A stretch of DNA of 64,000 nucleotides from Phycisphaerae bacterium (GCA_041687095.1 JAWLCQ010000005.1:17520-81519); one strand, 5' to 3'. Positions 1 through 64,000 are shown, numbered from the stretch's first letter. Numbers and translations: made by a program. Notes: generated from the sequence alone by a model not told the origin.

Positions 1-1
1 C

Positions 2-1222
2 ATCATCGTCGGTCACACGCGGTGGAAGGCCGCGAAGAAGCTCGGTCTGGCGAAGGTGCCCGTCCACGTCGCCACCGACCTCACGCCCGAGCAGGCGCGG
101 GCCTATCGCCTGGCCGACAACAAGACGGGTGAGCTGGCGGAGTGGGACCTGGAGATCCTGCCCATCGAACTCGTCGAACTCCGGGCGGGCGGGTTCGACA
201 TGAACCTGCTGGCGTTCGACGACGAGGAACTCGCCGGCCTGCTCAGCCGCGGCATGGGCGTCACCGAGGGGCTCACCGACCCCGACGCCATCCCCGAACC
301 CCCGGATGAGCCCATCGCCCGCCGCGGGGACATCTGGGTGCTGGGCGACCACCGCCTGATGTGCGGGGACAGCAGCAGCCCCGAGGACCTCGACCGCCTG
401 CTGGACGGCGCGGTGATCGGCCTGTTTTCAAGCGATCCGCCCTACAATGTCAAGGTGGAGCCCCGCTCCAACAACGCCATCGCCGCCGGCCTGTCGAGCT
501 TCACCGCCACCCACCACCAGGGCTTCGACTTGGGGCGCCACCCCGAGAAGGCCAAGGCCACCCACCGCAAGATGCGGGCGAAGGACCGCCCGCTGGAGAA
601 CGACTTCGTCACCCCCGAGGCGTTCGACAAGATGCTGCTGGCGTGGTTCTCCAACGCCTCGCGTGTGATGCGCCCTGGATCCGCATTCCTGGTGTGGGGC
701 GGGTACGCTAACTTGGCGAATTACCCTGCGCCACTCAAGGCCGCCGGCCTGTACTTCAGCCAAAGCATCGTCTGGGATAAGCAGCATCCCGTCTTGACAC
801 GCAAGGATATGATGGGGTGCTTTGAGCTGGCATTCTACGGATGGAAGGAGGGCGCGGGGCACCACTTCTACGGGCCCAACAACGCCACGGACCTCTGGCA
901 CGTCAAGAAGGTCAACCCCCAGTCGATGGTTCACCTGACGGAGAAGCCCGTCGAGTTGGCCGTCCGCGCGATCCAGTACTCCTCGAAGCCGGGGGAGAAC
1001 GTGCTGGACCTCTTCGGCGGCTCGGGCTCGACGCTCATCGGCTGCGAGCAGACGGGGCGGCGAGCGTTCCTGATGGAGATCGACGAGGCGTACTGCGACG
1101 TGATCGTCAACCGCTGGCAGGAGTTCACGGGACGCACCGCGCAGCGGATCGCGGCCGACGGCGCATCCGAGCCCGCGGTCGAGGCGACGCCTGAGGCGCC
1201 GGGCGAGGAGGTGACGGCGTGA
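2..1222 (+). CDS. ParB-like N-domain + N6A/N4C DNA methyltransferase (5' truncated by window)
   Basis: Frame open from base 2 (IIVGHTRWKAAKKLGL, YRLADNK); SDPPY catalytic motif; H-x-TEKP; DLFGGSGST SAM-binding motif (beta-class order). Confidence 0.93.
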   Translation: MIVGHTRWKAAKKLGLAKVPVHVATDLTPEQARAYRLADNKTGELAEWDLEILPIELVELRAGGFDMNLLAFDDEELAGLLSRGMGVTEGLTDPDAIPEPPDEPIARRGDIWVLGDHRLMCGDSSSPEDLDRLLDGAVIGLFSSDPPYNVKVEPRSNNAIAAGLSSFTATHHQGFDLGRHPEKAKATHRKMRAKDRPLENDFVTPEAFDKMLLAWFSNASRVMRPGSAFLVWGGYANLANYPAPLKAAGLYFSQSIVWDKQHPVLTRKDMMGCFELAFYGWKEGAGHHFYGPNNATDLWHVKKVNPQSMVHLTEKPVELAVRAIQYSSKPGENVLDLFGGSGSTLIGCEQTGRRAFLMEIDEAYCDVIVNRWQEFTGRTAQRIAADGASEPAVEATPEAPGEEVTA

Positions 1223-1425
1223 TCTTCCACCCCAGGCCGGGACAGCGCGTGCGGATGCACTATGCCAGGCGGGCGGCGTGCCTGGTGCCCTACCACGGCA
1301 GGATCGGCACCGTGCGGGTCGTCGCCAAGGGGCCGGGCCCGCGCAACGTCGGCGTCGAGATCGATGGCCGGCTGGTGGTGGCGTCCCGCGGGAACCTTGT
1401 CGCCGTGGGGGAGGTGCGGGCATGA
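1219..1425 (+). CDS. Small hypothetical protein, SH3/KOW-like
   Basis: GTGA overlap with methylase stop, GAGGAGG RBS; PGQRV...HGRIGTV pattern. Confidence 0.6.
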   Translation: MIFHPRPGQRVRMHYARRAACLVPYHGRIGTVRVVAKGPGPRNVGVEIDGRLVVASRGNLVAVGEVRA

Positions 1426-1427
1426 GC

Positions 1428-2132
1428 CTACCGGCACCCCACCGGCCTGCCGTCGGCCGTGAGGCGGAGGGCATCGCCATCGAGGCCCAGCGTGCCGTCC
1501 GCGTACGTCAGGACGCGGGTGGTCCCGTTGGCCACCGCCCCCGCGCGGCCGGGGAGGCCCTCGGGCAGGCTCGCGAAGTAAAAGCCCCTGCGGGCATGGC
1601 CGAAGTGCAGCGGCCTGCCGCGGCGGCACACCAGCAGGCGGGCGGGGCTGCGCCACACCCCGAGCATCGCCAGGTCGCCCAGGGTCTGGTTCGCCGCCCA
1701 GGCCGAGCGGCGGACGATGCTCCCTCCACAGCGCGCCATCAGCAGCCCGAGGACCTCGCTGTCGCACTCGCTCTGGAGTTGAAGGCCGCCTCGGCGGACG
1801 AGGTTCTGGTAGTTGTGGATCACCCCGTTGTGGACGAGCAGCCCCGCCCCCGCGGCGTGGGGGTGGTTGTTGCGGTTGTCGGCGGGCGTGCCGTGCGTGG
1901 CGTAGCGGCAGTGGCCGACCATCACCACGGCATCGCGGCAGCGATCCAGTTCGTCCAGGTGCTCGCTCGCCGGGCCCGGCTGCTTGAACGTCCCGAGGGT
2001 CCCGTCCGCGGTCAGCCACGCCAGGCCGAAGGCGTGGGCCCCGCGGCTCTGCGTGACCAAGGCGACCCGCCGCAGGCGTTCGATGCTCGGGCCTTCGCCC
2101 TCGGTGGTGATGAATCCAAAGATTCCGCACAT
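1428..2132 (-). CDS. Class II (Ntn) glutamine amidotransferase domain protein
   Basis: MCGIFG N-terminal Cys, GHCRYATHG, NNHPH, HNG, CDSE motifs. Confidence 0.93.
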   Translation of the reverse strand: MCGIFGFITTEGEGPSIERLRRVALVTQSRGAHAFGLAWLTADGTLGTFKQPGPASEHLDELDRCRDAVVMVGHCRYATHGTPADNRNNHPHAAGAGLLVHNGVIHNYQNLVRRGGLQLQSECDSEVLGLLMARCGGSIVRRSAWAANQTLGDLAMLGVWRSPARLLVCRRGRPLHFGHARRGFYFASLPEGLPGRAGAVANGTTRVLTYADGTLGLDGDALRLTADGRPVGCR

Positions 2133-2153
2133 GGTGATTCCTCCTTCGCGGAA

Positions 2154-2179
2154 GCCCCCGGCGCGCTGGCGCCGGGGGC
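2154..2179. terminator. GC-rich hairpin between amidoligase and GATase genes
   Basis: gcccccggcgc-gctg-gcgccgggggc inverted repeat; no clear U-tract. Confidence 0.4.
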
Positions 2180-2192
2180 GGGGGTTTGGGGT

Positions 2193-3041
2193 CTACTCCT
2201 GGGCGTCGTACTTCGCCGCCAGGCGGCGGAACTCGCGCTTGACCTCGTTCTGGGGGATCGCGTCGCTGATCCACCCGTACTGCTTGCCGCCGTGGATGCG
2301 GGCGTAGCCCGCTCCCCAGGCGAGGTAGCCCATCAGGCGTTCGGCTTCGCTGGCCCCTTCGCCTGCCTTCTTCCACCCGCCCTTGGGCGGGGCGGGCGAC
2401 CACTTGGGGGATCGCTTGCTGTTGATGGCCCGCTCGACCAGGCCCAGGCACGCCTGGATCCAGCCGACGATCTTGGTGGCGTTGAGCGACCCGCTGAACG
2501 CCCGGAACTCGACGGTCTCCCGCGTCCCGCTGGCGAGGCTGGTGAGGTTCAGTGCGTGGTAGCGATCACGGTCCAGCCGCGGCTTGGCGTCCTTGTCGTT
2601 GCCATACTTCCGCACCCCGCCGCAGTAGATGCCCCGCTCGCGGCTCTTGGTGCCGGTGATCGCGTAGAGGCCGCGTTCGCAGTAGGAGACGATGGTGACC
2701 AGGCGGGCGAGGGCGCTGGCGGGCAGGTCGCGGCCCCACCCGACATGGCAGTGGCAACCAGTGCTCGTATTTACTCGGAAGCCTTTCTCGCGGAGGATCC
2801 GAACCACCTCGGCGACCTCCGCCAGCCCCTCGGCCCCGCGGAGGATGGGGCTGACGATCTCGCAGGCGTACTCGCCCGCCCGCGTGCGGATCGACCCGTC
2901 CCGCTCCGCCTTCCAACCCGTCGGAAGGAATGGCACCTGGATTCCGCGGTGGTAACCCCCGATCTGAAGCCCCTCGCGGAGGGCGCTTTCCGGCGCAGTC
3001 GATTCCAGTTCGATCCCATACGTAAGGTCTTTCGCGTCCAT
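2193..3041 (-). CDS. Putative amidoligase (COOH-NH2 ligase, Amidoligase_2-like)
   Basis: YGIELE, DGSI, CEIVSP, GCHCHVG, RYHALN, TVEFRAF motifs. Confidence 0.88.
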   Translation of the reverse strand: MDAKDLTYGIELESTAPESALREGLQIGGYHRGIQVPFLPTGWKAERDGSIRTRAGEYACEIVSPILRGAEGLAEVAEVVRILREKGFRVNTSTGCHCHVGWGRDLPASALARLVTIVSYCERGLYAITGTKSRERGIYCGGVRKYGNDKDAKPRLDRDRYHALNLTSLASGTRETVEFRAFSGSLNATKIVGWIQACLGLVERAINSKRSPKWSPAPPKGGWKKAGEGASEAERLMGYLAWGAGYARIHGGKQYGWISDAIPQNEVKREFRRLAAKYDAQE

Positions 3042-3063
3042 CGTTGGCTCCTTCTTTGTTGGT

Positions 3064-3097
3064 CACATTGAGCCACATCCATGCGAAAAGACCAAGG
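3064..3097 (-). promoter_or_regulatory. Promoter-like element copy 1 (CCTTG..TTCGC..TGGCTCAATGTG)
   Basis: Shared with 5571-5604 at identical spacing; lies just upstream of the amidoligase RBS. Confidence 0.65.
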
Positions 3098-3221
3098 GCT
3101 AAACATGCATAAATGCAGCAATTACAAGGTGTTAGGATGGGTAGCCTGCGCGGGGGCCGACGGAGGCACTCCGCACGGGAACGCAGCGCGGGGCGGGGGC
3201 GATCGGCGGGGGCCAAGAGAG

Positions 3222-3249
3222 AACCCCGGTCCTGGCAGGGACCGGGGTT
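3222..3249 (-). terminator. Intrinsic terminator after HARE-HTH gene
   Basis: aaccccggtcc..ggaccggggtt stem followed by a pyrimidine tract (ctctctt) on the minus strand. Confidence 0.6.
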
Positions 3250-3275
3250 GGAGGGGGCGGGGATGGGGCGTGGGG

Positions 3276-3881
3276 TCAGTGCGGCAGGACGACCTCGAAG
3301 CGGCCGCGGTGGACCTTGCGGAAGCGACTGGCGTCGCCCTTGACGTTGATCTCGCGCAGGATGGCGGAGTAGAGGGTGTTCGCGGGCGTCTTGCCGCCGG
3401 TTTGCCAGAGGCCCTGGGCGAGCATCCGCTCCATCATCTGCTTGGTGCCCAGGGGCTCGCCCGCCTCGACGAGGACCTGGACCGCGGCGTCGAGCCCGCT
3501 GGCCCGCTTCCTCCGCTCGGCCCCGGCGGCTTCGACGGCCTCGGTGACCGCGTCGGGTTCGCCGCCCGTCGCGGCACGTTCGCCCGTGTCGGCCTCCGCG
3601 GGTGTCTGGGGGGCGTCGTCCGCTTCGGCCGGGGCGGCCGTCTCGGCGGCAAGCTCCGCCTCGTGCTGGGCCATCGTCACGATCCGCCTGCGGCTCGCGG
3701 GCCGCGGGGTGGCGACCTCCCGCAGGCGCTGGGGACTCTTGATGCGGACGGTCTTGCCGGTGGCGAGGTTCAGTCCGTCCCAGCCCCCGCGGGGGTTCTC
3801 GGTGGTGATCTTCACGTCCACGAGCGTCCCGGACACCTTCACGCGGTAGGTCTCGTTCACTTTGACTTCGCTCTTCTTCAC
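3276..3881 (-). CDS. Protein with C-terminal HARE-HTH (HB1/ASXL-type winged helix)
   Basis: SGLDAAVQVL..GEPL..QMM..GGKTPANTLYSAILREI..RF..RGRF. Confidence 0.82.
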   Translation of the reverse strand: MKKSEVKVNETYRVKVSGTLVDVKITTENPRGGWDGLNLATGKTVRIKSPQRLREVATPRPASRRRIVTMAQHEAELAAETAAPAEADDAPQTPAEADTGERAATGGEPDAVTEAVEAAGAERRKRASGLDAAVQVLVEAGEPLGTKQMMERMLAQGLWQTGGKTPANTLYSAILREINVKGDASRFRKVHRGRFEVVLPH

Positions 3882-3905
3882 GGTCGTTCTCCTTCGGTTG
3901 TGGGG

Positions 3906-4121
3906 TTAGCGGCCTTGCACGATGGTCACGTAGAACTGCGATCCGTCCTTCAGGTGCAGCACGAGTCCGGCGTCGCGGGTCAGCACCTGCGCTTCGGCGA
4001 AGGTGCGGATGCGGTCGAGGGCCTCGGCGTTCTCCGTCGCGTCGGCGTCCTCGTCGTCCAGCGCCGCGACGGCGGCGTTGAGGGTGTCGGCGATCAGCGT
4101 CTCGATGTCGTGGTCGTCCAC
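3906..4121 (-). CDS. Small acidic hypothetical protein
   Basis: AAGGAG RBS, operon position; TFAEAQVLTRDAGLVL. Confidence 0.7.
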   Translation of the reverse strand: MDDHDIETLIADTLNAAVAALDDEDADATENAEALDRIRTFAEAQVLTRDAGLVLHLKDGSQFYVTIVQGR

Positions 4122-4157
4122 GGTTGGTCTCCTTGCCCACGGGGGGCGGTTGGTGAG

Positions 4158-4511
4158 TTACGGTGCGTAGGCGTGGCCGCAGACGCAGCAGACCATCACG
4201 ATCTCGTCCTCCCAGGCGAACTCGTCTTCGCGGCGGTTGCCGCAGACCGGGCAGGCCTGCTCCCGGGGCACGATGCCCTCGCCGCCCAGTGCGGCATCCA
4301 GGGCATCGACGGCCGCGGCGTCGGCGCGGCGGGCGGCGTCGCGGGCAAGCCCCGCCGCCTTCGCCTCCGCGTCGGTCACCGGGTCGATTGCGTCCGCCGC
4401 CTCCAGGGCCCCCAGCGTGTCGGCGATCGTTCGAAGCGCCGCTTCCAGCGAGGCGCGGGCTTCGGTGAGGATCTCGCGGGCGAGGCGCTGGTTCGTTGCG
4501 TGGTCGTTCAT
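4158..4511 (-). CDS. Hypothetical protein with C-terminal Zn ribbon
   Basis: CPVC...CCVC, GGGAG RBS. Confidence 0.7.
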   Translation of the reverse strand: MNDHATNQRLAREILTEARASLEAALRTIADTLGALEAADAIDPVTDAEAKAAGLARDAARRADAAAVDALDAALGGEGIVPREQACPVCGNRREDEFAWEDEIVMVCCVCGHAYAP

Positions 4512-4523
4512 GGTGCTCTCCCT

Positions 4524-4796
4524 TCAGTCCGCGAAGCGCTGCAGCTCGCGGAGGTACTCGTTGATCTCGGAGTTCGTCCCGCGCCCGCCGTCGAGGTGCT
4601 CCTGGAGGCGCTGGGCCATCGCCCAGAGTTCGCCCTCGCTATCGGCCGCCGCGGTGTGCGTCTGCTCGCCCCCGGGCAGGACGATGGTCACCTCGATGGT
4701 CTCGCTTCCGAGCCGACGCCCGATGCGGGCGAAGGCCCTCGGCATGCCGCCGTCTCGGGTGGGTTCGCCGGCCAGTTCGAGGCTCGTGACGCGCAT
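4524..4796 (-). CDS. Hypothetical protein
   Basis: AGGAG RBS, tightly packed operon. Confidence 0.7.
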   Translation of the reverse strand: MRVTSLELAGEPTRDGGMPRAFARIGRRLGSETIEVTIVLPGGEQTHTAAADSEGELWAMAQRLQEHLDGGRGTNSEINEYLRELQRFAD

Positions 4797-4820
4797 GGTG
4801 CTCTCCTGCTCCTGGGGGGG

Positions 4821-5294
4821 TTACCGGGCGGGGATGTGCTCGATCTCGTAGATCATCTCGCCGCAGAGGTTCCGCAGCTCGCAGAACGCCTCGCCCCTCG
4901 CGTCCTCGCAGGCGTTGGCAACCGGCGAGGTCGAGCGGGCCCGCCCGACGAACCGCTCGCACAGTTGCCCCGTCAGGTACTCCCGCCGGGAGCGAACCAT
5001 CGTCAGCAGGTTCTCGCTGCTGGGGCTCTCCCGCTCGACCCACTGGGCGAGGGCGTGCATCTCGGCGTGGATGTGCTGGGCCTTGACGACTCCCTCGGTG
5101 TGCCATTCGAGGGTGACGGCGGGGTTGGTGGCGAACTTCTCCTGGAACTCCGTGACCGCCTTGCGGTAGGCGCCCTCGCGGCGGCGGGCGAGTTCGCGGA
5201 TGTACGAGCGGGCGATCTCGTCGTGGGCGGGGTTCGCAGCGGGCGTCGGGTCTGTCGTGGGCGTCGTGTTGGTTGCGTTCGTGGCGTCGTTCAT
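4821..5294 (-). CDS. Hypothetical helical protein
   Basis: AAGGAG RBS, GC3-rich frame. Confidence 0.7.
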   Translation of the reverse strand: MNDATNATNTTPTTDPTPAANPAHDEIARSYIRELARRREGAYRKAVTEFQEKFATNPAVTLEWHTEGVVKAQHIHAEMHALAQWVERESPSSENLLTMVRSRREYLTGQLCERFVGRARSTSPVANACEDARGEAFCELRNLCGEMIYEIEHIPAR

Positions 5295-5318
5295 GTCGTT
5301 CTCCTTGCGGTATGGGGG

Positions 5319-5537
5319 TCAGTCCTCGATCTCGGTGACGTTCATGTACCGGTCGCTGGCGAGGTCGATCAGCAGCCCCTTGTCGGGGCTGATGGCGATG
5401 GTCTGCATCGCCGTCTTGAGGGCGTAGCTCTGGCGGCCTTCGAGGTTCAGGTACGCCCGGACGATCCGGCAGTTCTGCCCGAGGTAGGTGTTCTTCTTCG
5501 GGTCCGCGTAGGCGTTGCTCTTCGTGGTGTTCTTCAT
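5319..5537 (-). CDS. Small hypothetical protein
   Basis: AAGGA RBS before ATG at 5537; first gene after promoter copy 2. Confidence 0.65.
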   Translation of the reverse strand: MKNTTKSNAYADPKKNTYLGQNCRIVRAYLNLEGRQSYALKTAMQTIAISPDKGLLIDLASDRYMNVTEIED

Positions 5538-5570
5538 GGTTCTGTTCCTTTGGGTTCGCATGTTGATATG

Positions 5571-5604
5571 CACATTGAGCCATGGCTTCGCGAACACAGC
5601 AAGG
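5571..5604 (-). promoter_or_regulatory. Promoter-like element copy 2
   Basis: CCTTG-ctgtg-TTCGC-gaagcca-TGGCTCAATGTG; same 34-bp architecture as 3064-3097. Confidence 0.65.
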
Positions 5605-5651
5605 CATTAACCCCTGTTTCTTAAACCATTTATAGATTGCCGCAGGTGACC

Positions 5652-5873
5652 ATGACGCAAAGAGATATCGCCCCAGAGTCCCTCCGCATCACGGCGGTGT
5701 CCGTCCCGGACGCCGCCCGAATCCTCGCCTCCGCCTACGGAAGGCGCGTGACGGAGGAGCAGGTCCGCCGGATCGTCGAAGAGGGCGACCTCCTCCGCGC
5801 GGACGGGACGTTCAGCCTCATCGAGTACGTGGCCTACCTGGCCCAGGAGGTGACCAGTGGCCACTCGGATTGA
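5652..5873 (+). CDS. Small HTH protein, possible terminase small-subunit DNA-binding domain
   Basis: Directly upstream of and overlapping terL; resembles the terL N-terminal segment. Confidence 0.6.
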   Translation: MTQRDIAPESLRITAVSVPDAARILASAYGRRVTEEQVRRIVEEGDLLRADGTFSLIEYVAYLAQEVTSGHSD

Positions 5874-8121
5874 CCCCCGCAAGCTCCGCCCCGCCGACCT
5901 GCTCCGCCTGGTCAACGCGGTGGGCCGCGGCAGCGTCCTGTCGGAGTTCCAGCTTCGCCGCCATCGCAACGCCGCCGGCTACACCATCGGCGATACCCGC
6001 ACGGTGGACCTGTTCCGCTACGCCGCATGGCTGACGCTGGAGCACGACCGCCCGCGCTCCGAGCCCCTCACCTACGAGCAGGCGAAGGCCCGCCAGGCGG
6101 AACGCAACGCCGACGCCGTCCGCGCCGCCCAGGACATCGGCGAGCTCCCCCCCGTCGCCGACCCCGACCGCAAGGCCGAGGGGGAGGCATCCTTCCGCAC
6201 CTTCTGTCAAACGTACTTCTCCGAGATCTTCTACTTCGACTGGTCCCCCGACCACCTGCGGGTCATCGACAAGATCGAGAAGGCGGTGCGGACCGGGGGC
6301 CTGTTCGCCATGGCCATGCCGCGTGGATCAGGCAAGACGGTCCTGTGCCAGACGGCCGTGGTGTGGTCGGCGCTGATCGGGGCGTCGCCCTTCGTCTGCC
6401 TCATCGCCGCCAGCGCCGAACGGGCCCGGGACCTGCTGGAGAACATCAAGGTCTGGCTGGAGACCAACCCGCTCCTCCATGCCGACTTCCCCGAGGTGAC
6501 CCACCCCATCCGCTGTCTGGAGCGGATCACCAACCGCCAGAAGGGACAGAAGTACCGGGGCGAGCCCACGCGGATCGACTGGGCGTCCGACCGCATCGTC
6601 CTGCCCACCATCGAAGGGTCCAAGGCAAGCGGGATCGTCATCTCCTCCAGCGGCATGAAGGGCTCGGACATCCGCGGACAGAACTACGCGCGGGCCGACG
6701 GGCAGGTCGTGCGCCCGGGGCTGGTGCTGGTGGACGATCCGCAGACGACGGAGTCGGCGTGGTCGCCGTCGCAGTCCCAGCGGCGCGAGGCGATTCTGGC
6801 GGGCGACGTGCTGGGCATGGCGGGACCGGGGCGGAAGATCGCGGGGCTCATGGCGTGCACGGTGATCCGCCCGGGCGACATGGCCGACAACATCCTCGAC
6901 CGCGAGAAGCACCCCGAGTGGCAAGGCGAGCGGACGAAGATGGTCTACGCCTTCCCCGCCAATGAAAAGCTCTGGGCCCAGTACGCCGAGATGCGGGCGG
7001 ACTCGCTCCGCAACGACGGCGACGGGCGGGAGGCGACGGAGTTCTACCGCGCCAACCGCGAGGCGATGGACGCCGGGGCGCACGTCGCGTGGCCCCAGCG
7101 GTTCAACTCCGATGAGCTGTCCGCCATCCAGCACGCGATGAACCTCCGCCTGCGGGACGAGTCGGCGTTCTTCGCCGAGTACCAGAACGAGCCCATCGTC
7201 GAGACGATCGGCGAGGAGATGCTCACCGCCGAGCAGATCGCGGCCAAGGTCAACGGCTACCGGGCGGGCGAGATCCCCCTGGGGGCGAGCCACCTGACGA
7301 TGTTCATCGACGTGCAGCATAAGGCGCTCTTCTGGGTGCTCTGCGCGTGGGAGGAAGGGTTCACGGGCTACATCGTGGACTACGGCACGTGGCCCGAGCA
7401 GCGGCAGGCGTACTTCACGCTGCGGGACCTCCGCGCGACGATCGCGCGGGCCGTCCCGGGGGCGGGGCTGGAGGGGCAGATCTACGGGGCCCTGGAGAAG
7501 CTGTGCACCGAGCGGCTCTCGCGGGCGTACCGGCGGGAGGACGGGGCCGAGATGCGGATCGACCGCTGCCTCATCGACGCCAACTGGGGACAGAGCACGG
7601 ACGTGGTGTACCAGTTCTGCCGCCAGAGCGCCTTCGCCGGGATCCTCCTGCCCAGCCACGGCAAGTACGTCGGGGCGTCGAGCGTTCCCTTCAGCGAGTA
7701 CAAGCGCAAGAGAGGCGACCGCGTGGGGCTGCACTGGCGGATCCCCAACACCGTGGGCAAGCGCCAGGTGCGGCACGTGCTGATCGATGCCAACTACTGG
7801 AAGACCTTCGTCCACGCGCGATTGGCCGTGGCGATGGGCGACCCCGGCTGCCTGTCGCTCGGGGGCCGCGACGAGAAGGCCCACCGCATGCTGGCCGAGC
7901 ACCTCACCAGCGAGTACCGCATCAAGTCCGCCGCCCAGGGCCGCACGGTCGACGAGTGGAAGCTCCGCGCCGCCCGGCCGGACAACCACTGGTTCGACTG
8001 CCTCGTCGGCTGCGCGGTGGCGGCGTCCGTTCAAGGCGCCACGCTCGCCGGCATCGGATTCGAGCGATCCGCCCCCCGCCAGCGGGTGCGCCTGTCGGAG
8101 ATTCAGAGAGGGAGACGATGA
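5857..8121 (+). CDS. terL: Terminase large subunit (GpA-like)
   Basis: Walker A MPRGSGKT, Walker B VLVDD, nuclease FIDVQ...IDANWG...DNHWFDC. Confidence 0.93.
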   Translation: MATRIDPRKLRPADLLRLVNAVGRGSVLSEFQLRRHRNAAGYTIGDTRTVDLFRYAAWLTLEHDRPRSEPLTYEQAKARQAERNADAVRAAQDIGELPPVADPDRKAEGEASFRTFCQTYFSEIFYFDWSPDHLRVIDKIEKAVRTGGLFAMAMPRGSGKTVLCQTAVVWSALIGASPFVCLIAASAERARDLLENIKVWLETNPLLHADFPEVTHPIRCLERITNRQKGQKYRGEPTRIDWASDRIVLPTIEGSKASGIVISSSGMKGSDIRGQNYARADGQVVRPGLVLVDDPQTTESAWSPSQSQRREAILAGDVLGMAGPGRKIAGLMACTVIRPGDMADNILDREKHPEWQGERTKMVYAFPANEKLWAQYAEMRADSLRNDGDGREATEFYRANREAMDAGAHVAWPQRFNSDELSAIQHAMNLRLRDESAFFAEYQNEPIVETIGEEMLTAEQIAAKVNGYRAGEIPLGASHLTMFIDVQHKALFWVLCAWEEGFTGYIVDYGTWPEQRQAYFTLRDLRATIARAVPGAGLEGQIYGALEKLCTERLSRAYRREDGAEMRIDRCLIDANWGQSTDVVYQFCRQSAFAGILLPSHGKYVGASSVPFSEYKRKRGDRVGLHWRIPNTVGKRQVRHVLIDANYWKTFVHARLAVAMGDPGCLSLGGRDEKAHRMLAEHLTSEYRIKSAAQGRTVDEWKLRAARPDNHWFDCLVGCAVAASVQGATLAGIGFERSAPRQRVRLSEIQRGRR

Positions 8122-8279
8122 CATCGACCATGCGAAGTACCGGTCTGACCTGCCCCAAGTGCGGATGCCGCGACCTCCGCGCGTACTACACCCGCGCGAA
8201 GGCCGATCACATCCTCCGCAAGCGCATCTGCCGCCAGTGCGGCCACGAGATCATCACCCGCGAGCGCGTCGGAGGCTGA
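8118..8279 (+). CDS. Zn-ribbon protein (Ogr/NrdR-N-like), possible late activator
   Basis: CPKCG...RKRICRQCG..ITRE; ATGA overlap with terL. Confidence 0.75.
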   Translation: MTSTMRSTGLTCPKCGCRDLRAYYTRAKADHILRKRICRQCGHEIITRERVGG

Positions 8280-8281
8280 TA

Positions 8282-8297
8282 GTTCCAGTACTGGAAC
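8282..8297. promoter_or_regulatory. Perfect 16-bp palindrome GTTCCAGTACTGGAAC upstream of head operon
   Basis: Direct inspection of the intergenic gap between the Zn-ribbon and head-joining genes. Confidence 0.6.
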
Positions 8298-8396
8298 GAT
8301 CTGGATACCCCCCGGATTTGGACCAGTGAAAAAGGGCCCTCTGCGGCAAATAACCCTATAGAGGCGGCGAGGTGCCGACTCACAGGAGCCGCAGAC

Positions 8397-8600
8397 GTGA
8401 GCGACACCGACAAGCTCGACACCGCCATCCAGGACAACGCCGCCGGGCCCAAGAGCGCCAGCAGCGATGGGGTCTCCATCGAGCAGCACTCGATCGCCGA
8501 CCAGGTCGCGGCGGACAAGTACCTCGAATCGAAGAAGGCCTCCCGGGTTCGGGGACTGGGGATCAAGCTGGCGAAGATCAGTCCGGGAGGGACCGTTTGA
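8397..8600 (+). CDS. Head-tail joining protein (gpW-like)
   Basis: 67 aa between terL and portal, as in lambda A-W-B order; AGGAG RBS. Confidence 0.7.
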   Translation: MSDTDKLDTAIQDNAAGPKSASSDGVSIEQHSIADQVAADKYLESKKASRVRGLGIKLAKISPGGTV

Positions 8601-10123
8601 TGTGGCCGTTCCGCCGCGATAGGAAGGCCCCGCGGTCCCTCCCGCCTTCGCCCGCGGGGCGCATCGCCCGCGTGCTGCTGGCGTCCGAGCCCCAGGGGCG
8701 AAGCGGGATGGTGCAGGCGCGGTACGATGCGGCGCAGACCACCGCGGATAACGTCCGCCACTGGGCGATGGCCGATTCGCTGTCGGCCGACGGGGCGGCC
8801 TCCGCCGACGTGCGACGTCGGCTCCGCGAGCGGGCACGGTACGAGGCCGCCAACAACTCCTACGCCAAGGGCATCGTCCTCACCCTCGCCAACGACTGCA
8901 TCGGCACCGGGCCCCGGCTTCAGCTCCTCTCGGACGACGAGGAGCTCAATCACCGCGTCGAGATTACCTTCGCCGCCTGGTCTCGCGCCGTGGACCTCGC
9001 CGGCAAACTCCGCACCATGCGGATGGCGAAGTCCACCGACGGCGAGGCCTTCGCCGTCCTCACCGCCAACCCCCTCATCGACTCGCCCGTCATGCTCGAC
9101 CTCCAACTCATCGAGGCCGACCGCGTCGCGACGCCCCTGGGGGCGATGCCCACCGCCAGCGACGGCATCGACGGGATCGTCCTCGACGCCTGGGGCAACC
9201 CGAGCACGTACTCCATCCTCCGCCAGCACCCCGGCGACTCGCTCGCCTGGGGCGAGCCGGCCGCGTGGGTGGACGCCGAGGCCGTCGTCCACTGGTTCCG
9301 CGCGGACCGGCCCGGCCAGCACCGGGGCATCCCGGAGATCACGCCCGCGCTTCCGCTCTTTGCCCAGCTTCGCCGCTACACGCTGGCGGTGATCGCGGCG
9401 GCCGAGACGGCGGCGGATTTCGCGGCGGTGCTCTTCACCGATTCGCCCGCCAACGGCGAGGCGCAGGCCCTGGAGCCCATGGACGTCGTCGCCCTGGAGA
9501 AGCGGATGGCGACGGTCCTGCCGGACGGATGGCGGCTGGGGCAGGTCGAGGCCCAGCAGCCGACGACCACCTACGCCGAGTTCAAGCGCGAGATCCTCAA
9601 CGAGATCGCCCGCTGCCTGAACCTGCCGTACAACATCGCCGCCTGCAACTCCTCGGGATACAACTACGCCTCCGGGCGACTCGACCACCAGACCTACTAC
9701 AAGTCCATCCGCGTCGAGCAGAACCATCTCGCCGAGGCGGTGCTCGACCGGATCCTTTCGGCGTGGCTGAGGGAGGCGGAGCTTCTGACGGAGTTCGCCC
9801 CGCTGCGATCGCTGGCGCAGTTGCCCCACACCTGGTTCTTCGACGGCACCGAGCACGTCGATCCGGCCAAGGAGGCCAACGCCCAGGCCACCCGCCTGGC
9901 CAGTCACACCACCACCCTCGCCGCCGAGTTCGCCCGCGCGGGCAAGGACTGGGAGGTCGAGCTTCGCCAGCGGGCGAAGGAGAAGCAGTTGATGCGGGAA
10001 CTGGGCCTCCTTGCGGAGAGCGAAGTCGAACCGGCGGAGGAGCCCCAGCCCGCGGAGGCCCAGGACGAGGACGACGAGATCGAGGAGAGCGACACCGATG
10101 TCGAACAGCAGCCGACTGCCTGA
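8600..10123 (+). CDS. Portal protein, lambda family
   Basis: TGATG overlap; ARYDAA, LRERARYE..NN, RPGQHRGIPE, NYASGR, HVDPAKE motifs. Confidence 0.93.
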   Translation: MWPFRRDRKAPRSLPPSPAGRIARVLLASEPQGRSGMVQARYDAAQTTADNVRHWAMADSLSADGAASADVRRRLRERARYEAANNSYAKGIVLTLANDCIGTGPRLQLLSDDEELNHRVEITFAAWSRAVDLAGKLRTMRMAKSTDGEAFAVLTANPLIDSPVMLDLQLIEADRVATPLGAMPTASDGIDGIVLDAWGNPSTYSILRQHPGDSLAWGEPAAWVDAEAVVHWFRADRPGQHRGIPEITPALPLFAQLRRYTLAVIAAAETAADFAAVLFTDSPANGEAQALEPMDVVALEKRMATVLPDGWRLGQVEAQQPTTTYAEFKREILNEIARCLNLPYNIAACNSSGYNYASGRLDHQTYYKSIRVEQNHLAEAVLDRILSAWLREAELLTEFAPLRSLAQLPHTWFFDGTEHVDPAKEANAQATRLASHTTTLAAEFARAGKDWEVELRQRAKEKQLMRELGLLAESEVEPAEEPQPAEAQDEDDEIEESDTDVEQQPTA

Positions 10124-10202
10124 CTACGCGCCGCGGCTCGCCTCCCGGATCATCCGCCTGGCGATGTCCTGTGCCCGAGTTGCCAAGACACTGCGGATCG
10201 TT

Positions 10203-10577
10203 TCAAGCGGGTCCATCGCCGGGTTCATCCTCGCCCGCATCATCGGGCCAGCCTTCCGCATCAGGTCGCATGTAGCCTTCGACCCACTCCTCGGCCGACC
10301 CGAACAGCTCCACGTAGGGCCACTTCGGAGTCGTCTCCTTCTGCCAGGTGAGATGAACGAAGGCCAACTGCGGAGGGTCGCTGTAAACGAGGAACAGGAA
10401 GTCGTCGTATCCGTACTTCCGCCCAAGGGTCGTCACCTGCAGTCCCTGCAGCGGATGGCCTGGTGCCAGTTCCCGATACAGCTCCTCCTCGAACTGCGAC
10501 CGGTCCGGAACCGCCAGGGGACGCCATCGGCCCAGCCACTCGAAGTCGAGCAGAGATTCAGGAGTCGCATTCGCCAT
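10203..10577 (-). CDS. Antisense moron: acidic hypothetical protein (immunity-protein-like)
   Basis: RELAPGHPL..DDFLF..AFVHLTW..WP pattern; TATACT 7 nt before ATG. Confidence 0.7.
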   Translation of the reverse strand: MANATPESLLDFEWLGRWRPLAVPDRSQFEEELYRELAPGHPLQGLQVTTLGRKYGYDDFLFLVYSDPPQLAFVHLTWQKETTPKWPYVELFGSAEEWVEGYMRPDAEGWPDDAGEDEPGDGPA

Positions 10578-12657
10578 GAGTAGTAGTATAAGACAGCCCC
10601 CCGTCCACGACCAGATCCCCGACACGGTGATCCTGCTTGCGACGCCGACCTTCGAGGCAGCGGACGCCTCAGACAAGACCATGCCCCGCTTCCGCATGGT
10701 CGCCTACACCGGCGGGGCGATGCGGGTCACGGGCTTCCCGCACCCGGTGGTCGTGGACCTTGAGGGCCTGGCCATCGACCGCCAGGACATCCCCGTCCGC
10801 CTCGACCACAACCCCCGCCAGGGCGTGGGGCACACGCAGCGCGTGGCCATCGAAGGCGGGCAGATCCTCGCCGATGGGATCATCAGCCGCGACACCTCCT
10901 GGGCCCGCGACGTGGCCAAGAGTGCCGTCAACGGCTTCCCCTGGCAGGCGTCCATCGGAGCGGCCGTCGTGGACGCGGAGTTCGTGCCCAACGGCCAGAC
11001 GGTCTCCGTCAACGGACGGACGTTCGTCGGGCCGCTTCACGTCGTTCGCCGCGCGGTGCTCAAGGAGATCTCGTTCGTCGATAGCGGCGCCGACCCCGCC
11101 ACCAGCGCCCGCATCGCCGCCCAGTACGCCGCACAGTCCCAGACCACCCAAGATGAGGAGATCGATCGTATGACCAGTCCCCAGACCCCGACCCCCGCCA
11201 CCGAGGTGCAGACCCCCGAGCCGATCGAGCCCGAGGTCGTCACCGAGGAGACCGTCGAGCCGACCGTGCCCGAGACGCCCGCCGCGCCCGAGCCCGCCGA
11301 GGCCCCCGTCAACCCGGCCATCGTCACCGCCTCGTCTGCCGATGCCGACGCCGTCGTCCAGATGCGCCGCCGCCTGGCCTCCGAGACCCGCCGCGTCGAG
11401 GCCATCCGCCGCCTGTGCGGAGGCAGGCACCCCGACGTCGAGGCCAAGGCCATCGAGGACGGGTGGGACGAGACGAAGACGGAACTCCACGTCCTGCGGG
11501 CCAGCCGCCCCAAGGTCCCCGCCGTCACCGTCCCCCAGCGCCCCAGCGCCCCGCAGGTGTTCGAAGCCGTGGGGCTCATGAGTGCCGGCGTGACCGCCAG
11601 CCGCTTGGAGGCGGCGTACGCCGAGCCGGTGATCGAGGCCGCCGAGCGCCTCCGCGGGGTGGGCATCCAGGAGTTCTGCGAGCTCGCCTGCGGCCAGCAG
11701 CTTCCCCGCTTCCGCCGCGACGCCTCCGGGTGGCTGCAGGCCGCCTTCAGCACCACCAGCCTGCCCGGGATCCTCTCGAACATCGCCAACAAGATGCTCC
11801 TGGAGGGCTACAGCTACGTCGAGGACGCCTGGAGGCGGGTCGCGAAGGTCGCCAGCGTCAGCGACTTCCGCGAGCACAGCCGCTACCGCATGAACGGGTC
11901 CTTCCGCTTCCAGCAGGTCGGGCCCGACGGGGAGCTCAAGCATGGGCGGCTCGACGAGCAGACCTACGGCCAGCGGGCCGACACCCACGGGATCATGTTC
12001 GCCCTGACCCGCCAGATGATCATCAACGACGACCTGGGTGCCTTCACCGACATCCCCTACCAGATCGGGATGGGGGCCGCCGAGGCCATCGCCGACGCCG
12101 TCTGGGGGCTGTGGCTCAGCAACCCCGTCCAGTCCGACGGGGCGGCGTTCTTCTCGACGACCCACAAGAACTACGCCGAGGGCGCCGACACCACCATGAG
12201 CGTGGACGGCCTGACCGCGGCCGAGCTGCTCTTCGGCGAGCAGACCAAGCCCAACGGACGCCCCCTGGCCGTCCAGCCCCGCATCCTGCTGGTGCCCACC
12301 GCGCTGAAGGTCCCGGCGGCGAACCTGATGAACAGCCTGCAACTCAACGAGACCACCACCGTCAACAAGCCCAAGCCCTCGTCGAACCCCCACGTGGGCA
12401 AGTTCGAGGTCATCTCCAGCGTGTACCTCTCCAACGCCTCCTTCACCGGTTCGTCCGGCAAGGCGTGGTATCTGCTGGCCGACCCCAACCGTCTGCCCGC
12501 CATCGAGGTGGCGTTCCTCAACGGCGTGGACCGGCCCACGGTGGAGAAGACCGACGCGGACTTCTCGACGCTGGGAATCCAGTTCCGCGGGTACATCGAC
12601 TTCGGCGTCCGCGAGCAGGACTTCCGCGGAGCGGTTCGGATGAAGGGCGAGGTGTAG
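10576..12657 (+). CDS. Prohead protease-major capsid fusion (Mu gpT-like capsid domain); start uncertain
   Basis: FRMVAYTGG, LDHN, WQASIG, EISFV protease motifs; PE-rich linker; LTRQMIINDDLG, YLLADP, DFGV capsid motifs. Confidence 0.9.
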   Translation: MSSSIRQPPVHDQIPDTVILLATPTFEAADASDKTMPRFRMVAYTGGAMRVTGFPHPVVVDLEGLAIDRQDIPVRLDHNPRQGVGHTQRVAIEGGQILADGIISRDTSWARDVAKSAVNGFPWQASIGAAVVDAEFVPNGQTVSVNGRTFVGPLHVVRRAVLKEISFVDSGADPATSARIAAQYAAQSQTTQDEEIDRMTSPQTPTPATEVQTPEPIEPEVVTEETVEPTVPETPAAPEPAEAPVNPAIVTASSADADAVVQMRRRLASETRRVEAIRRLCGGRHPDVEAKAIEDGWDETKTELHVLRASRPKVPAVTVPQRPSAPQVFEAVGLMSAGVTASRLEAAYAEPVIEAAERLRGVGIQEFCELACGQQLPRFRRDASGWLQAAFSTTSLPGILSNIANKMLLEGYSYVEDAWRRVAKVASVSDFREHSRYRMNGSFRFQQVGPDGELKHGRLDEQTYGQRADTHGIMFALTRQMIINDDLGAFTDIPYQIGMGAAEAIADAVWGLWLSNPVQSDGAAFFSTTHKNYAEGADTTMSVDGLTAAELLFGEQTKPNGRPLAVQPRILLVPTALKVPAANLMNSLQLNETTTVNKPKPSSNPHVGKFEVISSVYLSNASFTGSSGKAWYLLADPNRLPAIEVAFLNGVDRPTVEKTDADFSTLGIQFRGYIDFGVREQDFRGAVRMKGEV

Positions 12658-12666
12658 GCGACCACA

Positions 12667-12924
12667 TCACGGTGATGCATCGGGCCTCTGATCGTTCTGC
12701 TCCCCAAGCTCGATGCCCTTGCGTAGGGCCGCAGGAATGAGAATCAGCCCGCAGACAGACCAAGGGAGAGCGGCGACGCCGAAGGATCCCGTCTTGCCCC
12801 ATCCCAGCCACTGGAAGAGGAGCACGACCAAGACAGCCGCGAGCGTTCCCCCCGTTCCGCCTGCGACGTAGGCAAGCAGGAAGCGAATCATCCACCGACG
12901 CTCGGATGGCAAGGGCTTCGGCAT
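12667..12924 (-). CDS. Antisense moron: small two-TM membrane protein
   Basis: CAGGAG RBS; two hydrophobic segments; lies between capsid and decoration genes. Confidence 0.55.
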   Translation of the reverse strand: MPKPLPSERRWMIRFLLAYVAGGTGGTLAAVLVVLLFQWLGWGKTGSFGVAALPWSVCGLILIPAALRKGIELGEQNDQRPDASP

Positions 12925-13015
12925 GACTGCGATCTCCTGAAGAGAGACAACGTTACCAGTCAATTCAACGTAGTGCCCACGAGACTGTGGGTCAAGACCA
13001 TGGAAGGACAACTGC

Positions 13016-13876
13016 ATGGCAACATTCGTGCATGACGGAAAGAGCATCGACTACACCCCCGTGGCCGCCGTAGCGGCCGGGGACGTGGTGGTCCTGGGGT
13101 CGGTGGTGCTGGTGGCGAAGCTCGACATCGCCGCCGGCCGCCTCGGCGCCCTGGCCGCTACGGGCGTCTACGACGTGGCGAAGACCGCCGCTCTGGTGGT
13201 CGCGGCCGGCGACGCGGTGTACTGGAACGCCACGACCGCCAAGGCCACCAAGACCACCACCGACGTCTACATGGGCGTGGCCATCGCCGCGGCGGCCGCG
13301 GGCGACGCGACGGTGCGGGTGCACCTGCGGAGCCTCCAGGAGGCCGTCGCGGGGCAACTGGGCCTCGCGGACCTGTCGGACGTGGGGGCCGCCACGGCGA
13401 CCGCCGGGCGGGTGCTGGTGGCCGACGGCGACAGCTTCGAGTCCGTCGCCGTCGGCGGGCTCGTGGCGCTGTCCGCCGCGGGCGTGGTGGGCCTGCCCGA
13501 CGCCGCCGACGCCGCGCCGGGGCTTCCGCTGGTGTTCGAGAAGGCCTTCGACGGCACGGGGGCCGAGGTCCACGTCTTCGACGCCGACTGCCCCCGCAAG
13601 CTCCGCATCCTCGACGCGTCGGTGCTGATCACCACCGCCGGGGCCGCCGCGGCGGCGGTGACGGCGACGCTGGATGACGGGACCGACGCGATCACCGACG
13701 CCATGGCCGTCAACGACGACCCCCAGACGCTCATCGCCGGGACCATCGTGCGGGCGGGGAGCATCGTCGGGGCCAAGGCGACGGTGGCGGTCGATGGGAC
13801 GCTGGACCTCACACTCAGCACCACCACCAACGCGCCGGCGGGCATCGTTCGCGTCCTGGCGCTGCCGGTGGCGTAA
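13016..13876 (+). CDS. Capsid cement/decoration protein (DUF2190-like) with C-terminal extension
   Basis: MATFVHDGKSIDYTP..VAAGDVVV..GVYDVAK..GDAVYW; follows capsid gene. Confidence 0.82.
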   Translation: MATFVHDGKSIDYTPVAAVAAGDVVVLGSVVLVAKLDIAAGRLGALAATGVYDVAKTAALVVAAGDAVYWNATTAKATKTTTDVYMGVAIAAAAAGDATVRVHLRSLQEAVAGQLGLADLSDVGAATATAGRVLVADGDSFESVAVGGLVALSAAGVVGLPDAADAAPGLPLVFEKAFDGTGAEVHVFDADCPRKLRILDASVLITTAGAAAAAVTATLDDGTDAITDAMAVNDDPQTLIAGTIVRAGSIVGAKATVAVDGTLDLTLSTTTNAPAGIVRVLALPVA

Positions 13877-13901
13877 CCCCCAGAGGAGATCAGAGAGAAC
13901 C

Positions 13902-14285
13902 ATGAACGACCTGTTGGCATCGGCCGAATCGTGGCTGCAGCGGCAAAGGGAACTGCACCTGTCGCGCCCGGTGGTGTACCGGCGCGGGGACGCGTGCGTC
14001 GAGCTCTTCGCCACCAAGGGCCGCACGGGCTACGAGCGGTCCGATGCCAGCGGCGTCATCGTCTCCGCCACTGCCACCGACTGGCTGGTGCCGGCGGGGA
14101 GGCTGGTGCTCGATGGGGAGTACGCGATTCCTCGAACGGGCGATCGCGTCGTCGATGCATCGGCCGACCGCACGGCCGTCTACGTCGTCGTCTCCCTCGG
14201 GCCCTCGGGCGCGTACGAGCGCACGGGGCCCGAGGGGGCGACGCTGCGGATCCACACCAAGCTGCTGACGGAGGACCGTTCGTGA
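13902..14285 (+). CDS. Head closure / head-tail adaptor-like protein
   Basis: Position; VVYRRG..ATKGRT..PRTGDRV..LRIHTK. Confidence 0.65.
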   Translation: MNDLLASAESWLQRQRELHLSRPVVYRRGDACVELFATKGRTGYERSDASGVIVSATATDWLVPAGRLVLDGEYAIPRTGDRVVDASADRTAVYVVVSLGPSGAYERTGPEGATLRIHTKLLTEDRS

Positions 14286-14536
14286 ACGATAGCTGCGACC
14301 ACCTGAATGAGTGCCACCACCGCTTCGACCGCATCGATGACAAGCTCGACACCCTCGATATCGCCATCCGCGGCAACGGCAAGCCCGGCCTGGAGCGGCG
14401 GGTGACGCTGCTGGAGGTCGCGGCGGCCAGTTCGCGGCGGCTCCTGTGGCTGCTGATCGGCACCGCCGTCGGAACCGCCGCGAGCACCATCGCGACCCTG
14501 CTGCTGGCCCTGGCCCGCGGCGAGGTGCGCCCATGA
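14282..14536 (+). CDS. Small coiled-coil + C-terminal TM protein
   Basis: GTGA overlap; KLDTLDIAIRGNGKPG then hydrophobic helix. Confidence 0.6.
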   Translation: MNDSCDHLNECHHRFDRIDDKLDTLDIAIRGNGKPGLERRVTLLEVAAASSRRLLWLLIGTAVGTAASTIATLLLALARGEVRP

Positions 14537-14973
14537 CCGCCGCGGCCATCGAACTCGCCGACGCCCTCGTGGCGTACCTTGCGTCCCTGGGCCACAGCGC
14601 CGTGCGGGCCTACCGCCCCGCGTACGAGATGGAGGCACTCGCCATCGAGACCCGCGAGAAGCCCAAGGTGACGGTGATCCCCACCGCCCGCACGCTCCAG
14701 TTGGTCTCCCGCACGCGCGGAGCCAGCGACGAGCAGCAGACTGGCATCGTCGTCCAGCGGGTGTGCGAGGACGAAGCCCAGCGGGACGCCACCGTCGAGG
14801 CCGCCGACGGCATCGCCCTGGCCATCCTGGGCGCGAAGCTTCCGGGCTTCCCCGCCGCGCGGTGCACTCGCATCGACAACAGCCCGCTGTTCGACCCCGA
14901 CGACCTCGACGACTTCCGGGTCCTCACCGTGCCCCTCGTGTGCACCTTCCACCTGGCCTTCGAGACCCCGTAG
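14533..14973 (+). CDS. Tail terminator/completion-like protein
   Basis: ATGA overlap; size and position. Confidence 0.6.
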   Translation: MTAAAIELADALVAYLASLGHSAVRAYRPAYEMEALAIETREKPKVTVIPTARTLQLVSRTRGASDEQQTGIVVQRVCEDEAQRDATVEAADGIALAILGAKLPGFPAARCTRIDNSPLFDPDDLDDFRVLTVPLVCTFHLAFETP

Positions 14974-14983
14974 GAGCATCCCC

Positions 14984-15187
14984 ATGGCCATCGGCGATAC
15001 CTATAGAGAGAGCGGCCCCGACGGCCGGCAGCGCTGGCTGCGGCTCGCCGCCGCCTGGACTGCCCGCGGCAAGGCCATCCGCCGCTACCGCACCGACAGC
15101 GGCGGAGAGCTCACCGTCCAGGCGACGGACGACCGGCGGGCCCTGGCGGAGTTCCGGGCCATCCTCTTTCGGCGGGAGGAGGAGTAG
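14984..15187 (+). CDS. Hypothetical protein
   Basis: AGGAG RBS, operon packing. Confidence 0.6.
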   Translation: MAIGDTYRESGPDGRQRWLRLAAAWTARGKAIRRYRTDSGGELTVQATDDRRALAEFRAILFRREEE

Positions 15188-15190
15188 CCC

Positions 15191-15871
15191 ATGCGCGTAC
15201 TCGACATCCCCTTCGAGGACGACCTGGCGACCTACTTCGCCGTCCTCTACGCCCAGAGCGGCTCGTTCTACGCCACGTCCGTCGCGGCCAAGTCGGGGGC
15301 GCTGGGCGGGCGGTGCGTGCTGGTTCAGACCGAGGGCATCGCCTGGGGCCGCGCGGAGTGGTCCAACGACGGACTCGCGCCCGGCCAGGTGCGGGAGATC
15401 CGCTGCTGGTTCCGCCCCGTCACCTGGCCCGGGCAGGTCAAGTACGCCTTCCGCCACCAGACGCAGGAGAACCTCGACCTGTTCCGCCTCCAGTCGTCCT
15501 ACAACGAGCCCCAGTGGTGGCTCCAGTCCTACGACGATTCCGGCGGGGCTGTGACGCAGTCGTTCAACCTCGCCACCAACGTCTGGCACGAACTGATTCT
15601 TCGCCAGAAGCGGGCCAGCGCCGCCGGGGTCGCCGATGGCGCCTACTCGCTCCACAGCGGGAGTACCAAGCTCGCCGAACGGATCAACGTCGCCAACTTC
15701 ACCCGCGCCCGCGGGGATCAGACCCACCGGCTGACGCTGGGGATGATCACAACGGCCAACGTCGGGGCGTGCCTCGACTACGACGACTTGCTCGTGACGG
15801 TCCCCGACCGTCAGGGGATCTGGTGTCCGGTGATCGGCTCTTCAGTCATCCGCGGAGGAAGGCATGTATAG
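15191..15871 (+). CDS. Hypothetical beta-sandwich (lectin/ConA-like) virion protein
   Basis: Beta-rich; NVWHELIL...YDDLLV resembles LamG-like folds (weak). Confidence 0.55.
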   Translation: MRVLDIPFEDDLATYFAVLYAQSGSFYATSVAAKSGALGGRCVLVQTEGIAWGRAEWSNDGLAPGQVREIRCWFRPVTWPGQVKYAFRHQTQENLDLFRLQSSYNEPQWWLQSYDDSGGAVTQSFNLATNVWHELILRQKRASAAGVADGAYSLHSGSTKLAERINVANFTRARGDQTHRLTLGMITTANVGACLDYDDLLVTVPDRQGIWCPVIGSSVIRGGRHV

Positions 15872-17477
15872 GATCGGCGATACCCTCTATGAGTGCTTCA
15901 CCACCCACGCCGTCGGCGGCGCAGTCCAGGACGCCGACGCGGACCCCGCCCTCGCGGCAATCCTGCTGGTCAATGGATTCGTCGACCCGGAGGTCCCCTC
16001 CGTCAACAGCGTCGGCACCGGCGAGTACGTGGTCTCCGCGAGCCTGGCGGCGGTGCCCGCCGGTTCGGTGGTGCAGGTGGTGCTCTGGGCCTCCGTAGGC
16101 GGCGTCGCCGGCAAGCTGCCGGGGGGAGCGTACCGTGTGAGCGAGAAGGCGGTGGACGACCTGCACGACTTTAACCCCACGACCGAGCCGGTGGATGTCG
16201 GCTCGGTGGGCGGCTCAATGGTCACCGGGCCCGGGGACCTGGGGCCCGACATCTCGGCACTCAGCACCTTTGACCCCAGCAGCCAGTCCGTGGATGTCGC
16301 CAGCATCAACTGGATGTCCGTCAGCGGGCCCGACGACCTCAAGGCGGATACCTCCGGCCTGAGCATCTTCGACGCGAACTCGCAGAGCGTGACGGTCTCG
16401 GGGAGCGTGGACGTAACGAGCATCAACGGCGCGTGGGTCAATGGCCCCGACGACCTGAAGGCCGATGTGTCGGGCTTGAGCACCTTCGACGCTTCGATGC
16501 AGAGCGTGACGGTCTCGGGGGGCGTGGATGTAACGAGCATCAACGGCACGTGGGTCAACGGACCCGACGACTTCAAGGCGGACGTGTCCCTGCTCAGCAC
16601 CTTCGACGCCGCCTTCGACACCGTGAGCTTCTCGGGTGGCGTGGATGTCACGAGCGTCAACGGCACCCCCGTCTATGGGCCCGGGGACCTCCGCGCCGAC
16701 GTGTCGGACCTCAGCACGTTCGACCCGGCATTTGACACGGTGAGCCTCGCTGGCGGCGTGGACATCGCGTCCGTGCGGGGAGTCGTCGTCTCGGGCGTGG
16801 CGGACTTCCGAGCGGACCTGTCGGCGTTGGCCCTGGAGACGACGGTGCAGACGGCCGCCGCGTCCGCGGCATCGGCCGATGGCAAGCTGCCCGCCGACAC
16901 TGGCACCCGCCTGGGCTACCTCGACGGCAGCGTCATCGCCGCCGAGGGCGCCATCCGCGGCGGGACGCACACGCTCCAGTCCCTCGCGGCCGCCATCGAT
17001 GGGATCACGCCCGGGGGCGACGCCCAGCAGGCGACGCTGCTGGCGGTCAAGACCCAGACGGACCGCATCGGGGCCCTCGCCACGACGTACCACCCCGTGG
17101 GCACCACGGGCGGTTCCCACGTCCTGTACGCCGGGGCCGACTACCGCACCACCGACGGGCTCGCCATCGTGCGGCGGCTGGAGAACTACGCCGGCCCCGC
17201 CGTCGCGGGCAGCCCCGTCACCTTCCGCGTCCTCGACGCCGCCGCGTACCGCGAGACCTCCGCCACAAAGGCCACCGTCGAGACCGCGGCCGTCGCCACT
17301 CTGGACGGCACCACGCTGGTGCTCACCGCCGAACTCACCGGGGCCCAGAGCGGCCTGCTCTGCCCCTCGCCGCCGGCCAACCAGCGCAACCACCACTACC
17401 AGTTCGAGGCCACGCTCGATGGGCGGATCGTCCCCCTCGACAGCGGCGCCCTCACCGTCCGCAAACGCCTCACCTAA
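15864..17477 (+). CDS. Fibre-like virion protein with 39-aa tandem repeats
   Basis: Repeated VDVTSING..GPDDLKADVS.LSTFD units. Confidence 0.75.
   Translation: MYRIGDTLYECFTTHAVGGAVQDADADPALAAILLVNGFVDPEVPSVNSVGTGEYVVSASLAAVPAGSVVQVVLWASVGGVAGKLPGGAYRVSEKAVDDLHDFNPTTEPVDVGSVGGSMVTGPGDLGPDISALSTFDPSSQSVDVASINWMSVSGPDDLKADTSGLSIFDANSQSVTVSGSVDVTSINGAWVNGPDDLKADVSGLSTFDASMQSVTVSGGVDVTSINGTWVNGPDDFKADVSLLSTFDAAFDTVSFSGGVDVTSVNGTPVYGPGDLRADVSDLSTFDPAFDTVSLAGGVDIASVRGVVVSGVADFRADLSALALETTVQTAAASAASADGKLPADTGTRLGYLDGSVIAAEGAIRGGTHTLQSLAAAIDGITPGGDAQQATLLAVKTQTDRIGALATTYHPVGTTGGSHVLYAGADYRTTDGLAIVRRLENYAGPAVAGSPVTFRVLDAAAYRETSATKATVETAAVATLDGTTLVLTAELTGAQSGLLCPSPPANQRNHHYQFEATLDGRIVPLDSGALTVRKRLT
16191..16830 (+). 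repeat. Intragenic 117-bp tandem repeats (about 5-6 units)
   Basis: GTGGA(T/C) unit starts at 16191, 16290, 16407, 16524, 16641, 16758. Confidence 0.85.
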
Positions 17478-17514
17478 CCCGCATACCGCGCGCGAAGCGC
17501 AAGGAGTTGTTCGT

Positions 17515-17949
17515 ATGCCCGACTACGTCCTCGGCATGGATGGCAAGCTGTACTACGGAGCGGACGGGGCGGCACTGGCCGTCTTGACCGAGATGACCAA
17601 CGTCCGCGACCTCAACCTCTCGATGGAGGCCGGGGAGGCCGACGTCACCACCCGTGCGAATAACCGCTGGCGAGCGACCGCCACCACGCTCAAGGAGGCC
17701 ACCGTCGAGTGGGAGATGCTGTGGAAGCCCTCCGATGCCGGATTTGAAGCGATTCGCGACGCGTACCTCAACGGGGTCCTCATCGAACTGGCCGTCCTCG
17801 ACGGCGACAAGGTGACCGCCGGAACCGAGGGCCCCCGCGGCTCCTGGGCCATCACCCGCTTCGGTCGCAACGAGCCCCTGGAGGAAGGGATGACCGTGCC
17901 CGTGACGGCGAAGCTCAACACGTTCCGCGAATGGGTCGAGGTGGGCTGA
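17515..17949 (+). CDS. Major tail tube protein
   Basis: AAGGAG RBS; LGMDGKLYY..NVRDLNL..EADVTTR..RNEPLEE. Confidence 0.82.
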   Translation: MPDYVLGMDGKLYYGADGAALAVLTEMTNVRDLNLSMEAGEADVTTRANNRWRATATTLKEATVEWEMLWKPSDAGFEAIRDAYLNGVLIELAVLDGDKVTAGTEGPRGSWAITRFGRNEPLEEGMTVPVTAKLNTFREWVEVG

Positions 17950-18557
17950 TGCACGGATTCCAGGATAGTGCGGGCCGCAAGTGGCGGCTGGAACTGACCA
18001 TCGGCGCGGCCAAACGGGTGCGGGACCTCCTGGGCGAGAACCTCCTCGCCCCCGAGGGCGGCGAGGAACCCCTCCTCGCCCGCCTCGCCACCGACCCCTG
18101 GGTCCTGGCGGACGTGCTGTACGTCCTGCTCCTGCCCCAGGCGCAGGCGGCCGGCGTCAGCGACGAGGAGTTCGGGGCCTCGCTGGGCGCCGATGCCATC
18201 CTCGATGGGCAGACGGCGCTACTGGCGGAGATGGCGGATTTTTTCCACCGCCTGCACCGGACGGACCTCGCGACGGCCGTCGCCAGGCAGGCCCAGCTCG
18301 TGCAGGCGGCGGTGGAAGCGACGGCGGACCGGATCGAGCAAACGGCCGAGGCGGCACTGGCGGAGATCCGCTCGACCTCTGGCGGGCCGTCTACCGCCTC
18401 GCCGGGGTCGTCGGGATCGACCCCGCACCCCTCACGCTCCGCGAACTGCTCGACATGCACGACGGCAAGACCCGAAGTGCCTGGGACCACACCGCCGCGA
18501 TTCTCGAACGGATCACCAACACCGGCTTCGCCCGGCCGCGAAGGCGAGCGAAGCTGA
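17949..18557 (+). CDS. Tail assembly chaperone (gpG-like)
   Basis: TGATG overlap with tube gene; low-complexity S/T/P tail past ~18365 where the -1 frame becomes protein-like. Confidence 0.7.
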   Translation: MHGFQDSAGRKWRLELTIGAAKRVRDLLGENLLAPEGGEEPLLARLATDPWVLADVLYVLLLPQAQAAGVSDEEFGASLGADAILDGQTALLAEMADFFHRLHRTDLATAVARQAQLVQAAVEATADRIEQTAEAALAEIRSTSGGPSTASPGSSGSTPHPSRSANCSTCTTARPEVPGTTPPRFSNGSPTPASPGREGERS

Positions 18558-18652
18558 CGGACTTCCACCCCTGCCCGCGCGAGCGCGCGGGCCAGAAAAT
18601 CAAAAAGCTTGGACCCCTCAAAGCCGCCTTCACCGGCGGGAAAGGACCGTAA
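18362..18652 (+). CDS. Tail assembly chaperone second part (gpT-like), -1 frame
   Basis: DPLDLWRAVYRLAGVVGIDPAPLTLRELLDM..AWDHTA..DFHP; no good start upstream of the protein-like part. Confidence 0.6.
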   Translation, partial: GDPLDLWRAVYRLAGVVGIDPAPLTLRELLDMHDGKTRSAWDHTAAILERITNTGFARPRRRAKLTDFHPCPRERAGQKIKKLGPLKAAFTGGKGP

Positions 18653-18655
18653 CGC

Positions 18656-19003
18656 ATGAACGCCATCTGGACAGGACTCTGGACCTTCGTCAATAGCCCC
18701 GCCGCCATCGCCGCCTTCGCCGCGGGACTCCTGTGGCTGCTCAATCGCCTGTACGCCGCCCGCCCCCTGTGGCAGCGGTACGAAGGCACCGTCATCGCCG
18801 CCATCAAGGCCGCCGAGAAGGCCATCCCCGACGACGCCCCGAACACCGCCATCCAGCGCCTCGACTTCGCCCTGCGGTACGTGCTGGATGTGTACGAATC
18901 CGCCCGCAGCCGCCCCGCGACGGCGAAGGAGGCCGCCGAGTTCCGCGAGGGCATCCAGGTCGTCCACGCCGACATCGAGGCCGCCGGGACGCTCGCGAAG
19001 TAA
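18656..19003 (+). CDS. Putative holin
   Basis: N-terminal TM helix plus amphipathic IAAIKAAEK domain (LL-H-holin-like layout). Confidence 0.55.
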   Translation: MNAIWTGLWTFVNSPAAIAAFAAGLLWLLNRLYAARPLWQRYEGTVIAAIKAAEKAIPDDAPNTAIQRLDFALRYVLDVYESARSRPATAKEAAEFREGIQVVHADIEAAGTLAK

Positions 19004-19028
19004 CCCCTGACCCCCGAGGAGAAGACCC

Positions 19029-19358
19029 ATGGCCACGCTGACCGCACAGTCCCCCGCCCGAACTGCCAACGCCCTGACCCTCGCCGCCGCGGCGGCAGGC
19101 GGGGACGACTTCGTGAATACCGGCAAGGAGACGCTGCTCGTCCGGTACGCCGGGGTGGGAACGCCCACGCTCACCCTCGCCACCACGCTTCAGGTCGACG
19201 GTCTGGACCTGCCGAACCTGACGGTCGAGTTAGGCGCGGGCGAGACGCATCTGCTGGGGCCGTTCCCCAAGTCCGTCTACAACAGCGCCCAGGGCACCGT
19301 CGCCCTGAGCTACTCCAGCGAGGCCGACATCACGCTGGCCGTCCTGGCGGGAAGCTGA
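19029..19358 (+). CDS. Hypothetical beta-rich virion protein
   Basis: GAGGAG RBS; GGDDFVNTGKE..GPFP motif. Confidence 0.65.
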   Translation: MATLTAQSPARTANALTLAAAAAGGDDFVNTGKETLLVRYAGVGTPTLTLATTLQVDGLDLPNLTVELGAGETHLLGPFPKSVYNSAQGTVALSYSSEADITLAVLAGS

Positions 19359-19366
19359 GGCACGCC

Positions 19367-19753
19367 ATGGGCACCGTGTGGAACATTCTCATCGCCGTGA
19401 TCCGCGTCCTGCTGCCCGTCCTGATCGACCGCCTGGAGCGCCCCCGGCTCCAGGCGGAGGACGGGCGGCGGGACGGGGAACTGCGCTCGCGCTTGCAGGA
19501 CCGCGTCCGGTCCACCTGGGGCAAGGCGGGGGCGATGCTCCTTCTCGTCGCCCTCGCCGCCCCGGGCTGCCTGCGGACGCGGACGCTCTACGTGCCCGAC
19601 GGGGAGCCCGTCCGCCTGCGCGAGACCATCCCGGCCGCGAAGGTGTGGGTGCTCGACGCCGACGGCAAGCCCACCGCGGGCGAGATGGACCTGCCGGAGG
19701 GGTGGTATGTGCTTCCGTTGGGAATCCGCACAGATACTACTGACACTGAATAG
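19367..19753 (+). CDS. Membrane protein with internal lipobox (spanin-like)
   Basis: N-terminal TM helix; internal MLLLVALAAPG-C. Confidence 0.55.
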   Translation: MGTVWNILIAVIRVLLPVLIDRLERPRLQAEDGRRDGELRSRLQDRVRSTWGKAGAMLLLVALAAPGCLRTRTLYVPDGEPVRLRETIPAAKVWVLDADGKPTAGEMDLPEGWYVLPLGIRTDTTDTE

Positions 19754-20591
19754 AGATTGCCGAAAGCAACTCTCGGGCCTTCGGGTCCTTGGCGGAAGCC
19801 AAGGCATGCTTGTGGAACCTGTCAGCGATCTCCAGGAAAGACCGAGCCGGTGTGCGTTTCGATTTCAATGGCCCAACGAAGTCATCCACATCGACCTCGA
19901 AGACTTCTGTGTCCGGGCTAACGCCTTGAAGACTGTGCAGTGCCCAGAGATCAAGAAGGAACACGAGCCCGTCTGCGTACGATAGTATCTCTTCTGCTAG
20001 AACGCGGTGTCGTCCTTTGCCAAATTGCTCAAGACCCGAAGGATCATCGACCTCGAGGAGAAACGCGCCTTCTTGCAGGGAAGGAAAGGGCGACGCGTAG
20101 TGCGTAAGCATCACTCGAAGGTCGTAGAACCGAGGCAGCCAAGGCCAATTGTCAAAGGCGAACAATGGATACTTGTTCTTCTTGGCCTGCGAGCGAAAGC
20201 CTTTGGGTAACCGGTGGTCCGCTCGTCTGTTTACCGAAGAGACTATCTCTAATGTCGAGTATATGCAGTTCAGGTACGATTCGAGGTCAAACATTGCCCG
20301 TTGCTCTCCATCGTAATCCTGAACATTGCAGTGAGAGTAACAGCGATCGGCTGCGTGGACGAGCGATTCCCGCAGTCGAGATCGAGCCAACCTGACCCCA
20401 TAGAGCTTGTTCTCAAGCGCCGTCAAGAGCGAGAAAACATCCTTGCCTTGATGCTGCATACTGTATCCACCCAGGAACGTCCATATATGGATTGGACGTA
20501 CCTGATAGTGCCTTTCGGTGACAAGTCCAAGGCGATGCATGGCTATCCAAATGTTCCCGCCCTTGTCGAATGCTCCCAGGATCTTCTTCAT
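19737..20591 (-). CDS. Antisense moron: HEPN-like protein
   Basis: Visibly lower GC; GAGGAG RBS; helical with LESYL..YSTLE and R-x4-H (RVMLTH). Confidence 0.65.
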   Translation of the reverse strand: MKKILGAFDKGGNIWIAMHRLGLVTERHYQVRPIHIWTFLGGYSMQHQGKDVFSLLTALENKLYGVRLARSRLRESLVHAADRCYSHCNVQDYDGEQRAMFDLESYLNCIYSTLEIVSSVNRRADHRLPKGFRSQAKKNKYPLFAFDNWPWLPRFYDLRVMLTHYASPFPSLQEGAFLLEVDDPSGLEQFGKGRHRVLAEEILSYADGLVFLLDLWALHSLQGVSPDTEVFEVDVDDFVGPLKSKRTPARSFLEIADRFHKHALASAKDPKARELLSAISIQCQ

Positions 20592-20737
20592 GAACAGTCT
20601 CCTCTTCTCGGGCAACAAGAAGAGAGCACAGCGGTATTGCAGTCAAGAGGAATAGCTGCCGTGTTTTGGTGCGTCAAGATCGCTTCGTCAGAACCTACCG
20701 GCCACTGCCCCGTGAACCATCCGCCAGAGAAAGCTCA

Positions 20738-21373
20738 ATGCTCTACCTCCACCCCGACATGAAGCGGTTCTTCCTCGACCGCCCCGCGGTGACGCGGGCG
20801 ATGGACGCCGCCACGCACCAGGCGATGCGCAAGGCCCTGGGCACGATCCGCAAGACCGCCCAGCGCTCGATGCGATACACCACGGAGAAGCCCGATGGCA
20901 CGCACAAGGCGAGCGCCCCTGGCCAGCCCCCGCGGGCGGTCAAGCCCCACCCCTGGCTGCGGAAGAACCTGTGGTTCGCCTACGACCCCCGCCGCCAGGA
21001 GGGCGTCGCGGGGCCCGTGGCCCTGGGGGCCGCGGCGACGGTGCCGCCGGTGCTGGAGTTCGGCGGGCGGGTGCGCCTTCGCAATCGACGCCGCCGCGTT
21101 CGCCGCGTGGGCGATTCCGGCGAGATCCGCCTGGGCGGCATGGGCCGCACGGCCAAGCTCGTGAAGGATTCCCGCGGCAACACCCGCGTCGTCACCTACG
21201 GGCGATTGCGCACGGCGGCCGGGGCCCACCGCGCCAACCGCATCAACCGCGAACTCTACGGACCCGCCAGCCGCACCGTCACCATCCGGCCGAGGCCGTA
21301 CATGGGGCCCACGCTGGAGTCCGTCGCGCCCACCATCCCCGCCCTGTGGCGCAACGCGCTGAGGAGAAGCTGA
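20738..21373 (+). CDS. Tail completion/neck protein (HK97 gp10-like)
   Basis: Basic; SAPGQPP, LEFGG, PRPYMGP motifs. Confidence 0.72.
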   Translation: MLYLHPDMKRFFLDRPAVTRAMDAATHQAMRKALGTIRKTAQRSMRYTTEKPDGTHKASAPGQPPRAVKPHPWLRKNLWFAYDPRRQEGVAGPVALGAAATVPPVLEFGGRVRLRNRRRRVRRVGDSGEIRLGGMGRTAKLVKDSRGNTRVVTYGRLRTAAGAHRANRINRELYGPASRTVTIRPRPYMGPTLESVAPTIPALWRNALRRS

Positions 21374-21374
21374 C

Positions 21375-23663
21375 ATGACCGCAGGAAGCGAACGAGGCAT
21401 CAAGGCGGGGCGGGCCTACGTCGAACTGGGCGTCTCGGACAAGCTCACCACCGCCCTGCGCTCCCACGCGGCCAAGCTCAAGGCCTTCGGGTCCGAGGTC
21501 GCCTCAGCCGGGCGGACCCTGACGCTGGCGGGCACGGCGATGCTCGCGCCTTTGGGCATGGCGGCGACGAAGTTCTCCCGCATGGGCGATGAGGTGGCGA
21601 AGATGGCGAAGCGCACTGGCCTGTCCGTCGAGACGCTCTCGGAGCTTCGTTTCGTCGCCAGCCAGACGGGGACGGACTTCGAGTCGCTGGAGGGGGCCTT
21701 CCGCAAGATGCAGCGGTCCATCTACGACGCCGAGCGCGGCCTGTCCACCCAGACCGACGCCCTGCGGGACCTGGGGCTCAGCGTCTCGGACCTCGCGGGC
21801 CAGAGCCCCGAGCAGCAGTTCAAGATCCTGGCAAACGCCATCTCCGCAGTGAGCGACCCCACCCGCAAGGCGGCCCTGGCCATGTCGCTCTTTGGCCGCA
21901 CGGGCACCAACCTCCTGCCCATGATGCAGCAGGGCGCGGCGGGCATCGAGATGCTCCAGCGGCAGGCGAGGGAGCTGGGGCTGACGATGAGCACCGAGGA
22001 TGCCGTCGCGGCCGAGGAGTTCACCGACGCGATGGACCGGGCGGGCAAGGCGATGGAGATGGGCGTCTTCCGCGTGGGAGCGGCGCTGGCCCCGCTGCTG
22101 CAGGAGCTTGCCGACTGGATCAGCGCCAACGCCAAGCGATGGGGAGAGTGGGTCCAGGAGAACCGGGCCGCCATCGTGGGCTTCGCCAAGACGGCCGCGG
22201 GGGTCCTGTTGGTGGGGGCGACGCTGACAGCGTTCGGCAAGACGATCGGGGCCATCGCTACGGGCATGAAGGCGCTGGCCTTCGCCACCAAGGGGGCTGC
22301 GACCGCCTTCGCGTTCCTCGCGGTCAACCCCCTCGTCCTCGCCTTCGCCGCCGCCGTCGCGGCCGCGGGGCTGCTGGTGCTGGCGCTGAAGAGCGTGCAC
22401 GACGAGTCCATCCGCACCTCGGACGCCATGGAGGACGCCATGGACGCGGGGGACCGCCAGCGCCAGGGGGACCAGCTTCGCATCCGCCGCCTGGCGCAAC
22501 TGGCGGACAAGGAGCGCCTGGCCAACGCCGAGATGCAGGAGGCGTCCACGCTCCTGAAGGAACTTCAGGGCCAGTACGGGGACCTCGGGGCGTCCATCGA
22601 CGCAGCCACGGGCCGCCTGGTGGGGTTCGGCGAGGCCCAGAAACGCGTGAACGAGCAGATGCGCTCGGCGGCCGAGGCGCAGCTCAAGGCCGCCCTGGCG
22701 GAGAAGGCGTCGAACATCCACAACCTCAATACCGAGCGCCAGTCGCCCTGGCACCGCATGGGCCGCGGGGCGGCGGGCGGGGGACTGTTCCGCAGGGACG
22801 CCGCCGACAAGGAGGCCCAGCGCGTAGCGGACGTGGACCTGCGGCTCCAGAAGGAGCGGGCCGAGCGGGACATGATCCGCGCCCGCCTGCGGGCACTGGG
22901 CGCGGGCGACGCCGCGGCCGTCACGGGCCAGGCGGAGCCCACTGGGGCCGCGGACCTGCAGTCCCGCATCGCCGCCGATGAGGACGCCGCCCAGCGCGCC
23001 GCCGCCCAGGAGGCCGAGTGGCTCCGCCGTCTGCATCGCCTGAGGCTCGAACAGATCGCCGACGAGCGCCAGCGCGAGCTCGCCCTCATCGACGAGCAGT
23101 ATGAGCACGAACTGGCGAGGGCGAAGGAGGCGGCGGCGACGCAGGCGACGCTCGATGCCATCGCCGCCTCCCGCGAGCTCGCACGCTCGGCCCTGGAGCA
23201 GAAGCTCGACGCCGAGGCCGCCGGCGAGCGCGAGCGACAGGAGAAGGAATCCGCCGAGCGCGAGGAGCGCCGCCGCCAGTCCATCTCCGAGTCCGACAGC
23301 GACCGCAAGCGAACCATCGAGGAGCTCCGCATCGAGACGACGCTGGAGGGGCCCGAGAAGGACCGGGCGCTCCTGGCCCTGCAGCGACAGCGCGAGATGG
23401 AGCAGGCCCAGGCCGCGGGGGAGGATACCGCCCTCGTCGAGCAGGTGTACGACCTCCGCGCCAAGCTCCTCGCCGCCCAGGAGGCCGCCGCCAGCGCCAA
23501 GGACCGCGTAGCGGAAGCCTTCAGCGGCTCCATCGTCAATGCCAGCGCGATCCTCGCGCTTCAGGGCCCCCAGGACGACATCGACCGCAAGCAACTCGCG
23601 GAGCTTCAGAAGATCGCCCGCAACACCGCCGAGCCCGCCGCCGCCCCGCCCGTGTGGGGATAG
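21375..23663 (+). CDS. Tail tape measure protein
   Basis: AGRAYVEL start, MAKRTGLSVETLS, LFGRTG, central TM, Ala-rich coiled coil. Confidence 0.9.
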   Translation: MTAGSERGIKAGRAYVELGVSDKLTTALRSHAAKLKAFGSEVASAGRTLTLAGTAMLAPLGMAATKFSRMGDEVAKMAKRTGLSVETLSELRFVASQTGTDFESLEGAFRKMQRSIYDAERGLSTQTDALRDLGLSVSDLAGQSPEQQFKILANAISAVSDPTRKAALAMSLFGRTGTNLLPMMQQGAAGIEMLQRQARELGLTMSTEDAVAAEEFTDAMDRAGKAMEMGVFRVGAALAPLLQELADWISANAKRWGEWVQENRAAIVGFAKTAAGVLLVGATLTAFGKTIGAIATGMKALAFATKGAATAFAFLAVNPLVLAFAAAVAAAGLLVLALKSVHDESIRTSDAMEDAMDAGDRQRQGDQLRIRRLAQLADKERLANAEMQEASTLLKELQGQYGDLGASIDAATGRLVGFGEAQKRVNEQMRSAAEAQLKAALAEKASNIHNLNTERQSPWHRMGRGAAGGGLFRRDAADKEAQRVADVDLRLQKERAERDMIRARLRALGAGDAAAVTGQAEPTGAADLQSRIAADEDAAQRAAAQEAEWLRRLHRLRLEQIADERQRELALIDEQYEHELARAKEAAATQATLDAIAASRELARSALEQKLDAEAAGERERQEKESAEREERRRQSISESDSDRKRTIEELRIETTLEGPEKDRALLALQRQREMEQAQAAGEDTALVEQVYDLRAKLLAAQEAAASAKDRVAEAFSGSIVNASAILALQGPQDDIDRKQLAELQKIARNTAEPAAAPPVWG

Positions 23664-23671
23664 GAGTACTC

Positions 23672-24553
23672 ATGCCCACCATTGCCGAAAAGCCCGATAG
23701 CCGTTCCACCGAGCGCGACGCCGCCGGCGTCCTCGTGGGGGTGACGCTGCAGTACCTCATCACCGGCGTCAGCGACGACGCGACCGCCGAGGGGCTGGTG
23801 CTGGGCGCTGCCGCGAGCAGCTACCGCGGCCTCAGTCGTCACCGCATCCGCGTTACGCCCGAATGGGCGGACGAGACGACGGGCGAGGGGCACTGGCAGG
23901 CGGAGGTCGAGTACCGCCGGCCCGAGAGCGTCCAGCCCCAGGTGGGGGAGGTCGAGGTCGAGATCGACATCGGCGAGGAGCCCTTCCACATCACCCAGTC
24001 GCTGTCCACCGCCCAGGCGTACGCCCCCAGCGGGGAGACCGCACCCGACTTCAAGGGCGCTATCAACGTGGGGGATGACGGCGTCGGAGGGGTGGATACC
24101 ACAGCGCCCGTCATGCGGGTGAGCGTCAGCGTGTACCGTGCCGCGGCGTCCGTCACGTCCGCCTACATCGCCACCTGCTACGGCCTCGCCGCCAAGACGA
24201 ACTCCGGCCCGTTCACCATTACGGAGAAGAAGTACGTGGGCGGGGAGCTCACGAGCGGCAACAGCTACACCTTCGCCGCCGGGGAGCTTCGGCTCACACG
24301 CGTGCACAAGCCCTCCCTCAGCGCCAACGGGGAGATGTACGTCATGGGCTACGAGTTCCATGCCAGCCCCAACGCCACGGGCCTGTCCGTGGGCCCCATC
24401 ACCGGCATCGACAAGCTCGGACAGCAGCTTCTCTGGGCCCACAACGTCCGCGTCCGCGACGACGCCGCCAAGCGCATCGCCCGCCGGCCCATCGCCGCCT
24501 ACGTCGAAAACATCCGCTACGCCGCCGACTTCAGCCCCCTGGGACTCTCATGA
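23672..24553 (+). CDS. Minor tail protein
   Basis: Follows tape measure; AGGAG RBS; HITQS..APDFKGAINV. Confidence 0.7.
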   Translation: MPTIAEKPDSRSTERDAAGVLVGVTLQYLITGVSDDATAEGLVLGAAASSYRGLSRHRIRVTPEWADETTGEGHWQAEVEYRRPESVQPQVGEVEVEIDIGEEPFHITQSLSTAQAYAPSGETAPDFKGAINVGDDGVGGVDTTAPVMRVSVSVYRAAASVTSAYIATCYGLAAKTNSGPFTITEKKYVGGELTSGNSYTFAAGELRLTRVHKPSLSANGEMYVMGYEFHASPNATGLSVGPITGIDKLGQQLLWAHNVRVRDDAAKRIARRPIAAYVENIRYAADFSPLGLS

Positions 24554-25359
24554 TTCACCGAGCCACACCCGGAACCCCCATGCGCTTGCGTGCCAGCGAC
24601 TGGAACGCCCTGGCGGACCTCCACGCCCGCCACGTGGGGCGGCACGGACCCGCCGCCGCCTTCCCCCAGGCTGCCGTCGTGCCCCTCCACAACGCCAGCG
24701 GAACCGACGTTCTCGCCGGCGGCGTCCTGGCCATCGAGGGCCCCATGTTCGACCCCGCCGCCAGCGAGGAGTCCTTCCTCACCGCCGCACTCGAAGGCGT
24801 CACGCCCGGCGGGGACACGGCGGACCTCGCCATCCTCCTGGAACCCTGCCGCGCCGGTTCCGTCGCCTCCGCCTGCGTCGCGGGCGTCTGCCCGGCACGA
24901 CTGAGCATAACCAGCATCGCCCACGGCTACGCCGCCGCCGTCGGCGGAACCGCTGCCCACCTGGCGTCGGCAACCAGCGGGCCCGCCGAGATTCTCTGGA
25001 GGCAGTCGGCCGCCACGGGCACGCAGTGGGCCCTCGTTCGCCTGGGCAACCGCCCCCCGCCCGTCGTCGAGTGGGGCATCGCCAGCGCCGACTGGAGCCC
25101 CGCCGGCGGCAACCAGGTCGTCCTCACGGTCGGAGCGGAGCAGGTGACCTGCTCCATCCACCAGCCGTCCGCTGCCGTCCCGCTGCATGCCCGCATCTCC
25201 GCCGGCGACGTGCTGCCATTCGTGCGCCTCGACGCGACGCACGGCCTGCTGCTGGGCGCCAGCCCCTTGCCGGGCGCCACGGGGGCCGACGAGGACAAGC
25301 TCCTGGCCATCGACGCCCAGGGCGGGCTCAAGGTCGACTACTGGAGGTGGCGGGACTGA
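24550..25359 (+). CDS. Minor tail protein
   Basis: ATGA overlap; ASDWN..ILLEP..GPAEILW. Confidence 0.65.
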   Translation: MIHRATPGTPMRLRASDWNALADLHARHVGRHGPAAAFPQAAVVPLHNASGTDVLAGGVLAIEGPMFDPAASEESFLTAALEGVTPGGDTADLAILLEPCRAGSVASACVAGVCPARLSITSIAHGYAAAVGGTAAHLASATSGPAEILWRQSAATGTQWALVRLGNRPPPVVEWGIASADWSPAGGNQVVLTVGAEQVTCSIHQPSAAVPLHARISAGDVLPFVRLDATHGLLLGASPLPGATGADEDKLLAIDAQGGLKVDYWRWRD

Positions 25360-26438
25360 TGGGCTTCACACCCGCCACAACCCCGGGCTTCTGTATCCGC
25401 GACCGCGCCGTCGTCGCCCAGTACATCGCCGCCGCCAACGAGCGGCTGACCCTGGGGCCCTACGAGCCCCTGGCGCTGCCGGCGATCGGGGAGGCGGGCC
25501 AGAGGCGCCAGTGGATCCTGGACGTCTGCGCCGGCATCGTCGCCGGGCCCATCAGCGGCGCGTGGGTCCGCAGCGCCGACGCCACCGGCACCCCCCTGGC
25601 GGCGGGGCACTGGGACGGGGCGACGGTTATCGAGTACTGGATGTACCCGTCGGAGGACCCCCTCTGGGACGCCGCGGGCCTGCCGTACCGCATGCGGCGC
25701 GTGCCCCGCGGGGGCGCCTGGCCCGCCGACTGGACGAACCCCCAGGACCCGCAGTTCGCCCGGGCGCACAACTCCGGGTGGGGCACGCCGGAGAACCATG
25801 ACCTCGGGGGCCCCTGGACGTTCGACGACCTCCAGCGCATCGCCCGGCTCACGACGCACACGCTGGAGGGGGCCGCGGGATGGACCGACCGCGAGTCCAG
25901 CAGCGCCAGCGGCAGCGGGACCACGGCGGCCGAAGCCTGGGCCGACGCCGCTGCCCAGCTCGCCGCGGGGGTCGTCGCGGGCAACGACGCGGAGTACCCG
26001 CACTCCTATGCCACCCTCTCGCGAACGGCGTGGGGCACGTACGGGGTCCGGCTCTCCGTCGCCCGGGGCCGCCCGACGCTGACGCTCCCCGCCGACCACC
26101 TCGATAGGGAGATCGACTGGTACGTCCGCGCCGCAGCGGTGTACGACCCGTACGACGAGCACAGCGTGAGCGACTGGCACACCAACGGCTCGGGGCTCCG
26201 CCCGCCCTCGAACGGGACGCCGGTGTGGACGTGCGTCTCTTCGGGCGATGCGTCCGCGGCGGGCAGCGGGCTGGTCGTCGAGGCGCCGGGCCTGGTGGGG
26301 AACCTCGACGCCCCCGCCCTGCCCGCTATGCCCCCCGAGCCCCCGCCCGGCGGCGTCACCGTCTCCGCCCGCGGCTGGCAGCTCTACGACGGCCTCGACG
26401 CCGCCGCCGTCGTCCGCTGGGCCATGCAGTACGTCTGA
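25359..26438 (+). CDS. Tail tip / receptor-binding-like protein
   Basis: TGATG overlap; Trp-rich last gene of tail operon. Confidence 0.6.
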   Translation: MGFTPATTPGFCIRDRAVVAQYIAAANERLTLGPYEPLALPAIGEAGQRRQWILDVCAGIVAGPISGAWVRSADATGTPLAAGHWDGATVIEYWMYPSEDPLWDAAGLPYRMRRVPRGGAWPADWTNPQDPQFARAHNSGWGTPENHDLGGPWTFDDLQRIARLTTHTLEGAAGWTDRESSSASGSGTTAAEAWADAAAQLAAGVVAGNDAEYPHSYATLSRTAWGTYGVRLSVARGRPTLTLPADHLDREIDWYVRAAAVYDPYDEHSVSDWHTNGSGLRPPSNGTPVWTCVSSGDASAAGSGLVVEAPGLVGNLDAPALPAMPPEPPPGGVTVSARGWQLYDGLDAAAVVRWAMQYV

Positions 26439-26510
26439 GGGATGGCGGCTTCGAGTCCTGCTGGAACGCCCGATGCGTGCGGAGAGAATTCGCGAAGCGT
26501 CCACTGACTC

Positions 26511-26540
26511 TTGTGCGATTCCGGCCTGACTTGGTATAGT
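26511..26540 (+). promoter_or_regulatory. Sigma70-type promoter TTGTGC-N18-TATAGT (extended -10)
   Basis: TG-G-TATAGT directly upstream of the hairpin pair. Confidence 0.6.
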
Positions 26541-26546
26541 TTGGGC

Positions 26547-26618
26547 AGTCTTCAATGGCCGGGTCTCCCCCCACCCGGCCTGCTGGGCCTGGTCTCCCCC
26601 CCGGACCAGGCCCTTTTT
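26547..26618 (+). ncRNA. Candidate ~70-nt sRNA with two poly-C-loop hairpins (6C-like architecture)
   Basis: GGCCGGGT-ctcccccc-ACCCGGCC, then GGGCCTGGTC-tcccccccg-GACCAGGCCC-TTTTT. Confidence 0.5.
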
Positions 26619-26898
26619 ATGCGCACGCGGGGAGCTCGCCATGGGGATTCCTCGTCTTGTCGCCCGCCACGAACTCGGGCCTCCCCCCCCGACGGCCTCG
26701 ACGCCGCCGACGCACCCTCCGGGGGGCAGTTACGCCATCCGGGCCTGGGCGATGAAGGAGTACGGCGTGACGGGGGGCGAGCACTGATGGGACTCCTTGC
26801 ACGCCATCTCCGTGTAGCGTCTCGGCCATACACCCCGCCTCTCCTCTGCCGGGCCCTCTCTCCGCCTCAGTTTTCTCGGTGATTCTCCACGCACACAC

Positions 26899-26929
26899 GA
26901 CACACCCTGTCATACCCACTCCGCATAAT
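26899..26929 (+). promoter_or_regulatory. WYL/PafBC-like box: GACA-N5-TGTCAT-N10-CATAAT
   Basis: Palindrome plus -10 at PafBC-type spacing, upstream of R-M operon. Confidence 0.4.
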
Positions 26930-26985
26930 CGACCCCGGGAAGACCGTGCGACGCTCGTACGTCGCTTGGGCCCGAAAGAGAACGA

Positions 26986-27014
26986 TTGACAGGATTCGTG
27001 AACAACTGTGAAAT
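26986..27014 (+). promoter_or_regulatory. Sigma70-type promoter TTGACA-N17-TGAAAT
   Basis: Perfect -35 upstream of HTH/hsdM. Confidence 0.5.
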
Positions 27015-27069
27015 ACGGTGGTCGGTCCCGGGGGCATGTCTCGTGGCCCCGCGAAGGAAGGGAGCAGCC

Positions 27070-27264
27070 ATGGCCACCTCGTCGCCGGATACGGTGATGA
27101 CCATCGGGGAGCTGTCGGAGTACCTAAAGGTCTCCCGGTCCACGCTCTACAAGCTCGCCCAGGAGGGCAGGCTGCCGGGACAGAAGGTCGGTCGCCACTG
27201 GCGGTTCCGCAAGGCTGCCGTGATCCGCTGGCTGGACCAGCAACCTCGCACGCGAAAGAAGTAG
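27070..27264 (+). CDS. Excisionase-family (HTH_17) DNA-binding protein
   Basis: MTIGELSEYLKVSRSTLYKLAQEGRLPGQKVGRHWRF. Confidence 0.9.
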   Translation: MATSSPDTVMTIGELSEYLKVSRSTLYKLAQEGRLPGQKVGRHWRFRKAAVIRWLDQQPRTRKK

Positions 27265-27271
27265 CTCGCTC

Positions 27272-29413
27272 ATGGCAATGGAGAACGGACAGCTCAACTG
27301 GATCGCCGGGTTCATCTGGAACATCGCCGACGACGTGCTCCGGGACGTGTACGTCCGGGGCAAGTACCGCGACGTGATCCTGCCGATGACCGTCATCCGG
27401 CGGCTCGACGCGGTGCTCGAACCGACGAAGGAGGCGGTGCTCAAGCTCGACGAGCAACTCGACACCGCCGGCGTCGCCAATAAGCAGGCGGCCCTGTGCC
27501 ACGCGTCGGGCAACGCCTTCTACAACGTCTCGCCCTTCACCCTCCGCGATCTCCGTGCACGGGCCCGCCAGCAGCAGCTTCGCTCCGACTTCGAGGCCTA
27601 CCTCGACGGCTTCTCGCCCAACGTCCAGGAGATCCTCGACAAGTTCAAGCTCCGCAACCAGATCCCCACGCTGGTCGAGGCCGACATCCTCGGGAGCCTC
27701 ATCGAGAAGTTCACCTCCCGCGACATCAACCTCAGCCCCGACCCCGTCAGGGACACCGACGGCAAGGTCCGCCTGCCCGGCCTGGACAACCACGCCATGG
27801 GCACGATCTTCGAGGAGCTGATCCGTCGATTCAACGAAGAGAACAACGAGGAGGCCGGGGAGCACTTCACGCCCCGCGACGTCGTGAAGCTCATGGCCAA
27901 CCTCATCTTCTACCCCGTCGCCGATGAAATCCGCGACGCCACCTACCGCGTCTACGACGGCGCCTGCGGGACGGGGGGCATGCTGACCGTCGCCGAGGAA
28001 ACGCTCGACGCCCTGGCTCGCGAGCACGGCAAGGAAGTCTCCATCCACCTGTTCGGCCAGGAAGTCCAGCCCGAAACCTACGCCATCAGCAAGGCCGACC
28101 TGCTGCTCAAGGGCGAGGGGCAGGCCGCGGAGAACATGGCCTACGGGTCCACTCTCTCCTCGGACGCCTTCCCGTCGATGGAGTTCGACTTCATGCTCTC
28201 CAACCCGCCGTACGGCAAGAGCTGGAAGACGGACCTCGAACGCATGGGCGGCAAGAAGGACCTGGGCGACCCCCGCTTCGCCGTGCAGCACCGGGGCGAC
28301 GAACTCTCCCTCATCACCCGCTCCAGCGACGGGCAACTCATGTTCCTCGTGAACAAGCTGACGAAGATGATCAGCGACCCCCGCTCGCCCCTCGGCAGCC
28401 GCATCGCCGAGGTCCACAACGGCTCGTCCCTCTTCACCGGCGACGCCGGGCAGGGCGAGAGCAACATCCGCCGCTGGATCATCGAGAATGACTGGCTGGA
28501 GGCCATCATCGCGCTGCCGCTGAACATGTTCTACAACACCGGCATCGCGACGTACATCTGGGTGCTCACCAACCGCAAGCCCGCACGCCGTCAGGGCAAG
28601 GTCCAGCTCATCGACGCCACGGGCATCCTCACGCCCCTGCGGAAGAACCTGGGCAAGAAGAACTGCGAGCTGTCCGACGAGCAGATTCGGCAGATCACGG
28701 ACATGTTCCTCGCGTTCAAGGAGACCGAGCAGTCGAAGATCTTCCCCAACGAGGCCTTCGGGTACTGGAAGATCACCGTGGAACGCCCGCTGCGACTGGC
28801 GGTGGACCTGTCGCCAAGGCCCCTCGACGCCCTGGGGACCGCATGCAAGAAGGCGAAGGAGTCGTATCTGCCCGACGTCGTCCGGACCGTGGCGGAGCGC
28901 GTCGGTGCGGGCCCGCACCTGGACTACAACAGCTTCCTCCGGGCCCTGGACACCGAGGCCCGCGAGCAATTCGGCAAGCTTACGGCCAAGCACGAGAAGC
29001 TCGTGCGCGACGCGCTGACCCGCAAGGACGAGCAGGCCGAGCCCGTGGCCAAGAAGGTCAGCCCGGCCAAATCCGAGGCCGACCCGCTACATGGACTGTA
29101 CCCCGTGACCATCGGCGGCAAGCCGCGCCTGGCCGAGTACGAGCCCGACAGCGACCTCCGGGACACCGAGCAAGTCCCCCTGCTGGAGGAAGGGGGCGTC
29201 GAGGCGTTCTTCCGGCGGGAGGTGCTGCCCCACGTGTCCGATGCCTGGATCGACAGCAGCAAGACGCAGATCGGCTACGAGATCAGCTTCACCCGGCACT
29301 TCTACAAGCCCACGCCGCTGCGAACGCTAGATGAGATAAGGGCCGACCTCGAAGCCCTCCAGGCCGAGGGTGAGGGGCTGCTGGAGGCAATCATCGGAGG
29401 GCAGGGCCAATGA
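27272..29413 (+). CDS. hsdM: Type I R-M methyltransferase subunit
   Basis: GEHFTPRDV, YDGACGTGG, NPPY, MFYNTGI. Confidence 0.96.
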   Translation: MAMENGQLNWIAGFIWNIADDVLRDVYVRGKYRDVILPMTVIRRLDAVLEPTKEAVLKLDEQLDTAGVANKQAALCHASGNAFYNVSPFTLRDLRARARQQQLRSDFEAYLDGFSPNVQEILDKFKLRNQIPTLVEADILGSLIEKFTSRDINLSPDPVRDTDGKVRLPGLDNHAMGTIFEELIRRFNEENNEEAGEHFTPRDVVKLMANLIFYPVADEIRDATYRVYDGACGTGGMLTVAEETLDALAREHGKEVSIHLFGQEVQPETYAISKADLLLKGEGQAAENMAYGSTLSSDAFPSMEFDFMLSNPPYGKSWKTDLERMGGKKDLGDPRFAVQHRGDELSLITRSSDGQLMFLVNKLTKMISDPRSPLGSRIAEVHNGSSLFTGDAGQGESNIRRWIIENDWLEAIIALPLNMFYNTGIATYIWVLTNRKPARRQGKVQLIDATGILTPLRKNLGKKNCELSDEQIRQITDMFLAFKETEQSKIFPNEAFGYWKITVERPLRLAVDLSPRPLDALGTACKKAKESYLPDVVRTVAERVGAGPHLDYNSFLRALDTEAREQFGKLTAKHEKLVRDALTRKDEQAEPVAKKVSPAKSEADPLHGLYPVTIGGKPRLAEYEPDSDLRDTEQVPLLEEGGVEAFFRREVLPHVSDAWIDSSKTQIGYEISFTRHFYKPTPLRTLDEIRADLEALQAEGEGLLEAIIGGQGQ

Positions 29414-29853
29414 AGAGGAACCAAGAGAGGACGCTCCGTGAACGTCTGGAAGGGCTGACAGCATTCCTACCCCGGTTAGTAGAACCCGGCTTCAGCTTTG
29501 GCGTGTGGGCCGGACGCAAGGAGTCGGACCCTGGTGTCCAGACATTGCCCTTCTTCACGCTTTCCGACACCGCGAGCGAATTCGTTCAGGCTGCCTATGA
29601 CCTCGACTGGGTTCGCGGCGACTTCGACTGGGGCAGGTGGAAGGACACGCCCGAGGCAATCCGCTTGCGCGACGACCCTCAGGCCATGGCCATCGCGACG
29701 CCCATGCAGCTATCCCACCTGCTCACGGTGCTTATCCGTCAGGAGCGCTTCTGCGAAGGCTCCCTCGCCGCTGCCTTCGAATCCGGCTTGCTGACCGCCA
29801 TCTGCCGCCGCGCTGCCGAGTTGGCAGACCAGGAGGGCAAAGGAAAGCAATGA
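29410..29853 (+). CDS. DUF6508-like hypothetical protein
   Basis: FDW..W...RQERFCEG...FESG motif; ATGA overlap. Confidence 0.7.
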   Translation: MKRNQERTLRERLEGLTAFLPRLVEPGFSFGVWAGRKESDPGVQTLPFFTLSDTASEFVQAAYDLDWVRGDFDWGRWKDTPEAIRLRDDPQAMAIATPMQLSHLLTVLIRQERFCEGSLAAAFESGLLTAICRRAAELADQEGKGKQ

Positions 29854-30965
29854 CCGAGACCGAGCCCAATCTCTACGATTTCGCTACGAAGGAGCTTTCC
29901 CAGGACGCCACGCTGGCCTACCTCCTGTCGTGGGCCAAGCCGGAGTATCGCTCCCGGCATCCCAAGCTCAACCAACTCGGGGAGAGTCTGCTCCGGACCC
30001 TTGTCCGCATGTCCGCACGTGCCTGCGGCGTCGCCGACCCGCTGGAGAGCGCTCCGGTCGAGAAGGTCGAGCTCGCCGTCCAGGAGAATCACATCGACGT
30101 GTGCGCCGAGATCAACGAGGACGTCTTTCTGCTCATCGAGGACAAGGTCGATACGCAGGAGCACTCCGGCCAGATCGCGCGGTATACCCGTGAGGTCCGC
30201 AAGCGCATGCGGAAGCGTAGGAATCCGCCGGTCGTCCTGCCCATCTACGTCAAGACCGGCAATGAGTGCCTCATTCTCGACAAGGCCCCCATTTGCGGTG
30301 TTTTCCTCCGTAAAGATATGCTGGACGTGCTGGACGCCGTTGGCGAAACAGGCAACACCATCGTCGAGAACTTCCGCCGGCACCTCCGCGCCATCCAGGC
30401 CGAAACGGACAGCTACCTCCATGAGCCCTGCGGGGATTGGTCATGGCGGGCCGTCCAGGGCTACTACGCGGCCTTGACCGACTGGCTCGACGCCCTGCCC
30501 GACCGCAGGAATGGCGAGAACGACCCGGGGTGGCACTACGTCCCCAACCCATCCGGGGGCTTCACCGGTTTCTGGTGGCACTGGTGCGAGTGCAAGGCCC
30601 TGCGGTGCAACATCTACCTCCAGATCGAGGACGCCTGCTGCCTCAAGATTCGCGCGGGGGACGTTCGAAACGAAGCCGGCAAGTCGGTAAGGATCGACAG
30701 CGACCGGCTCTGGCAGGTCTTCGAGGCCGTTCAGGCCGCGGGCGAGGACAGTCGCTTTGCCTCCCTGCGTCCCCGCAAGGCGGGCGTGTTTCGCGGCGGA
30801 TGGGGCGGTCACGTCGCCGAGCTGCAGTTTGATGGCGGAGAGAAGACGTACATAGCCGCCAGCGACGCCGACCTGATTGACATGCCCGCCACGCAGGATC
30901 GCCTCCGCCTAGCCATGGACTTCGTAACCGCGGTTCGCGACAAGGCCGAGGAGGCCAGCGCATGA
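29850..30965 (+). CDS. PD-(D/E)XK nuclease family protein
   Basis: TKELSQDA..WA; IDV...IEDK...QIARY. Confidence 0.8.
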   Translation: MTETEPNLYDFATKELSQDATLAYLLSWAKPEYRSRHPKLNQLGESLLRTLVRMSARACGVADPLESAPVEKVELAVQENHIDVCAEINEDVFLLIEDKVDTQEHSGQIARYTREVRKRMRKRRNPPVVLPIYVKTGNECLILDKAPICGVFLRKDMLDVLDAVGETGNTIVENFRRHLRAIQAETDSYLHEPCGDWSWRAVQGYYAALTDWLDALPDRRNGENDPGWHYVPNPSGGFTGFWWHWCECKALRCNIYLQIEDACCLKIRAGDVRNEAGKSVRIDSDRLWQVFEAVQAAGEDSRFASLRPRKAGVFRGGWGGHVAELQFDGGEKTYIAASDADLIDMPATQDRLRLAMDFVTAVRDKAEEASA

Positions 30966-32842
30966 CCGACGGCCTCCGACCCTATCCCGAATACAAGGAC
31001 TCCGGCCTGCCGTGGCTTGGCCGGATACCTGCGCATTGGGAGGTCCGAACCTCCAAAAGGATGTTCTCGCAAAGCGGCGAACGTGCTCGCCTTGACGATG
31101 AACAGCTATCCGCCACGCAGGCATACGGCGTCATCCTGCAATCAGACTTTGAGGAACGGGTTGGCCGCAAGGTAGTCCGGATCATCAACCACTTGGAGAA
31201 GCGAAAGCACGTCGAACCTGATGACTTCGTGATCAGCATGCGCAGCTTCCAGGGCGGCCTTGAGCGAGCATTTGCCCGAGGAGCGATCCGCTCGTCGTAT
31301 GTCATCCTGAAGCCCGGAGACTCAGTACATGTGCCGTATTTCGCCCATCTCTTCAAGTCACACGATTACATTCAAGCGCTCCGGGCCACCTCCGAGTTCA
31401 TCCGTGATGGCCAAGACCTAACCTTTGCGAACTTCTCACGAGTGCCGCTGCCGGTTGTACCGTCGGATGAGCAGAAGGCCATCGCCGACTACCTCGACGC
31501 CAACGCGGTCAAGGTCCGCCGGTTCGTCCGCAATCGGCGGCAGCTGATCGAGGTCTTGAACGAGCAGAAGCAGGCCATCATCAACCGGGCCGTCACCCGT
31601 GGCCTCGCCCCCAACGCCCCCCTCAAGCCCTCCGGCATCGACTGGCTCGGCGACATCCCCGAGCACTGGCAGACACGCCGATTGAAGTTCCTCGTGCGGA
31701 ATGTGAATGAACAGACCTCGACTCGACAGCCAGACGAGGCGTATGTCGCCCTTGAGCACGTTGAGGGATGGACCGGGAGAATCAACCTGCCGAGCGAAAA
31801 CATCGAGTTCGACAGCCAATTGAAGCGGTTCCGACCGGGCGATGTGCTGTTCGGCAAGCTTCGGCCGTACTTGGCGAAGGTCACTCGTCCAGACGTGCCT
31901 GGAGTATGCGTTGGCGAGTTCCTCGTACTGAGAGGGACCGATGAAGGGCTTCTTCCGGAGTTCCTCGAGCAAGAGCTGCGCTCGAAGCGGTTCATCGACA
32001 TCATCAACAGCTCAACCTTTGGCGCGAAGATGCCTCGGGCTGACTGGACGTTCATCGGAAATCTGGTAATCGCCTATCCGCCAACCCACACTGAGCAGTT
32101 GGGGATCCTCGAAGAGATCGGCCGGCAGACCGCATTGCTTCAGAACGCGATTGATACGGCAAAACGGGAGATCAACCTGATACGCGAGTACCGCACCCGG
32201 CTGATTGCCGGCGTGGTAACGGGGAAACTGGCAGTCCCGCAAGTTGCGGAGATGGCTGCCCCGGCACAGCAGAGGACGAAGCAAACAGCCAACATCCACT
32301 TCCGCCGTTCGGTCTTCGCGGCCGAAATCATCCATCGCCTGCATACCGAGCCCACGTTCGGACACGTCAAGTTCGAGAAGCTCATGTTCCTCTGCGAGAG
32401 GCGATGCGGTGTGGACACGGGCTCGACGTACCACCGCCAAGCCGCCGGCCCTTACGACAACCGGGCCCTCCGTTCGATTGACGGCCAACTCAAGCGACAG
32501 GTCTGGTACGAAGCCAGCAAGGGCGAGAATGGCTGGCGGTACAGACCTTTAGCAAAGGCGGGAGCCCACCGGCAGTACTTCGATCGGTACTTCGTTGACG
32601 TCTTGCCCCGGTTCGACGAGATCATCGAAATCTTCGCCAAGGCGAAGACGGTGCAGTGCGAGATCGTCGCTACCCTCTATTCCGCCTGGGAAGACCTACT
32701 GGCCCATGGTAGGGTGCCAAGTGACGACCAAATCATCGAGCAGGTTCTCCATCATTGGCACCCCGACAAGCAGAAGATCGAGGCATCCCGATGGCGAAGA
32801 GCGCTTGAATGGATGAAGGCGAGGGATCTCAGGCCAGCATGA
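30962..32842 (+). CDS. hsdS: Type I R-M specificity subunit with extra C-terminal domain
   Basis: YKDSGLPWLGRIP.HW and KPSGIDWLGDIPEHW repeats, EQKAIADYLD, LIREYRTRLI..VTGK; ~190-aa extension. Confidence 0.92.
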   Translation: MTDGLRPYPEYKDSGLPWLGRIPAHWEVRTSKRMFSQSGERARLDDEQLSATQAYGVILQSDFEERVGRKVVRIINHLEKRKHVEPDDFVISMRSFQGGLERAFARGAIRSSYVILKPGDSVHVPYFAHLFKSHDYIQALRATSEFIRDGQDLTFANFSRVPLPVVPSDEQKAIADYLDANAVKVRRFVRNRRQLIEVLNEQKQAIINRAVTRGLAPNAPLKPSGIDWLGDIPEHWQTRRLKFLVRNVNEQTSTRQPDEAYVALEHVEGWTGRINLPSENIEFDSQLKRFRPGDVLFGKLRPYLAKVTRPDVPGVCVGEFLVLRGTDEGLLPEFLEQELRSKRFIDIINSSTFGAKMPRADWTFIGNLVIAYPPTHTEQLGILEEIGRQTALLQNAIDTAKREINLIREYRTRLIAGVVTGKLAVPQVAEMAAPAQQRTKQTANIHFRRSVFAAEIIHRLHTEPTFGHVKFEKLMFLCERRCGVDTGSTYHRQAAGPYDNRALRSIDGQLKRQVWYEASKGENGWRYRPLAKAGAHRQYFDRYFVDVLPRFDEIIEIFAKAKTVQCEIVATLYSAWEDLLAHGRVPSDDQIIEQVLHHWHPDKQKIEASRWRRALEWMKARDLRPA

Positions 32843-32933
32843 CTAACCATATTCGATTACTGGTAGCGTCAACGCAGTTATGTGGCGGGAGTCCGCCATC
32901 TGCGCCCAGTCCTAATCTTATTGGGAGCGAGAG

Positions 32934-33431
32934 ATGAAGATCAATGATGAACACATGTACCACGGTGCGGCCCTGAATCAGATCGCGGAGGATCCACACT
33001 TCACAGCAATCAACGCGTTCCGAACGAATGGGGAGCTCTCCCGAGCCAGCTTCATCATCAACGACGACATCGGCATCTACCTCAAGTATGCCGGAAAGCC
33101 TCTCGGCCCATTCGACGAGTACAAGTTCACCTTCCATGCGGACCACCTTGCAGAGCTAGACCGTTTGGCCGGCAGGTGTGCCAGAGTGTTTCTCGGACTG
33201 GTCTGCGTTCAAGGGGACCATATCTGCTGCCTGCCATACGCTGACCTGCAGCACATGGTTGACCTGAGGCGGAAGAACGCTGGGGTGGACGAAGAGCAAT
33301 ACCAGATCCTGGTTGTTCTCCCAACGAGGAAGTCGTTCAGAGTCTACATCAACCCGCGTGGAGCAAAGGGCAGGAAGATGGGAGAGCGTGTCGTCAACCG
33401 GAACGAGTTCCCTTCGTGTCTATTTGTCTAG
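32934..33431 (+). CDS. Hypothetical protein between hsdS and hsdR
   Basis: Clean 165-aa ORF, YHGAAL..IYLKY. Confidence 0.75.
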   Translation: MKINDEHMYHGAALNQIAEDPHFTAINAFRTNGELSRASFIINDDIGIYLKYAGKPLGPFDEYKFTFHADHLAELDRLAGRCARVFLGLVCVQGDHICCLPYADLQHMVDLRRKNAGVDEEQYQILVVLPTRKSFRVYINPRGAKGRKMGERVVNRNEFPSCLFV

Positions 33432-33449
33432 CCCGGAATTGCGGACGGA

Positions 33450-36389
33450 ATGGCATCGACCGATACATCTGAGAAGTCCCTGGAACGCTTGGTGGCTGAA
33501 CGGCTGACTACTAGCGCCGGTTACGTGCAGGGCATCAGCGAGGACTACGACCGGGTCCACGCCGTTGACCTGGCGCAGCTTCAGGGCTTCGTGTGCGCCA
33601 CCCAGCCGGAGACGGCCGAGGCGCTCGGGCTGGGCGAGGACACGCCCAAGCGGATGCAGTTCCTCCACCGCCTCCAGGGCGAGATCGCCAAGCGGGGCGT
33701 GATCGACGTGCTTCGCGGCGGGGTGAGGCATGGCCCGGTGCACTTGAACCTGTTCTACGGCACGCCGACGCCAGGCAACGCTGCGGCGGCAGAGCGATTC
33801 GCGGCCAATGTCTTCAGCGTCACCCGGCAGCTTCGGTACAGCAAGGACGAGACGCAGCTCGCACTGGACCTGTGCCTGTTCATCAACGGATTGCCGGTGG
33901 CGACGTTCGAGCTCAAGAACCGCCTGACGAAGCAGACGGTCGAGGACGCTGTGCAGCAGTACCGACGGGACCGCGACCCGCGGGAGCTGCTGTTCCAGTT
34001 CCCCCGGTGCATGGTGCACTTCGCGGTGGACGATCAGGAGGTGCGGATGTGCACGCACCTCAAGGGCAGGGACTCCTGGTTCCTCCCGTTCAACAAGGGC
34101 TTCCAGGACGGGGCGGGCAACCCGCCCAACCCCGCGGGGCTCAAGACGGCCTACCTCTGGGAGGAGGTCCTCACCAAGCCCGGGCTCACGGACATCATCG
34201 AGAACTACGCCCAGGTCGTCGAGGAGCGGGACGACCGGGGCCGGAAGAAGCAGAAGCAGGTCTTCCCGCGATATCACCAGCTTCGGGTGGTGCGGAGGCT
34301 CTTGGCCGCTGCGCAGGCGGACGGGGTGGGCAAGCGGTACCTGGTCCAGCACTCGGCGGGCAGCGGCAAGAGCAACTCCATCGCTTGGCTGGCCCACCAG
34401 CTCATCGGGTTGGAGCGGGACGGAGCGGTGCTGTTCGACTCGGTGATCGTCGTCACGGACCGGCGGGTGCTGGATCGGCAGATCAAGGAGACGATCAAGC
34501 AGTTCGCCCAGGTGTCGGCGACGGTCGGGCACGCGGAGCGGAGCGGGGACTTGCGGCGGTTCCTGCGGGACGGCAAGCGGATCATCATCACGACGGTGCA
34601 GAAGTTCCCCTTCATCCTCGACGAGATCGGGGACGAGCACCGCGGGCGGAAGTTCGCCATCATCATCGACGAGGCCCACTCCAGCCAGGGCGGCCGGACG
34701 GCGGCGCAGATGAACATGGCGCTGTCGGAGGACGGGACCGGGGAGGAGGAGAGCTACGAGGACCAGATCAACCGCATCATGGAGGCGAGGCAGATGCTGG
34801 AGAACGCCAGCTACTTCGCCTTCACGGCCACGCCGAAGAACAAGACGCTGGAGATCTTCGGGCAGCCCGATCCCCAGGGGGACAAGGTCCGCCACCGGCC
34901 GTTCGACAGCTACACAATGAAGCAGGCCATCCAGGAGGGGTTCATCCTGGACGTACTGGCGAGCTACACGCCGGTGGAGAGCTACTACCGGCTGATGAAG
35001 ACGGTGGAGGCCGACCCGGAGTTCGACACGAGCAAGGCGCAGAAGAAGCTGCGGCGGTACGTGGAGTCGCACGACCACGCGATCCGGCGGAAGGCCGAGA
35101 TCATGGTGGACCACTTCCACGACCAGGTGATGGCGCGGCGGAAGATCGGGGGTCAGGCGAGGGCGATGGTCATCTGCAGCAGCATCCGCCGGGCGATCCA
35201 GTACTACCACGCCTTCTCGGCGTATCTGCGGGAGCGCAAGAGCCCCTACCAGGCAATCGTCGCCTTTTCGGGGGAGCACGAGGACGGGGGGCGGCAGGTG
35301 ACGGAGGCGACGCTCAACGGGTTCCCCAGCGGACAGATCGAGAAGAAGTTCCAGCAGGACCCGTACCGCTTCCTGATCGTCGCCGACAAGTTCCAGACCG
35401 GCTACGACGAACCGCTGCTGCACACGATGTACGTGGACAAGGTGCTCTCTGGCATCAAGGCGGTTCAGACGCTCTCGCGCCTCAACCGGGCCCACCCGCA
35501 GAAGACCGACACCTTCGTGCTGGACTTCATGAACGACGTGGACATGATCACGACGGCCTTCGCGGACTACTACCGCAGCACGGTCCTGAGCGAGGAGACG
35601 GACCCGAACAAGCTGCACGACCTGAAGGCGACGCTGGACGGGTACCAGGTGTACGCCTGGCCGCAGGTGGAGGAGCTGGCGAGGCTGTTCGTCGGGGGCG
35701 CGGTGCGGGACCGGCTCGACCCGATCCTGGACGCGTGCGTGGCGAACTACGTCACGGAGCTCGACGAGGACGGGCAGGTGACCTTCAAGGGCAAGGCGAA
35801 GGCGTTTACCCGGACGTACCAGTTCCTTGGGTCGATCCTTCCCTACACGGTCCGGGAGTGGGAGGAGTTGTCGATCTTCCTGAACTTCCTGGTCCCCAAG
35901 CTGCCGGCCCCGGTGGAGGAGGACCTGTCCAAAGGCATCCTCGAAGCGATCGACATGGAGAGCTACCGCAACGAGGTGCAGGAGACCATGCGGCTGGCTC
36001 TGCCGGACGAGGACGGGGAGGTCGGGCCCGTGCCCACCAGCGGCGGCGGCCGCAAGCCCGAGCCCGAACTGGACAGGCTCAGCAGCATCATCAAGTCGTT
36101 CAACGAGCAGTTCGGCAACATCGACTGGAGTGACGCCGACCGCATCCGGCGGGTCATCGCCGAGGAGATCCCCGCCCGCGTCGCCGCCAACCGCGCCTAC
36201 CAGAACGCCATGAGGAACAGCGACCGCGCCGCCGCCCGCCTGGAACACGACCGGGCCCTGGAGGACGTCGTCGTCAGCATGCTCTCGGACCACACCGAGC
36301 TCTTCCGGCAGTTCCAGGACCACCCGGGCTTCCGGCAGTGGCTCGCGGACACGATCTTCGGCGTGACGTACGATGGAAGTGCGGCATGA
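33450..36389 (+). CDS. hsdR: Type I R-M restriction subunit
   Basis: D..LFINGLP..ELKN, HSAGSGKS, DEAH, TATP, TGYDEP, QTLSRLNR. Confidence 0.96.
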   Translation: MASTDTSEKSLERLVAERLTTSAGYVQGISEDYDRVHAVDLAQLQGFVCATQPETAEALGLGEDTPKRMQFLHRLQGEIAKRGVIDVLRGGVRHGPVHLNLFYGTPTPGNAAAAERFAANVFSVTRQLRYSKDETQLALDLCLFINGLPVATFELKNRLTKQTVEDAVQQYRRDRDPRELLFQFPRCMVHFAVDDQEVRMCTHLKGRDSWFLPFNKGFQDGAGNPPNPAGLKTAYLWEEVLTKPGLTDIIENYAQVVEERDDRGRKKQKQVFPRYHQLRVVRRLLAAAQADGVGKRYLVQHSAGSGKSNSIAWLAHQLIGLERDGAVLFDSVIVVTDRRVLDRQIKETIKQFAQVSATVGHAERSGDLRRFLRDGKRIIITTVQKFPFILDEIGDEHRGRKFAIIIDEAHSSQGGRTAAQMNMALSEDGTGEEESYEDQINRIMEARQMLENASYFAFTATPKNKTLEIFGQPDPQGDKVRHRPFDSYTMKQAIQEGFILDVLASYTPVESYYRLMKTVEADPEFDTSKAQKKLRRYVESHDHAIRRKAEIMVDHFHDQVMARRKIGGQARAMVICSSIRRAIQYYHAFSAYLRERKSPYQAIVAFSGEHEDGGRQVTEATLNGFPSGQIEKKFQQDPYRFLIVADKFQTGYDEPLLHTMYVDKVLSGIKAVQTLSRLNRAHPQKTDTFVLDFMNDVDMITTAFADYYRSTVLSEETDPNKLHDLKATLDGYQVYAWPQVEELARLFVGGAVRDRLDPILDACVANYVTELDEDGQVTFKGKAKAFTRTYQFLGSILPYTVREWEELSIFLNFLVPKLPAPVEEDLSKGILEAIDMESYRNEVQETMRLALPDEDGEVGPVPTSGGGRKPEPELDRLSSIIKSFNEQFGNIDWSDADRIRRVIAEEIPARVAANRAYQNAMRNSDRAAARLEHDRALEDVVVSMLSDHTELFRQFQDHPGFRQWLADTIFGVTYDGSAA

Positions 36390-36405
36390 GACAGGAGACT
36401 TCCCT

Positions 36406-37308
36406 ATGATCGACCGACGGCCGCAAACGATCCAGTTCTTCCTGCCACAGGGCGAACCGCGGGGCCTTCGCATCGCCGAGATCACCACGCGGATCGTGCA
36501 AGCGGTCTACGTCCCACGGAACAAGCTGACGGAGGCTGGGGATCGCCCCGAGTTGCGGGGAGTCGGGGTCTACTTCCTCTTCGGCCAACCCGAGGAGGCC
36601 GCCAAGCCCATCTGCTACATCGGCGAGGCCGAGGACTGCCATACCCGCCTGAAGCAGCACAACGCAAGCAAGGACTTCTGGCAGCAGGCCATCGCCATCG
36701 TCTCCAAGACCGGGAGCTTCACCAAGGCCCATGTGCGGTATCTCGAATGGTACTGCATCGGCAAGGCGAAGGAGGTCAGCAGGTACACGCTGGAGAACGG
36801 CAACGGTAGCAGCGAGCCGTTTACGACCGAGCCCATGCGGGCCGACCTGATGGACGCATTCGACACGCTCAACGTCCTCACATCAGCGTTGGGCTATCCA
36901 GTGGTCGAGGCGAGGCTCCAGGCGCAGCGAGAGGAGATCTTCTACTGCACGCGAAGGCCGCGCGATGGGGTGGAGTGCGATGCGAAGGGCTATCCGACGG
37001 ACGACGGCTTCACGGTGATGGCCGGTTCGCGTGGCAGGAAGAAGATGGCCGACTACGCTGGCGAGTGGCTCATCTCGGGACGGCGAGAACTCATGGAGGC
37101 CGGGGTGATCCAGGAGGAGTCCGATGGCGAGCATATCCGCTTCGCGGAGGACTACACCTTCAAGACCCCAAGCGGCGCGGCCATGATGCTGATCGGCTCT
37201 CCGGCTAACGGCTGGACGGAATGGAAGGATCGGGACGGACGAACGTTAGATGAGCTGAAGCGGCAGGCATCGGGAGTTACCGAAGCCGACACCGGGAACT
37301 GCGAGTAG
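36406..37308 (+). CDS. GIY-YIG nuclease with DUF4357-like C-terminus
   Basis: GVYFL..CYIGE..RLKQH..KDFW; FKTPSGAA..NGWTEWK. Confidence 0.88.
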   Translation: MIDRRPQTIQFFLPQGEPRGLRIAEITTRIVQAVYVPRNKLTEAGDRPELRGVGVYFLFGQPEEAAKPICYIGEAEDCHTRLKQHNASKDFWQQAIAIVSKTGSFTKAHVRYLEWYCIGKAKEVSRYTLENGNGSSEPFTTEPMRADLMDAFDTLNVLTSALGYPVVEARLQAQREEIFYCTRRPRDGVECDAKGYPTDDGFTVMAGSRGRKKMADYAGEWLISGRRELMEAGVIQEESDGEHIRFAEDYTFKTPSGAAMMLIGSPANGWTEWKDRDGRTLDELKRQASGVTEADTGNCE

Positions 37309-37334
37309 GTGTTTACATCGCTGGGAGGCCTGGC

Positions 37335-38333
37335 ATGGGGCCAGAGATCAAGTCTTGGCAGATCGTTGGTGGCAAGCTCAAGGCGTCCAACTCGACATTG
37401 GCGGAAGCTGGCAGGACCGAGCCGTACGACCTTGAGCCTTGGATCGAGTCCAACCCCGAGATCGTCGGCGCGGACATCGCGGTCATCGGCCGGCAGATTC
37501 TGACGAAATCCGGGCCGATCGATCTGCTGGGCATCGACAGGAACGGCAACCTCGTCGTTATCGAACTCAAACGCAACAGGCTCCCCCGCGAATCGCTCGC
37601 TCAAGCCATCGACTACGCATCCGACGTTGCCTCCTGGAGCATCGAGCGGATCAGCGAAATCTGCTCCGAGAAGCGAGGCCAGAGCCTGGAGGAATACCTG
37701 AGCGAGACCTTCGAGGATGTCGATGTTGACAACCTCAACGTCAACGACACGCAGCGCATCATCCTTGTGGGGTTCTCCATCGACGCAGCCTTGGAGCGGA
37801 TGATCGAGTGGCTCTCCAACAACTTCAATGTGAGCATCAACGCCGTCGTCCTGCACTACACGAAGACCACCAGCGGCGACGAGTTACTTACCCGAACCTC
37901 CATCATCTCGGAAGAGCTGGAGCAGGAGCGGGTCAAGAAGCGGAAGAAGTTCACCATCCCCTCCTCTGATGAGCCTGGGGACTACGACGAGGCTGCCTTA
38001 CGGAAGAAGCTCACGGCGTACCTCTCCCGCAGACCGGTGACCAACCAGCGAATACTGAAGGTGTTCCTGCCGATTCTGCTAGCGAATGAAACCGTCACCC
38101 GGCCACAACTCAAGGCGGAATATCAGCGGCAAGTACCGGAGGAGGAGACGCCCAAGGTCGGCTACTACCTGTCCATGATCTCCGCCCAACTCGGCCGCGA
38201 AGGCAACGACTTTCTGCGACAGGTGATCGCGTACGAGTACCCCAACCATCCGTGGGAGAAGGACAACTTCTCTCTCCGCAAGCAGCACCGGAGTCTTGTG
38301 GAGGAAGTCATTCACGAGCTCACACCGCGTTAG
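37335..38333 (+). CDS. NucS/DUF91-like PD-(D/E)XK endonuclease domain protein
   Basis: LEPWI..IGRQ..IDLLGID..VVIELKR..QAIDY. Confidence 0.85.
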   Translation: MGPEIKSWQIVGGKLKASNSTLAEAGRTEPYDLEPWIESNPEIVGADIAVIGRQILTKSGPIDLLGIDRNGNLVVIELKRNRLPRESLAQAIDYASDVASWSIERISEICSEKRGQSLEEYLSETFEDVDVDNLNVNDTQRIILVGFSIDAALERMIEWLSNNFNVSINAVVLHYTKTTSGDELLTRTSIISEELEQERVKKRKKFTIPSSDEPGDYDEAALRKKLTAYLSRRPVTNQRILKVFLPILLANETVTRPQLKAEYQRQVPEEETPKVGYYLSMISAQLGREGNDFLRQVIAYEYPNHPWEKDNFSLRKQHRSLVEEVIHELTPR

Positions 38334-38472
38334 GCAAGAACGCCGGAACAGGCTGTTCCTCTCGTTTGGACTGATTCGCACGGTATCGGTTTGTGCTTTC
38401 GCCGAATCAACTTGCACCCTCTCGCCACTTGAGGCTCAGTGTCCACACGCGCCGCGTGAGCGGCCCCGGTGT

Positions 38473-38501
38473 TTGCCAGCGTGCAGCGAAACCCGTATGC
38501 T
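38473..38501 (+). promoter_or_regulatory. Sigma70-type promoter TTGCCA-N17-TATGCT
   Basis: Near-consensus boxes upstream of the histone-like gene. Confidence 0.6.
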
Positions 38502-38549
38502 GGCAGGACGAAGGACTCGATTCGAGCTTCCGAAGCAAAGGAGAAGTGT

Positions 38550-39017
38550 GTGATAAGAACGCGTACGATCACAGAGCTGCAGGCCGAGCTGGAACAGATG
38601 CAGCAGACCTTGGAGGCCCTGAAGGGCCAGCGGCAGAACCTGGCGGACGAACTGGCGAGGGTGGATGCCCGCATCGCCACGCTCGCCGGCGAGACCGGCC
38701 CCAAGGCCACTGCGGCCGCCCCGAAGGCCGCGAAGAAAGCGGGCCGCAAGGCCGCCCGCAAGGCCCCCAAGCGTGCCCGCAAGTCCCCTACCGCCAAGAC
38801 TGGCGGCAAGGCCCCCCGCGGCCTGCTCGTGGAGCACATCCGCGCCGCCTTGGCCCAGGCCCCGGAGGGCATGCGGGTGAAGGACATCGAGGCCGCGGTG
38901 CGAGAGGCAGGCTACCCGGTGCAGAGCAAGGACTTCTACACGCAGGTGGCGACGGCCGTGCCGAAGGTCCCCGGCGTCGAGCGCCTTGGCCGCGGGGTGT
39001 ACAAGCTCGCGGACTGA
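38550..39017 (+). CDS. Nucleoid-associated/histone-like protein (coiled coil, AKK-rich linker, winged helix)
   Basis: AAGGAG RBS; KAAKKAGRKAARKAPKRARK; GRGVYKL wing. Confidence 0.75.
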   Translation: MIRTRTITELQAELEQMQQTLEALKGQRQNLADELARVDARIATLAGETGPKATAAAPKAAKKAGRKAARKAPKRARKSPTAKTGGKAPRGLLVEHIRAALAQAPEGMRVKDIEAAVREAGYPVQSKDFYTQVATAVPKVPGVERLGRGVYKLAD

Positions 39018-39043
39018 GCCCCCCTACCACTTCTGCAGCACGT

Positions 39044-39074
39044 GCGGGCCCGGGGCCACAGGTTCCGGGCCCGC
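39044..39074. terminator. Hairpin between convergent units
   Basis: gcgggcccgg..ccgggcccgc stem. Confidence 0.55.
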
Positions 39075-39157
39075 TGTCTGTGGCGACCTCACCGCCCCCC
39101 TCGCCCCGCCGGCGTCCCGATGGGAGCCGACGCGGGGCGAGGGGGCCGCTCCGTCCG

Positions 39158-39541
39158 CTACTCCCAGTTCCGCAGATGGCTGAGGTAGATGATGCTCACG
39201 CCGCTACAGCCGAATGCATACTCCACCTCGCACCCGCGCAGTGTCTGCGCTCGGCTGAGACGGGCGTGGTCGCGGGTGACGAGGAACGAGAAGTCGTTCC
39301 TCTCCCGCTTGCGGGTCAGAAGCGCCCGCAGGTCCTCGCGCAGAACCGGCGTGACGCCCGAAACCCCCGCCAGCCGGACCTCGCCCGCGCAGATCATGCC
39401 CACGCTGTCGGCGAACCGGCGGATGTTGCGGATTTGCTCCTCCAGTTTCTCGTCGGCGCCTCCTGGGTACGCGCATCGGGCGTAGGCGATGTACCGCTTG
39501 CCCTCGCAAAGGATTCTTCCCGCCAAAAACGTCATGTCCAT
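39158..39541 (-). CDS. Stand-alone resolvase-like catalytic domain lacking the Ser nucleophile
   Basis: AYARCA (vs YxRxS), LEEQ, GVSG..R, DHARLSR. Confidence 0.65.
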   Translation of the reverse strand: MDMTFLAGRILCEGKRYIAYARCAYPGGADEKLEEQIRNIRRFADSVGMICAGEVRLAGVSGVTPVLREDLRALLTRKRERNDFSFLVTRDHARLSRAQTLRGCEVEYAFGCSGVSIIYLSHLRNWE

Positions 39542-39553
39542 ATGCCGTGCTCC

Positions 39554-40522
39554 TTACGGTGTTCGATCCCGACGTCGGGATCGGGGGGTTCGTTGTGCGG
39601 GTGGAACGCCGGCGGCGGCGAGGGCATCGGCCCACGAGCCGAACAGGCGCCGGGCGGCCCGGGCGAATCGATCGGGGTGGTGGGACGGGCGGAGGAACGG
39701 CTGGTTCGCCTTCGCCCGTCGCCGCAGGTGCTCGATGATCTCCTCGCGGGTGTAGGGAGGCCGATAGTGGCGGACGGTTGCCGAGTCGATCCCCGCGGCC
39801 TCGATCGCCCCGAACCAGCTTCCAAAACAGTTCCACGCGGCGTGGGCCAGGCGGGGCGCGTCGCGTGCGACGTCCGTCCAGCGCAGGGACTGGCCTTTGT
39901 GCTGGCGGATCAGGATCGCTTCCACCACCGACACCTGCGTCCATTGCGGCCACCGCCGGCCGTAGGGATCCGGGACGCCCGCCGCCCGCAGCGCCGCGCG
40001 CCACGAGCCGAACAGGCGATTGGCGGCGTTCTTGGCCCCGTGGGGCCGCACGTTGTAGGACTTGATCGGCAGGTTCAGGGCCGCCCGGGTACGGATGAGG
40101 TTCAGGAGCTCCTCCCGTGTAATGGGCCGGCGGTTGCGCCGGATGCGGTCGGGCTCGTAGCCCGCCGCCCGCAGTGCCTCGTCCCAGGATCCGAAGTGCT
40201 TCACGCCCGCCTGGGACAGTCCCCCGGGCAGTCGCAGGATCGATCCGAAGTGCAGCGGCGTCCCCTGGCGGTCGAGGCGGCGGATGGCCTCGATGACGGA
40301 CTCGGGCGTCCAGCTCCTGTAGGGGCAAACGGCGTCGGCGTCGATCCCCGCAGCCGCCAGCGCCTCGCGCCAGCCCTCGAAGTACCGGAAGGCCGCCGCG
40401 TACAGCGCCCCCTGCCAGCGGGAGACGCTGCTGGCGACGAGGGACTCGCCCTGACTCTTCAGATGCAGGATGTCGCGAATGATGTCGTCCTTGGACCAGT
40501 ACCGCTGCTTGCCCCTGGGCAT
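39554..40522 (-). CDS. FGSW-repeat protein C (5 repeats; homing-endonuclease-associated-repeat-like)
   Basis: WT.E.VIEAI...AA.R.FGSW..AL.AAG units. Confidence 0.85.
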   Translation of the reverse strand: MPRGKQRYWSKDDIIRDILHLKSQGESLVASSVSRWQGALYAAAFRYFEGWREALAAAGIDADAVCPYRSWTPESVIEAIRRLDRQGTPLHFGSILRLPGGLSQAGVKHFGSWDEALRAAGYEPDRIRRNRRPITREELLNLIRTRAALNLPIKSYNVRPHGAKNAANRLFGSWRAALRAAGVPDPYGRRWPQWTQVSVVEAILIRQHKGQSLRWTDVARDAPRLAHAAWNCFGSWFGAIEAAGIDSATVRHYRPPYTREEIIEHLRRRAKANQPFLRPSHHPDRFARAARRLFGSWADALAAAGVPPAQRTPRSRRRDRTP

Positions 40523-40524
40523 CC

Positions 40525-41874
40525 CTATCCTCCTTCCTCTCGCCGCCGCGACGGGCCGCGGCGTCCGCGGGATGGGCGGCCGGTCCCGAGACCGGCGGCT
40601 CGGAGGACGTTGGCCCAGGAGCCGAACAGGCGGCGTGCGGCCTGGGCGAGCCCGTCAGGATGCTGGGTGGGACGGTTGCGGGGCTGGCCCTCCCCGTCCC
40701 GCTGCTGCACGCGTTCGAGAATCTCCTCGCGGGTGTAGGGAGGGCGGCGGGGATGGGGGCGAACGGTCGCCGGATCGATCCCGGCGGCCCTTAGGGCACG
40801 GCCCCAACTGCCGAAGTAGTTCCTGACGGCGTTGCCCAGGCGCGACGCATCGCACAGGACGTCCGACCACACCAGGGACTGCCCGTTGTACTGGCGGATC
40901 AGGATCGCCTCGACCACCGAGACCTGCGTCCATTGCGTGCGCCGGCCCTCGTTCGCCGGGACGCCTGCGGCCCGGAGGGCGTCGGCCCAGGAACCGAACA
41001 GCCGCTTGGCGGCCCGGACGAGTCCGTCAGGATGCCGACCGGGACGGTTGAGGGGCTGTCCCGCCGCGTCCCGCTGCCGCAGGCCATCGAGGATCTCCTC
41101 GGGCGTATAGGGACGGCGCTGGCGCCGAACCGTCTCGGGATCGATCCCCGCCGCCGCCAGCGCCTCGTTCCAGCCCCTGAAGTACGCCCGGCCCGCACTG
41201 ATCAGCGGGACTGCCTGGCGGGCGACCTCCTCGTACGACAGGGGCTGGCCGCTGCGCTGGCGGGCCAGGATCGCCTCGACCACCGAGGCCTTCGTCCAGC
41301 TCCTCCGCCCGGCGTAGGGGTTGGGCACCCCCGCGGCCTCCAGCGCCGCCCGCCAGGAGCCGAAGATCCGCTTCGCCGCTCCCTTGGCCGAGTGGGGCCG
41401 GACGCTGTAGGACTTGATGGGCAGGCCCCGAGCCACGCGGGAGCGGATCAGGTCCAGGATCCCCTCCCGCGTCCAGCGCTGGCGGCTGCGCCGGACCCGC
41501 TGGGGATCGTATCCGGCGGCGGCGAGGGCTTCGTCCCACGAGCCGAAGTGCTTCGTGGCCGCGGCGTTCACCCCCCCGCCCTTGCGGTAGGCGGAGGCGT
41601 AATGCAGCGGCACCCCCTGCCGATCGAGCTGACGGATGGCCTCGATGACGCCATCGGGCGTCCACCGCTTGCGGCCGTAGATGGTATCCGCGTCGATGCC
41701 CGCGGCCGCCAGCGCCTTCCGCCAGGAGCCAAAGTGCCGCTGGGCGGCTCCATAGAGCCCCGCGTGGCAGACATCGACGTGGCCCCCACGCAGGGGCTGG
41801 CCCTGCGCTTCCAGTTGCAGGATGTGGCTCACCACGTCATCCCCGTACCGGTATCGGACTACGCCCTTGGGCAT
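40525..41874 (-). CDS. FGSW-repeat protein B (7 repeats)
   Basis: AGGAGG RBS before MPKGVV; seven repeat units. Confidence 0.85.
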   Translation of the reverse strand: MPKGVVRYRYGDDVVSHILQLEAQGQPLRGGHVDVCHAGLYGAAQRHFGSWRKALAAAGIDADTIYGRKRWTPDGVIEAIRQLDRQGVPLHYASAYRKGGGVNAAATKHFGSWDEALAAAGYDPQRVRRSRQRWTREGILDLIRSRVARGLPIKSYSVRPHSAKGAAKRIFGSWRAALEAAGVPNPYAGRRSWTKASVVEAILARQRSGQPLSYEEVARQAVPLISAGRAYFRGWNEALAAAGIDPETVRRQRRPYTPEEILDGLRQRDAAGQPLNRPGRHPDGLVRAAKRLFGSWADALRAAGVPANEGRRTQWTQVSVVEAILIRQYNGQSLVWSDVLCDASRLGNAVRNYFGSWGRALRAAGIDPATVRPHPRRPPYTREEILERVQQRDGEGQPRNRPTQHPDGLAQAARRLFGSWANVLRAAGLGTGRPSRGRRGPSRRREEGG

Positions 41875-42851
41875 CCGGGCCCTCCTGAGCTTTGATGCCG
41901 CGACCTGCCGTAGGGGCCGCGGGGGGGATAGTTGTCGGGGATGACGGCGGCGCCGAGGGCCTTTCGCCAGGAGCCGAACAGGCGGCTGGCGGCTTGGACG
42001 ATCCAGCCGGGGTGGCGGCCGGGCCGGGGGTTGAACTCCGGGTCCTTGCGGGCCTGCTCCAGATACGCGAGGATGTCCTCGGGCGTGTGGGGCCGCCGGT
42101 AACGACGAACGCTGTCGGGATCGATGCCCGCGGCCTCCAGTGCCGCATCCCAGGTGCCGAAGGCCCGCCGCGCCGCCCCGTGCAGCAGCGGACACTGTGC
42201 GTAGACCACGCCGGGCGACAGCGATCGCCCCTGCTGCCGGCGCCGCAGGATCGCCTCCACCACCGAGACCTTCGTCCACCGGGGGGACTCGGCGAAGGGG
42301 TTGGGCACCCCCGCCGCCCGCACCGCGGCTTTCCAGGAACCGAAGAGCCGCTGCGCTGCGGATTCCACCGATCGGCGCACGGCCACCGCCTCCTGGGGCG
42401 ACAGGTTCTGCTGGTGCTGGCGGCGGATGGCCTGGAGCACCTCCTCGGCCGTCCATCGAGGCTGCCGACAGCGCACGGTCCGGGGATCGATCCCCGCCGC
42501 CCGCAGGGCCGCCTCCCAGGAGCCCAGGTGCTTCAGGGCCGCGCAGCGAAGGCCCCCGTCCACCCTCCGCACCGATCCGCTGTTGAGCGGCACCCCCTGC
42601 CGTGCGAGCCGCTGGATCGCCGCCACGATCCGCTGGTCCGTCCACTGCCGCTGGCGGCAGACCTTCCCGTCGTCCAGCCCCGCCGCACACAGGGCCTTAC
42701 GCCAGGAGCCAAAGTGCCTCCGGGCCGCCAGATCGAGTCCCCCCTGCCGCTTCTGCACCTCGCGGGAGTGCAGGCTCTCGCCCGCCAGCTCCAGCTCCAG
42801 GATGCGTCGGATCACGTCCTCCTTGCGCGGGTACCGGGACGCGCGTGCCAT
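41859..42851 (-). CDS. FGSW-repeat protein A (5 repeats)
   Basis: AGGAGG RBS; five repeat units. Confidence 0.85.
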   Translation of the reverse strand: MARASRYPRKEDVIRRILELELAGESLHSREVQKRQGGLDLAARRHFGSWRKALCAAGLDDGKVCRQRQWTDQRIVAAIQRLARQGVPLNSGSVRRVDGGLRCAALKHLGSWEAALRAAGIDPRTVRCRQPRWTAEEVLQAIRRQHQQNLSPQEAVAVRRSVESAAQRLFGSWKAAVRAAGVPNPFAESPRWTKVSVVEAILRRRQQGRSLSPGVVYAQCPLLHGAARRAFGTWDAALEAAGIDPDSVRRYRRPHTPEDILAYLEQARKDPEFNPRPGRHPGWIVQAASRLFGSWRKALGAAVIPDNYPPRGPYGRSRHQSSGGPGCPRA

Positions 42852-42864
42852 GGGGGGCCTCCTT

Positions 42865-43491
42865 TCAGATGAGGGCGAAGAAGCTCTCCCGCCCCAGGTG
42901 CGGCAGGTACTTCATCGCCGCCGCCGTCAGCGTCATCACCTCCAGGCGAACCCAGTTGCTCTCGCCGCTGAAGCACACCCGCTCCACCGCGAACCGCCGC
43001 TGGCGCTTGTCCACCAGGACGAACCGCAGCAGCGGGTAGTACTGCATCCGGCGGACCTTCGCTTGGCGGCGGGCGCGGAACATCTCCACCAGCTCCGGGG
43101 AGTAGCGCTTCGCCAGCGCCCCGCTGAGCGCCTCGGCGAACCCCTCGGCGAACTCCGCATCGAGGCTCTCCTGGAAGCACTTGCGATCGTCTGCCGAGGC
43201 GTAGACCGTGGCGGCGGGCCCCTCGACGTCCAGGGCGTAGGCGAAGGGGCGAAGCTGCTCCATCGCCGCCCGCAGCATCCGCTCCTCCAGCTCCGCGATC
43301 CGCCGGGGGCGCGTCCGCCGCAGGCAGACGTTGCCGTGGACGTTCTCGCGGACCTCGTACCCCCCGGGCAGCTTCGTCGCCGCCCCCTTGAGACGGGTGT
43401 GCATCACCCAGTAGGTGCCGCCGTTGCGCCCCCGCACGCGGCAGGGGTAGTAGGTCACGCCGTATCGGTTGGTGTACGAGAAGGGCTCCAT
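42865..43491 (-). CDS. Hypothetical protein
   Basis: YTNRYGVTYY..LPGGYEVREN; operon packing. Confidence 0.75.
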   Translation of the reverse strand: MEPFSYTNRYGVTYYPCRVRGRNGGTYWVMHTRLKGAATKLPGGYEVRENVHGNVCLRRTRPRRIAELEERMLRAAMEQLRPFAYALDVEGPAATVYASADDRKCFQESLDAEFAEGFAEALSGALAKRYSPELVEMFRARRQAKVRRMQYYPLLRFVLVDKRQRRFAVERVCFSGESNWVRLEVMTLTAAAMKYLPHLGRESFFALI

Positions 43492-43558
43492 GCCTGCCTT
43501 CCTGCTCTGTGGCCTCGCCCGCTGGGCCTCCGCCGCCTCCGTTGCGCCGCAGGCGGAT

Positions 43559-44422
43559 TCACCCCGTCGCGCGGCTCTCGCTTTCGGCGAGGACCGAGTC
43601 GAAGAACGCCAGCTCCTCCGGGTGCCGCGCCGCCAGGTGCGCCCGCAACTGCGGGCGGGAGATGATCTGGCGGACGTGGATCGCCAGCTTCAGAAAGTCC
43701 CCCACGTACTGGCGGTACAGGGCGTTGTAGAAGTCGTAGTGCTTCTCCACCTCCGCCAGCTTCTTCGTCAGGTCCCGCTTGACGTTCTGGCCCTTGAGCC
43801 ACGGGTGGTTGTCCCGCCGCTTCTTGTTCCGAAGCGGAGGCGGCGTCGCCAGCACCTGCGCCTTGACGAACGCACCGCTCCAGTCGCCCGTCTCCTTCAT
43901 CAGCGCCAGGATCTCCAACTGCCGCTTGGGCAGCACGTGCGCCAGCTCCTTCGCCACCCCCAGCAGTAGCTTCCCCCCCTCCAACTCCCCCACCACCTCC
44001 GGGTCCAGTTCGCGGTACAGAGAGGTGTGCAGGCGGGTTGCGACCGACTGGAGCCCGAACGCCCGGGCGATCGTCTCCTCGTCAATGCTCTCCAGGGCCT
44101 TGCGGAGCATCCGCACCTCCTCGCGGGAGGACAGGTGGTTCACCTGCCGGTTGGGCGTGTACAGGTCCCGGCTGGGCAGCACCAGGCACGGCACCGTCTC
44201 GACGCCCAGTTCCAGCAGGGCCGTGTAGCGGATGTACCCGTCGAGGATGAAGTACTGGTCCTCCTCCTGGCAGACGCACAGCGGCTCGATGAGCCCGACG
44301 GCCCGGAGGTTCGCCAGCAGCTTGGTGTAGCTCTTCTTGCCCACCGTGCGCTTGCGCAGCGGGGTGAGCTTCACGATGGGGACGTCGGCCCCCTGGATGG
44401 TGGCGGACTGGGGTTGGGGCAT
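43559..44422 (-). CDS. ParB/Srx-like protein with RepB-like C-terminus
   Basis: VGLIEPL..ILDGYIR..NRQVNHLS. Confidence 0.85.
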   Translation of the reverse strand: MPQPQSATIQGADVPIVKLTPLRKRTVGKKSYTKLLANLRAVGLIEPLCVCQEEDQYFILDGYIRYTALLELGVETVPCLVLPSRDLYTPNRQVNHLSSREEVRMLRKALESIDEETIARAFGLQSVATRLHTSLYRELDPEVVGELEGGKLLLGVAKELAHVLPKRQLEILALMKETGDWSGAFVKAQVLATPPPLRNKKRRDNHPWLKGQNVKRDLTKKLAEVEKHYDFYNALYRQYVGDFLKLAIHVRQIISRPQLRAHLAARHPEELAFFDSVLAESESRATG

Positions 44423-44452
44423 GGGGTTCTCCTTGGAATGGGGGTGTCGGGG

Positions 44453-45334
44453 TCAGACGGTGTACTCGCCCTTGAGCGTGGGGTTCTCGGAGAGCCCCGC
44501 CTCGTTCAGCATCGCCACGAAGACCCCGTCGGCCCGCAACCGCTGCAGGGCCACGAGGATCCGCATCAGCCGGTTCTCCCGCTGGCCGGCCTGGTACACG
44601 AAGGCCTCCTTCTCGCGGGTGATCTTGCTGATGTCGCGTTTGAGCTTGTCCACGGTGTAGGGGACGGAGGGCTTCTTGGAGCTGAGTTCCTTGCCCTTCT
44701 CCAGGCGGTCCTCGATGATCTTCCGCACCCGCGGCAGGTTGTTGGCGTTGACGATCCCGTTGTCGAACGCGTCCATCAGCAGGTGCTGGATGGAGCGGTC
44801 GGTGGACTGGGCGACGCTGGCGGCGAAGGTGATCGGAAACACCCCCTCCTCCACCCCCTTGATCAGCCGCTCCTCCCCCTGCTCGATCAGCCGCACCACC
44901 GTCCGCAGGTGCTCCTGGCTCTTGCCGGTGATGGCCGCCAGCTGCTTCCAGTCCATCCCGTAGTCCCGCATCTCCTTCAGGGCCCGGGCGAACTCGATCG
45001 TCTGCGGGGGCGTGCGGGCGATATTCTCGCCCAGGGTCATCAGGTGCGCCTGGCGCTCGTCGATGTCCCACACGTCGGCGGCGATGTGCGTCTGGCCCAG
45101 CTCGATGTGCGCCAGCAGCCGCCCCTCCCCGCAGATCAGGTCATATAGCCCCGTCCCCGCCAGGTTCCGGGCGTTGACCAGGATGGGCTTGTACAGGCCC
45201 ACCTCCCCGATGCTCCGCACATTCTCCTGGAACTGCGCCTTCTCCCGCCGGCGGGAGTTGACCACGTTGATCTGGTTGACCGGCAGCATGCGGTACTCCC
45301 GCTGGGCCATGGTGCGAATCGCTACGTCCTCCAT
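44453..45334 (-). CDS. ParB-like protein
   Basis: VGLYKPILV..LICGEGRL..ENIAR. Confidence 0.88.
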   Translation of the reverse strand: MEDVAIRTMAQREYRMLPVNQINVVNSRRREKAQFQENVRSIGEVGLYKPILVNARNLAGTGLYDLICGEGRLLAHIELGQTHIAADVWDIDERQAHLMTLGENIARTPPQTIEFARALKEMRDYGMDWKQLAAITGKSQEHLRTVVRLIEQGEERLIKGVEEGVFPITFAASVAQSTDRSIQHLLMDAFDNGIVNANNLPRVRKIIEDRLEKGKELSSKKPSVPYTVDKLKRDISKITREKEAFVYQAGQRENRLMRILVALQRLRADGVFVAMLNEAGLSENPTLKGEYTV

Positions 45335-45346
45335 CGTTCGGTCCTT

Positions 45347-46849
45347 TCATTTCAGAAGGTCTCGGATCAGGTCCAGGCCGCTATAGCCATGCAGCTCGAT
45401 GCGGGCGTCGCTCGCCGCCGACAGGCGCACCCACGGCTGGGACACCATCAGCCGCGGCATCGCCAGGTACCCCAGGATCTCCCGCTCCCCCTCGTCCGAC
45501 AGCGCGACGCCCAGCGTGATGTCTACCACCTCCCGCCGGTCCGGCCGGAAGGACCAGAACGCCCCGTAGCCGTCGGGCACCGGCACCGAGGGCTGGATCA
45601 GGACGGTGAAGTTGCGGTTGATCACCAGGAAGTCCTCGTGCTCGTCCACCAGCTCCACCTCCTGGCGGATCGCATGGAACACGTCGTCGCGGGCCCGCTG
45701 GAGCACGTCGGCGAACATCGCCTGGAACGCCCCGCCCAGACCGCCGAACTTCCGCGCGTACGTTGCCGCCGAGGGGCAGTCGGGCTCGAAGCGAAGCAGC
45801 CCCGAGGTGACGACGTGGTACTTCTCGTACACCGCCCGCAGCCGCTGGGCCATGCACTCGCTGCTGAAGCGGCGCTTGCGCCCCTCGAAGATCGCCCGCG
45901 CCGCGTCGAACAGCTCCCGCGAAACCACCGGCTCGTACGCCCCGGGGGTGACGATCCACTGGTCGCGGGGGTTGACGCGCGTGGGCCCCTTCATCCGCTG
46001 CCTTGTGCGGTTGTAGACGACCGCACCGGCGTACTGCTCGTTGGCCAGGATGTGCCGGATGCCCCCCTCGCTCCAGCGCACGCCCGCCGGCGAGGGGACG
46101 CCGCGGGAGTTGAGGTGCCCGGCGACCTGGCGCTCGTCAAAGCCCTTCTCGACGAACAGCACGAAGATCTCCTGTACCACCGTCACCTGGGCCTCGTCGC
46201 CCGGCACCAGCACCACCCGCCCGTTCTGGATCGCCTTGCGCTGGCCGGGCTGGAGGATGCGGTCGGGCTGCTTCTGCTCGTTGAGCATCAGGCGATGGTA
46301 CGCGTACGGCGGCGGGCCCCCGGGGCGGTAGCCCTGCGTGGCGACCTTCGCGGCCCCCTCGAACACCTTCTTGCTCAGCGCGCGGCTGTACTCGGCGCTC
46401 TGGCAGCGCTCGAACGCCTTGCGGAACTGCGTGACGAACTGGTTCCCCTCCTCCGTAAACCCGATCGTAGTGTACACTACCTCCTTGCCGTTCTGCCGAC
46501 ACAGCGCCTCGAAGTGCGCCGAAAGGTCCGTGTCCTGGAACCGCCCCCAGCGGCTGATGTCCAGCACGAGGATCAGGACGAAGTCCTCGCGGGTGCGGGC
46601 CCACTCCATCATCTCGTTGAACGCCGGGCGGCCCTCGGCGTTGAGCCCGCTCTTGCCGCGGTCGGCGAACTCGTGGATGATCTCGATGTCGTGCTTCTCG
46701 GCGAAGGCCCGCACGTTGTCCTGCTGGATCTCGACGGAGTTCTCCTGCCCGATCTCCGCCGAGTGGCGGTAGTAGGCCACCGCCCGCAGGCGCGGCTTGG
46801 TCTCCACCGGCTCGGTTTTTCGTACCCACCATCCGTCCATTCGCGCCAT
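45347..46849 (-). CDS. Large serine recombinase
   Basis: AYYRHS, D.GKSG..RPAF, DISRWGR, SAEYSR.LS, GG.PPY, recombinase domain N..Y.G. Confidence 0.92.
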   Translation of the reverse strand: MARMDGWWVRKTEPVETKPRLRAVAYYRHSAEIGQENSVEIQQDNVRAFAEKHDIEIIHEFADRGKSGLNAEGRPAFNEMMEWARTREDFVLILVLDISRWGRFQDTDLSAHFEALCRQNGKEVVYTTIGFTEEGNQFVTQFRKAFERCQSAEYSRALSKKVFEGAAKVATQGYRPGGPPPYAYHRLMLNEQKQPDRILQPGQRKAIQNGRVVLVPGDEAQVTVVQEIFVLFVEKGFDERQVAGHLNSRGVPSPAGVRWSEGGIRHILANEQYAGAVVYNRTRQRMKGPTRVNPRDQWIVTPGAYEPVVSRELFDAARAIFEGRKRRFSSECMAQRLRAVYEKYHVVTSGLLRFEPDCPSAATYARKFGGLGGAFQAMFADVLQRARDDVFHAIRQEVELVDEHEDFLVINRNFTVLIQPSVPVPDGYGAFWSFRPDRREVVDITLGVALSDEGEREILGYLAMPRLMVSQPWVRLSAASDARIELHGYSGLDLIRDLLK

Positions 46850-47248
46850 CCTCCGCTCGCCGCGGTCCTGGCATCCCGCCGCGGGGCGAACGCCGCGGCG
46901 GAACGCAGTAAGTAATGCATTTACAGTTGTTTACATCAACGCCCCACCTCGGGGCCGCGACAGGATACCTCCACGGGCGGGGGGTGCAAGGGAATTCCGG
47001 GGGCGGAAGCGATGTAAGTGGTTGGGGGAGCATGCATTACTGCATGCACATCCCGCTTCGACTGGCATTGCTCTACGCTCAAGCGACCACAACTGCGTGC
47101 AAAACCTGTGTTGCGGGGTGGCCCGGGGTACTGGATAATGAGGTTTCTCCCGGCGCGTGTTGCGGTCTTTGCAGGGCGAGCAGCGATTCGGCTTCCAATA
47201 CAGCCAAGGGCGGGACAGGCGACGTCTCCGATGGGAAAGGAGCATCTG

Positions 47249-47977
47249 ATGGCATCAGCGGCGAAGCGGCCCAGACGAATGCCGCCGTCCCACGTACGAT
47301 TCCGGCTTCACCGCCGGCTATGGGAGTACCGCCTAGACGACCTGCGGGGATTTCTCAGGATCTCCGAAGCGGGGTTATCCTCCAAGTTCGAAGACTGGGG
47401 CGACTGGTACAAACGGCGTACAGAGGGGTTCTCCGATGAGGAGAAGCAGGAGTTCATCGACTTCTACTACGACGATCTGAGCATGGTCCGAGACACCGCT
47501 CCTAACCTTTTCCGACGATCAGCCTTCGTGATGACCGTCGGCTTTTTCGAGGCGTCCGTGGCGGACCTCTGCCGCCTCCTGCACGGTACTGGCTCCGTCC
47601 GCAGATCGCCGAAGCAAAAGTTGTACCTAGACGCATCACGGGAGTACCTCGTTGCGTGCGCGCAACTGCCGGACAGCCTGTTCGACGAGTGCTGGGACTA
47701 CTGCAAGCAGATCGAATACCTCCGAAATGCCATCATCCATAACAACGGCGAGATTCCCTCCACCGCCACAGGGTCACTTGGTGCTGCTGCGGAGAGCGCC
47801 AAATCCTTCGTTCGGGGGCACGCTCACGTGAGTCTCGACGACCATGGCGAAGTCGTTGTGGGGCCCCCATTCTGCGAGTCCGTTCTTGATCAGTATGAGC
47901 AGATCGTGCGTAGACTACTCGATGCGATCGAGGCGCACTACTTTCCCGCGGGGGTAGCCAGTGCCCCAGACGAGTGA
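47249..47977 (+). CDS. HEPN-like protein
   Basis: AAGGAG RBS; FFEAS...LRNAIIHNNG (R-x4-H). Confidence 0.7.
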   Translation: MASAAKRPRRMPPSHVRFRLHRRLWEYRLDDLRGFLRISEAGLSSKFEDWGDWYKRRTEGFSDEEKQEFIDFYYDDLSMVRDTAPNLFRRSAFVMTVGFFEASVADLCRLLHGTGSVRRSPKQKLYLDASREYLVACAQLPDSLFDECWDYCKQIEYLRNAIIHNNGEIPSTATGSLGAAAESAKSFVRGHAHVSLDDHGEVVVGPPFCESVLDQYEQIVRRLLDAIEAHYFPAGVASAPDE

Positions 47978-48060
47978 ACCTGCGATTTGCACACGCCGTG
48001 GGTGTCGTGTGGGTCCCGAGAACAACGGCTGCCGCCAAAGCTTGGCTCGCGAGAGGAGAT

Positions 48061-49392
48061 GTGTCCAACATGAAGCTGGTGTCCGGAGATTCTTTACATG
48101 GCAGCCGCGTCTATCTCACGGTCTTTGACCGGGTCACCTATTCTCAAGTCGCTTGGTCTGAACAGGAGGTGAAAGACATATGCAGGTCACTTGAGCGGAA
48201 CCTGAAGTTCGTCGTCCTGATCAAGGGCCACGTCGTGATTGCCGCATCACACCTCCTCGAGTCGGAGCTGGCCCAAGAGATACTGCTTCGGCATCCTCGG
48301 CTCTTCACAGAGGGGGTTGTGGTGCCGGCGCTGCGTTCGGAGTTCAGCAGCTTTGAAGGCTTTCTCGATGCGAAACTCGAAGTGCCTCGGAACGCGGCGG
48401 AGTATGGCAGGCCCGAGACACGAGCGACGGCCAAAGCACTGGATGGGATGGTCGCCTTGGCGACATGCTGGGACGTGAGCAGGACATCCTCTTGGTTTCA
48501 GCAGCGGATGGTGGCGGATCTACGAGACGAGGGCAGTCTGCTTCGTTCCTGTCTGCGTCAGAAACGCGTACTGATTGCTCCCGATGTGGCAGACCGGATC
48601 GCGGATGTGCCGCAGCTCAGCCGGGGCGATGTATACCAGATAGCCAAGGACACCCAGGACAAGCGCGTCTGGGACGTGCTCTCTAACTACGCAGACTTCA
48701 TCTATTACCTGTCTGGGGCGAAGGCCGTCCAGTCTGAAGGAGTCCTCCCCCAGGAGAACCTTCTGGATTTCAGCCTGTCCGACATGGCGGGGGGCAAGAC
48801 CAGCCTGTCGGACATGGAGGTCTTCTTCAAGATCTTTGTGGATCTAGTCAAGAGCGCCACCCACTCGCACTTCCCAGTGGAGGTCCTCGACGCATTGAGT
48901 ATCGAGGATGTTCTAGACCTGCACCGAGTGGCGATCGATGAGGCCTTCACCGAGAAGTACCACCGCATCCAGGAGAAGACAAAGGAAGGGCTGTCCCTGC
49001 AAGATCCAGAACGCCTCGTGCTGCTGATGCACGAGCTGGAGCAGTATGAACACGATCTGCGTGCGCAGTACCGGCGGGCGGTCGAAGCGGAACTGCCGGG
49101 CCATCTGCGGGACCAGACCGTCTCTTCCGTCGGCGAACTGCTCAACGCGATAGCATCGCTCCTGATTCCTGGGTACGGGATACCAGGAGATGCCAGGGAT
49201 ATCTTGGTTTCCGGATTGTCGCTTGCTGGCGGACGCCGTCTCTCGGCGTCCATACAGCAGCGGATCGATGGATGCGTGCGAGCCCTCAGAGCGGTCACCG
49301 ATCGCCACAGCATGCAGGCGCACCCAGTACTCCTGCGGTTCATGCAGGATATCTGCCGGAAGTATTCGGAGAAGCTGCTGGGGGGCAGTTGA
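48061..49392 (+). CDS. Hypothetical protein
   Basis: GAGGAG RBS before GTG; long ORF; weakly hydrophobic C-terminal hairpin. Confidence 0.75.
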   Translation: MSNMKLVSGDSLHGSRVYLTVFDRVTYSQVAWSEQEVKDICRSLERNLKFVVLIKGHVVIAASHLLESELAQEILLRHPRLFTEGVVVPALRSEFSSFEGFLDAKLEVPRNAAEYGRPETRATAKALDGMVALATCWDVSRTSSWFQQRMVADLRDEGSLLRSCLRQKRVLIAPDVADRIADVPQLSRGDVYQIAKDTQDKRVWDVLSNYADFIYYLSGAKAVQSEGVLPQENLLDFSLSDMAGGKTSLSDMEVFFKIFVDLVKSATHSHFPVEVLDALSIEDVLDLHRVAIDEAFTEKYHRIQEKTKEGLSLQDPERLVLLMHELEQYEHDLRAQYRRAVEAELPGHLRDQTVSSVGELLNAIASLLIPGYGIPGDARDILVSGLSLAGGRRLSASIQQRIDGCVRALRAVTDRHSMQAHPVLLRFMQDICRKYSEKLLGGS

Positions 49393-49635
49393 CGGCGGAA
49401 GATTGAGACAACAAGGCCAACGCGGACTCAGCATACGCAGACCAGCGTGCCACGTTCGTAACCGCAGGGATAGCTTCGTCATCGTGGCCGACCGAGAAGG
49501 CGTAAGCCGCGCGTTCCAGAGGCATGTGAAAGCAACCAGTTCGTGCTGCCGCCTGACCTGGAGCGGTCGCACCGGTGACGTTCGGAAGAGCTGCGTCCAA
49601 CGAGGTGCTGGGCGCAGGTAACTCGGGAGAAGTCC

Positions 49636-49911
49636 ATGAGCGACATGAACATGAAGAAGCTGTATGTCTGGCGGCTCGGCGCGTTTCTGAGCGAGCAGGG
49701 CATGACCATGTCGGGCGAGGAGCTTGCCGCTCACCTGAATCGCAACCAGTTCCTAACCAGCTACGGAACTGCGTACACGGGCAAGCGAGGTACATACAAA
49801 CTCATCCGCGAGAGTTATTCCTGGGTACACGACGAACTTGGACTGCCGGAGGAGGCCGAGAAGATCGCCATGGCGTTCGTGAAGCCCGACGGATCTCGCC
49901 CATGGGAATGA
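49636..49911 (+). CDS. Small hypothetical protein
   Basis: GGGAG RBS; ELAAHLNRN..TSYG..Y (recombinase-HTH-like). Confidence 0.7.
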   Translation: MSDMNMKKLYVWRLGAFLSEQGMTMSGEELAAHLNRNQFLTSYGTAYTGKRGTYKLIRESYSWVHDELGLPEEAEKIAMAFVKPDGSRPWE

Positions 49912-50090
49912 GGCGTGGCCAAGCGATGGAGGAAGGTCTCTTTCCCACGGGGCAGGTCGCCGCTGCCGGGTGATTATTCCCGTGCTGGGAGGAACGGTGA
50001 CCGCCACGCCATCACATGGGCCATCGGTCTTCGTCGCTATGCTTATCCGGGAAGGCACTGCGATCACACGAGCACGAAAGGGGCACCACC

Positions 50091-51092
50091 ATGGGGCGCG
50101 GGGGTCCGGTACGGCGGCAGTGGGAACTGATCCGGGTGCTCCACAGCCACCGCTTCGGCGTGGCGACGGAGGAGCTGGCGAAGGAACTGGGGGTGGGCGT
50201 GCGGACGGTGCTGCGGGATCTGGCGGTCCTGCGGGACCTCGTGCCGCTCCGCCACGACACGCGGGCGCGGGGCAAGCGGTACTGGATGCTGGATGACGAG
50301 GCGCTGGGCACCTGCGCGCTGCAGCCGACGCTGACGGAGATGCTGAGCCTGTGCCTCTGCCAGCAGTTCCTCCGGCCCCTGGGGGGCACGGAGTTCGGGG
50401 ACGGGCTGTCGGCCCTGGTCGAGAGGGTGCGGACGGTAGTGCCGGCGGGGACGCTGGCGCACTTCGAGAGCCTGCAGGAGTCCTTCCACGTCAAGAACGT
50501 CGCCGGGCACGACTACTCCGGCCAGAGCGAGCACATCCGTTCGCTCAACGAGGCGATCCGCGACCAGCGGGTCGTGCGGATCGCCTACTGGTCGGCAAGC
50601 GAGGGCCGCCAGATCGACAGCGAGTTCCACCCCTACGGGATGCTCTTCCTGGGCACCTCGCCCTACTGCGTGGGCCACATGGCGTGCTGCGACGCGCTGC
50701 GGACGCTGAAGCTGGCCCGGCTGCGGGACCTTGCGGTCCTGGAGACGACCTTCGACAAGCCCCCCCACTTCTCCCTGCCGGCTCAGTTCGAGGGAACATT
50801 CGGGGTCTTCCACGCCCAGGCCCCACAGCGCATCCGCGTCGAGTTCACCGGCTGGGCGGCGACGAACGTGCGGGAGATGCAATGGCACCCGTCCCAGCGG
50901 ATCACGCGGGGGACGGGGGACACCGTGGAGGCCACGTTCGATCTGGGCAGCACGGTGGAGTTCAAGCGGTGGCTGCTGGGCTTCGGCCCCTGCGCCCGCG
51001 TGCTGGCGCCGGATTCGCTCGCACGGGAGATTCAGGGCGATCTCGCGCTGTCGATGGAGGGGTACGGACACGCTCGCTCGCCTGCGGCGTAA
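50091..51092 (+). CDS. WYL-domain transcriptional regulator (wHTH-WYL-WCX)
   Basis: ELAKELGVGVRTVLRDL; FHPY..YCVG..LRTLKLAR; WHPSQ; WLLGFG. Confidence 0.93.
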   Translation: MGRGGPVRRQWELIRVLHSHRFGVATEELAKELGVGVRTVLRDLAVLRDLVPLRHDTRARGKRYWMLDDEALGTCALQPTLTEMLSLCLCQQFLRPLGGTEFGDGLSALVERVRTVVPAGTLAHFESLQESFHVKNVAGHDYSGQSEHIRSLNEAIRDQRVVRIAYWSASEGRQIDSEFHPYGMLFLGTSPYCVGHMACCDALRTLKLARLRDLAVLETTFDKPPHFSLPAQFEGTFGVFHAQAPQRIRVEFTGWAATNVREMQWHPSQRITRGTGDTVEATFDLGSTVEFKRWLLGFGPCARVLAPDSLAREIQGDLALSMEGYGHARSPAA

Positions 51093-51183
51093 GCGCTACT
51101 GGGCACGTGGCGCGCGCCGTGGCGCAGGATTCGTGCGCGACGCAAGAATTTCTGCGAAAAACCCCTCCCTTCCGGCCAGGTCC

Positions 51184-51214
51184 GTCCATTCCTGACAGGG
51201 TCGTTCCTTATGCT
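51184..51214 (+). promoter_or_regulatory. WYL/PafBC-like box: GTCC-N5-TGACAG-N10-TATGCT
   Basis: Near-palindrome plus -10 upstream of the ATPase. Confidence 0.45.
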
Positions 51215-51254
51215 GATTTCAAGATCGAACTGACTCAGCATAAAGGGTATACCC

Positions 51255-53126
51255 ATGAGCGAGACCAGGCGGTTCTTTCGGCTGAGGTCGCTGTCGATCC
51301 TCGGGGGGTTCCTGGACGGGCTGGAGCTGGAGTTCGCCGAGGGGCTCAACTGCCTCATCGGCCACCGGGGCACGGGCAAGACGACGGTGCTGGAATTCAT
51401 CCGCTACGCCTTGGACGCTTTTCCTCCAGGCGAGGCGGGAGCGGCGTCCCGAAGGCGGGTGTGCGGGATCGTCCGCGCGAACCTCGACGACGGCCGCATC
51501 CGCCTGATCGTCGAGACGGGCGAGGGGGCGTGCTACGTCATCGAGCGTCGGGCGGACTCGGCCCCCCTCGTCCGAACGCCCGAGGGCGACCGCACCGATA
51601 TCGAGGTCCACCCGGGCGGAACCTTCCATGCGGACATCCTCAGCCACGGCGGGATCGAGCAACTCGCGGACGATCCCGAGGCCCTGCTCGCCCGGATCGA
51701 TGCGTTCGCCCCCGAGGGGATCGCCGAGGTCCAGGCGCAGATCGCCGATGTGCGGGCGGATCTCGACGCCAACGCCCGCGTGATCCTGCCCTTGGAGGAG
51801 GCGCAGGGGCGCGGGGCCGCGGAGCTGGGGGCGGTGGTGGCCGTGGACCATAGGATACGGGATCTTGCCCGGGCCGGCGGGCCGGGGGGCGAGGAGATCG
51901 GCCGGGCCCAGCAGCGCCGCTCCCAGCGCCAGCGACAGGCCCAGGCGCTTCAGGCGGCGTGCCGACTGCTGCGCCAGTACGCCGACTGGCTGGGCGAGGG
52001 CCGGGGTCGGTTCGCCGACAGCGTCGCGGCCCTGTTCCCCGACGAGCTTCTCGACGGCCCCAGCGGCCCGATCCTTCGGCGGGTCCGCCAGCGACTGGAG
52101 GAGTTGGGCGGGCGGATGGACGACCACATCACGCGGGCGGCGTCGCTCCTGGCGGCCGAGCAGCAGCGGCTGTCGGAGGATACCCGGGCACTGGCGGAGG
52201 CCTACGAGGGCGAGGAGCGGGCGTTCTGGGACCTGGTGGAACGCTGCGACGGGCCCCAGGAACCGGAGTGGGAGTGCACGCGAAGCGGTCTGCTCGCCCG
52301 ACAGAAGCGCTACGCCGAGACCGCCGGGCTCCTGGCGGAGCTGTGGCATCGCCGGGCGCAGCTGAGCGATCGACTCAGTGCCCTGCGGGACCGGCGCTAC
52401 CGCCTGCGGCGGCAGGCGGCCCAGCGGATCACGCAGGCCCTGGGGCTGCCCATCCGCGTGGACGTCGAGCAGGCGGGCAACCGCGAGTGCTACATGCGGC
52501 TGCTGTCGGAGGCCCTGCGCCAGGCGGCGGTAAAGCATCGCGACCTCGCCCAGCGCATGGCCGAGCGGATGTCGCCCCGGGACATCGCGGCGTTCCTGCG
52601 GGACGGCGACAGCGAGGCGCTGCGGAGCTGCGCGAACCTCTCGGAGGTTCAGGCGGCGCGGGTTGCGGGGGCGCTGCGGGACCCGGCGCTGCTGCTGCGC
52701 CTGGAGGCCGTCGAACTGCCCGATCGGCCCCGGCTGCAGATGCGCCTCGGCGACACGTGGCGGGACGCCGAGTCGCTGTCCACCGGCCGCAAGTGCACGC
52801 TCGTCCTGCCGATCGTGCTGCTGGAGGGCGAGAACCCCCTGCTGCTGGATCAGCCCGAGGACAACCTCGACACCGGCTTCATCTACGACATCGTCGTCGC
52901 GGGGCTCCGCCGCGCGAAGGTCCGTCGCCAGATTGTCTTGGCCACCCACAACTCCAACATCCCTGTCCTGGGGGAGGCGGAGCGGGTGTTCGTCCTGGCG
53001 TGCGAGGACCATCATGCCAACCTTTCGTGCGCGGGCAGCGTACAGGAGTGCATGGGCGAGATCCTGCACCTGCTCGAAGGCGGGGAGGAAGCCTTCGCCC
53101 GACGCCAGGAAAGGTACCGCTGCTGA
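51255..53126 (+). CDS. SMC/ABC-type ATPase (TrlF-like, no PHP domain)
   Basis: GHRGTGKTT, coiled coil, LSTGRK signature, LLDQPEDNLD, ATHN. Confidence 0.9.
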   Translation: MSETRRFFRLRSLSILGGFLDGLELEFAEGLNCLIGHRGTGKTTVLEFIRYALDAFPPGEAGAASRRRVCGIVRANLDDGRIRLIVETGEGACYVIERRADSAPLVRTPEGDRTDIEVHPGGTFHADILSHGGIEQLADDPEALLARIDAFAPEGIAEVQAQIADVRADLDANARVILPLEEAQGRGAAELGAVVAVDHRIRDLARAGGPGGEEIGRAQQRRSQRQRQAQALQAACRLLRQYADWLGEGRGRFADSVAALFPDELLDGPSGPILRRVRQRLEELGGRMDDHITRAASLLAAEQQRLSEDTRALAEAYEGEERAFWDLVERCDGPQEPEWECTRSGLLARQKRYAETAGLLAELWHRRAQLSDRLSALRDRRYRLRRQAAQRITQALGLPIRVDVEQAGNRECYMRLLSEALRQAAVKHRDLAQRMAERMSPRDIAAFLRDGDSEALRSCANLSEVQAARVAGALRDPALLLRLEAVELPDRPRLQMRLGDTWRDAESLSTGRKCTLVLPIVLLEGENPLLLDQPEDNLDTGFIYDIVVAGLRRAKVRRQIVLATHNSNIPVLGEAERVFVLACEDHHANLSCAGSVQECMGEILHLLEGGEEAFARRQERYRC

Positions 53127-54268
53127 TGCATCCATGGATGGAGAGGCTCCAACGGCTCAGGGATGGGCACATGGAGCACTGGCGCGAGCGCCTGGCGATG
53201 GCGGAGGAACTCCTGGCCGCCGCGCGGAGCGGGACACTGCCGCCGGACTCGGACGCAATCGAGGAGTTGCTCCTCCGCCTGGCGGCCGACGACAAGTGGG
53301 AGGTCCGCCAGGCCGTCGCCCGCGGGCTCGGGCTCATTGACCATCCCGCTGGCGAGGAGATCGCCCAGCGGCTCTCGGAGGACGGCAACGCCTTCGTCTG
53401 CGGGGCCGCGAAGCTCAGCTCCGATCGCCTCCGCGCCCGTAGGCGTCAGCAGCAGGCGCAGGAGGCCCGCCAGCGGCGAATGCGCCGGCGGCGGGAGGAG
53501 CTCCGCTCCGCCGGCGGCGAGGACGCGGTTCGATTGGCGCTGGCCGACAGCGACGCCCGCTTCTCGCATCTGGCCGCCGGGCTCGTCCACGACGCCCAGA
53601 GCATCCTGGGCTACATCAAGCCCCCGGCGACGCGGATGCAGCATCTGGCGACGGACCCCGCCCTGCGGCGGCAGGCCGATCGGATCCTCGACGGCGTCGA
53701 GCACCTCCAGCAGTGCGTGCTGGACGTGGCGGCCTACAGCGGGCCGGTGCCCCTGGATCTGGCGCCCGAGGACCTGTCGGAGGTGCTGGCCGACGCCTGC
53801 GAGATCGCCAGGCGAAGCGTGGAGTCCGAGGGGCTCGATCCGGCAGATGTGACGCTTCGCCTCCGGGTGCCCAAGTCCCTGCCCGCCCGCCTGTCTCGCC
53901 CCGCCATCGTCCTGGCCGTCGTGAACCTGGTGAAGAACGCCTACGAGTCGTTCCTCCTGGGTGATGGGACGCTGGGGGCGGGCGAGATCGACGTCGAGGC
54001 GTCGGGCGAGGGCGAGTCGCTTCGCATCGCCATCCGCGACGGCGGCTGCGGACTGGCGCAGGAGGAGCTGGAGGAACTGATGCTCCTCGTCCCCCGCCGC
54101 CGCAACAAGCGAAAGCCCCGCTCCACCGGCTACGGCCTGCCCATCGCCGTGCGGTACGTCGAGGCCCACGGGGGCATCGTCGCGTTCGAGAGCGTTCGGG
54201 GCGTCGGCACCACTGTCACTCTCACACTGCCCCGCCGCTCGGGGCGCAAGAGCGAGGAGGCCGCGTAA
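53126..54268 (+). CDS. Cytoplasmic histidine kinase with N-terminal HEAT repeats
   Basis: LAADDKWEVRQAVA / LSEDGNAFV HEAT units; VHDA H-box; NLVKNA, DGGCG, GYGL boxes. Confidence 0.85.
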   Translation: MHPWMERLQRLRDGHMEHWRERLAMAEELLAAARSGTLPPDSDAIEELLLRLAADDKWEVRQAVARGLGLIDHPAGEEIAQRLSEDGNAFVCGAAKLSSDRLRARRRQQQAQEARQRRMRRRREELRSAGGEDAVRLALADSDARFSHLAAGLVHDAQSILGYIKPPATRMQHLATDPALRRQADRILDGVEHLQQCVLDVAAYSGPVPLDLAPEDLSEVLADACEIARRSVESEGLDPADVTLRLRVPKSLPARLSRPAIVLAVVNLVKNAYESFLLGDGTLGAGEIDVEASGEGESLRIAIRDGGCGLAQEELEELMLLVPRRRNKRKPRSTGYGLPIAVRYVEAHGGIVAFESVRGVGTTVTLTLPRRSGRKSEEAA

Positions 54269-55473
54269 TGGTGGCAGCAGCGACGCGGGCGCTGGTCGTC
54301 GAGGACGATCTAAAGATGCGGACGGAGATCGAGGATGTCCTGGCCCTGCTGGGCCACGAGCACGACTGGGCCGAATGCCAGCAGGAGGCGTACGCGCTGC
54401 TCCAGCGCCAGCAGTATTCCTACGTCTTGGCGGACCTGGAGATCCCCGCACGCCCTGACAGCAAGGTCACGCGGATCGAGTACGGCGCGGAGTTCATCGG
54501 CCAAATCCAGCGCCTCAAGGGCCGCGGGGCCGTGCCCGTGATCGTCATGACCGCCCACGCCGTGGAGGGGCTGAACCTCTCCAGCCACCTGGGCCACCTG
54601 GGCGTGCTGGAGTTCATCACCAAACCCTTCAGCGATCGGCCCATGGACCGCACGCTGGCGAAGGTGATCCAGGAGGTGCTGCATCGCCACCGCGGGATGT
54701 GCCCGCCGGGCGCCCTGCCGGGCGAGGAGCCGCGGGAGTTCCGGGGCGGCTCCCTGGCGTACTACGCGACGCACGTCGAGCTGTGCGGGATCGTCCTGCT
54801 GGAGTGCGACGCCATCGGCCATAGCTGGAGCGTGATGCAGGCCCTCCGCACCCCGCGGACCAGCGGGCTGCTGCCGCACCTCAGCGGGCCGAGGCTCGCG
54901 CGGGCCGTGGACCCCAGCGGCCAGCTCAGCGAGAACGCCATCGCCTCGTGCGTGCACCACCTGCGGGGGCGGTTCGCCCACACGATGCTGGAGCGGGCGA
55001 ACGTGCTCGTCGGCCGCGAGGGCGTCATTGCAAATGGCAACCGCGGCTACCACCTGGCGCCGTGGCTGGGGATCGAGAGTTATGATGGCCCGCTCATCGG
55101 GGCGGCGTCAGCCCACGTGCCCACCATCACCGGCCCGGGGACACAGGCGGGGCAGAGCCCCACCGTCCTGGACTGCCCCGCCGTGACTCCGCACGAGCCC
55201 CCCACCGCTCCCACTGTCCCTGGGGCCGCCATCCCAAGGCCGAACGATGCTCCGCAGTTCCACCTCGCTCCCCTACCCGAGCGCCAGCAGTGGATCTGGG
55301 AGCAGGTGCTCGCCGGGGTGAAGCTGGAGCGCGCCATGGTGCAGCGGCACTTCGGCATCAGCGAAAAGCAGGCCAAGCGCGAGCTCGCCGCCCTGTCCGC
55401 CCGCGGACTCATCGAGTTCCGCCGGAAGCCGCATCCGGGGTTCTACGTGCTGGCGCAGCAGCAAGATGCCTAG
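54268..55473 (+). CDS. Response regulator with C-terminal HTH domains
   Basis: VVEDD, LADLEIP, MTAH, FITKP; wHTH (NRGYHL); terminal HTH (FGISEKQAKREL). Confidence 0.87.
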   Translation: MVAAATRALVVEDDLKMRTEIEDVLALLGHEHDWAECQQEAYALLQRQQYSYVLADLEIPARPDSKVTRIEYGAEFIGQIQRLKGRGAVPVIVMTAHAVEGLNLSSHLGHLGVLEFITKPFSDRPMDRTLAKVIQEVLHRHRGMCPPGALPGEEPREFRGGSLAYYATHVELCGIVLLECDAIGHSWSVMQALRTPRTSGLLPHLSGPRLARAVDPSGQLSENAIASCVHHLRGRFAHTMLERANVLVGREGVIANGNRGYHLAPWLGIESYDGPLIGAASAHVPTITGPGTQAGQSPTVLDCPAVTPHEPPTAPTVPGAAIPRPNDAPQFHLAPLPERQQWIWEQVLAGVKLERAMVQRHFGISEKQAKRELAALSARGLIEFRRKPHPGFYVLAQQQDA

Positions 55474-55481
55474 CAGATCCC

Positions 55482-56867
55482 TCAGATACCCGCCTTACCG
55501 ATGTGGCTGCTGCATGCGAGGTCCAGGCTCCCCCATCTGCGTCCTGAGTTGATCCTGCGACGTACGCCCTCGCCGAGGATACCTGCACAGCCGATCTGGC
55601 AGCTGCACCTGCCGGAGCGGACGATACCATTGGACGAGTTGAATAGCACTCGCCACAGGTTCCGATCCCCCTGGGCCAGATCACCAGACATGAGACGATA
55701 CAGGCCGTTCATCAGCAGAAAGCCCGCCGTGCCCGAAAGGAACGGAAGCGCGGCATCCGTCGAGCGGCTCCCGCTGCCATGGAGCGGAACAACGGAGCAT
55801 TCCAGCTTCACCCCCTCTTCCTTGACTGGCATGCGGCACGTGATGCAGTCGTCACGGCCGGCGATGTGGCGGTGGAGTTGGGCCTCCCATGTGAGCGATG
55901 TCGTGGCGTGAAGGAGCACGGGCTCTCCCCTCTGGGAGATCAGGGCCCGAACGCCCCGCTCGTTTGCCAGCGGCAGGATCAGGTCCGGCCGAAAGTGCTC
56001 GTGATCCAATCCGTCGAACCACCGTTCGATTGGCGCGGCGCCGAACAGATCCCCGGCCACCACGGCCTTAGGACGGCACTGCCCATCGGGCCAGCCCGCG
56101 TCCGCGGGTACCATCCCCAGCGATCGGTTCGTGTTGTGAAGCTTCACGGAATCTCGGTCAACGACCTGCCACGTACCGCGGATGCCACTTTGCCGCAGCC
56201 AGTAGGCAAGGGCAGACCCCACTCCCCCAGCGCCGATCATAGCGACATCACCGACATCCACCGGCCCCAGGTTCTCTGGACCGCGTGCCGCCTCCGGCCC
56301 CTGCGTTAGGCTCCACGCGGATACCTCCAGAGGAAGCACCGGTTTCCCAACTACCTGCTTGAAGAGGGCCGCGGACGCAATGCACGCGGCAAGGGGTGCT
56401 CCGAGGGAGAACCCATCGCCAGCGACGATCGGCGACGAGGCGGGGGCCAGCCTTACCAGGCCCCCATCGGTCCCAACGTGCCAGGGAATCACGCCCGGTC
56501 CTCCGGCACCAACGGCTACCCCCGGCAAGGAGCCCATCGGGGCCCGGAGTTGCAGGTGGAGGAAGGGATCGATGGCGTGGGCCATCGACTCCATCGCCTC
56601 AGATAGGGTCGCATGATCGCCGCATTCCGCCCCCAGCATCGCCCGCGGAGCCAACAGCGGCACCTTCGGGCAGATAAGGAAGACTCGACGGTGCACGCGA
56701 GCGACCATGTTCATCGTCGCCATCGCGGTCAGCTGGCCGACGGGGGAGTCGGCGGCATCGTCTCCGATACGGAGAACGACTGGCTGCTCCAGGTACGCGT
56801 CCTCCTGTCCAAGGTATTCCCGCGTGCGCTGGTCCCTCTCCAGGTAGAAGTCCTCTCGATCGCCCAT
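55482..56867 (-). CDS. bilD: E1-like (ThiF) ubiquitin-activating enzyme, BilD-like
   Basis: IGAGGVGS, DRDSVKLHNTNR, CITC, candidate catalytic Cys in LECS; degenerate N-terminal adenylation-like domain. Confidence 0.85.
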   Translation of the reverse strand: MGDREDFYLERDQRTREYLGQEDAYLEQPVVLRIGDDAADSPVGQLTAMATMNMVARVHRRVFLICPKVPLLAPRAMLGAECGDHATLSEAMESMAHAIDPFLHLQLRAPMGSLPGVAVGAGGPGVIPWHVGTDGGLVRLAPASSPIVAGDGFSLGAPLAACIASAALFKQVVGKPVLPLEVSAWSLTQGPEAARGPENLGPVDVGDVAMIGAGGVGSALAYWLRQSGIRGTWQVVDRDSVKLHNTNRSLGMVPADAGWPDGQCRPKAVVAGDLFGAAPIERWFDGLDHEHFRPDLILPLANERGVRALISQRGEPVLLHATTSLTWEAQLHRHIAGRDDCITCRMPVKEEGVKLECSVVPLHGSGSRSTDAALPFLSGTAGFLLMNGLYRLMSGDLAQGDRNLWRVLFNSSNGIVRSGRCSCQIGCAGILGEGVRRRINSGRRWGSLDLACSSHIGKAGI

Positions 56868-57391
56868 CAGACCACCCCCATCATGGAGGGGACAATGCAC
56901 AGGGCGCCGTCGCTCGTCGGAGGGATCTGCACCCAGCGTCCGTCCTGGAACTGGTGCAGTCCTGCGCCCGTCTCCAGGGTGACTCCACCGGCCCCGTAGC
57001 GCGCGATGACGAGGGAGAACATGCCCTCGAAAGGCATCAGGACGAGTCTGTCGTCTCCGTCGGAGTGCCGAGTGTCGTTCCCGGGGTGCGAATGCACCTG
57101 GGCCACGAGACAGATGCCCAGCGGCCTCGCAGCGCGGACCACCGCACCAACGGCCGCCTCGGACGCCATCACTCGCTGTGGCTCGTGGTCGCAAGGAGGA
57201 ACGGCGGCGCCCACCACGACCGAGTCCCGCTCGATTCGCCGGCCAAGCCAGTAGACCAAGCCCTCATGTCGCCCTTCTGGCCCGCGGAACCCCAGGAGTG
57301 CGATCCGAGTGTGCAGCACGACCGCCTCCGGAACGATCAGGCGGCCACGACTCTCACGCTGAGGGAGTTCTGTAATCCTGTAAAGGGTCAT
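56867..57391 (-). CDS. bilC: JAB/MPN deubiquitinase, BilC-like
   Basis: HEGLVYW Glu; QVHSHP..HSDGD. Confidence 0.9.
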   Translation of the reverse strand: MTLYRITELPQRESRGRLIVPEAVVLHTRIALLGFRGPEGRHEGLVYWLGRRIERDSVVVGAAVPPCDHEPQRVMASEAAVGAVVRAARPLGICLVAQVHSHPGNDTRHSDGDDRLVLMPFEGMFSLVIARYGAGGVTLETGAGLHQFQDGRWVQIPPTSDGALCIVPSMMGVV

Positions 57392-57855
57392 CAGTATACT
57401 CCCAGACTTGCCTTAAGGTGCCCAAGGACCACGGCGAGCATGCCGGCCAGGTTTGTGGCACGAACATGCCTTCGGACCTGAAGCCAGCATTCGGGCCCAC
57501 CCCAGTTGCTGTGCGGGCCGCCCAACTGGGAGTACGCGAGCCTGTTGAACGGCGCGCATATCAGGCGATTGCTGTGGAAGATGGACGAGACTCCCGCGGA
57601 GTGCCCCGCCTTGGGGAAGAGGCTCCGCTTGCCCTCCGGGTCCTCAAATATCCACGCCGGCGGCAGGGCTCGATACCCGTCCACGGATGCAACGATCCGC
57701 AGAGGTATTCCGTCGGCCGGGTGCTTTCCGGTGAAGGCGACCCGGAGCCCTTCCACTTCCCAACTCATGACCCACCCATGGCGTTCGGCGTAGGCTCGAA
57801 GGCCCGGAAGCTCGTCCTCGACGGCAGCAATCGTCACCTCCCGAGGGACACTCAC
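57391..57855 (-). CDS. bilB: E2-like conjugating enzyme, BilB-like
   Basis: GTGA overlap; GYRALPPAWIF, FH..LICAPFNR (Cys). Confidence 0.75.
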   Translation of the reverse strand: MSVPREVTIAAVEDELPGLRAYAERHGWVMSWEVEGLRVAFTGKHPADGIPLRIVASVDGYRALPPAWIFEDPEGKRSLFPKAGHSAGVSSIFHSNRLICAPFNRLAYSQLGGPHSNWGGPECWLQVRRHVRATNLAGMLAVVLGHLKASLGVY

Positions 57856-58148
57856 ACGCCACCCCCGGCGCTGACCAGCTCCAGCGAGTCCCCATCCTGA
57901 ACTCCGGCGGCGATGAGCGGCTTGTTGCGGTCCAGGATCTCGTCCTGGGCGTTCTGGAAGGTAGGGTCTTCCGCCGTGAGCCCGAAGGCCGCGGCGGCCT
58001 CTCGGGCGGCATCTCCGATCTTGGTCGTCTTGGGCCAGGTGAACTCCTTGGGTGTTGGCTGCGAGGGCTCGTACACCATGACGGTGATGGTGGGAGCCCC
58101 GTGGGGCTTGTCGTTCGATGGTCCGTGCGGTTTGTCGTCTTTGCTCAT
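57852..58148 (-). CDS. bilA: Ubiquitin-like protein ending GGG-V, BilA-like
   Basis: AGGAG RBS; beta-grasp pattern; GVQDGDSLELVSAGGGV. Confidence 0.85.
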   Translation of the reverse strand: MSKDDKPHGPSNDKPHGAPTITVMVYEPSQPTPKEFTWPKTTKIGDAAREAAAAFGLTAEDPTFQNAQDEILDRNKPLIAAGVQDGDSLELVSAGGGV

Positions 58149-58306
58149 TACGTATCTCCTGAGTTTTCTCGGGGGCACCCATTGCCCGCCTACCCTCTAA
58201 TGCTGACGACCTGGCCCTTCTTTGCCGCCCCATGGCAAAAAAACTTGCCTGGCCAGCATTAACAGGTAGGATGGTTCCCGGTGAAACAGTCGCCGGGGAG
58301 GTCGAA

Positions 58307-58906
58307 GTGACTGAAATAGCGAACCTTACGAACGAGCAGTGGGCGGAATACTTTGAGAGGATGACCCTCTATGCCAGCAATCTCTTCCGCGCCCGCGGAT
58401 GGGGAATCCGAGACAACTTCTTTGGTCCGGGGGGCATCACGCCTGGCGACATTGCGGCCGAGGCGGTTGAGAAGGTGCTCGACGGCAAGAGAACGTGCGA
58501 TCCGGATTCGTGCCCGAACTTGCTGCCCTTCCTCTGCGGCGTCGTCAGAAGCCTTGTCAGCAACTATATGAACTCGGCGGATGTCCAGCGAACACGGCCG
58601 ATGCCCCAGGTTCGTCGAGCGGGCGTGGGCGATCCCGTTGATGTGGAATTCGAAGGACGCGAGCCGACGCCATTGGAGAATTGCATCCGGCCCGATCTCG
58701 TGGATGCGATGAAGGCGATCGCCACCGAAGATGGGGATGAACTCGTGATGCAGATCGTGGAGTGCTTGGACAACGACATCACGAAGCCCGCTGAGATCGC
58801 CGAGTACCTGGACGTTGACATCAAGGACATCAACAACGCCCAGAAACGCTTCCGGCGTAAAGCCGAGAAGCTCCTGGAAAGGCCCCGGGCGGAGGTCAGA
58901 TCATGA
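58307..58906 (+). CDS. ECF-like sigma factor
   Basis: DIAAEAVEKVL..FLCGVVRSLVSN (region 2); PAEIAEYLDV..INNAQKRFRR (region 4). Confidence 0.75.
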   Translation: MTEIANLTNEQWAEYFERMTLYASNLFRARGWGIRDNFFGPGGITPGDIAAEAVEKVLDGKRTCDPDSCPNLLPFLCGVVRSLVSNYMNSADVQRTRPMPQVRRAGVGDPVDVEFEGREPTPLENCIRPDLVDAMKAIATEDGDELVMQIVECLDNDITKPAEIAEYLDVDIKDINNAQKRFRRKAEKLLERPRAEVRS

Positions 58907-59349
58907 CGGAACCGGAGCGGACCGACGACCGCAAGTGGCGCAAGCTCTTCACCTTCATCCTGCCCAATGAACAGGAGATGACGCGTGAAGAAGTGCAGGC
59001 CGAGTTGCGGCATCTCGGCATAGACACCCGTCCTGGTCTCGCACGGGTCCAACAGGCCCTCGCACGTTCGGCAAAGAGCCGCCAAGCACGCGCAGACCTG
59101 GAAGCGGCCAAGGCCGAGAGGCCATCCCTCCTTGCCCGTATCGCCAACAAGTCGGCGTCCCTCGGTGCCCTCACCAAGGACAAGCTGCGAGACATGATCG
59201 AAAAGGAGTTCTCGGGTCAACCAAAGCAGCAGGCGGCTTTCTTCCGCAAGCTTGAGTCAACCTCCAGCGAAGAGGATCTTAAGTCTCTCCTCGACGACAT
59301 GGCCAAGCTGGACGCCCTGGACGAGGATCCCGGCGATGTCGGCCGCTGA
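58903..59349 (+). CDS. Helical hypothetical protein (possible anti-sigma / peptidase substrate)
   Basis: ATGA overlap between sigma and IrrE genes. Confidence 0.7.
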   Translation: MTEPERTDDRKWRKLFTFILPNEQEMTREEVQAELRHLGIDTRPGLARVQQALARSAKSRQARADLEAAKAERPSLLARIANKSASLGALTKDKLRDMIEKEFSGQPKQQAAFFRKLESTSSEEDLKSLLDDMAKLDALDEDPGDVGR

Positions 59350-60124
59350 TGGAGCGAGGAATGCGGCCACCTGGGCAGGTGAGCAGCTTTGGCATCTCTA
59401 CAGCTACCGAGATCCGGCTGATCTTGTGCTGGAGGATCTTTCACTAGCCCGAAAAGTCCTCGTCACCGAGGACCGACTCGACAGAATGGACGCACGGCTC
59501 ATCCGCAAGGGGCACCGTGGGATCGTGCGGGTGAAGCGGGACATTCCGGAGCCAGCTCGAAAGCGTTTTGCTATCGCCCACGAACTCGGACACTGGGAGC
59601 TCCATGGCGACCGCTCGCAGGTGTTCGCTTGCACAGACGACGACATGATCGCGTCCTACAAGAGCAGTGCCATCGAAGGGGAAGCCAACTGCTTCGCCGC
59701 TGGACTTCTGATGCCCGGGTGGTTATTCGAGCAACGGCGAGACGGGCTTGCGTTGTCAGTCGCGGTGATCTCGGACCTCAAGACCTACTTCGAAACGTCA
59801 TTTACCGCGACGGCGATCCGGTACGTCGAGTTGAGCTCTGATCCGTGCGCCGTCGTTGTGTGTGCCGGTGGCAGGATTCGCTGGTGGCGCGGCAGCGACG
59901 AGTTCGTCCAGCGTTTCTGGCTCGAAACGGGATCGAAGCTGCTGCCGACCACGGTCGCTGGGCGCGTCTCTGCCGGAGAGGCGCCGCCGACGGGACCTGA
60001 CGAGGTTGATATCGGGGCCTGGTCCGAGAAGGGCGCCGACGACAGCCTCGACGGCGTCTTCCTGGAGGAATGCCTCACCATGGAGCGTTACAGGCAGACC
60101 CTGTGTCTGCTTCGAATGCCGTAG
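59336..60124 (+). CDS. ImmA/IrrE (CapP-like) Zn metallopeptidase
   Basis: RFAIAHELGH, EANCFAAGLLMP, FETSFTATAIR. Confidence 0.9.
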   Translation: MSAADGARNAATWAGEQLWHLYSYRDPADLVLEDLSLARKVLVTEDRLDRMDARLIRKGHRGIVRVKRDIPEPARKRFAIAHELGHWELHGDRSQVFACTDDDMIASYKSSAIEGEANCFAAGLLMPGWLFEQRRDGLALSVAVISDLKTYFETSFTATAIRYVELSSDPCAVVVCAGGRIRWWRGSDEFVQRFWLETGSKLLPTTVAGRVSAGEAPPTGPDEVDIGAWSEKGADDSLDGVFLEECLTMERYRQTLCLLRMP

Positions 60125-60191
60125 GCCAGCGCCCCGCGCTCCATCGAAACCGACGCATGTGCCGACACCGGCAGAGTTCAGGAGACGGCCA

Positions 60192-60768
60192 ATGAGTCAC
60201 TTCTCGTTCCGAGACTACTCCGTGCAGGAACTCCGAGACTGCGGTGAAGCTTTCCTCGCCCATTTCAGCGCGGCACCGCTGACAAGCACGCGGCAGTGGA
60301 CCGCCAGTGTCAAACGTTGGTTCTTCGACACCACTCCCCCCGACGGTTCCGTACGGGCTTTCATGAGCGGCGAGCGCGGGGAGTTCCTCTTCGATTTATG
60401 CCACACGACGTACCCCCACCGTCAAGGCCGGGGAGCGGGATATCACTGTTTGGCGGCGTGCACTGCATGAACCAGGGGGCCTGCGACTGAGGTTGGCCTT
60501 GGAAAGCGAGTGGGGGCGATGGAATGACAGCAAACTCACGTTTGTTGATGTGATGGAGGACGCCTGGAAGCTCACGGTCGTCAACGCAGTTGCAAAGGTC
60601 ATGGTCTTCGGTTCGCAGGCCACTGCGAACCGGCAAGAGATCGTTGGTGCTCTGAATCGCTTGCGAGAGCAGTCTGGCGATACTGCCCCGATGCTTTGGA
60701 TCGATGTGCCCTGGGAGACGGACGGGGATCTGACTGCTCGTCGCCTCGGCTACGGTGTGCTGACGTAG
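60192..60768 (+). pseudogene. Frameshifted PD-(D/E)XK-like gene
   Basis: EFLFDL in one frame and LALESEW..D..KL in the +1 frame; joined by removing one C at 60413-60417. Confidence 0.6.
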
Positions 60769-60953
60769 ATCCCTGACCCAAGCCTTCAGAGCACATGGAC
60801 ACCGAGGCTGTCCCATGCGGATCACGCCGCACAAAGAAGCCAAGCGATAGCTCGCCGCCCTGCCCGCCCCGGGTGTTCATCCAGCTCCGCCGAAAGCTAC
60901 ATCCGGGGCTTCACGTGGAGTTTGGACCGAAGGAGAGGAGTGATCAGGGGAAT

Positions 60954-61574
60954 CTACCCTCGAGCAGCGGTCATGATAGGACGCCGAGAGTCCCGAACGT
61001 ATCCGTAACCTTTGTACATCCACGGCATTCGGAAGTCCGATGGAATCTCCTTCCCGAAATAATCCGGATGAAGCGTTGTGGCAGCCCCCTTGACGAGGCA
61101 CGCGGTACGGACATCACCCGCCCCGACCTGCCTCAACGCTTCGAGATGGAACTTCATGGTCCCACCAGAGAGCACGTCGCCAGCAACCAGCAAGACGCGC
61201 TTCCCCGTCAAGGGCCGCAGGTCGATCAGATCGTTCGGCACCTCGCTGCGCTGACCGTCCTCCCATACGTACATCCTGTCCACCCCAAGGATCGGCACGT
61301 TCGATTTCTTGGGCCGCCCTCGCCCTTCGGGAAGGTTCCCTGACAGAATTGAGCCAAAGACAGCACCTCCACGGCCGATGGTCACGATCACGTCTGGATG
61401 GAAGCCCGAACAGGCTATTCTCTTGATGACCCTCTTCGACAGTCTGTCCACGTCCTTCCAGGAGAGGACGTTGAGGTTGAGCCACACCTGAACCGTCTTG
61501 TAGATCGTGGCCAGAAAACCCACAGCGGCGAACGCGTAGCCAAGCCAGGTCATGATCAGCATGATCGTTTCCAT
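60954..61574 (-). CDS. Type I phosphoribosyltransferase with N-terminal TM helix
   Basis: PDVIVTIGRGG, VLLVAGDVLSGGTM, PDY..MPW. Confidence 0.85.
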   Translation of the reverse strand: METIMLIMTWLGYAFAAVGFLATIYKTVQVWLNLNVLSWKDVDRLSKRVIKRIACSGFHPDVIVTIGRGGAVFGSILSGNLPEGRGRPKKSNVPILGVDRMYVWEDGQRSEVPNDLIDLRPLTGKRVLLVAGDVLSGGTMKFHLEALRQVGAGDVRTACLVKGAATTLHPDYFGKEIPSDFRMPWMYKGYGYVRDSRRPIMTAARG

Positions 61575-61589
61575 GTGGGGCCTCCCCGT

Positions 61590-62204
61590 CTACAGGAGCA
61601 GGTTGTGGATCGAAATGTTCAGGGCCCGAAGCGAGAAACCGGCTTCCTCAGCCCACGCAAGCTCCGTGATGCTGCAGTTATCCATGGGAATCGCGCGGAA
61701 GGCATTCAGTTGCAGGCCAAGCACCTTCGCAACGAACAGCCGGCCCATCGTTTTATGCCCTACGCAGGCAATCCGCTGGGCAGGCGTACTCGCTATGAGG
61801 CGCTTCATGCCTTCAAAGACCGCGTCGGCGTACTCGCGGATGCTCTGGCCGCCAGGAAACGTCATGTCGCCAGGACAGTCCCGCCACTGCATCGCCACGG
61901 GGTGCTCCGGAGCCAACTCCTCGATCGAGACACCATCGAACTCCCCGTAGTTGAACTCGATCAGTTCGCCGCGGACCTCCGCGGCCGGCCCGTCGGGGAA
62001 GATCAGAGCAGATGTTTCAATCGCGCGGGCAAGCGGGCTTGAGTAGACGGCGTCCACGGGAACAGCCTCGAAGAACCGCGAGAGAATGCGGCAATGCTCA
62101 CGGCCGGCTTCGGTCATCGGAACGTCGCTTATCCCGGAGAGCCGATTGGCATCCGCGTTAAGGCTGCTTTCGCCGTGCCGGATGAAGTAGATCCGCTTTG
62201 CCAT
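61590..62204 (-). CDS. Histidine phosphatase (PGM family)
   Basis: FIRHGES, SSPLARA, EFNYG, VGH, DNCS. Confidence 0.92.
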   Translation of the reverse strand: MAKRIYFIRHGESSLNADANRLSGISDVPMTEAGREHCRILSRFFEAVPVDAVYSSPLARAIETSALIFPDGPAAEVRGELIEFNYGEFDGVSIEELAPEHPVAMQWRDCPGDMTFPGGQSIREYADAVFEGMKRLIASTPAQRIACVGHKTMGRLFVAKVLGLQLNAFRAIPMDNCSITELAWAEEAGFSLRALNISIHNLLL

Positions 62205-62576
62205 CCTGGTATCCCATCTCAGATAAGTGCCTTCACGTTCATTATCACGAACCTCGAATGCGACGTCCAGAGCGATCCTCGCACCCGCGAGCAAAGCAAC
62301 CCCCAACCCCAGCACGTGGCCCGGATAGCTTCCGCAGGTTCCTCTGCTCCTCGCCGACCAGCACCGGGCCTGACGGAAAGCGGTGGAGTGAGTGGCGAAG
62401 GGGCCCTCCTTCCCTGGCCGCCATGGTCGCCAGAGAATGACCGCTCTGAACCACCCTGTGCCTCTCGCCCCGCAACGATCCGATCTGACACTGGCACAAC
62501 GGGATAGAGTCGGTAGAATTGGCCTCACTCGGCCGCCGCAGTTGCCAAACCCATTGGGCGGCGCATGGGGTGTGCC

Positions 62577-64000
62577 ATGGCAGGTGAGAGCGTTGATCGG
62601 CAGTTGGATGTGTTGGCGGAGGAAGTCCGCAAAGGCCACGTCGTCCTCTTCGTCGGGGCCGGTGGGTCCATGCAGAGCGGGTATCCCAGCTTCCGCGAAC
62701 TGTCCAGTTCGCTCCTGCGGTCCTTCCTCGCCGAACGCGGCCGCCAGGTGTCCGACGAGACTCGCCGCGCCCTGGAGCGGCGGGTCGAGTCCGGGCAGAC
62801 GGGCGAGATGCTTGAGGCCCTGGAGTACGTTCAGAACGAGTGGCAAGCCAAGCCCTGGGAACGGGCGCTCAAGGCGATGCTGAGCGGCCGCCCGCCCTCA
62901 CCGCTGCACCACGAGATCGCCCGCATTGCGTGGCCCGCCATTCTGACCACCAACTTCGACACGCTGATCGAGGACGCCCTCGTCGCCGCCGGCCGTTCAC
63001 CGCTGGTGCGAACGCCCACCCCCGGGCGCCAGTCGCCCTTGGCTGACGCATCGGCCATCCCCGTCCTGAAGCTTCACGGAGATCTCGCGGACCCCGGTTC
63101 CCTCCTGCTGACGATGCGGGCAGCGATGGAGCGGCAGATGGACCCCGCGTTCGCCGATGAGCTGCGCAGGCTGGCCCAGGACCACGTACTGCTGTTCGTT
63201 GGTTACTCGCTCCGCGACGTCGACATCCTGCAACCGTTCTTCGCCGCCCAGCAGGCGGGAGATAATCAGCGTCACTGGGCCATGCTGCCCGCGGGCCAGG
63301 TGGACGAGGTGAGCCAGGCGACGCTCTACCAGCGGTTCGGCGTGCAGGTGATCGAGTACCCCTCGGGGCGGCACGAGACGCTCGTCACGTGGATGCGCCG
63401 GATCGCCGACGCTGCCTCCCCTCCCGCCCCGGCGAGGACGGCTTCTTCGCACGACCCCGCAGCCGTGCATGCCTTCATCCGCCAGTTGTGCGAGGAACCA
63501 TCGCCACCGCCCCCCAAGCGGCGGGGAAGGGCGCCCGAGGTCGAACCGGGAAGGGAGCCCGCCCTTGCAAGAGACGCAGTGGTCTTGGGCGGAATGCTGG
63601 GCGACTGGGGCCTTGGGCCCGGGCGCATCAAGGGCGACCTTTCGCTCGTCGCCGTGCACCGCACGCGCGATTGCAGCCCAATGGGTGCCGAGGGCTGGGA
63701 TCTTCTGGGCGTGCTGGAGACTATGCCGGATCTGCGCTCCCTCCGCGGCCACACCGACGCGTTGGCGTCGGCCGCGTCGCGCGTGCGGACGGAGTTTCCC
63801 GGGCTGGATGTGCGAGCGTCGCTGGTGCTGCCCGCGCCGCCGGCACCGGAACTCGCCGAGGAGGCCCAGGCCCGCGGAGTCGCCGCTCGAAGCCTGCGCT
63901 ACATGCTCCTCCAGGAGTTCGGCCTGCGCGACCTGGCGGCCAACATCGTCGCCGACTTCACGCAGCGTGACGCCAACGACCCCGCCCGGCTGAGCAAGCG
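62577..64000 (+). CDS. SIR2-like domain protein, 3' end beyond window (not in supplied ORF track)
   Basis: Manual translation: VLFVGAGGS, ILTTNFD, LKLHGD, LFVGYSLRD; frame open to 64000. Confidence 0.9.
   Translation, partial: MAGESVDRQLDVLAEEVRKGHVVLFVGAGGSMQSGYPSFRELSSSLLRSFLAERGRQVSDETRRALERRVESGQTGEMLEALEYVQNEWQAKPWERALKAMLSGRPPSPLHHEIARIAWPAILTTNFDTLIEDALVAAGRSPLVRTPTPGRQSPLADASAIPVLKLHGDLADPGSLLLTMRAAMERQMDPAFADELRRLAQDHVLLFVGYSLRDVDILQPFFAAQQAGDNQRHWAMLPAGQVDEVSQATLYQRFGVQVIEYPSGRHETLVTWMRRIADAASPPAPARTASSHDPAAVHAFIRQLCEEPSPPPPKRRGRAPEVEPGREPALARDAVVLGGMLGDWGLGPGRIKGDLSLVAVHRTRDCSPMGAEGWDLLGVLETMPDLRSLRGHTDALASAASRVRTEFPGLDVRASLVLPAPPAPELAEEAQARGVAARSLRYMLLQEFGLRDLAANIVADFTQRDANDPARLSK

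Follow-up and report, generated by a model that had tools for sequence, protein, structure and literature searches.

Large serine recombinase, two ParB proteins and PF18780 repeat-array proteins encoded together in a planctomycete prophage

Introduction

In classical phage integrases, site choice, synapsis and direction of recombination are handled by a zinc-ribbon domain and by directionality factors, and large serine integrases that work with recombination directionality factors include those of the phages phiC31, Bxb1, TP901-1 and SPbeta (SprA/SprB). Recombinases are also joined with partition functions in stability modules, such as Cre-lox with ParAB in P1 and the par resolvase of RK2. No functional study of a cassette consisting of a recombinase and two proteins with a RepB C-terminal domain was found in our literature search. 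The same search found a single paper naming PF18780 (HNH_repeat, homing endonuclease associated repeat), which lists PF18780 as a repeat family without known structure (PMC8078820).

Here we analyse a window of 64,000 nucleotides from a Phycisphaerae bacterium (GCA_041687095.1 JAWLCQ010000005.1:17520-81519), in which a large serine recombinase (LSR), two ParB proteins, three PF18780 proteins and a resolvase domain lacking its serine are encoded in one prophage-borne cassette. The eight-gene layout recurs in many related elements; the initial annotation knew of no described system with it, and the literature searched contained no paper describing it.

Results

Layout and setting of the cassette

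The elements of the locus are as follows, with coordinates counted in the window.

39158-46849, minus strand: cassette of eight tightly packed genes.
45347-46849, minus strand: LSR, 500 aa, catalytic Ser30 present.
45716..45880, minus strand: LSR residues ~324-378, suggestive of a single PF18780-like unit that immediately follows the recombinase domain.
44453-45334, minus strand: ParB1, 293 aa, ParB_N with HTH and RepB-C-like parts.
43559-44422, minus strand: ParB2, 287 aa, second, divergent ParB_N/RepB-C protein.
42865-43491, minus strand: hyp208, 208 aa, member of a widespread family without assigned function.
41859-42851, minus strand: repA, 330 aa, five PF18780 units of types 1-2-3-4-5, pI 11.3.
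40525-41874, minus strand: repB, 449 aa, seven PF18780 units of types 1-2-3-4-5-4-5, pI 11.2.
39554-40522, minus strand: repC, 322 aa, five PF18780 units of types 1-2-3-4-5, pI 11.2.
39158-39541, minus strand: res127, homologue of a resolvase catalytic domain encoded on its own, nucleophilic Ser missing.
46966..46993, minus strand: block TCCCTTGCA ... GAGGTA, 5' of the LSR gene, promoter-like by eye.
46908..46926, minus strand: AT-rich near-palindrome lying between this block and the start of LSR, putative operator or binding site.
39080..39161, no strand assigned: imperfect inverted repeat between the convergent genes res127 and 38469-39017, possible terminator.

All eight minus-strand genes (LSR, two ParBs, an unknown, three repeat paralogues and a Ser-less resolvase) were recovered where the initial annotation had placed them. 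From LSR to res127 the intergenic gaps are 12, 30, 67, 13, -16, 2 and 12 nt, and a Shine-Dalgarno-like GGAG/AGGA string lies 5' of every one of the eight starts; the ATG of repB, at 41874, is within a longer ORF of 721 aa. The block at 46966..46993 is invariant across the window and two related loci (L011 and L012), where the DNA around it is not alignable, and was not called as a promoter by a simple sigma-70 scan. Both related loci have similar AT-rich palindromes at the equivalent position 5' of LSR. The AT-rich element itself is single-copy in the window (0 of 100 shuffles yielded a match), and no second copy was found genome-wide with up to four substitutions allowed. At the other end, the arms of the inverted repeat are 30 nt long and 77% complementary; a terminator scan did not call it. 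The gene at 38469-39017, which directly adjoins the cassette, encodes a histone-H1-like/coiled-coil protein.

The cassette belongs to a planctomycete prophage. In the window and at nine further loci, tape-measure and tail genes run convergently towards it, and it lies at the tail-distal end of a phage or prophage family. A tyrosine integrase is encoded on the contig at the opposite end of the phage genes, so that LSR need not be the integrase. Direct or inverted repeats flanking the element, searched for as candidate recombination (attL/attR) sites, were not found, and among the sequences available there was no near relative with an empty site. Defence genes near the cassette in the window comprise a type I restriction-modification system, PDC-S14, PDC-S11, WYL and a Ppl-like ATPase; neighbours at related loci include CBASS, AbiE, GmrSD, HipA and PIN toxin-antitoxin genes, and those of the pAtC58 trio AbiEii and Fic. 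For seven of the eight cassette proteins PADLOC-DB 2.0 gave no match, and for ParB2 one weak match (MTase_II, E 0.002).

Recombinase and Ser-less resolvase domain

LSR combines a resolvase catalytic domain with the nucleophilic Ser (PF00239, 63.5 bits) and a recombinase domain (PF07508, 75.6 bits), as expected of a large serine recombinase, and falls in PHROG 95, integrase. All 17 family members compared, those of pAtC58 and pXAUT01 included, have Y26, R28 and S30. The protein is near-neutral (pI 7.7). The zinc-ribbon/coiled-coil domain PF13408 was not detected in it (Pfam, E<=0.1); the model works, since a neighbouring canonical LSR at locus L074 scores 61.6 bits.

Sub-threshold scores suggest that LSR itself holds one repeat-like unit after its recombinase domain. 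Aligned with hhalign against 138 repeat units, this segment gave a score of 21.8 (P 3e-4) with 53 columns in register and an hhalign probability of 40%, compared with scores of 6.5-14.1 (P 0.018 or worse) for the 24 of 29 sliding LSR windows without most of the segment and without the FG motif. At the same post-recombinase-domain position of an LSR paralogue (P0283), PF18780 scored 21.5 bits (E 2.9e-4), below its cut-off of 26. A unit HMM built in this analysis gave no significant match. One fusion of an LSR to repeats was seen (P0077); the 5' part of the LSR gene on that contig has an in-frame stop and a frameshift, and the fusion may be a decay product.

The PF00239 match of res127 scores 26.5 bits and covers profile positions 2-78. 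Its missing Ser, remarked on earlier, is evident from the motif YARCA in place of YYRHS in LSR, and in the Ser-less family (n=12) the catalytic position is Ala or Val in every member. Homologues follow a repeat gene in L039 and precede LSR in L045, there inside an LSR-ParB-ParB-repeat cassette, and a shorter Ser-less piece lies 5' of LSR in G149. The Ser-less domain is a small conserved family and not debris.

ParB proteins and hyp208

ParB1 scores 31.5 bits for ParB_N (cut-off 26.3) and is 34% identical to ATU_RS24140 of pAtC58. ParB2 matches RepB at 30.3 bits (cut-off 30), with ParB_N below cut-off at 24.8 bits, and shares just 23% identity across 64 aa with ParB1; in relatives it always follows ParB1. 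With regard to a ParABS system, a ParB_N protein (ParB1) is present and an adjacent ParA is absent: no ParA/Soj ATPase turned up in the 36-51 kb interval or next to the pAtC58 and pXAUT01 trios. As to parS-type sites, just one AT-rich near-palindrome lies upstream of LSR. hyp208 has no match in Pfam, NCBIfam, PADLOC or PHROG; its family comprises 648 cluster representatives at E<=1e-3, and it is found at this operon position only in L011-L013.

Repeat-array proteins

The PF18780 profile search proposed in the initial annotation gave 80.2, 124 and 83.3 bits for repA, repB and repC (cut-off 26), with no other Pfam family above cut-off beyond short partial matches. The reported unit counts (5, 7 and 5) are correct, as is the order of unit types in all three proteins, which was recovered by a pairwise identity matrix and by type-specific HMMs. 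The period is 61-62 aa, not ~65 aa as first given, and the FGSW core described for the repeats is present in 13 of the 17 units, the others reading LGSW, FGTW, FRGW or FEGW. Units of the same type are 45-67% identical and those of different types mostly 20-40%. Across 28 aligned full-length five-unit relatives, 26 columns are invariant and each unit type is conserved at ~50% identity; the C-terminal tails vary, and a conserved docking tail was not seen. In more distant cassettes, unit types cannot be assigned with the type-specific HMMs. The zinc-finger-array-like picture of the initial annotation, with a constant scaffold and variable reading positions, is not supported: since units are only 20-40% identical and fall into five differentiated types, each conserved in relatives, they are better described as fixed multi-domain proteins than as code-bearing arrays.

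As stated earlier, no catalytic domain is visible; repA, repB and repC contain no nuclease family (Pfam E<=0.1, NCBIfam, PADLOC). In these searches they thus lack what would mark a homing endonuclease, a nuclease domain in the same protein. A total of 587 homologues were found, mostly with PF18780 as the sole confident domain, and fusions of other PF18780 arrays to ROS/MucR and Cro-like domains also occur. The three proteins have a pI of 11.2-11.3, a net charge of +26 to +35 and Arg-rich linkers. Compared with L011/L012 homologues, dN/dS is 0.26-0.33 for the repeat genes and 0.26 for LSR. Compared with L011, dS of the repeat genes (1.4-1.6) exceeds that of backbone genes (0.6-0.7); exchange or sorting of the former may accordingly be uncoupled from the latter.

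The predicted structure of repC is a string of four-helix modules (pLDDT 89, pTM 0.46), and a single unit is predicted confidently as one such module (pLDDT 89.5, pTM 0.73). Its best structural neighbours are HTH DNA-binding domains, at a weak best Z of 4.3 and none at Z >=5; among the 50 structural matches listed, 17 are TetR/AcrR regulators by name, with the alignment covering the N-terminal domain, and KorB, ArgR and FapR also occur among the neighbours. Foldseek gave no match. The models thus describe HTH-like four-helix modules, and DNA binding by the repeat proteins is plausible, a reading based on the high pI, the weak HTH-like fold and the fusions to and neighbourhoods with DNA enzymes.

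Linkage and distribution

With the repeat protein alone as query, 26 genome loci and 22 viral loci were found, the latter including the near-duplicates L042/L043 and L045/L046. A recombinase and/or ParB gene lies directly upstream in 18 of the 26 genome loci and in 6 of the 22 viral loci, which bears out the earlier association of the arrays with LSR and two ParBs. ParB genes are present at 17 of the 18 linked genome loci, the remaining one (L017) having only an LSR fragment; two of the eight unlinked genome loci have almost no upstream DNA. Linked repeat genes are always directly downstream of the recombinase/ParB genes on the same strand, and the linkage persists as LSR identity falls from 74% to 45%, with repeat-protein identity falling in parallel from 52% to ~31-35%. 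The linkage is not due to chance.

The window trio has the features of a so far unnamed cassette, namely three adjacent co-oriented genes with the motifs YYRHS and SRWGRFQD in LSR. Comparison of sequences across genomes identifies the LSR-ParB-ParB trio as a widespread stand-alone module and the constant core of the cassette. In a sample of 401 Planctomycetota, eight of the nine other trio-bearing genomes have no repeat genes, and the proteobacterial plasmids pAtC58 and pXAUT01 also carry the trio without them. Since most trios lack repeat genes, the arrays are a clade-specific add-on to a widespread trio, and they cannot be essential to the core reaction. One set of lineages adds to the trio one to three genes that encode arrays of 4-10 PF18780 units; units per gene in individual cassettes were 4+5, 5, 4, 7+5+4, 6+6+4 and 10+2. 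Occasional extras are the 208-aa unknown, a ~306-aa P-loop-like protein, an upstream winged-helix regulator and the Ser-less domain. Three points go beyond the initial annotation: the wide stand-alone occurrence of the trio, the conservation of the Ser-less domain as a partner, and the prophage setting of the cassette.

Discussion

Our preferred reading, which we hold tentatively and at a little short of even probability, is that the locus represents an expanded, Planctomycetota-specific version of the widespread trio, in which the ParBs and the arrays are DNA-binding accessory subunits of LSR. The sole catalyst would be LSR, with its Ser intact and no zinc-ribbon/coiled-coil domain. At one or more of its sites it would be joined by the two ParBs and the very basic arrays, which would govern the choice of site, synapsis or direction. 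The arrays would be free-standing multiples of the repeat-like unit that LSR apparently carries after its recombinase domain, and by this resemblance could bind the DNA or protein surface that the unit itself contacts. The Ser-less domain may pair with the LSR catalytic domain, damping or gating strand exchange. A bolder version seems rather unlikely to us. Here several subunits would form one serine-recombinase machine, and the site and direction of recombination would be programmed by the two ParBs acting with separately encoded paralogues of parts of the recombinase, namely its catalytic domain in a dead form and its repeat-type DNA-binding unit in arrays. In such a machine, duplications like that of units 4-5 in repB would drive the evolution of unit number and order. 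If true, nature would here offer a modular route to retargeting or gating a large serine recombinase.

The repeat proteins might instead be element-encoded chromatin or silencing proteins, low-specificity nucleoid-associated coaters of DNA that are co-expressed with the recombinase but whose target would be the whole phage or host genome, for instance in silencing the prophage or its cargo. Their extreme basicity, lack of a catalytic domain and multivalent small DNA-binding-like modules would suit such a role, as would models without a fixed inter-unit arrangement (the lower pTM of repC than of a single unit), freely varying gene copy and unit numbers, and the adjoining histone-H1-like/coiled-coil gene. 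The trio functions without repeat proteins in most genomes, and some related arrays occur in phages away from it, beside a terminase (L040) or an endolysin and a tyrosine integrase (L041). We nevertheless regard this explanation as unlikely, because the linkage to the trio is tight, long-lived and always directly downstream on the same strand, because differentiated unit types are kept in 28 five-unit relatives, suggesting specific rather than generic contacts, and because LSR seems to contain a unit of similar kind. That last resemblance makes unit-unit contacts conceivable, and the presence of a dead catalytic domain among the operon's products suggests regulation through mimicry of a subunit; the arrays could accordingly be imagined as protein-protein adaptors that bind the repeat-like unit or C-terminal domain of LSR, or the ParBs, and bridge or sequester recombinase subunits. 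With a pI of ~11 and Arg-rich linkers, however, the arrays are better suited to nucleic acid than to the near-neutral LSR as a partner, and the C-terminal tails are variable with no conserved docking tail seen, which makes this a distinctly unlikely role.

The defence genes surrounding the cassette in the window, at related loci and in pAtC58 could indicate an anti-phage or exclusion system, with the ParBs and arrays sensing foreign DNA and the recombinase damaging or rearranging it. We consider this improbable: defence islands gather beside mobile-element recombinases anyway, the weak ParB2 match is the sole PADLOC hit, PHROGs places LSR among integrases, and in the window as in nine further phage-type loci the cassette consistently sits where the tail module ends, which fits a phage backbone module. 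Decay from homing endonucleases through loss of the nuclease domain is suggested by the name and description of PF18780, a family built from repeats that accompany HNH homing endonucleases. This last reading is close to refuted, and we give it hardly any weight, in view of the absence of a nuclease domain within or beside the repeat proteins, the 26 invariant columns, the low dN/dS, three intact reading frames with Shine-Dalgarno-like strings and several hundred homologues that mostly have PF18780 as their sole confident domain.

Comparison with known systems

Like the phage serine integrases, the window LSR is phage-borne, has resolvase and recombinase domains and would be expected to be under accessory control. 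Unlike them, it has a C-terminus made up of a putative repeat-like helical unit and an unknown beta-rich domain, with PF13408 not detected, and known directionality factors offer no parallel to its accessory set of two ParBs, arrays and a dead catalytic domain. The recombinase adjoins ParB-type proteins on mobile DNA, as in the stability modules of P1 and RK2, but there are two different ParBs instead of one, and no res site was identified. The PF18780 unit (~54-61 aa, helical) matches the units of the window, whereas the window arrays are separate proteins whose association is with a recombinase-ParB operon rather than with an HNH domain or other nuclease. In a purely functional comparison, TALE and C2H2 zinc-finger arrays are likewise basic tandems of small modules in variable number, but the window units, at 20-67% identity, do not share a near-identical scaffold with few hypervariable positions. 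The same three genes, in the same order and as tightly coupled, occur on pAt of Agrobacterium fabrum C58 (ATU_RS24145/24140/24135) and on Xanthobacter pXAUT01 (Xaut_4807-4809), with LSRs that are 33% identical over their full length and have the invariant YxRxS, SRWGRFQ and C-terminal motifs in common with the window LSR. These proteobacterial trios are without PF18780 genes, hyp208 and the Ser-less domain, and they are carried on plasmids, whereas the window cassette resides in a prophage.

Gene content and organization of the cassette

The cassette comprises eight co-oriented minus-strand genes at 39158–46849, separated by gaps of 12, 30, 67, 13, −16, 2 and 12 nt and each preceded by a Shine-Dalgarno-like string. 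According to Pfam, the first encodes a large serine recombinase (LSR) of 500 aa with PF00239 and PF07508, and the next two encode differing ParB_N/RepB-C proteins, ParB1 and ParB2; we refer to these three genes as the trio. They are followed by hyp208, a 208-aa protein for which the Pfam search returned no family, by the repeat-array proteins repA, repB and repC, and by res127, a Ser-less resolvase homologue of 127 aa whose Pfam match to the resolvase catalytic domain stops at position 78. The start of repB was placed at 41874, giving a protein of 449 aa, the listed ORF being longer. Within the 5.46-Mb assembly the cassette is single-copy, and repA, repB and repC are the only PF18780 genes. 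The initial annotation had counted 5, 7 and 5 units in the three arrays, which we confirm, and had put the unit at about 65 aa, which our measurements correct to 61–62 aa; the orders of unit types that it proposed, 1-2-3-4-5, 1-2-3-4-5-4-5 and 1-2-3-4-5, were reproduced by type-specific HMMs.

The DNA upstream of the LSR could not be aligned between relatives save for one block (TCCCTTGCA ... GAGGTA) at 46966–46993. A promoter scan with the sigma-70 consensus gave no call for this block. After it comes an AT-rich near-palindrome (46908–46926) that has analogues in the related loci L011 and L012 and no second copy in the genome. In comparison with L011, dN/dS was 0.19–0.34 for the LSR, the ParBs and hyp208, and the repeat genes gave 0.26–0.33 against L011 and L012. 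The dS of the repeat genes (1.4–1.6) was over twice that of the backbone (0.6–0.7) against L011, and they are therefore not simple orthologues, or have been exchanged separately. Paralogous units within the window gave noisy dN/dS values of 0.34–0.98, at about 60 codons each.

Prophage context

The cassette lies beyond the tail genes of a prophage, from which it is separated by a block of cargo genes. The features are as follows.

Window 1–26 kb and the 17.5 kb preceding it on the contig (L080 1–17600): prophage.
First in the prophage, including recombination and replication genes: tyrosine integrase, PD-(D/E)XK exonuclease, AAA_24, RusA, helicase, Dam, primase-polymerase.
Next in the prophage: methylase, amidoligase, terminase gpA, lambda-type portal, capsid and cement proteins, then tape measure.
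21375–23663: tape-measure protein.
26986–38333: cargo block between tail genes and cassette, with HTH_17 protein, type I R-M, 165-aa unknown, hsdR, PDC-S14 (DUF4357) and PDC-S11 (NucS-like).
38469–39017, plus strand: gene converging on res127, for a 182-aa protein that combines a coiled coil, a histone-H1-like stretch rich in Lys, Ala and Pro, and a small domain at the C-terminus.
39158–46849, minus strand: the cassette.

In the type I R-M system of the cargo block, a PD-(D/E)XK gene lies between hsdM and an hsdS-like gene. No confident family was obtained for the 182-aa protein. A 537-aa tail-region gene contains four tandem units of 117 nt at 16289–16756, which are 63–76% identical to the first copy.

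In L012, L023, L039 and L042–L047, as in the window, the tape measure and the tail genes after it run towards the cassette's 3' end, with spacers of roughly 0.3–14 kb. This recurrent position marks the cassette as a stable terminal module of the phage family, with a cargo slot in the gap beside it. In three of the IMG/VR records, which carry a provirus classification, the boundary lies within the cassette. PF00589 was present in none of the five viral records bearing the cassette, an absence that carries no weight at their completeness of 34–69%. No convincing direct or inverted repeats were found flanking the cassette or the prophage; either the LSR or the tyrosine integrase at the far end may move the element. 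For the left flanking gene, the closest homologues share 61–65% identity.

Beyond the LSR lie two unknown genes and then, at 50016–55473, a WYL regulator, a 623-aa AAA_23/AAA_21 ATPase (Ppl-like in PADLOC) and a response-regulator-like gene. The latter two genes are near the cassette in the window, in L011 (793–4812, 11660–12664) and in L013 (12952–16558), WYL in the window and L011 only, and a HATPase_c gene stands beside the group in L011 and L013; the group may be a co-travelling defence-like module. Further along, a 31-nt direct repeat (55372–55402 and 60839–60869, 90% identical, 5.5 kb apart) brackets ThiF-like and IrrE/M78 peptidase genes and could represent the boundaries of a small island.

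The recombinase–ParB trio

The trio is found independently of the repeat genes. A search with ParB1 retrieved 34%-identical proteins on proteobacterial plasmids, and the Agrobacterium plasmid pAtC58 and the Xanthobacter plasmid pXAUT01 encode a 'recombinase' and two 'RepB C-terminal domain'/ParB proteins with overlapping stops and starts, without repeat genes. Their LSRs share 33% identity with that of the window over the full length, with Y26, R28, S30 and SRWGRFQ invariant. Among 401 evenly sampled Planctomycetota genomes, 10 had ParB2 homologues (E ≤ 1e-20), our own genome counted. Eight of the other nine have LSR, ParB1 and ParB2 consecutively, and the contig of the ninth (L074) ends inside ParB1; repeat genes followed the trio in just one of the nine, G237, which is probably the genome of L013. 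The repeat subfamily therefore depends on the trio and not the reverse. Against 50,697 phage records, the LSR gave a single match, to an unannotated 7.5-kb record.

Several trios have additional neighbours. At L074 (3766–5932) a DUF2924 gene and a canonical LSR with a zinc-ribbon domain come after the trio, and in two repeat-less trios a small extra ORF without a family lies between ParB1 and ParB2 (L075 7808–8161, 117 aa; L076 7546–7944, 132 aa). Elsewhere, the trio neighbours toxin-antitoxin, CBASS, AbiE and GmrSD genes.

Linkage of the repeat genes to the trio

The repeat-protein alignment alone, searched against one genome per species, yielded 26 loci, nearly all from Planctomycetota MAGs, whose upstream genes were scored by tblastn with the other proteins of the window. 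At 17 loci LSR, ParB1 and ParB2, or those portions present on the contig, were directly upstream on the same strand, and at one more (L017) an LSR fragment directly preceded the repeat gene. The remaining eight had no trio genes; two of these have almost no upstream DNA, and most others are distant matches from other phyla. Among 22 IMG/VR loci, trio genes were upstream as far as the contig end in six, of which L042/L043 and L045/L046 are near-duplicates. The initially suggested association thus held, with recombinase or ParB genes upstream of the repeat gene at 18 of 26 genome loci and 6 of 22 IMG/VR loci.

Across loci the repeat part varies from one to three genes of 4–10 units (e.g. 4+5, 5, 4, 7+5+4 and 6+6+4), and hyp208 is confined to the three closest of the 26 loci, L011–L013. 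A winged-helix gene precedes the LSR in L014, L015, L018–L020, L028, L045, L078 and L079, and a conserved, weakly P-loop-like protein of about 306 aa follows a four-unit repeat gene in nine loci.

Relatives of hyp208 carry N-terminal fusions, in three of P0197, P0231, P0248 and P0201 to DUF6933 and in one to a shikimate-kinase-like P-loop domain. Tyrosine integrase genes lie beside repeat arrays in L013, just downstream of the cassette (10001–12370), and in a phage without the trio, next to endolysin (L041 3430–6101). In a 49% GC Phycisphaerae genome the cassette is decayed (L023 8870–10348): the N-terminus of the LSR runs directly into the C-terminus of ParB1, and the N-terminus of ParB2 into the last two repeat units. 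Next to it are vestiges of the tape-measure and portal genes of the same phage.

Repeat protein family and fold

Units of the same type are 45–67% identical and those of differing types mostly 20–40%. At least 587 homologues of repB were found among 8000 candidates scored, the organisms being Planctomycetota in all five rows that bear names; tblastn with repC against the 50,697 phage records returned no match. Twenty-eight proteins of about 310–330 aa, including repA and repC, can be aligned over their entire length; they are about 50% identical and share the five unit types and 26 invariant columns. They therefore form a fixed five-domain family, and the array with variable positions envisaged in the initial annotation is not supported. 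Recognizable types 1-2-3-4-5 are restricted to the window's own clade.

AlphaFold modelled repC as a string of confident four-helix modules whose mutual arrangement is not confident (pLDDT 89, pTM 0.46), and a unit modelled alone reached pLDDT 89.5 and pTM 0.73. Foldseek found nothing in the PDB at E ≤ 0.001 for the whole repC model or for one unit, and a profile search of PDB sequences gave only a chance match to lysozyme (E 0.041). An exhaustive structural aligner returned weak matches for the unit, the best with Z 4.3 and an rmsd of 4.5 Å over 56 residues, and no chain with Z ≥ 5. Among the 50 structural matches listed, 17 were named TetR/AcrR regulators, aligned over the N-terminal HTH domain, and KorB, ArgR and FapR were also present.

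The Ser-less domain and a possible repeat-like unit in the recombinase

Twelve proteins of 117–166 aa, 46–57% identical to res127, form its family. In every one the nucleophile position is occupied by Ala or Val (YARCA, where the LSR has YYRHS), and the Asp of the DRLxR-type motif is lacking. Rather than debris, res127 is a member of a conserved small family. In L039 a homologue directly follows the repeat gene, and in L045 one directly precedes the LSR. In the genome G149, where the trio occurs without repeat genes, an ORF upstream of it terminates in a shorter segment that lacks the Ser (YYRCD). The family profile matches the catalytic domains of all trio LSRs at 20–37 bits.

No zinc-ribbon domain was detected in the LSR of the window. 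A repeat unit was matched by a side-hit in BLAST to residues 325–378 of the LSR, a segment with the family consensus R-Y-x-P-x-x-M-L ... P-S-P-S-T-Y-A-x-H-F-G-S-L-D-x-A-Y, which is near that of the units, R-W-T-x-E ... A-A-x-R-x-F-G-S-W-x-x-A-L. Profile–profile alignment of the segment with 138 units placed 53 columns in register (score 21.8, P 3e-4, probability 40%). Of 29 sliding windows along the LSR, two with the whole segment scored 21.4–21.8, three with the FG motif only scored 18.5–19.9, and the other 24 scored 6.5–14.1 (P 0.018 or worse). A tandem double LSR of the same family (P0283) has a sub-threshold PF18780 match at the corresponding position after its second recombinase domain (21.5 bits, E 2.9e-4), and an HMM of the 138 units gave no significant match to LSRs. 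These comparisons are suggestive of one repeat-like unit in the LSR after its recombinase domain.

The protein P0077, which joins an LSR recombinase domain (43% identical to window LSR 215–359) to about nine units, was considered as a Rosetta-stone fusion. Its frame is continuous across the junction (L082, L083), and the 5' LSR part has an in-frame stop and a frameshift. We downgraded this candidate because, with its LSR gene broken, it may be a decay product like L023.

Interpretation and significance

We conclude that the cassette very probably represents, in expanded form, a widespread and so far unstudied module of one LSR and two ParBs, carried at the end of a prophage in a planctomycete. 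As the most likely mechanism, we tentatively propose that the ParBs and repeat arrays would bind DNA as accessory subunits of the recombinase, and that the dead resolvase domain would mimic a recombinase subunit. Four points favour it: dependence runs one way, from the arrays to the trio; the genes are coupled in an operon; the LSR has no zinc-ribbon domain; and the enzyme itself apparently contains both types of accessory domain.

The repeat proteins are strongly basic (pI 11.2–11.3, net charge +26 to +35), and PF18780 relatives elsewhere are fused to ROS/MucR or Cro-like pieces; putative DNA binding by repA, repB and repC is plausible. General chromatin or silencing proteins might share these properties, and this explanation seems unlikely to us. 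Less likely again is a role as protein adaptors. For a defence system, to which we assign a lower probability still, the PADLOC search of the cassette proteins gave one weak match, to ParB2, and no other. Decay from homing endonucleases is highly improbable: PF18780 is the sole confident Pfam family in repA, repB and repC (80, 124 and 83 bits; cut-off 26). Clusters in the ESM Atlas were labelled 'hypothetical protein' and 'recombinase' only. A literature search covering the main texts of openly accessible journals gave no description of this system; a single paper there names PF18780, which it lists among repeat families lacking a known structure (PMC8078820). Even on the most cautious reading, the trio is a functionally uncharacterized three-gene module that is widespread on plasmids, in islands and in phages.

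Large serine recombinases are genome-engineering tools. If the repeat proteins are true subunits, PF18780, a large family without a tested function, would gain a concrete partner and an assay. To our knowledge, the choice of site and direction is understood only for LSRs of the zinc-ribbon/coiled-coil type. The LSR family described here has no zinc-ribbon domain and is always accompanied by two ParB-like proteins, and one branch adds arrays of small DNA-binding-like modules, seemingly found in the enzyme itself, and a dead copy of the catalytic domain. As true subunits, these would constitute a new mode of controlling serine recombination, possibly with a separable targeting part.
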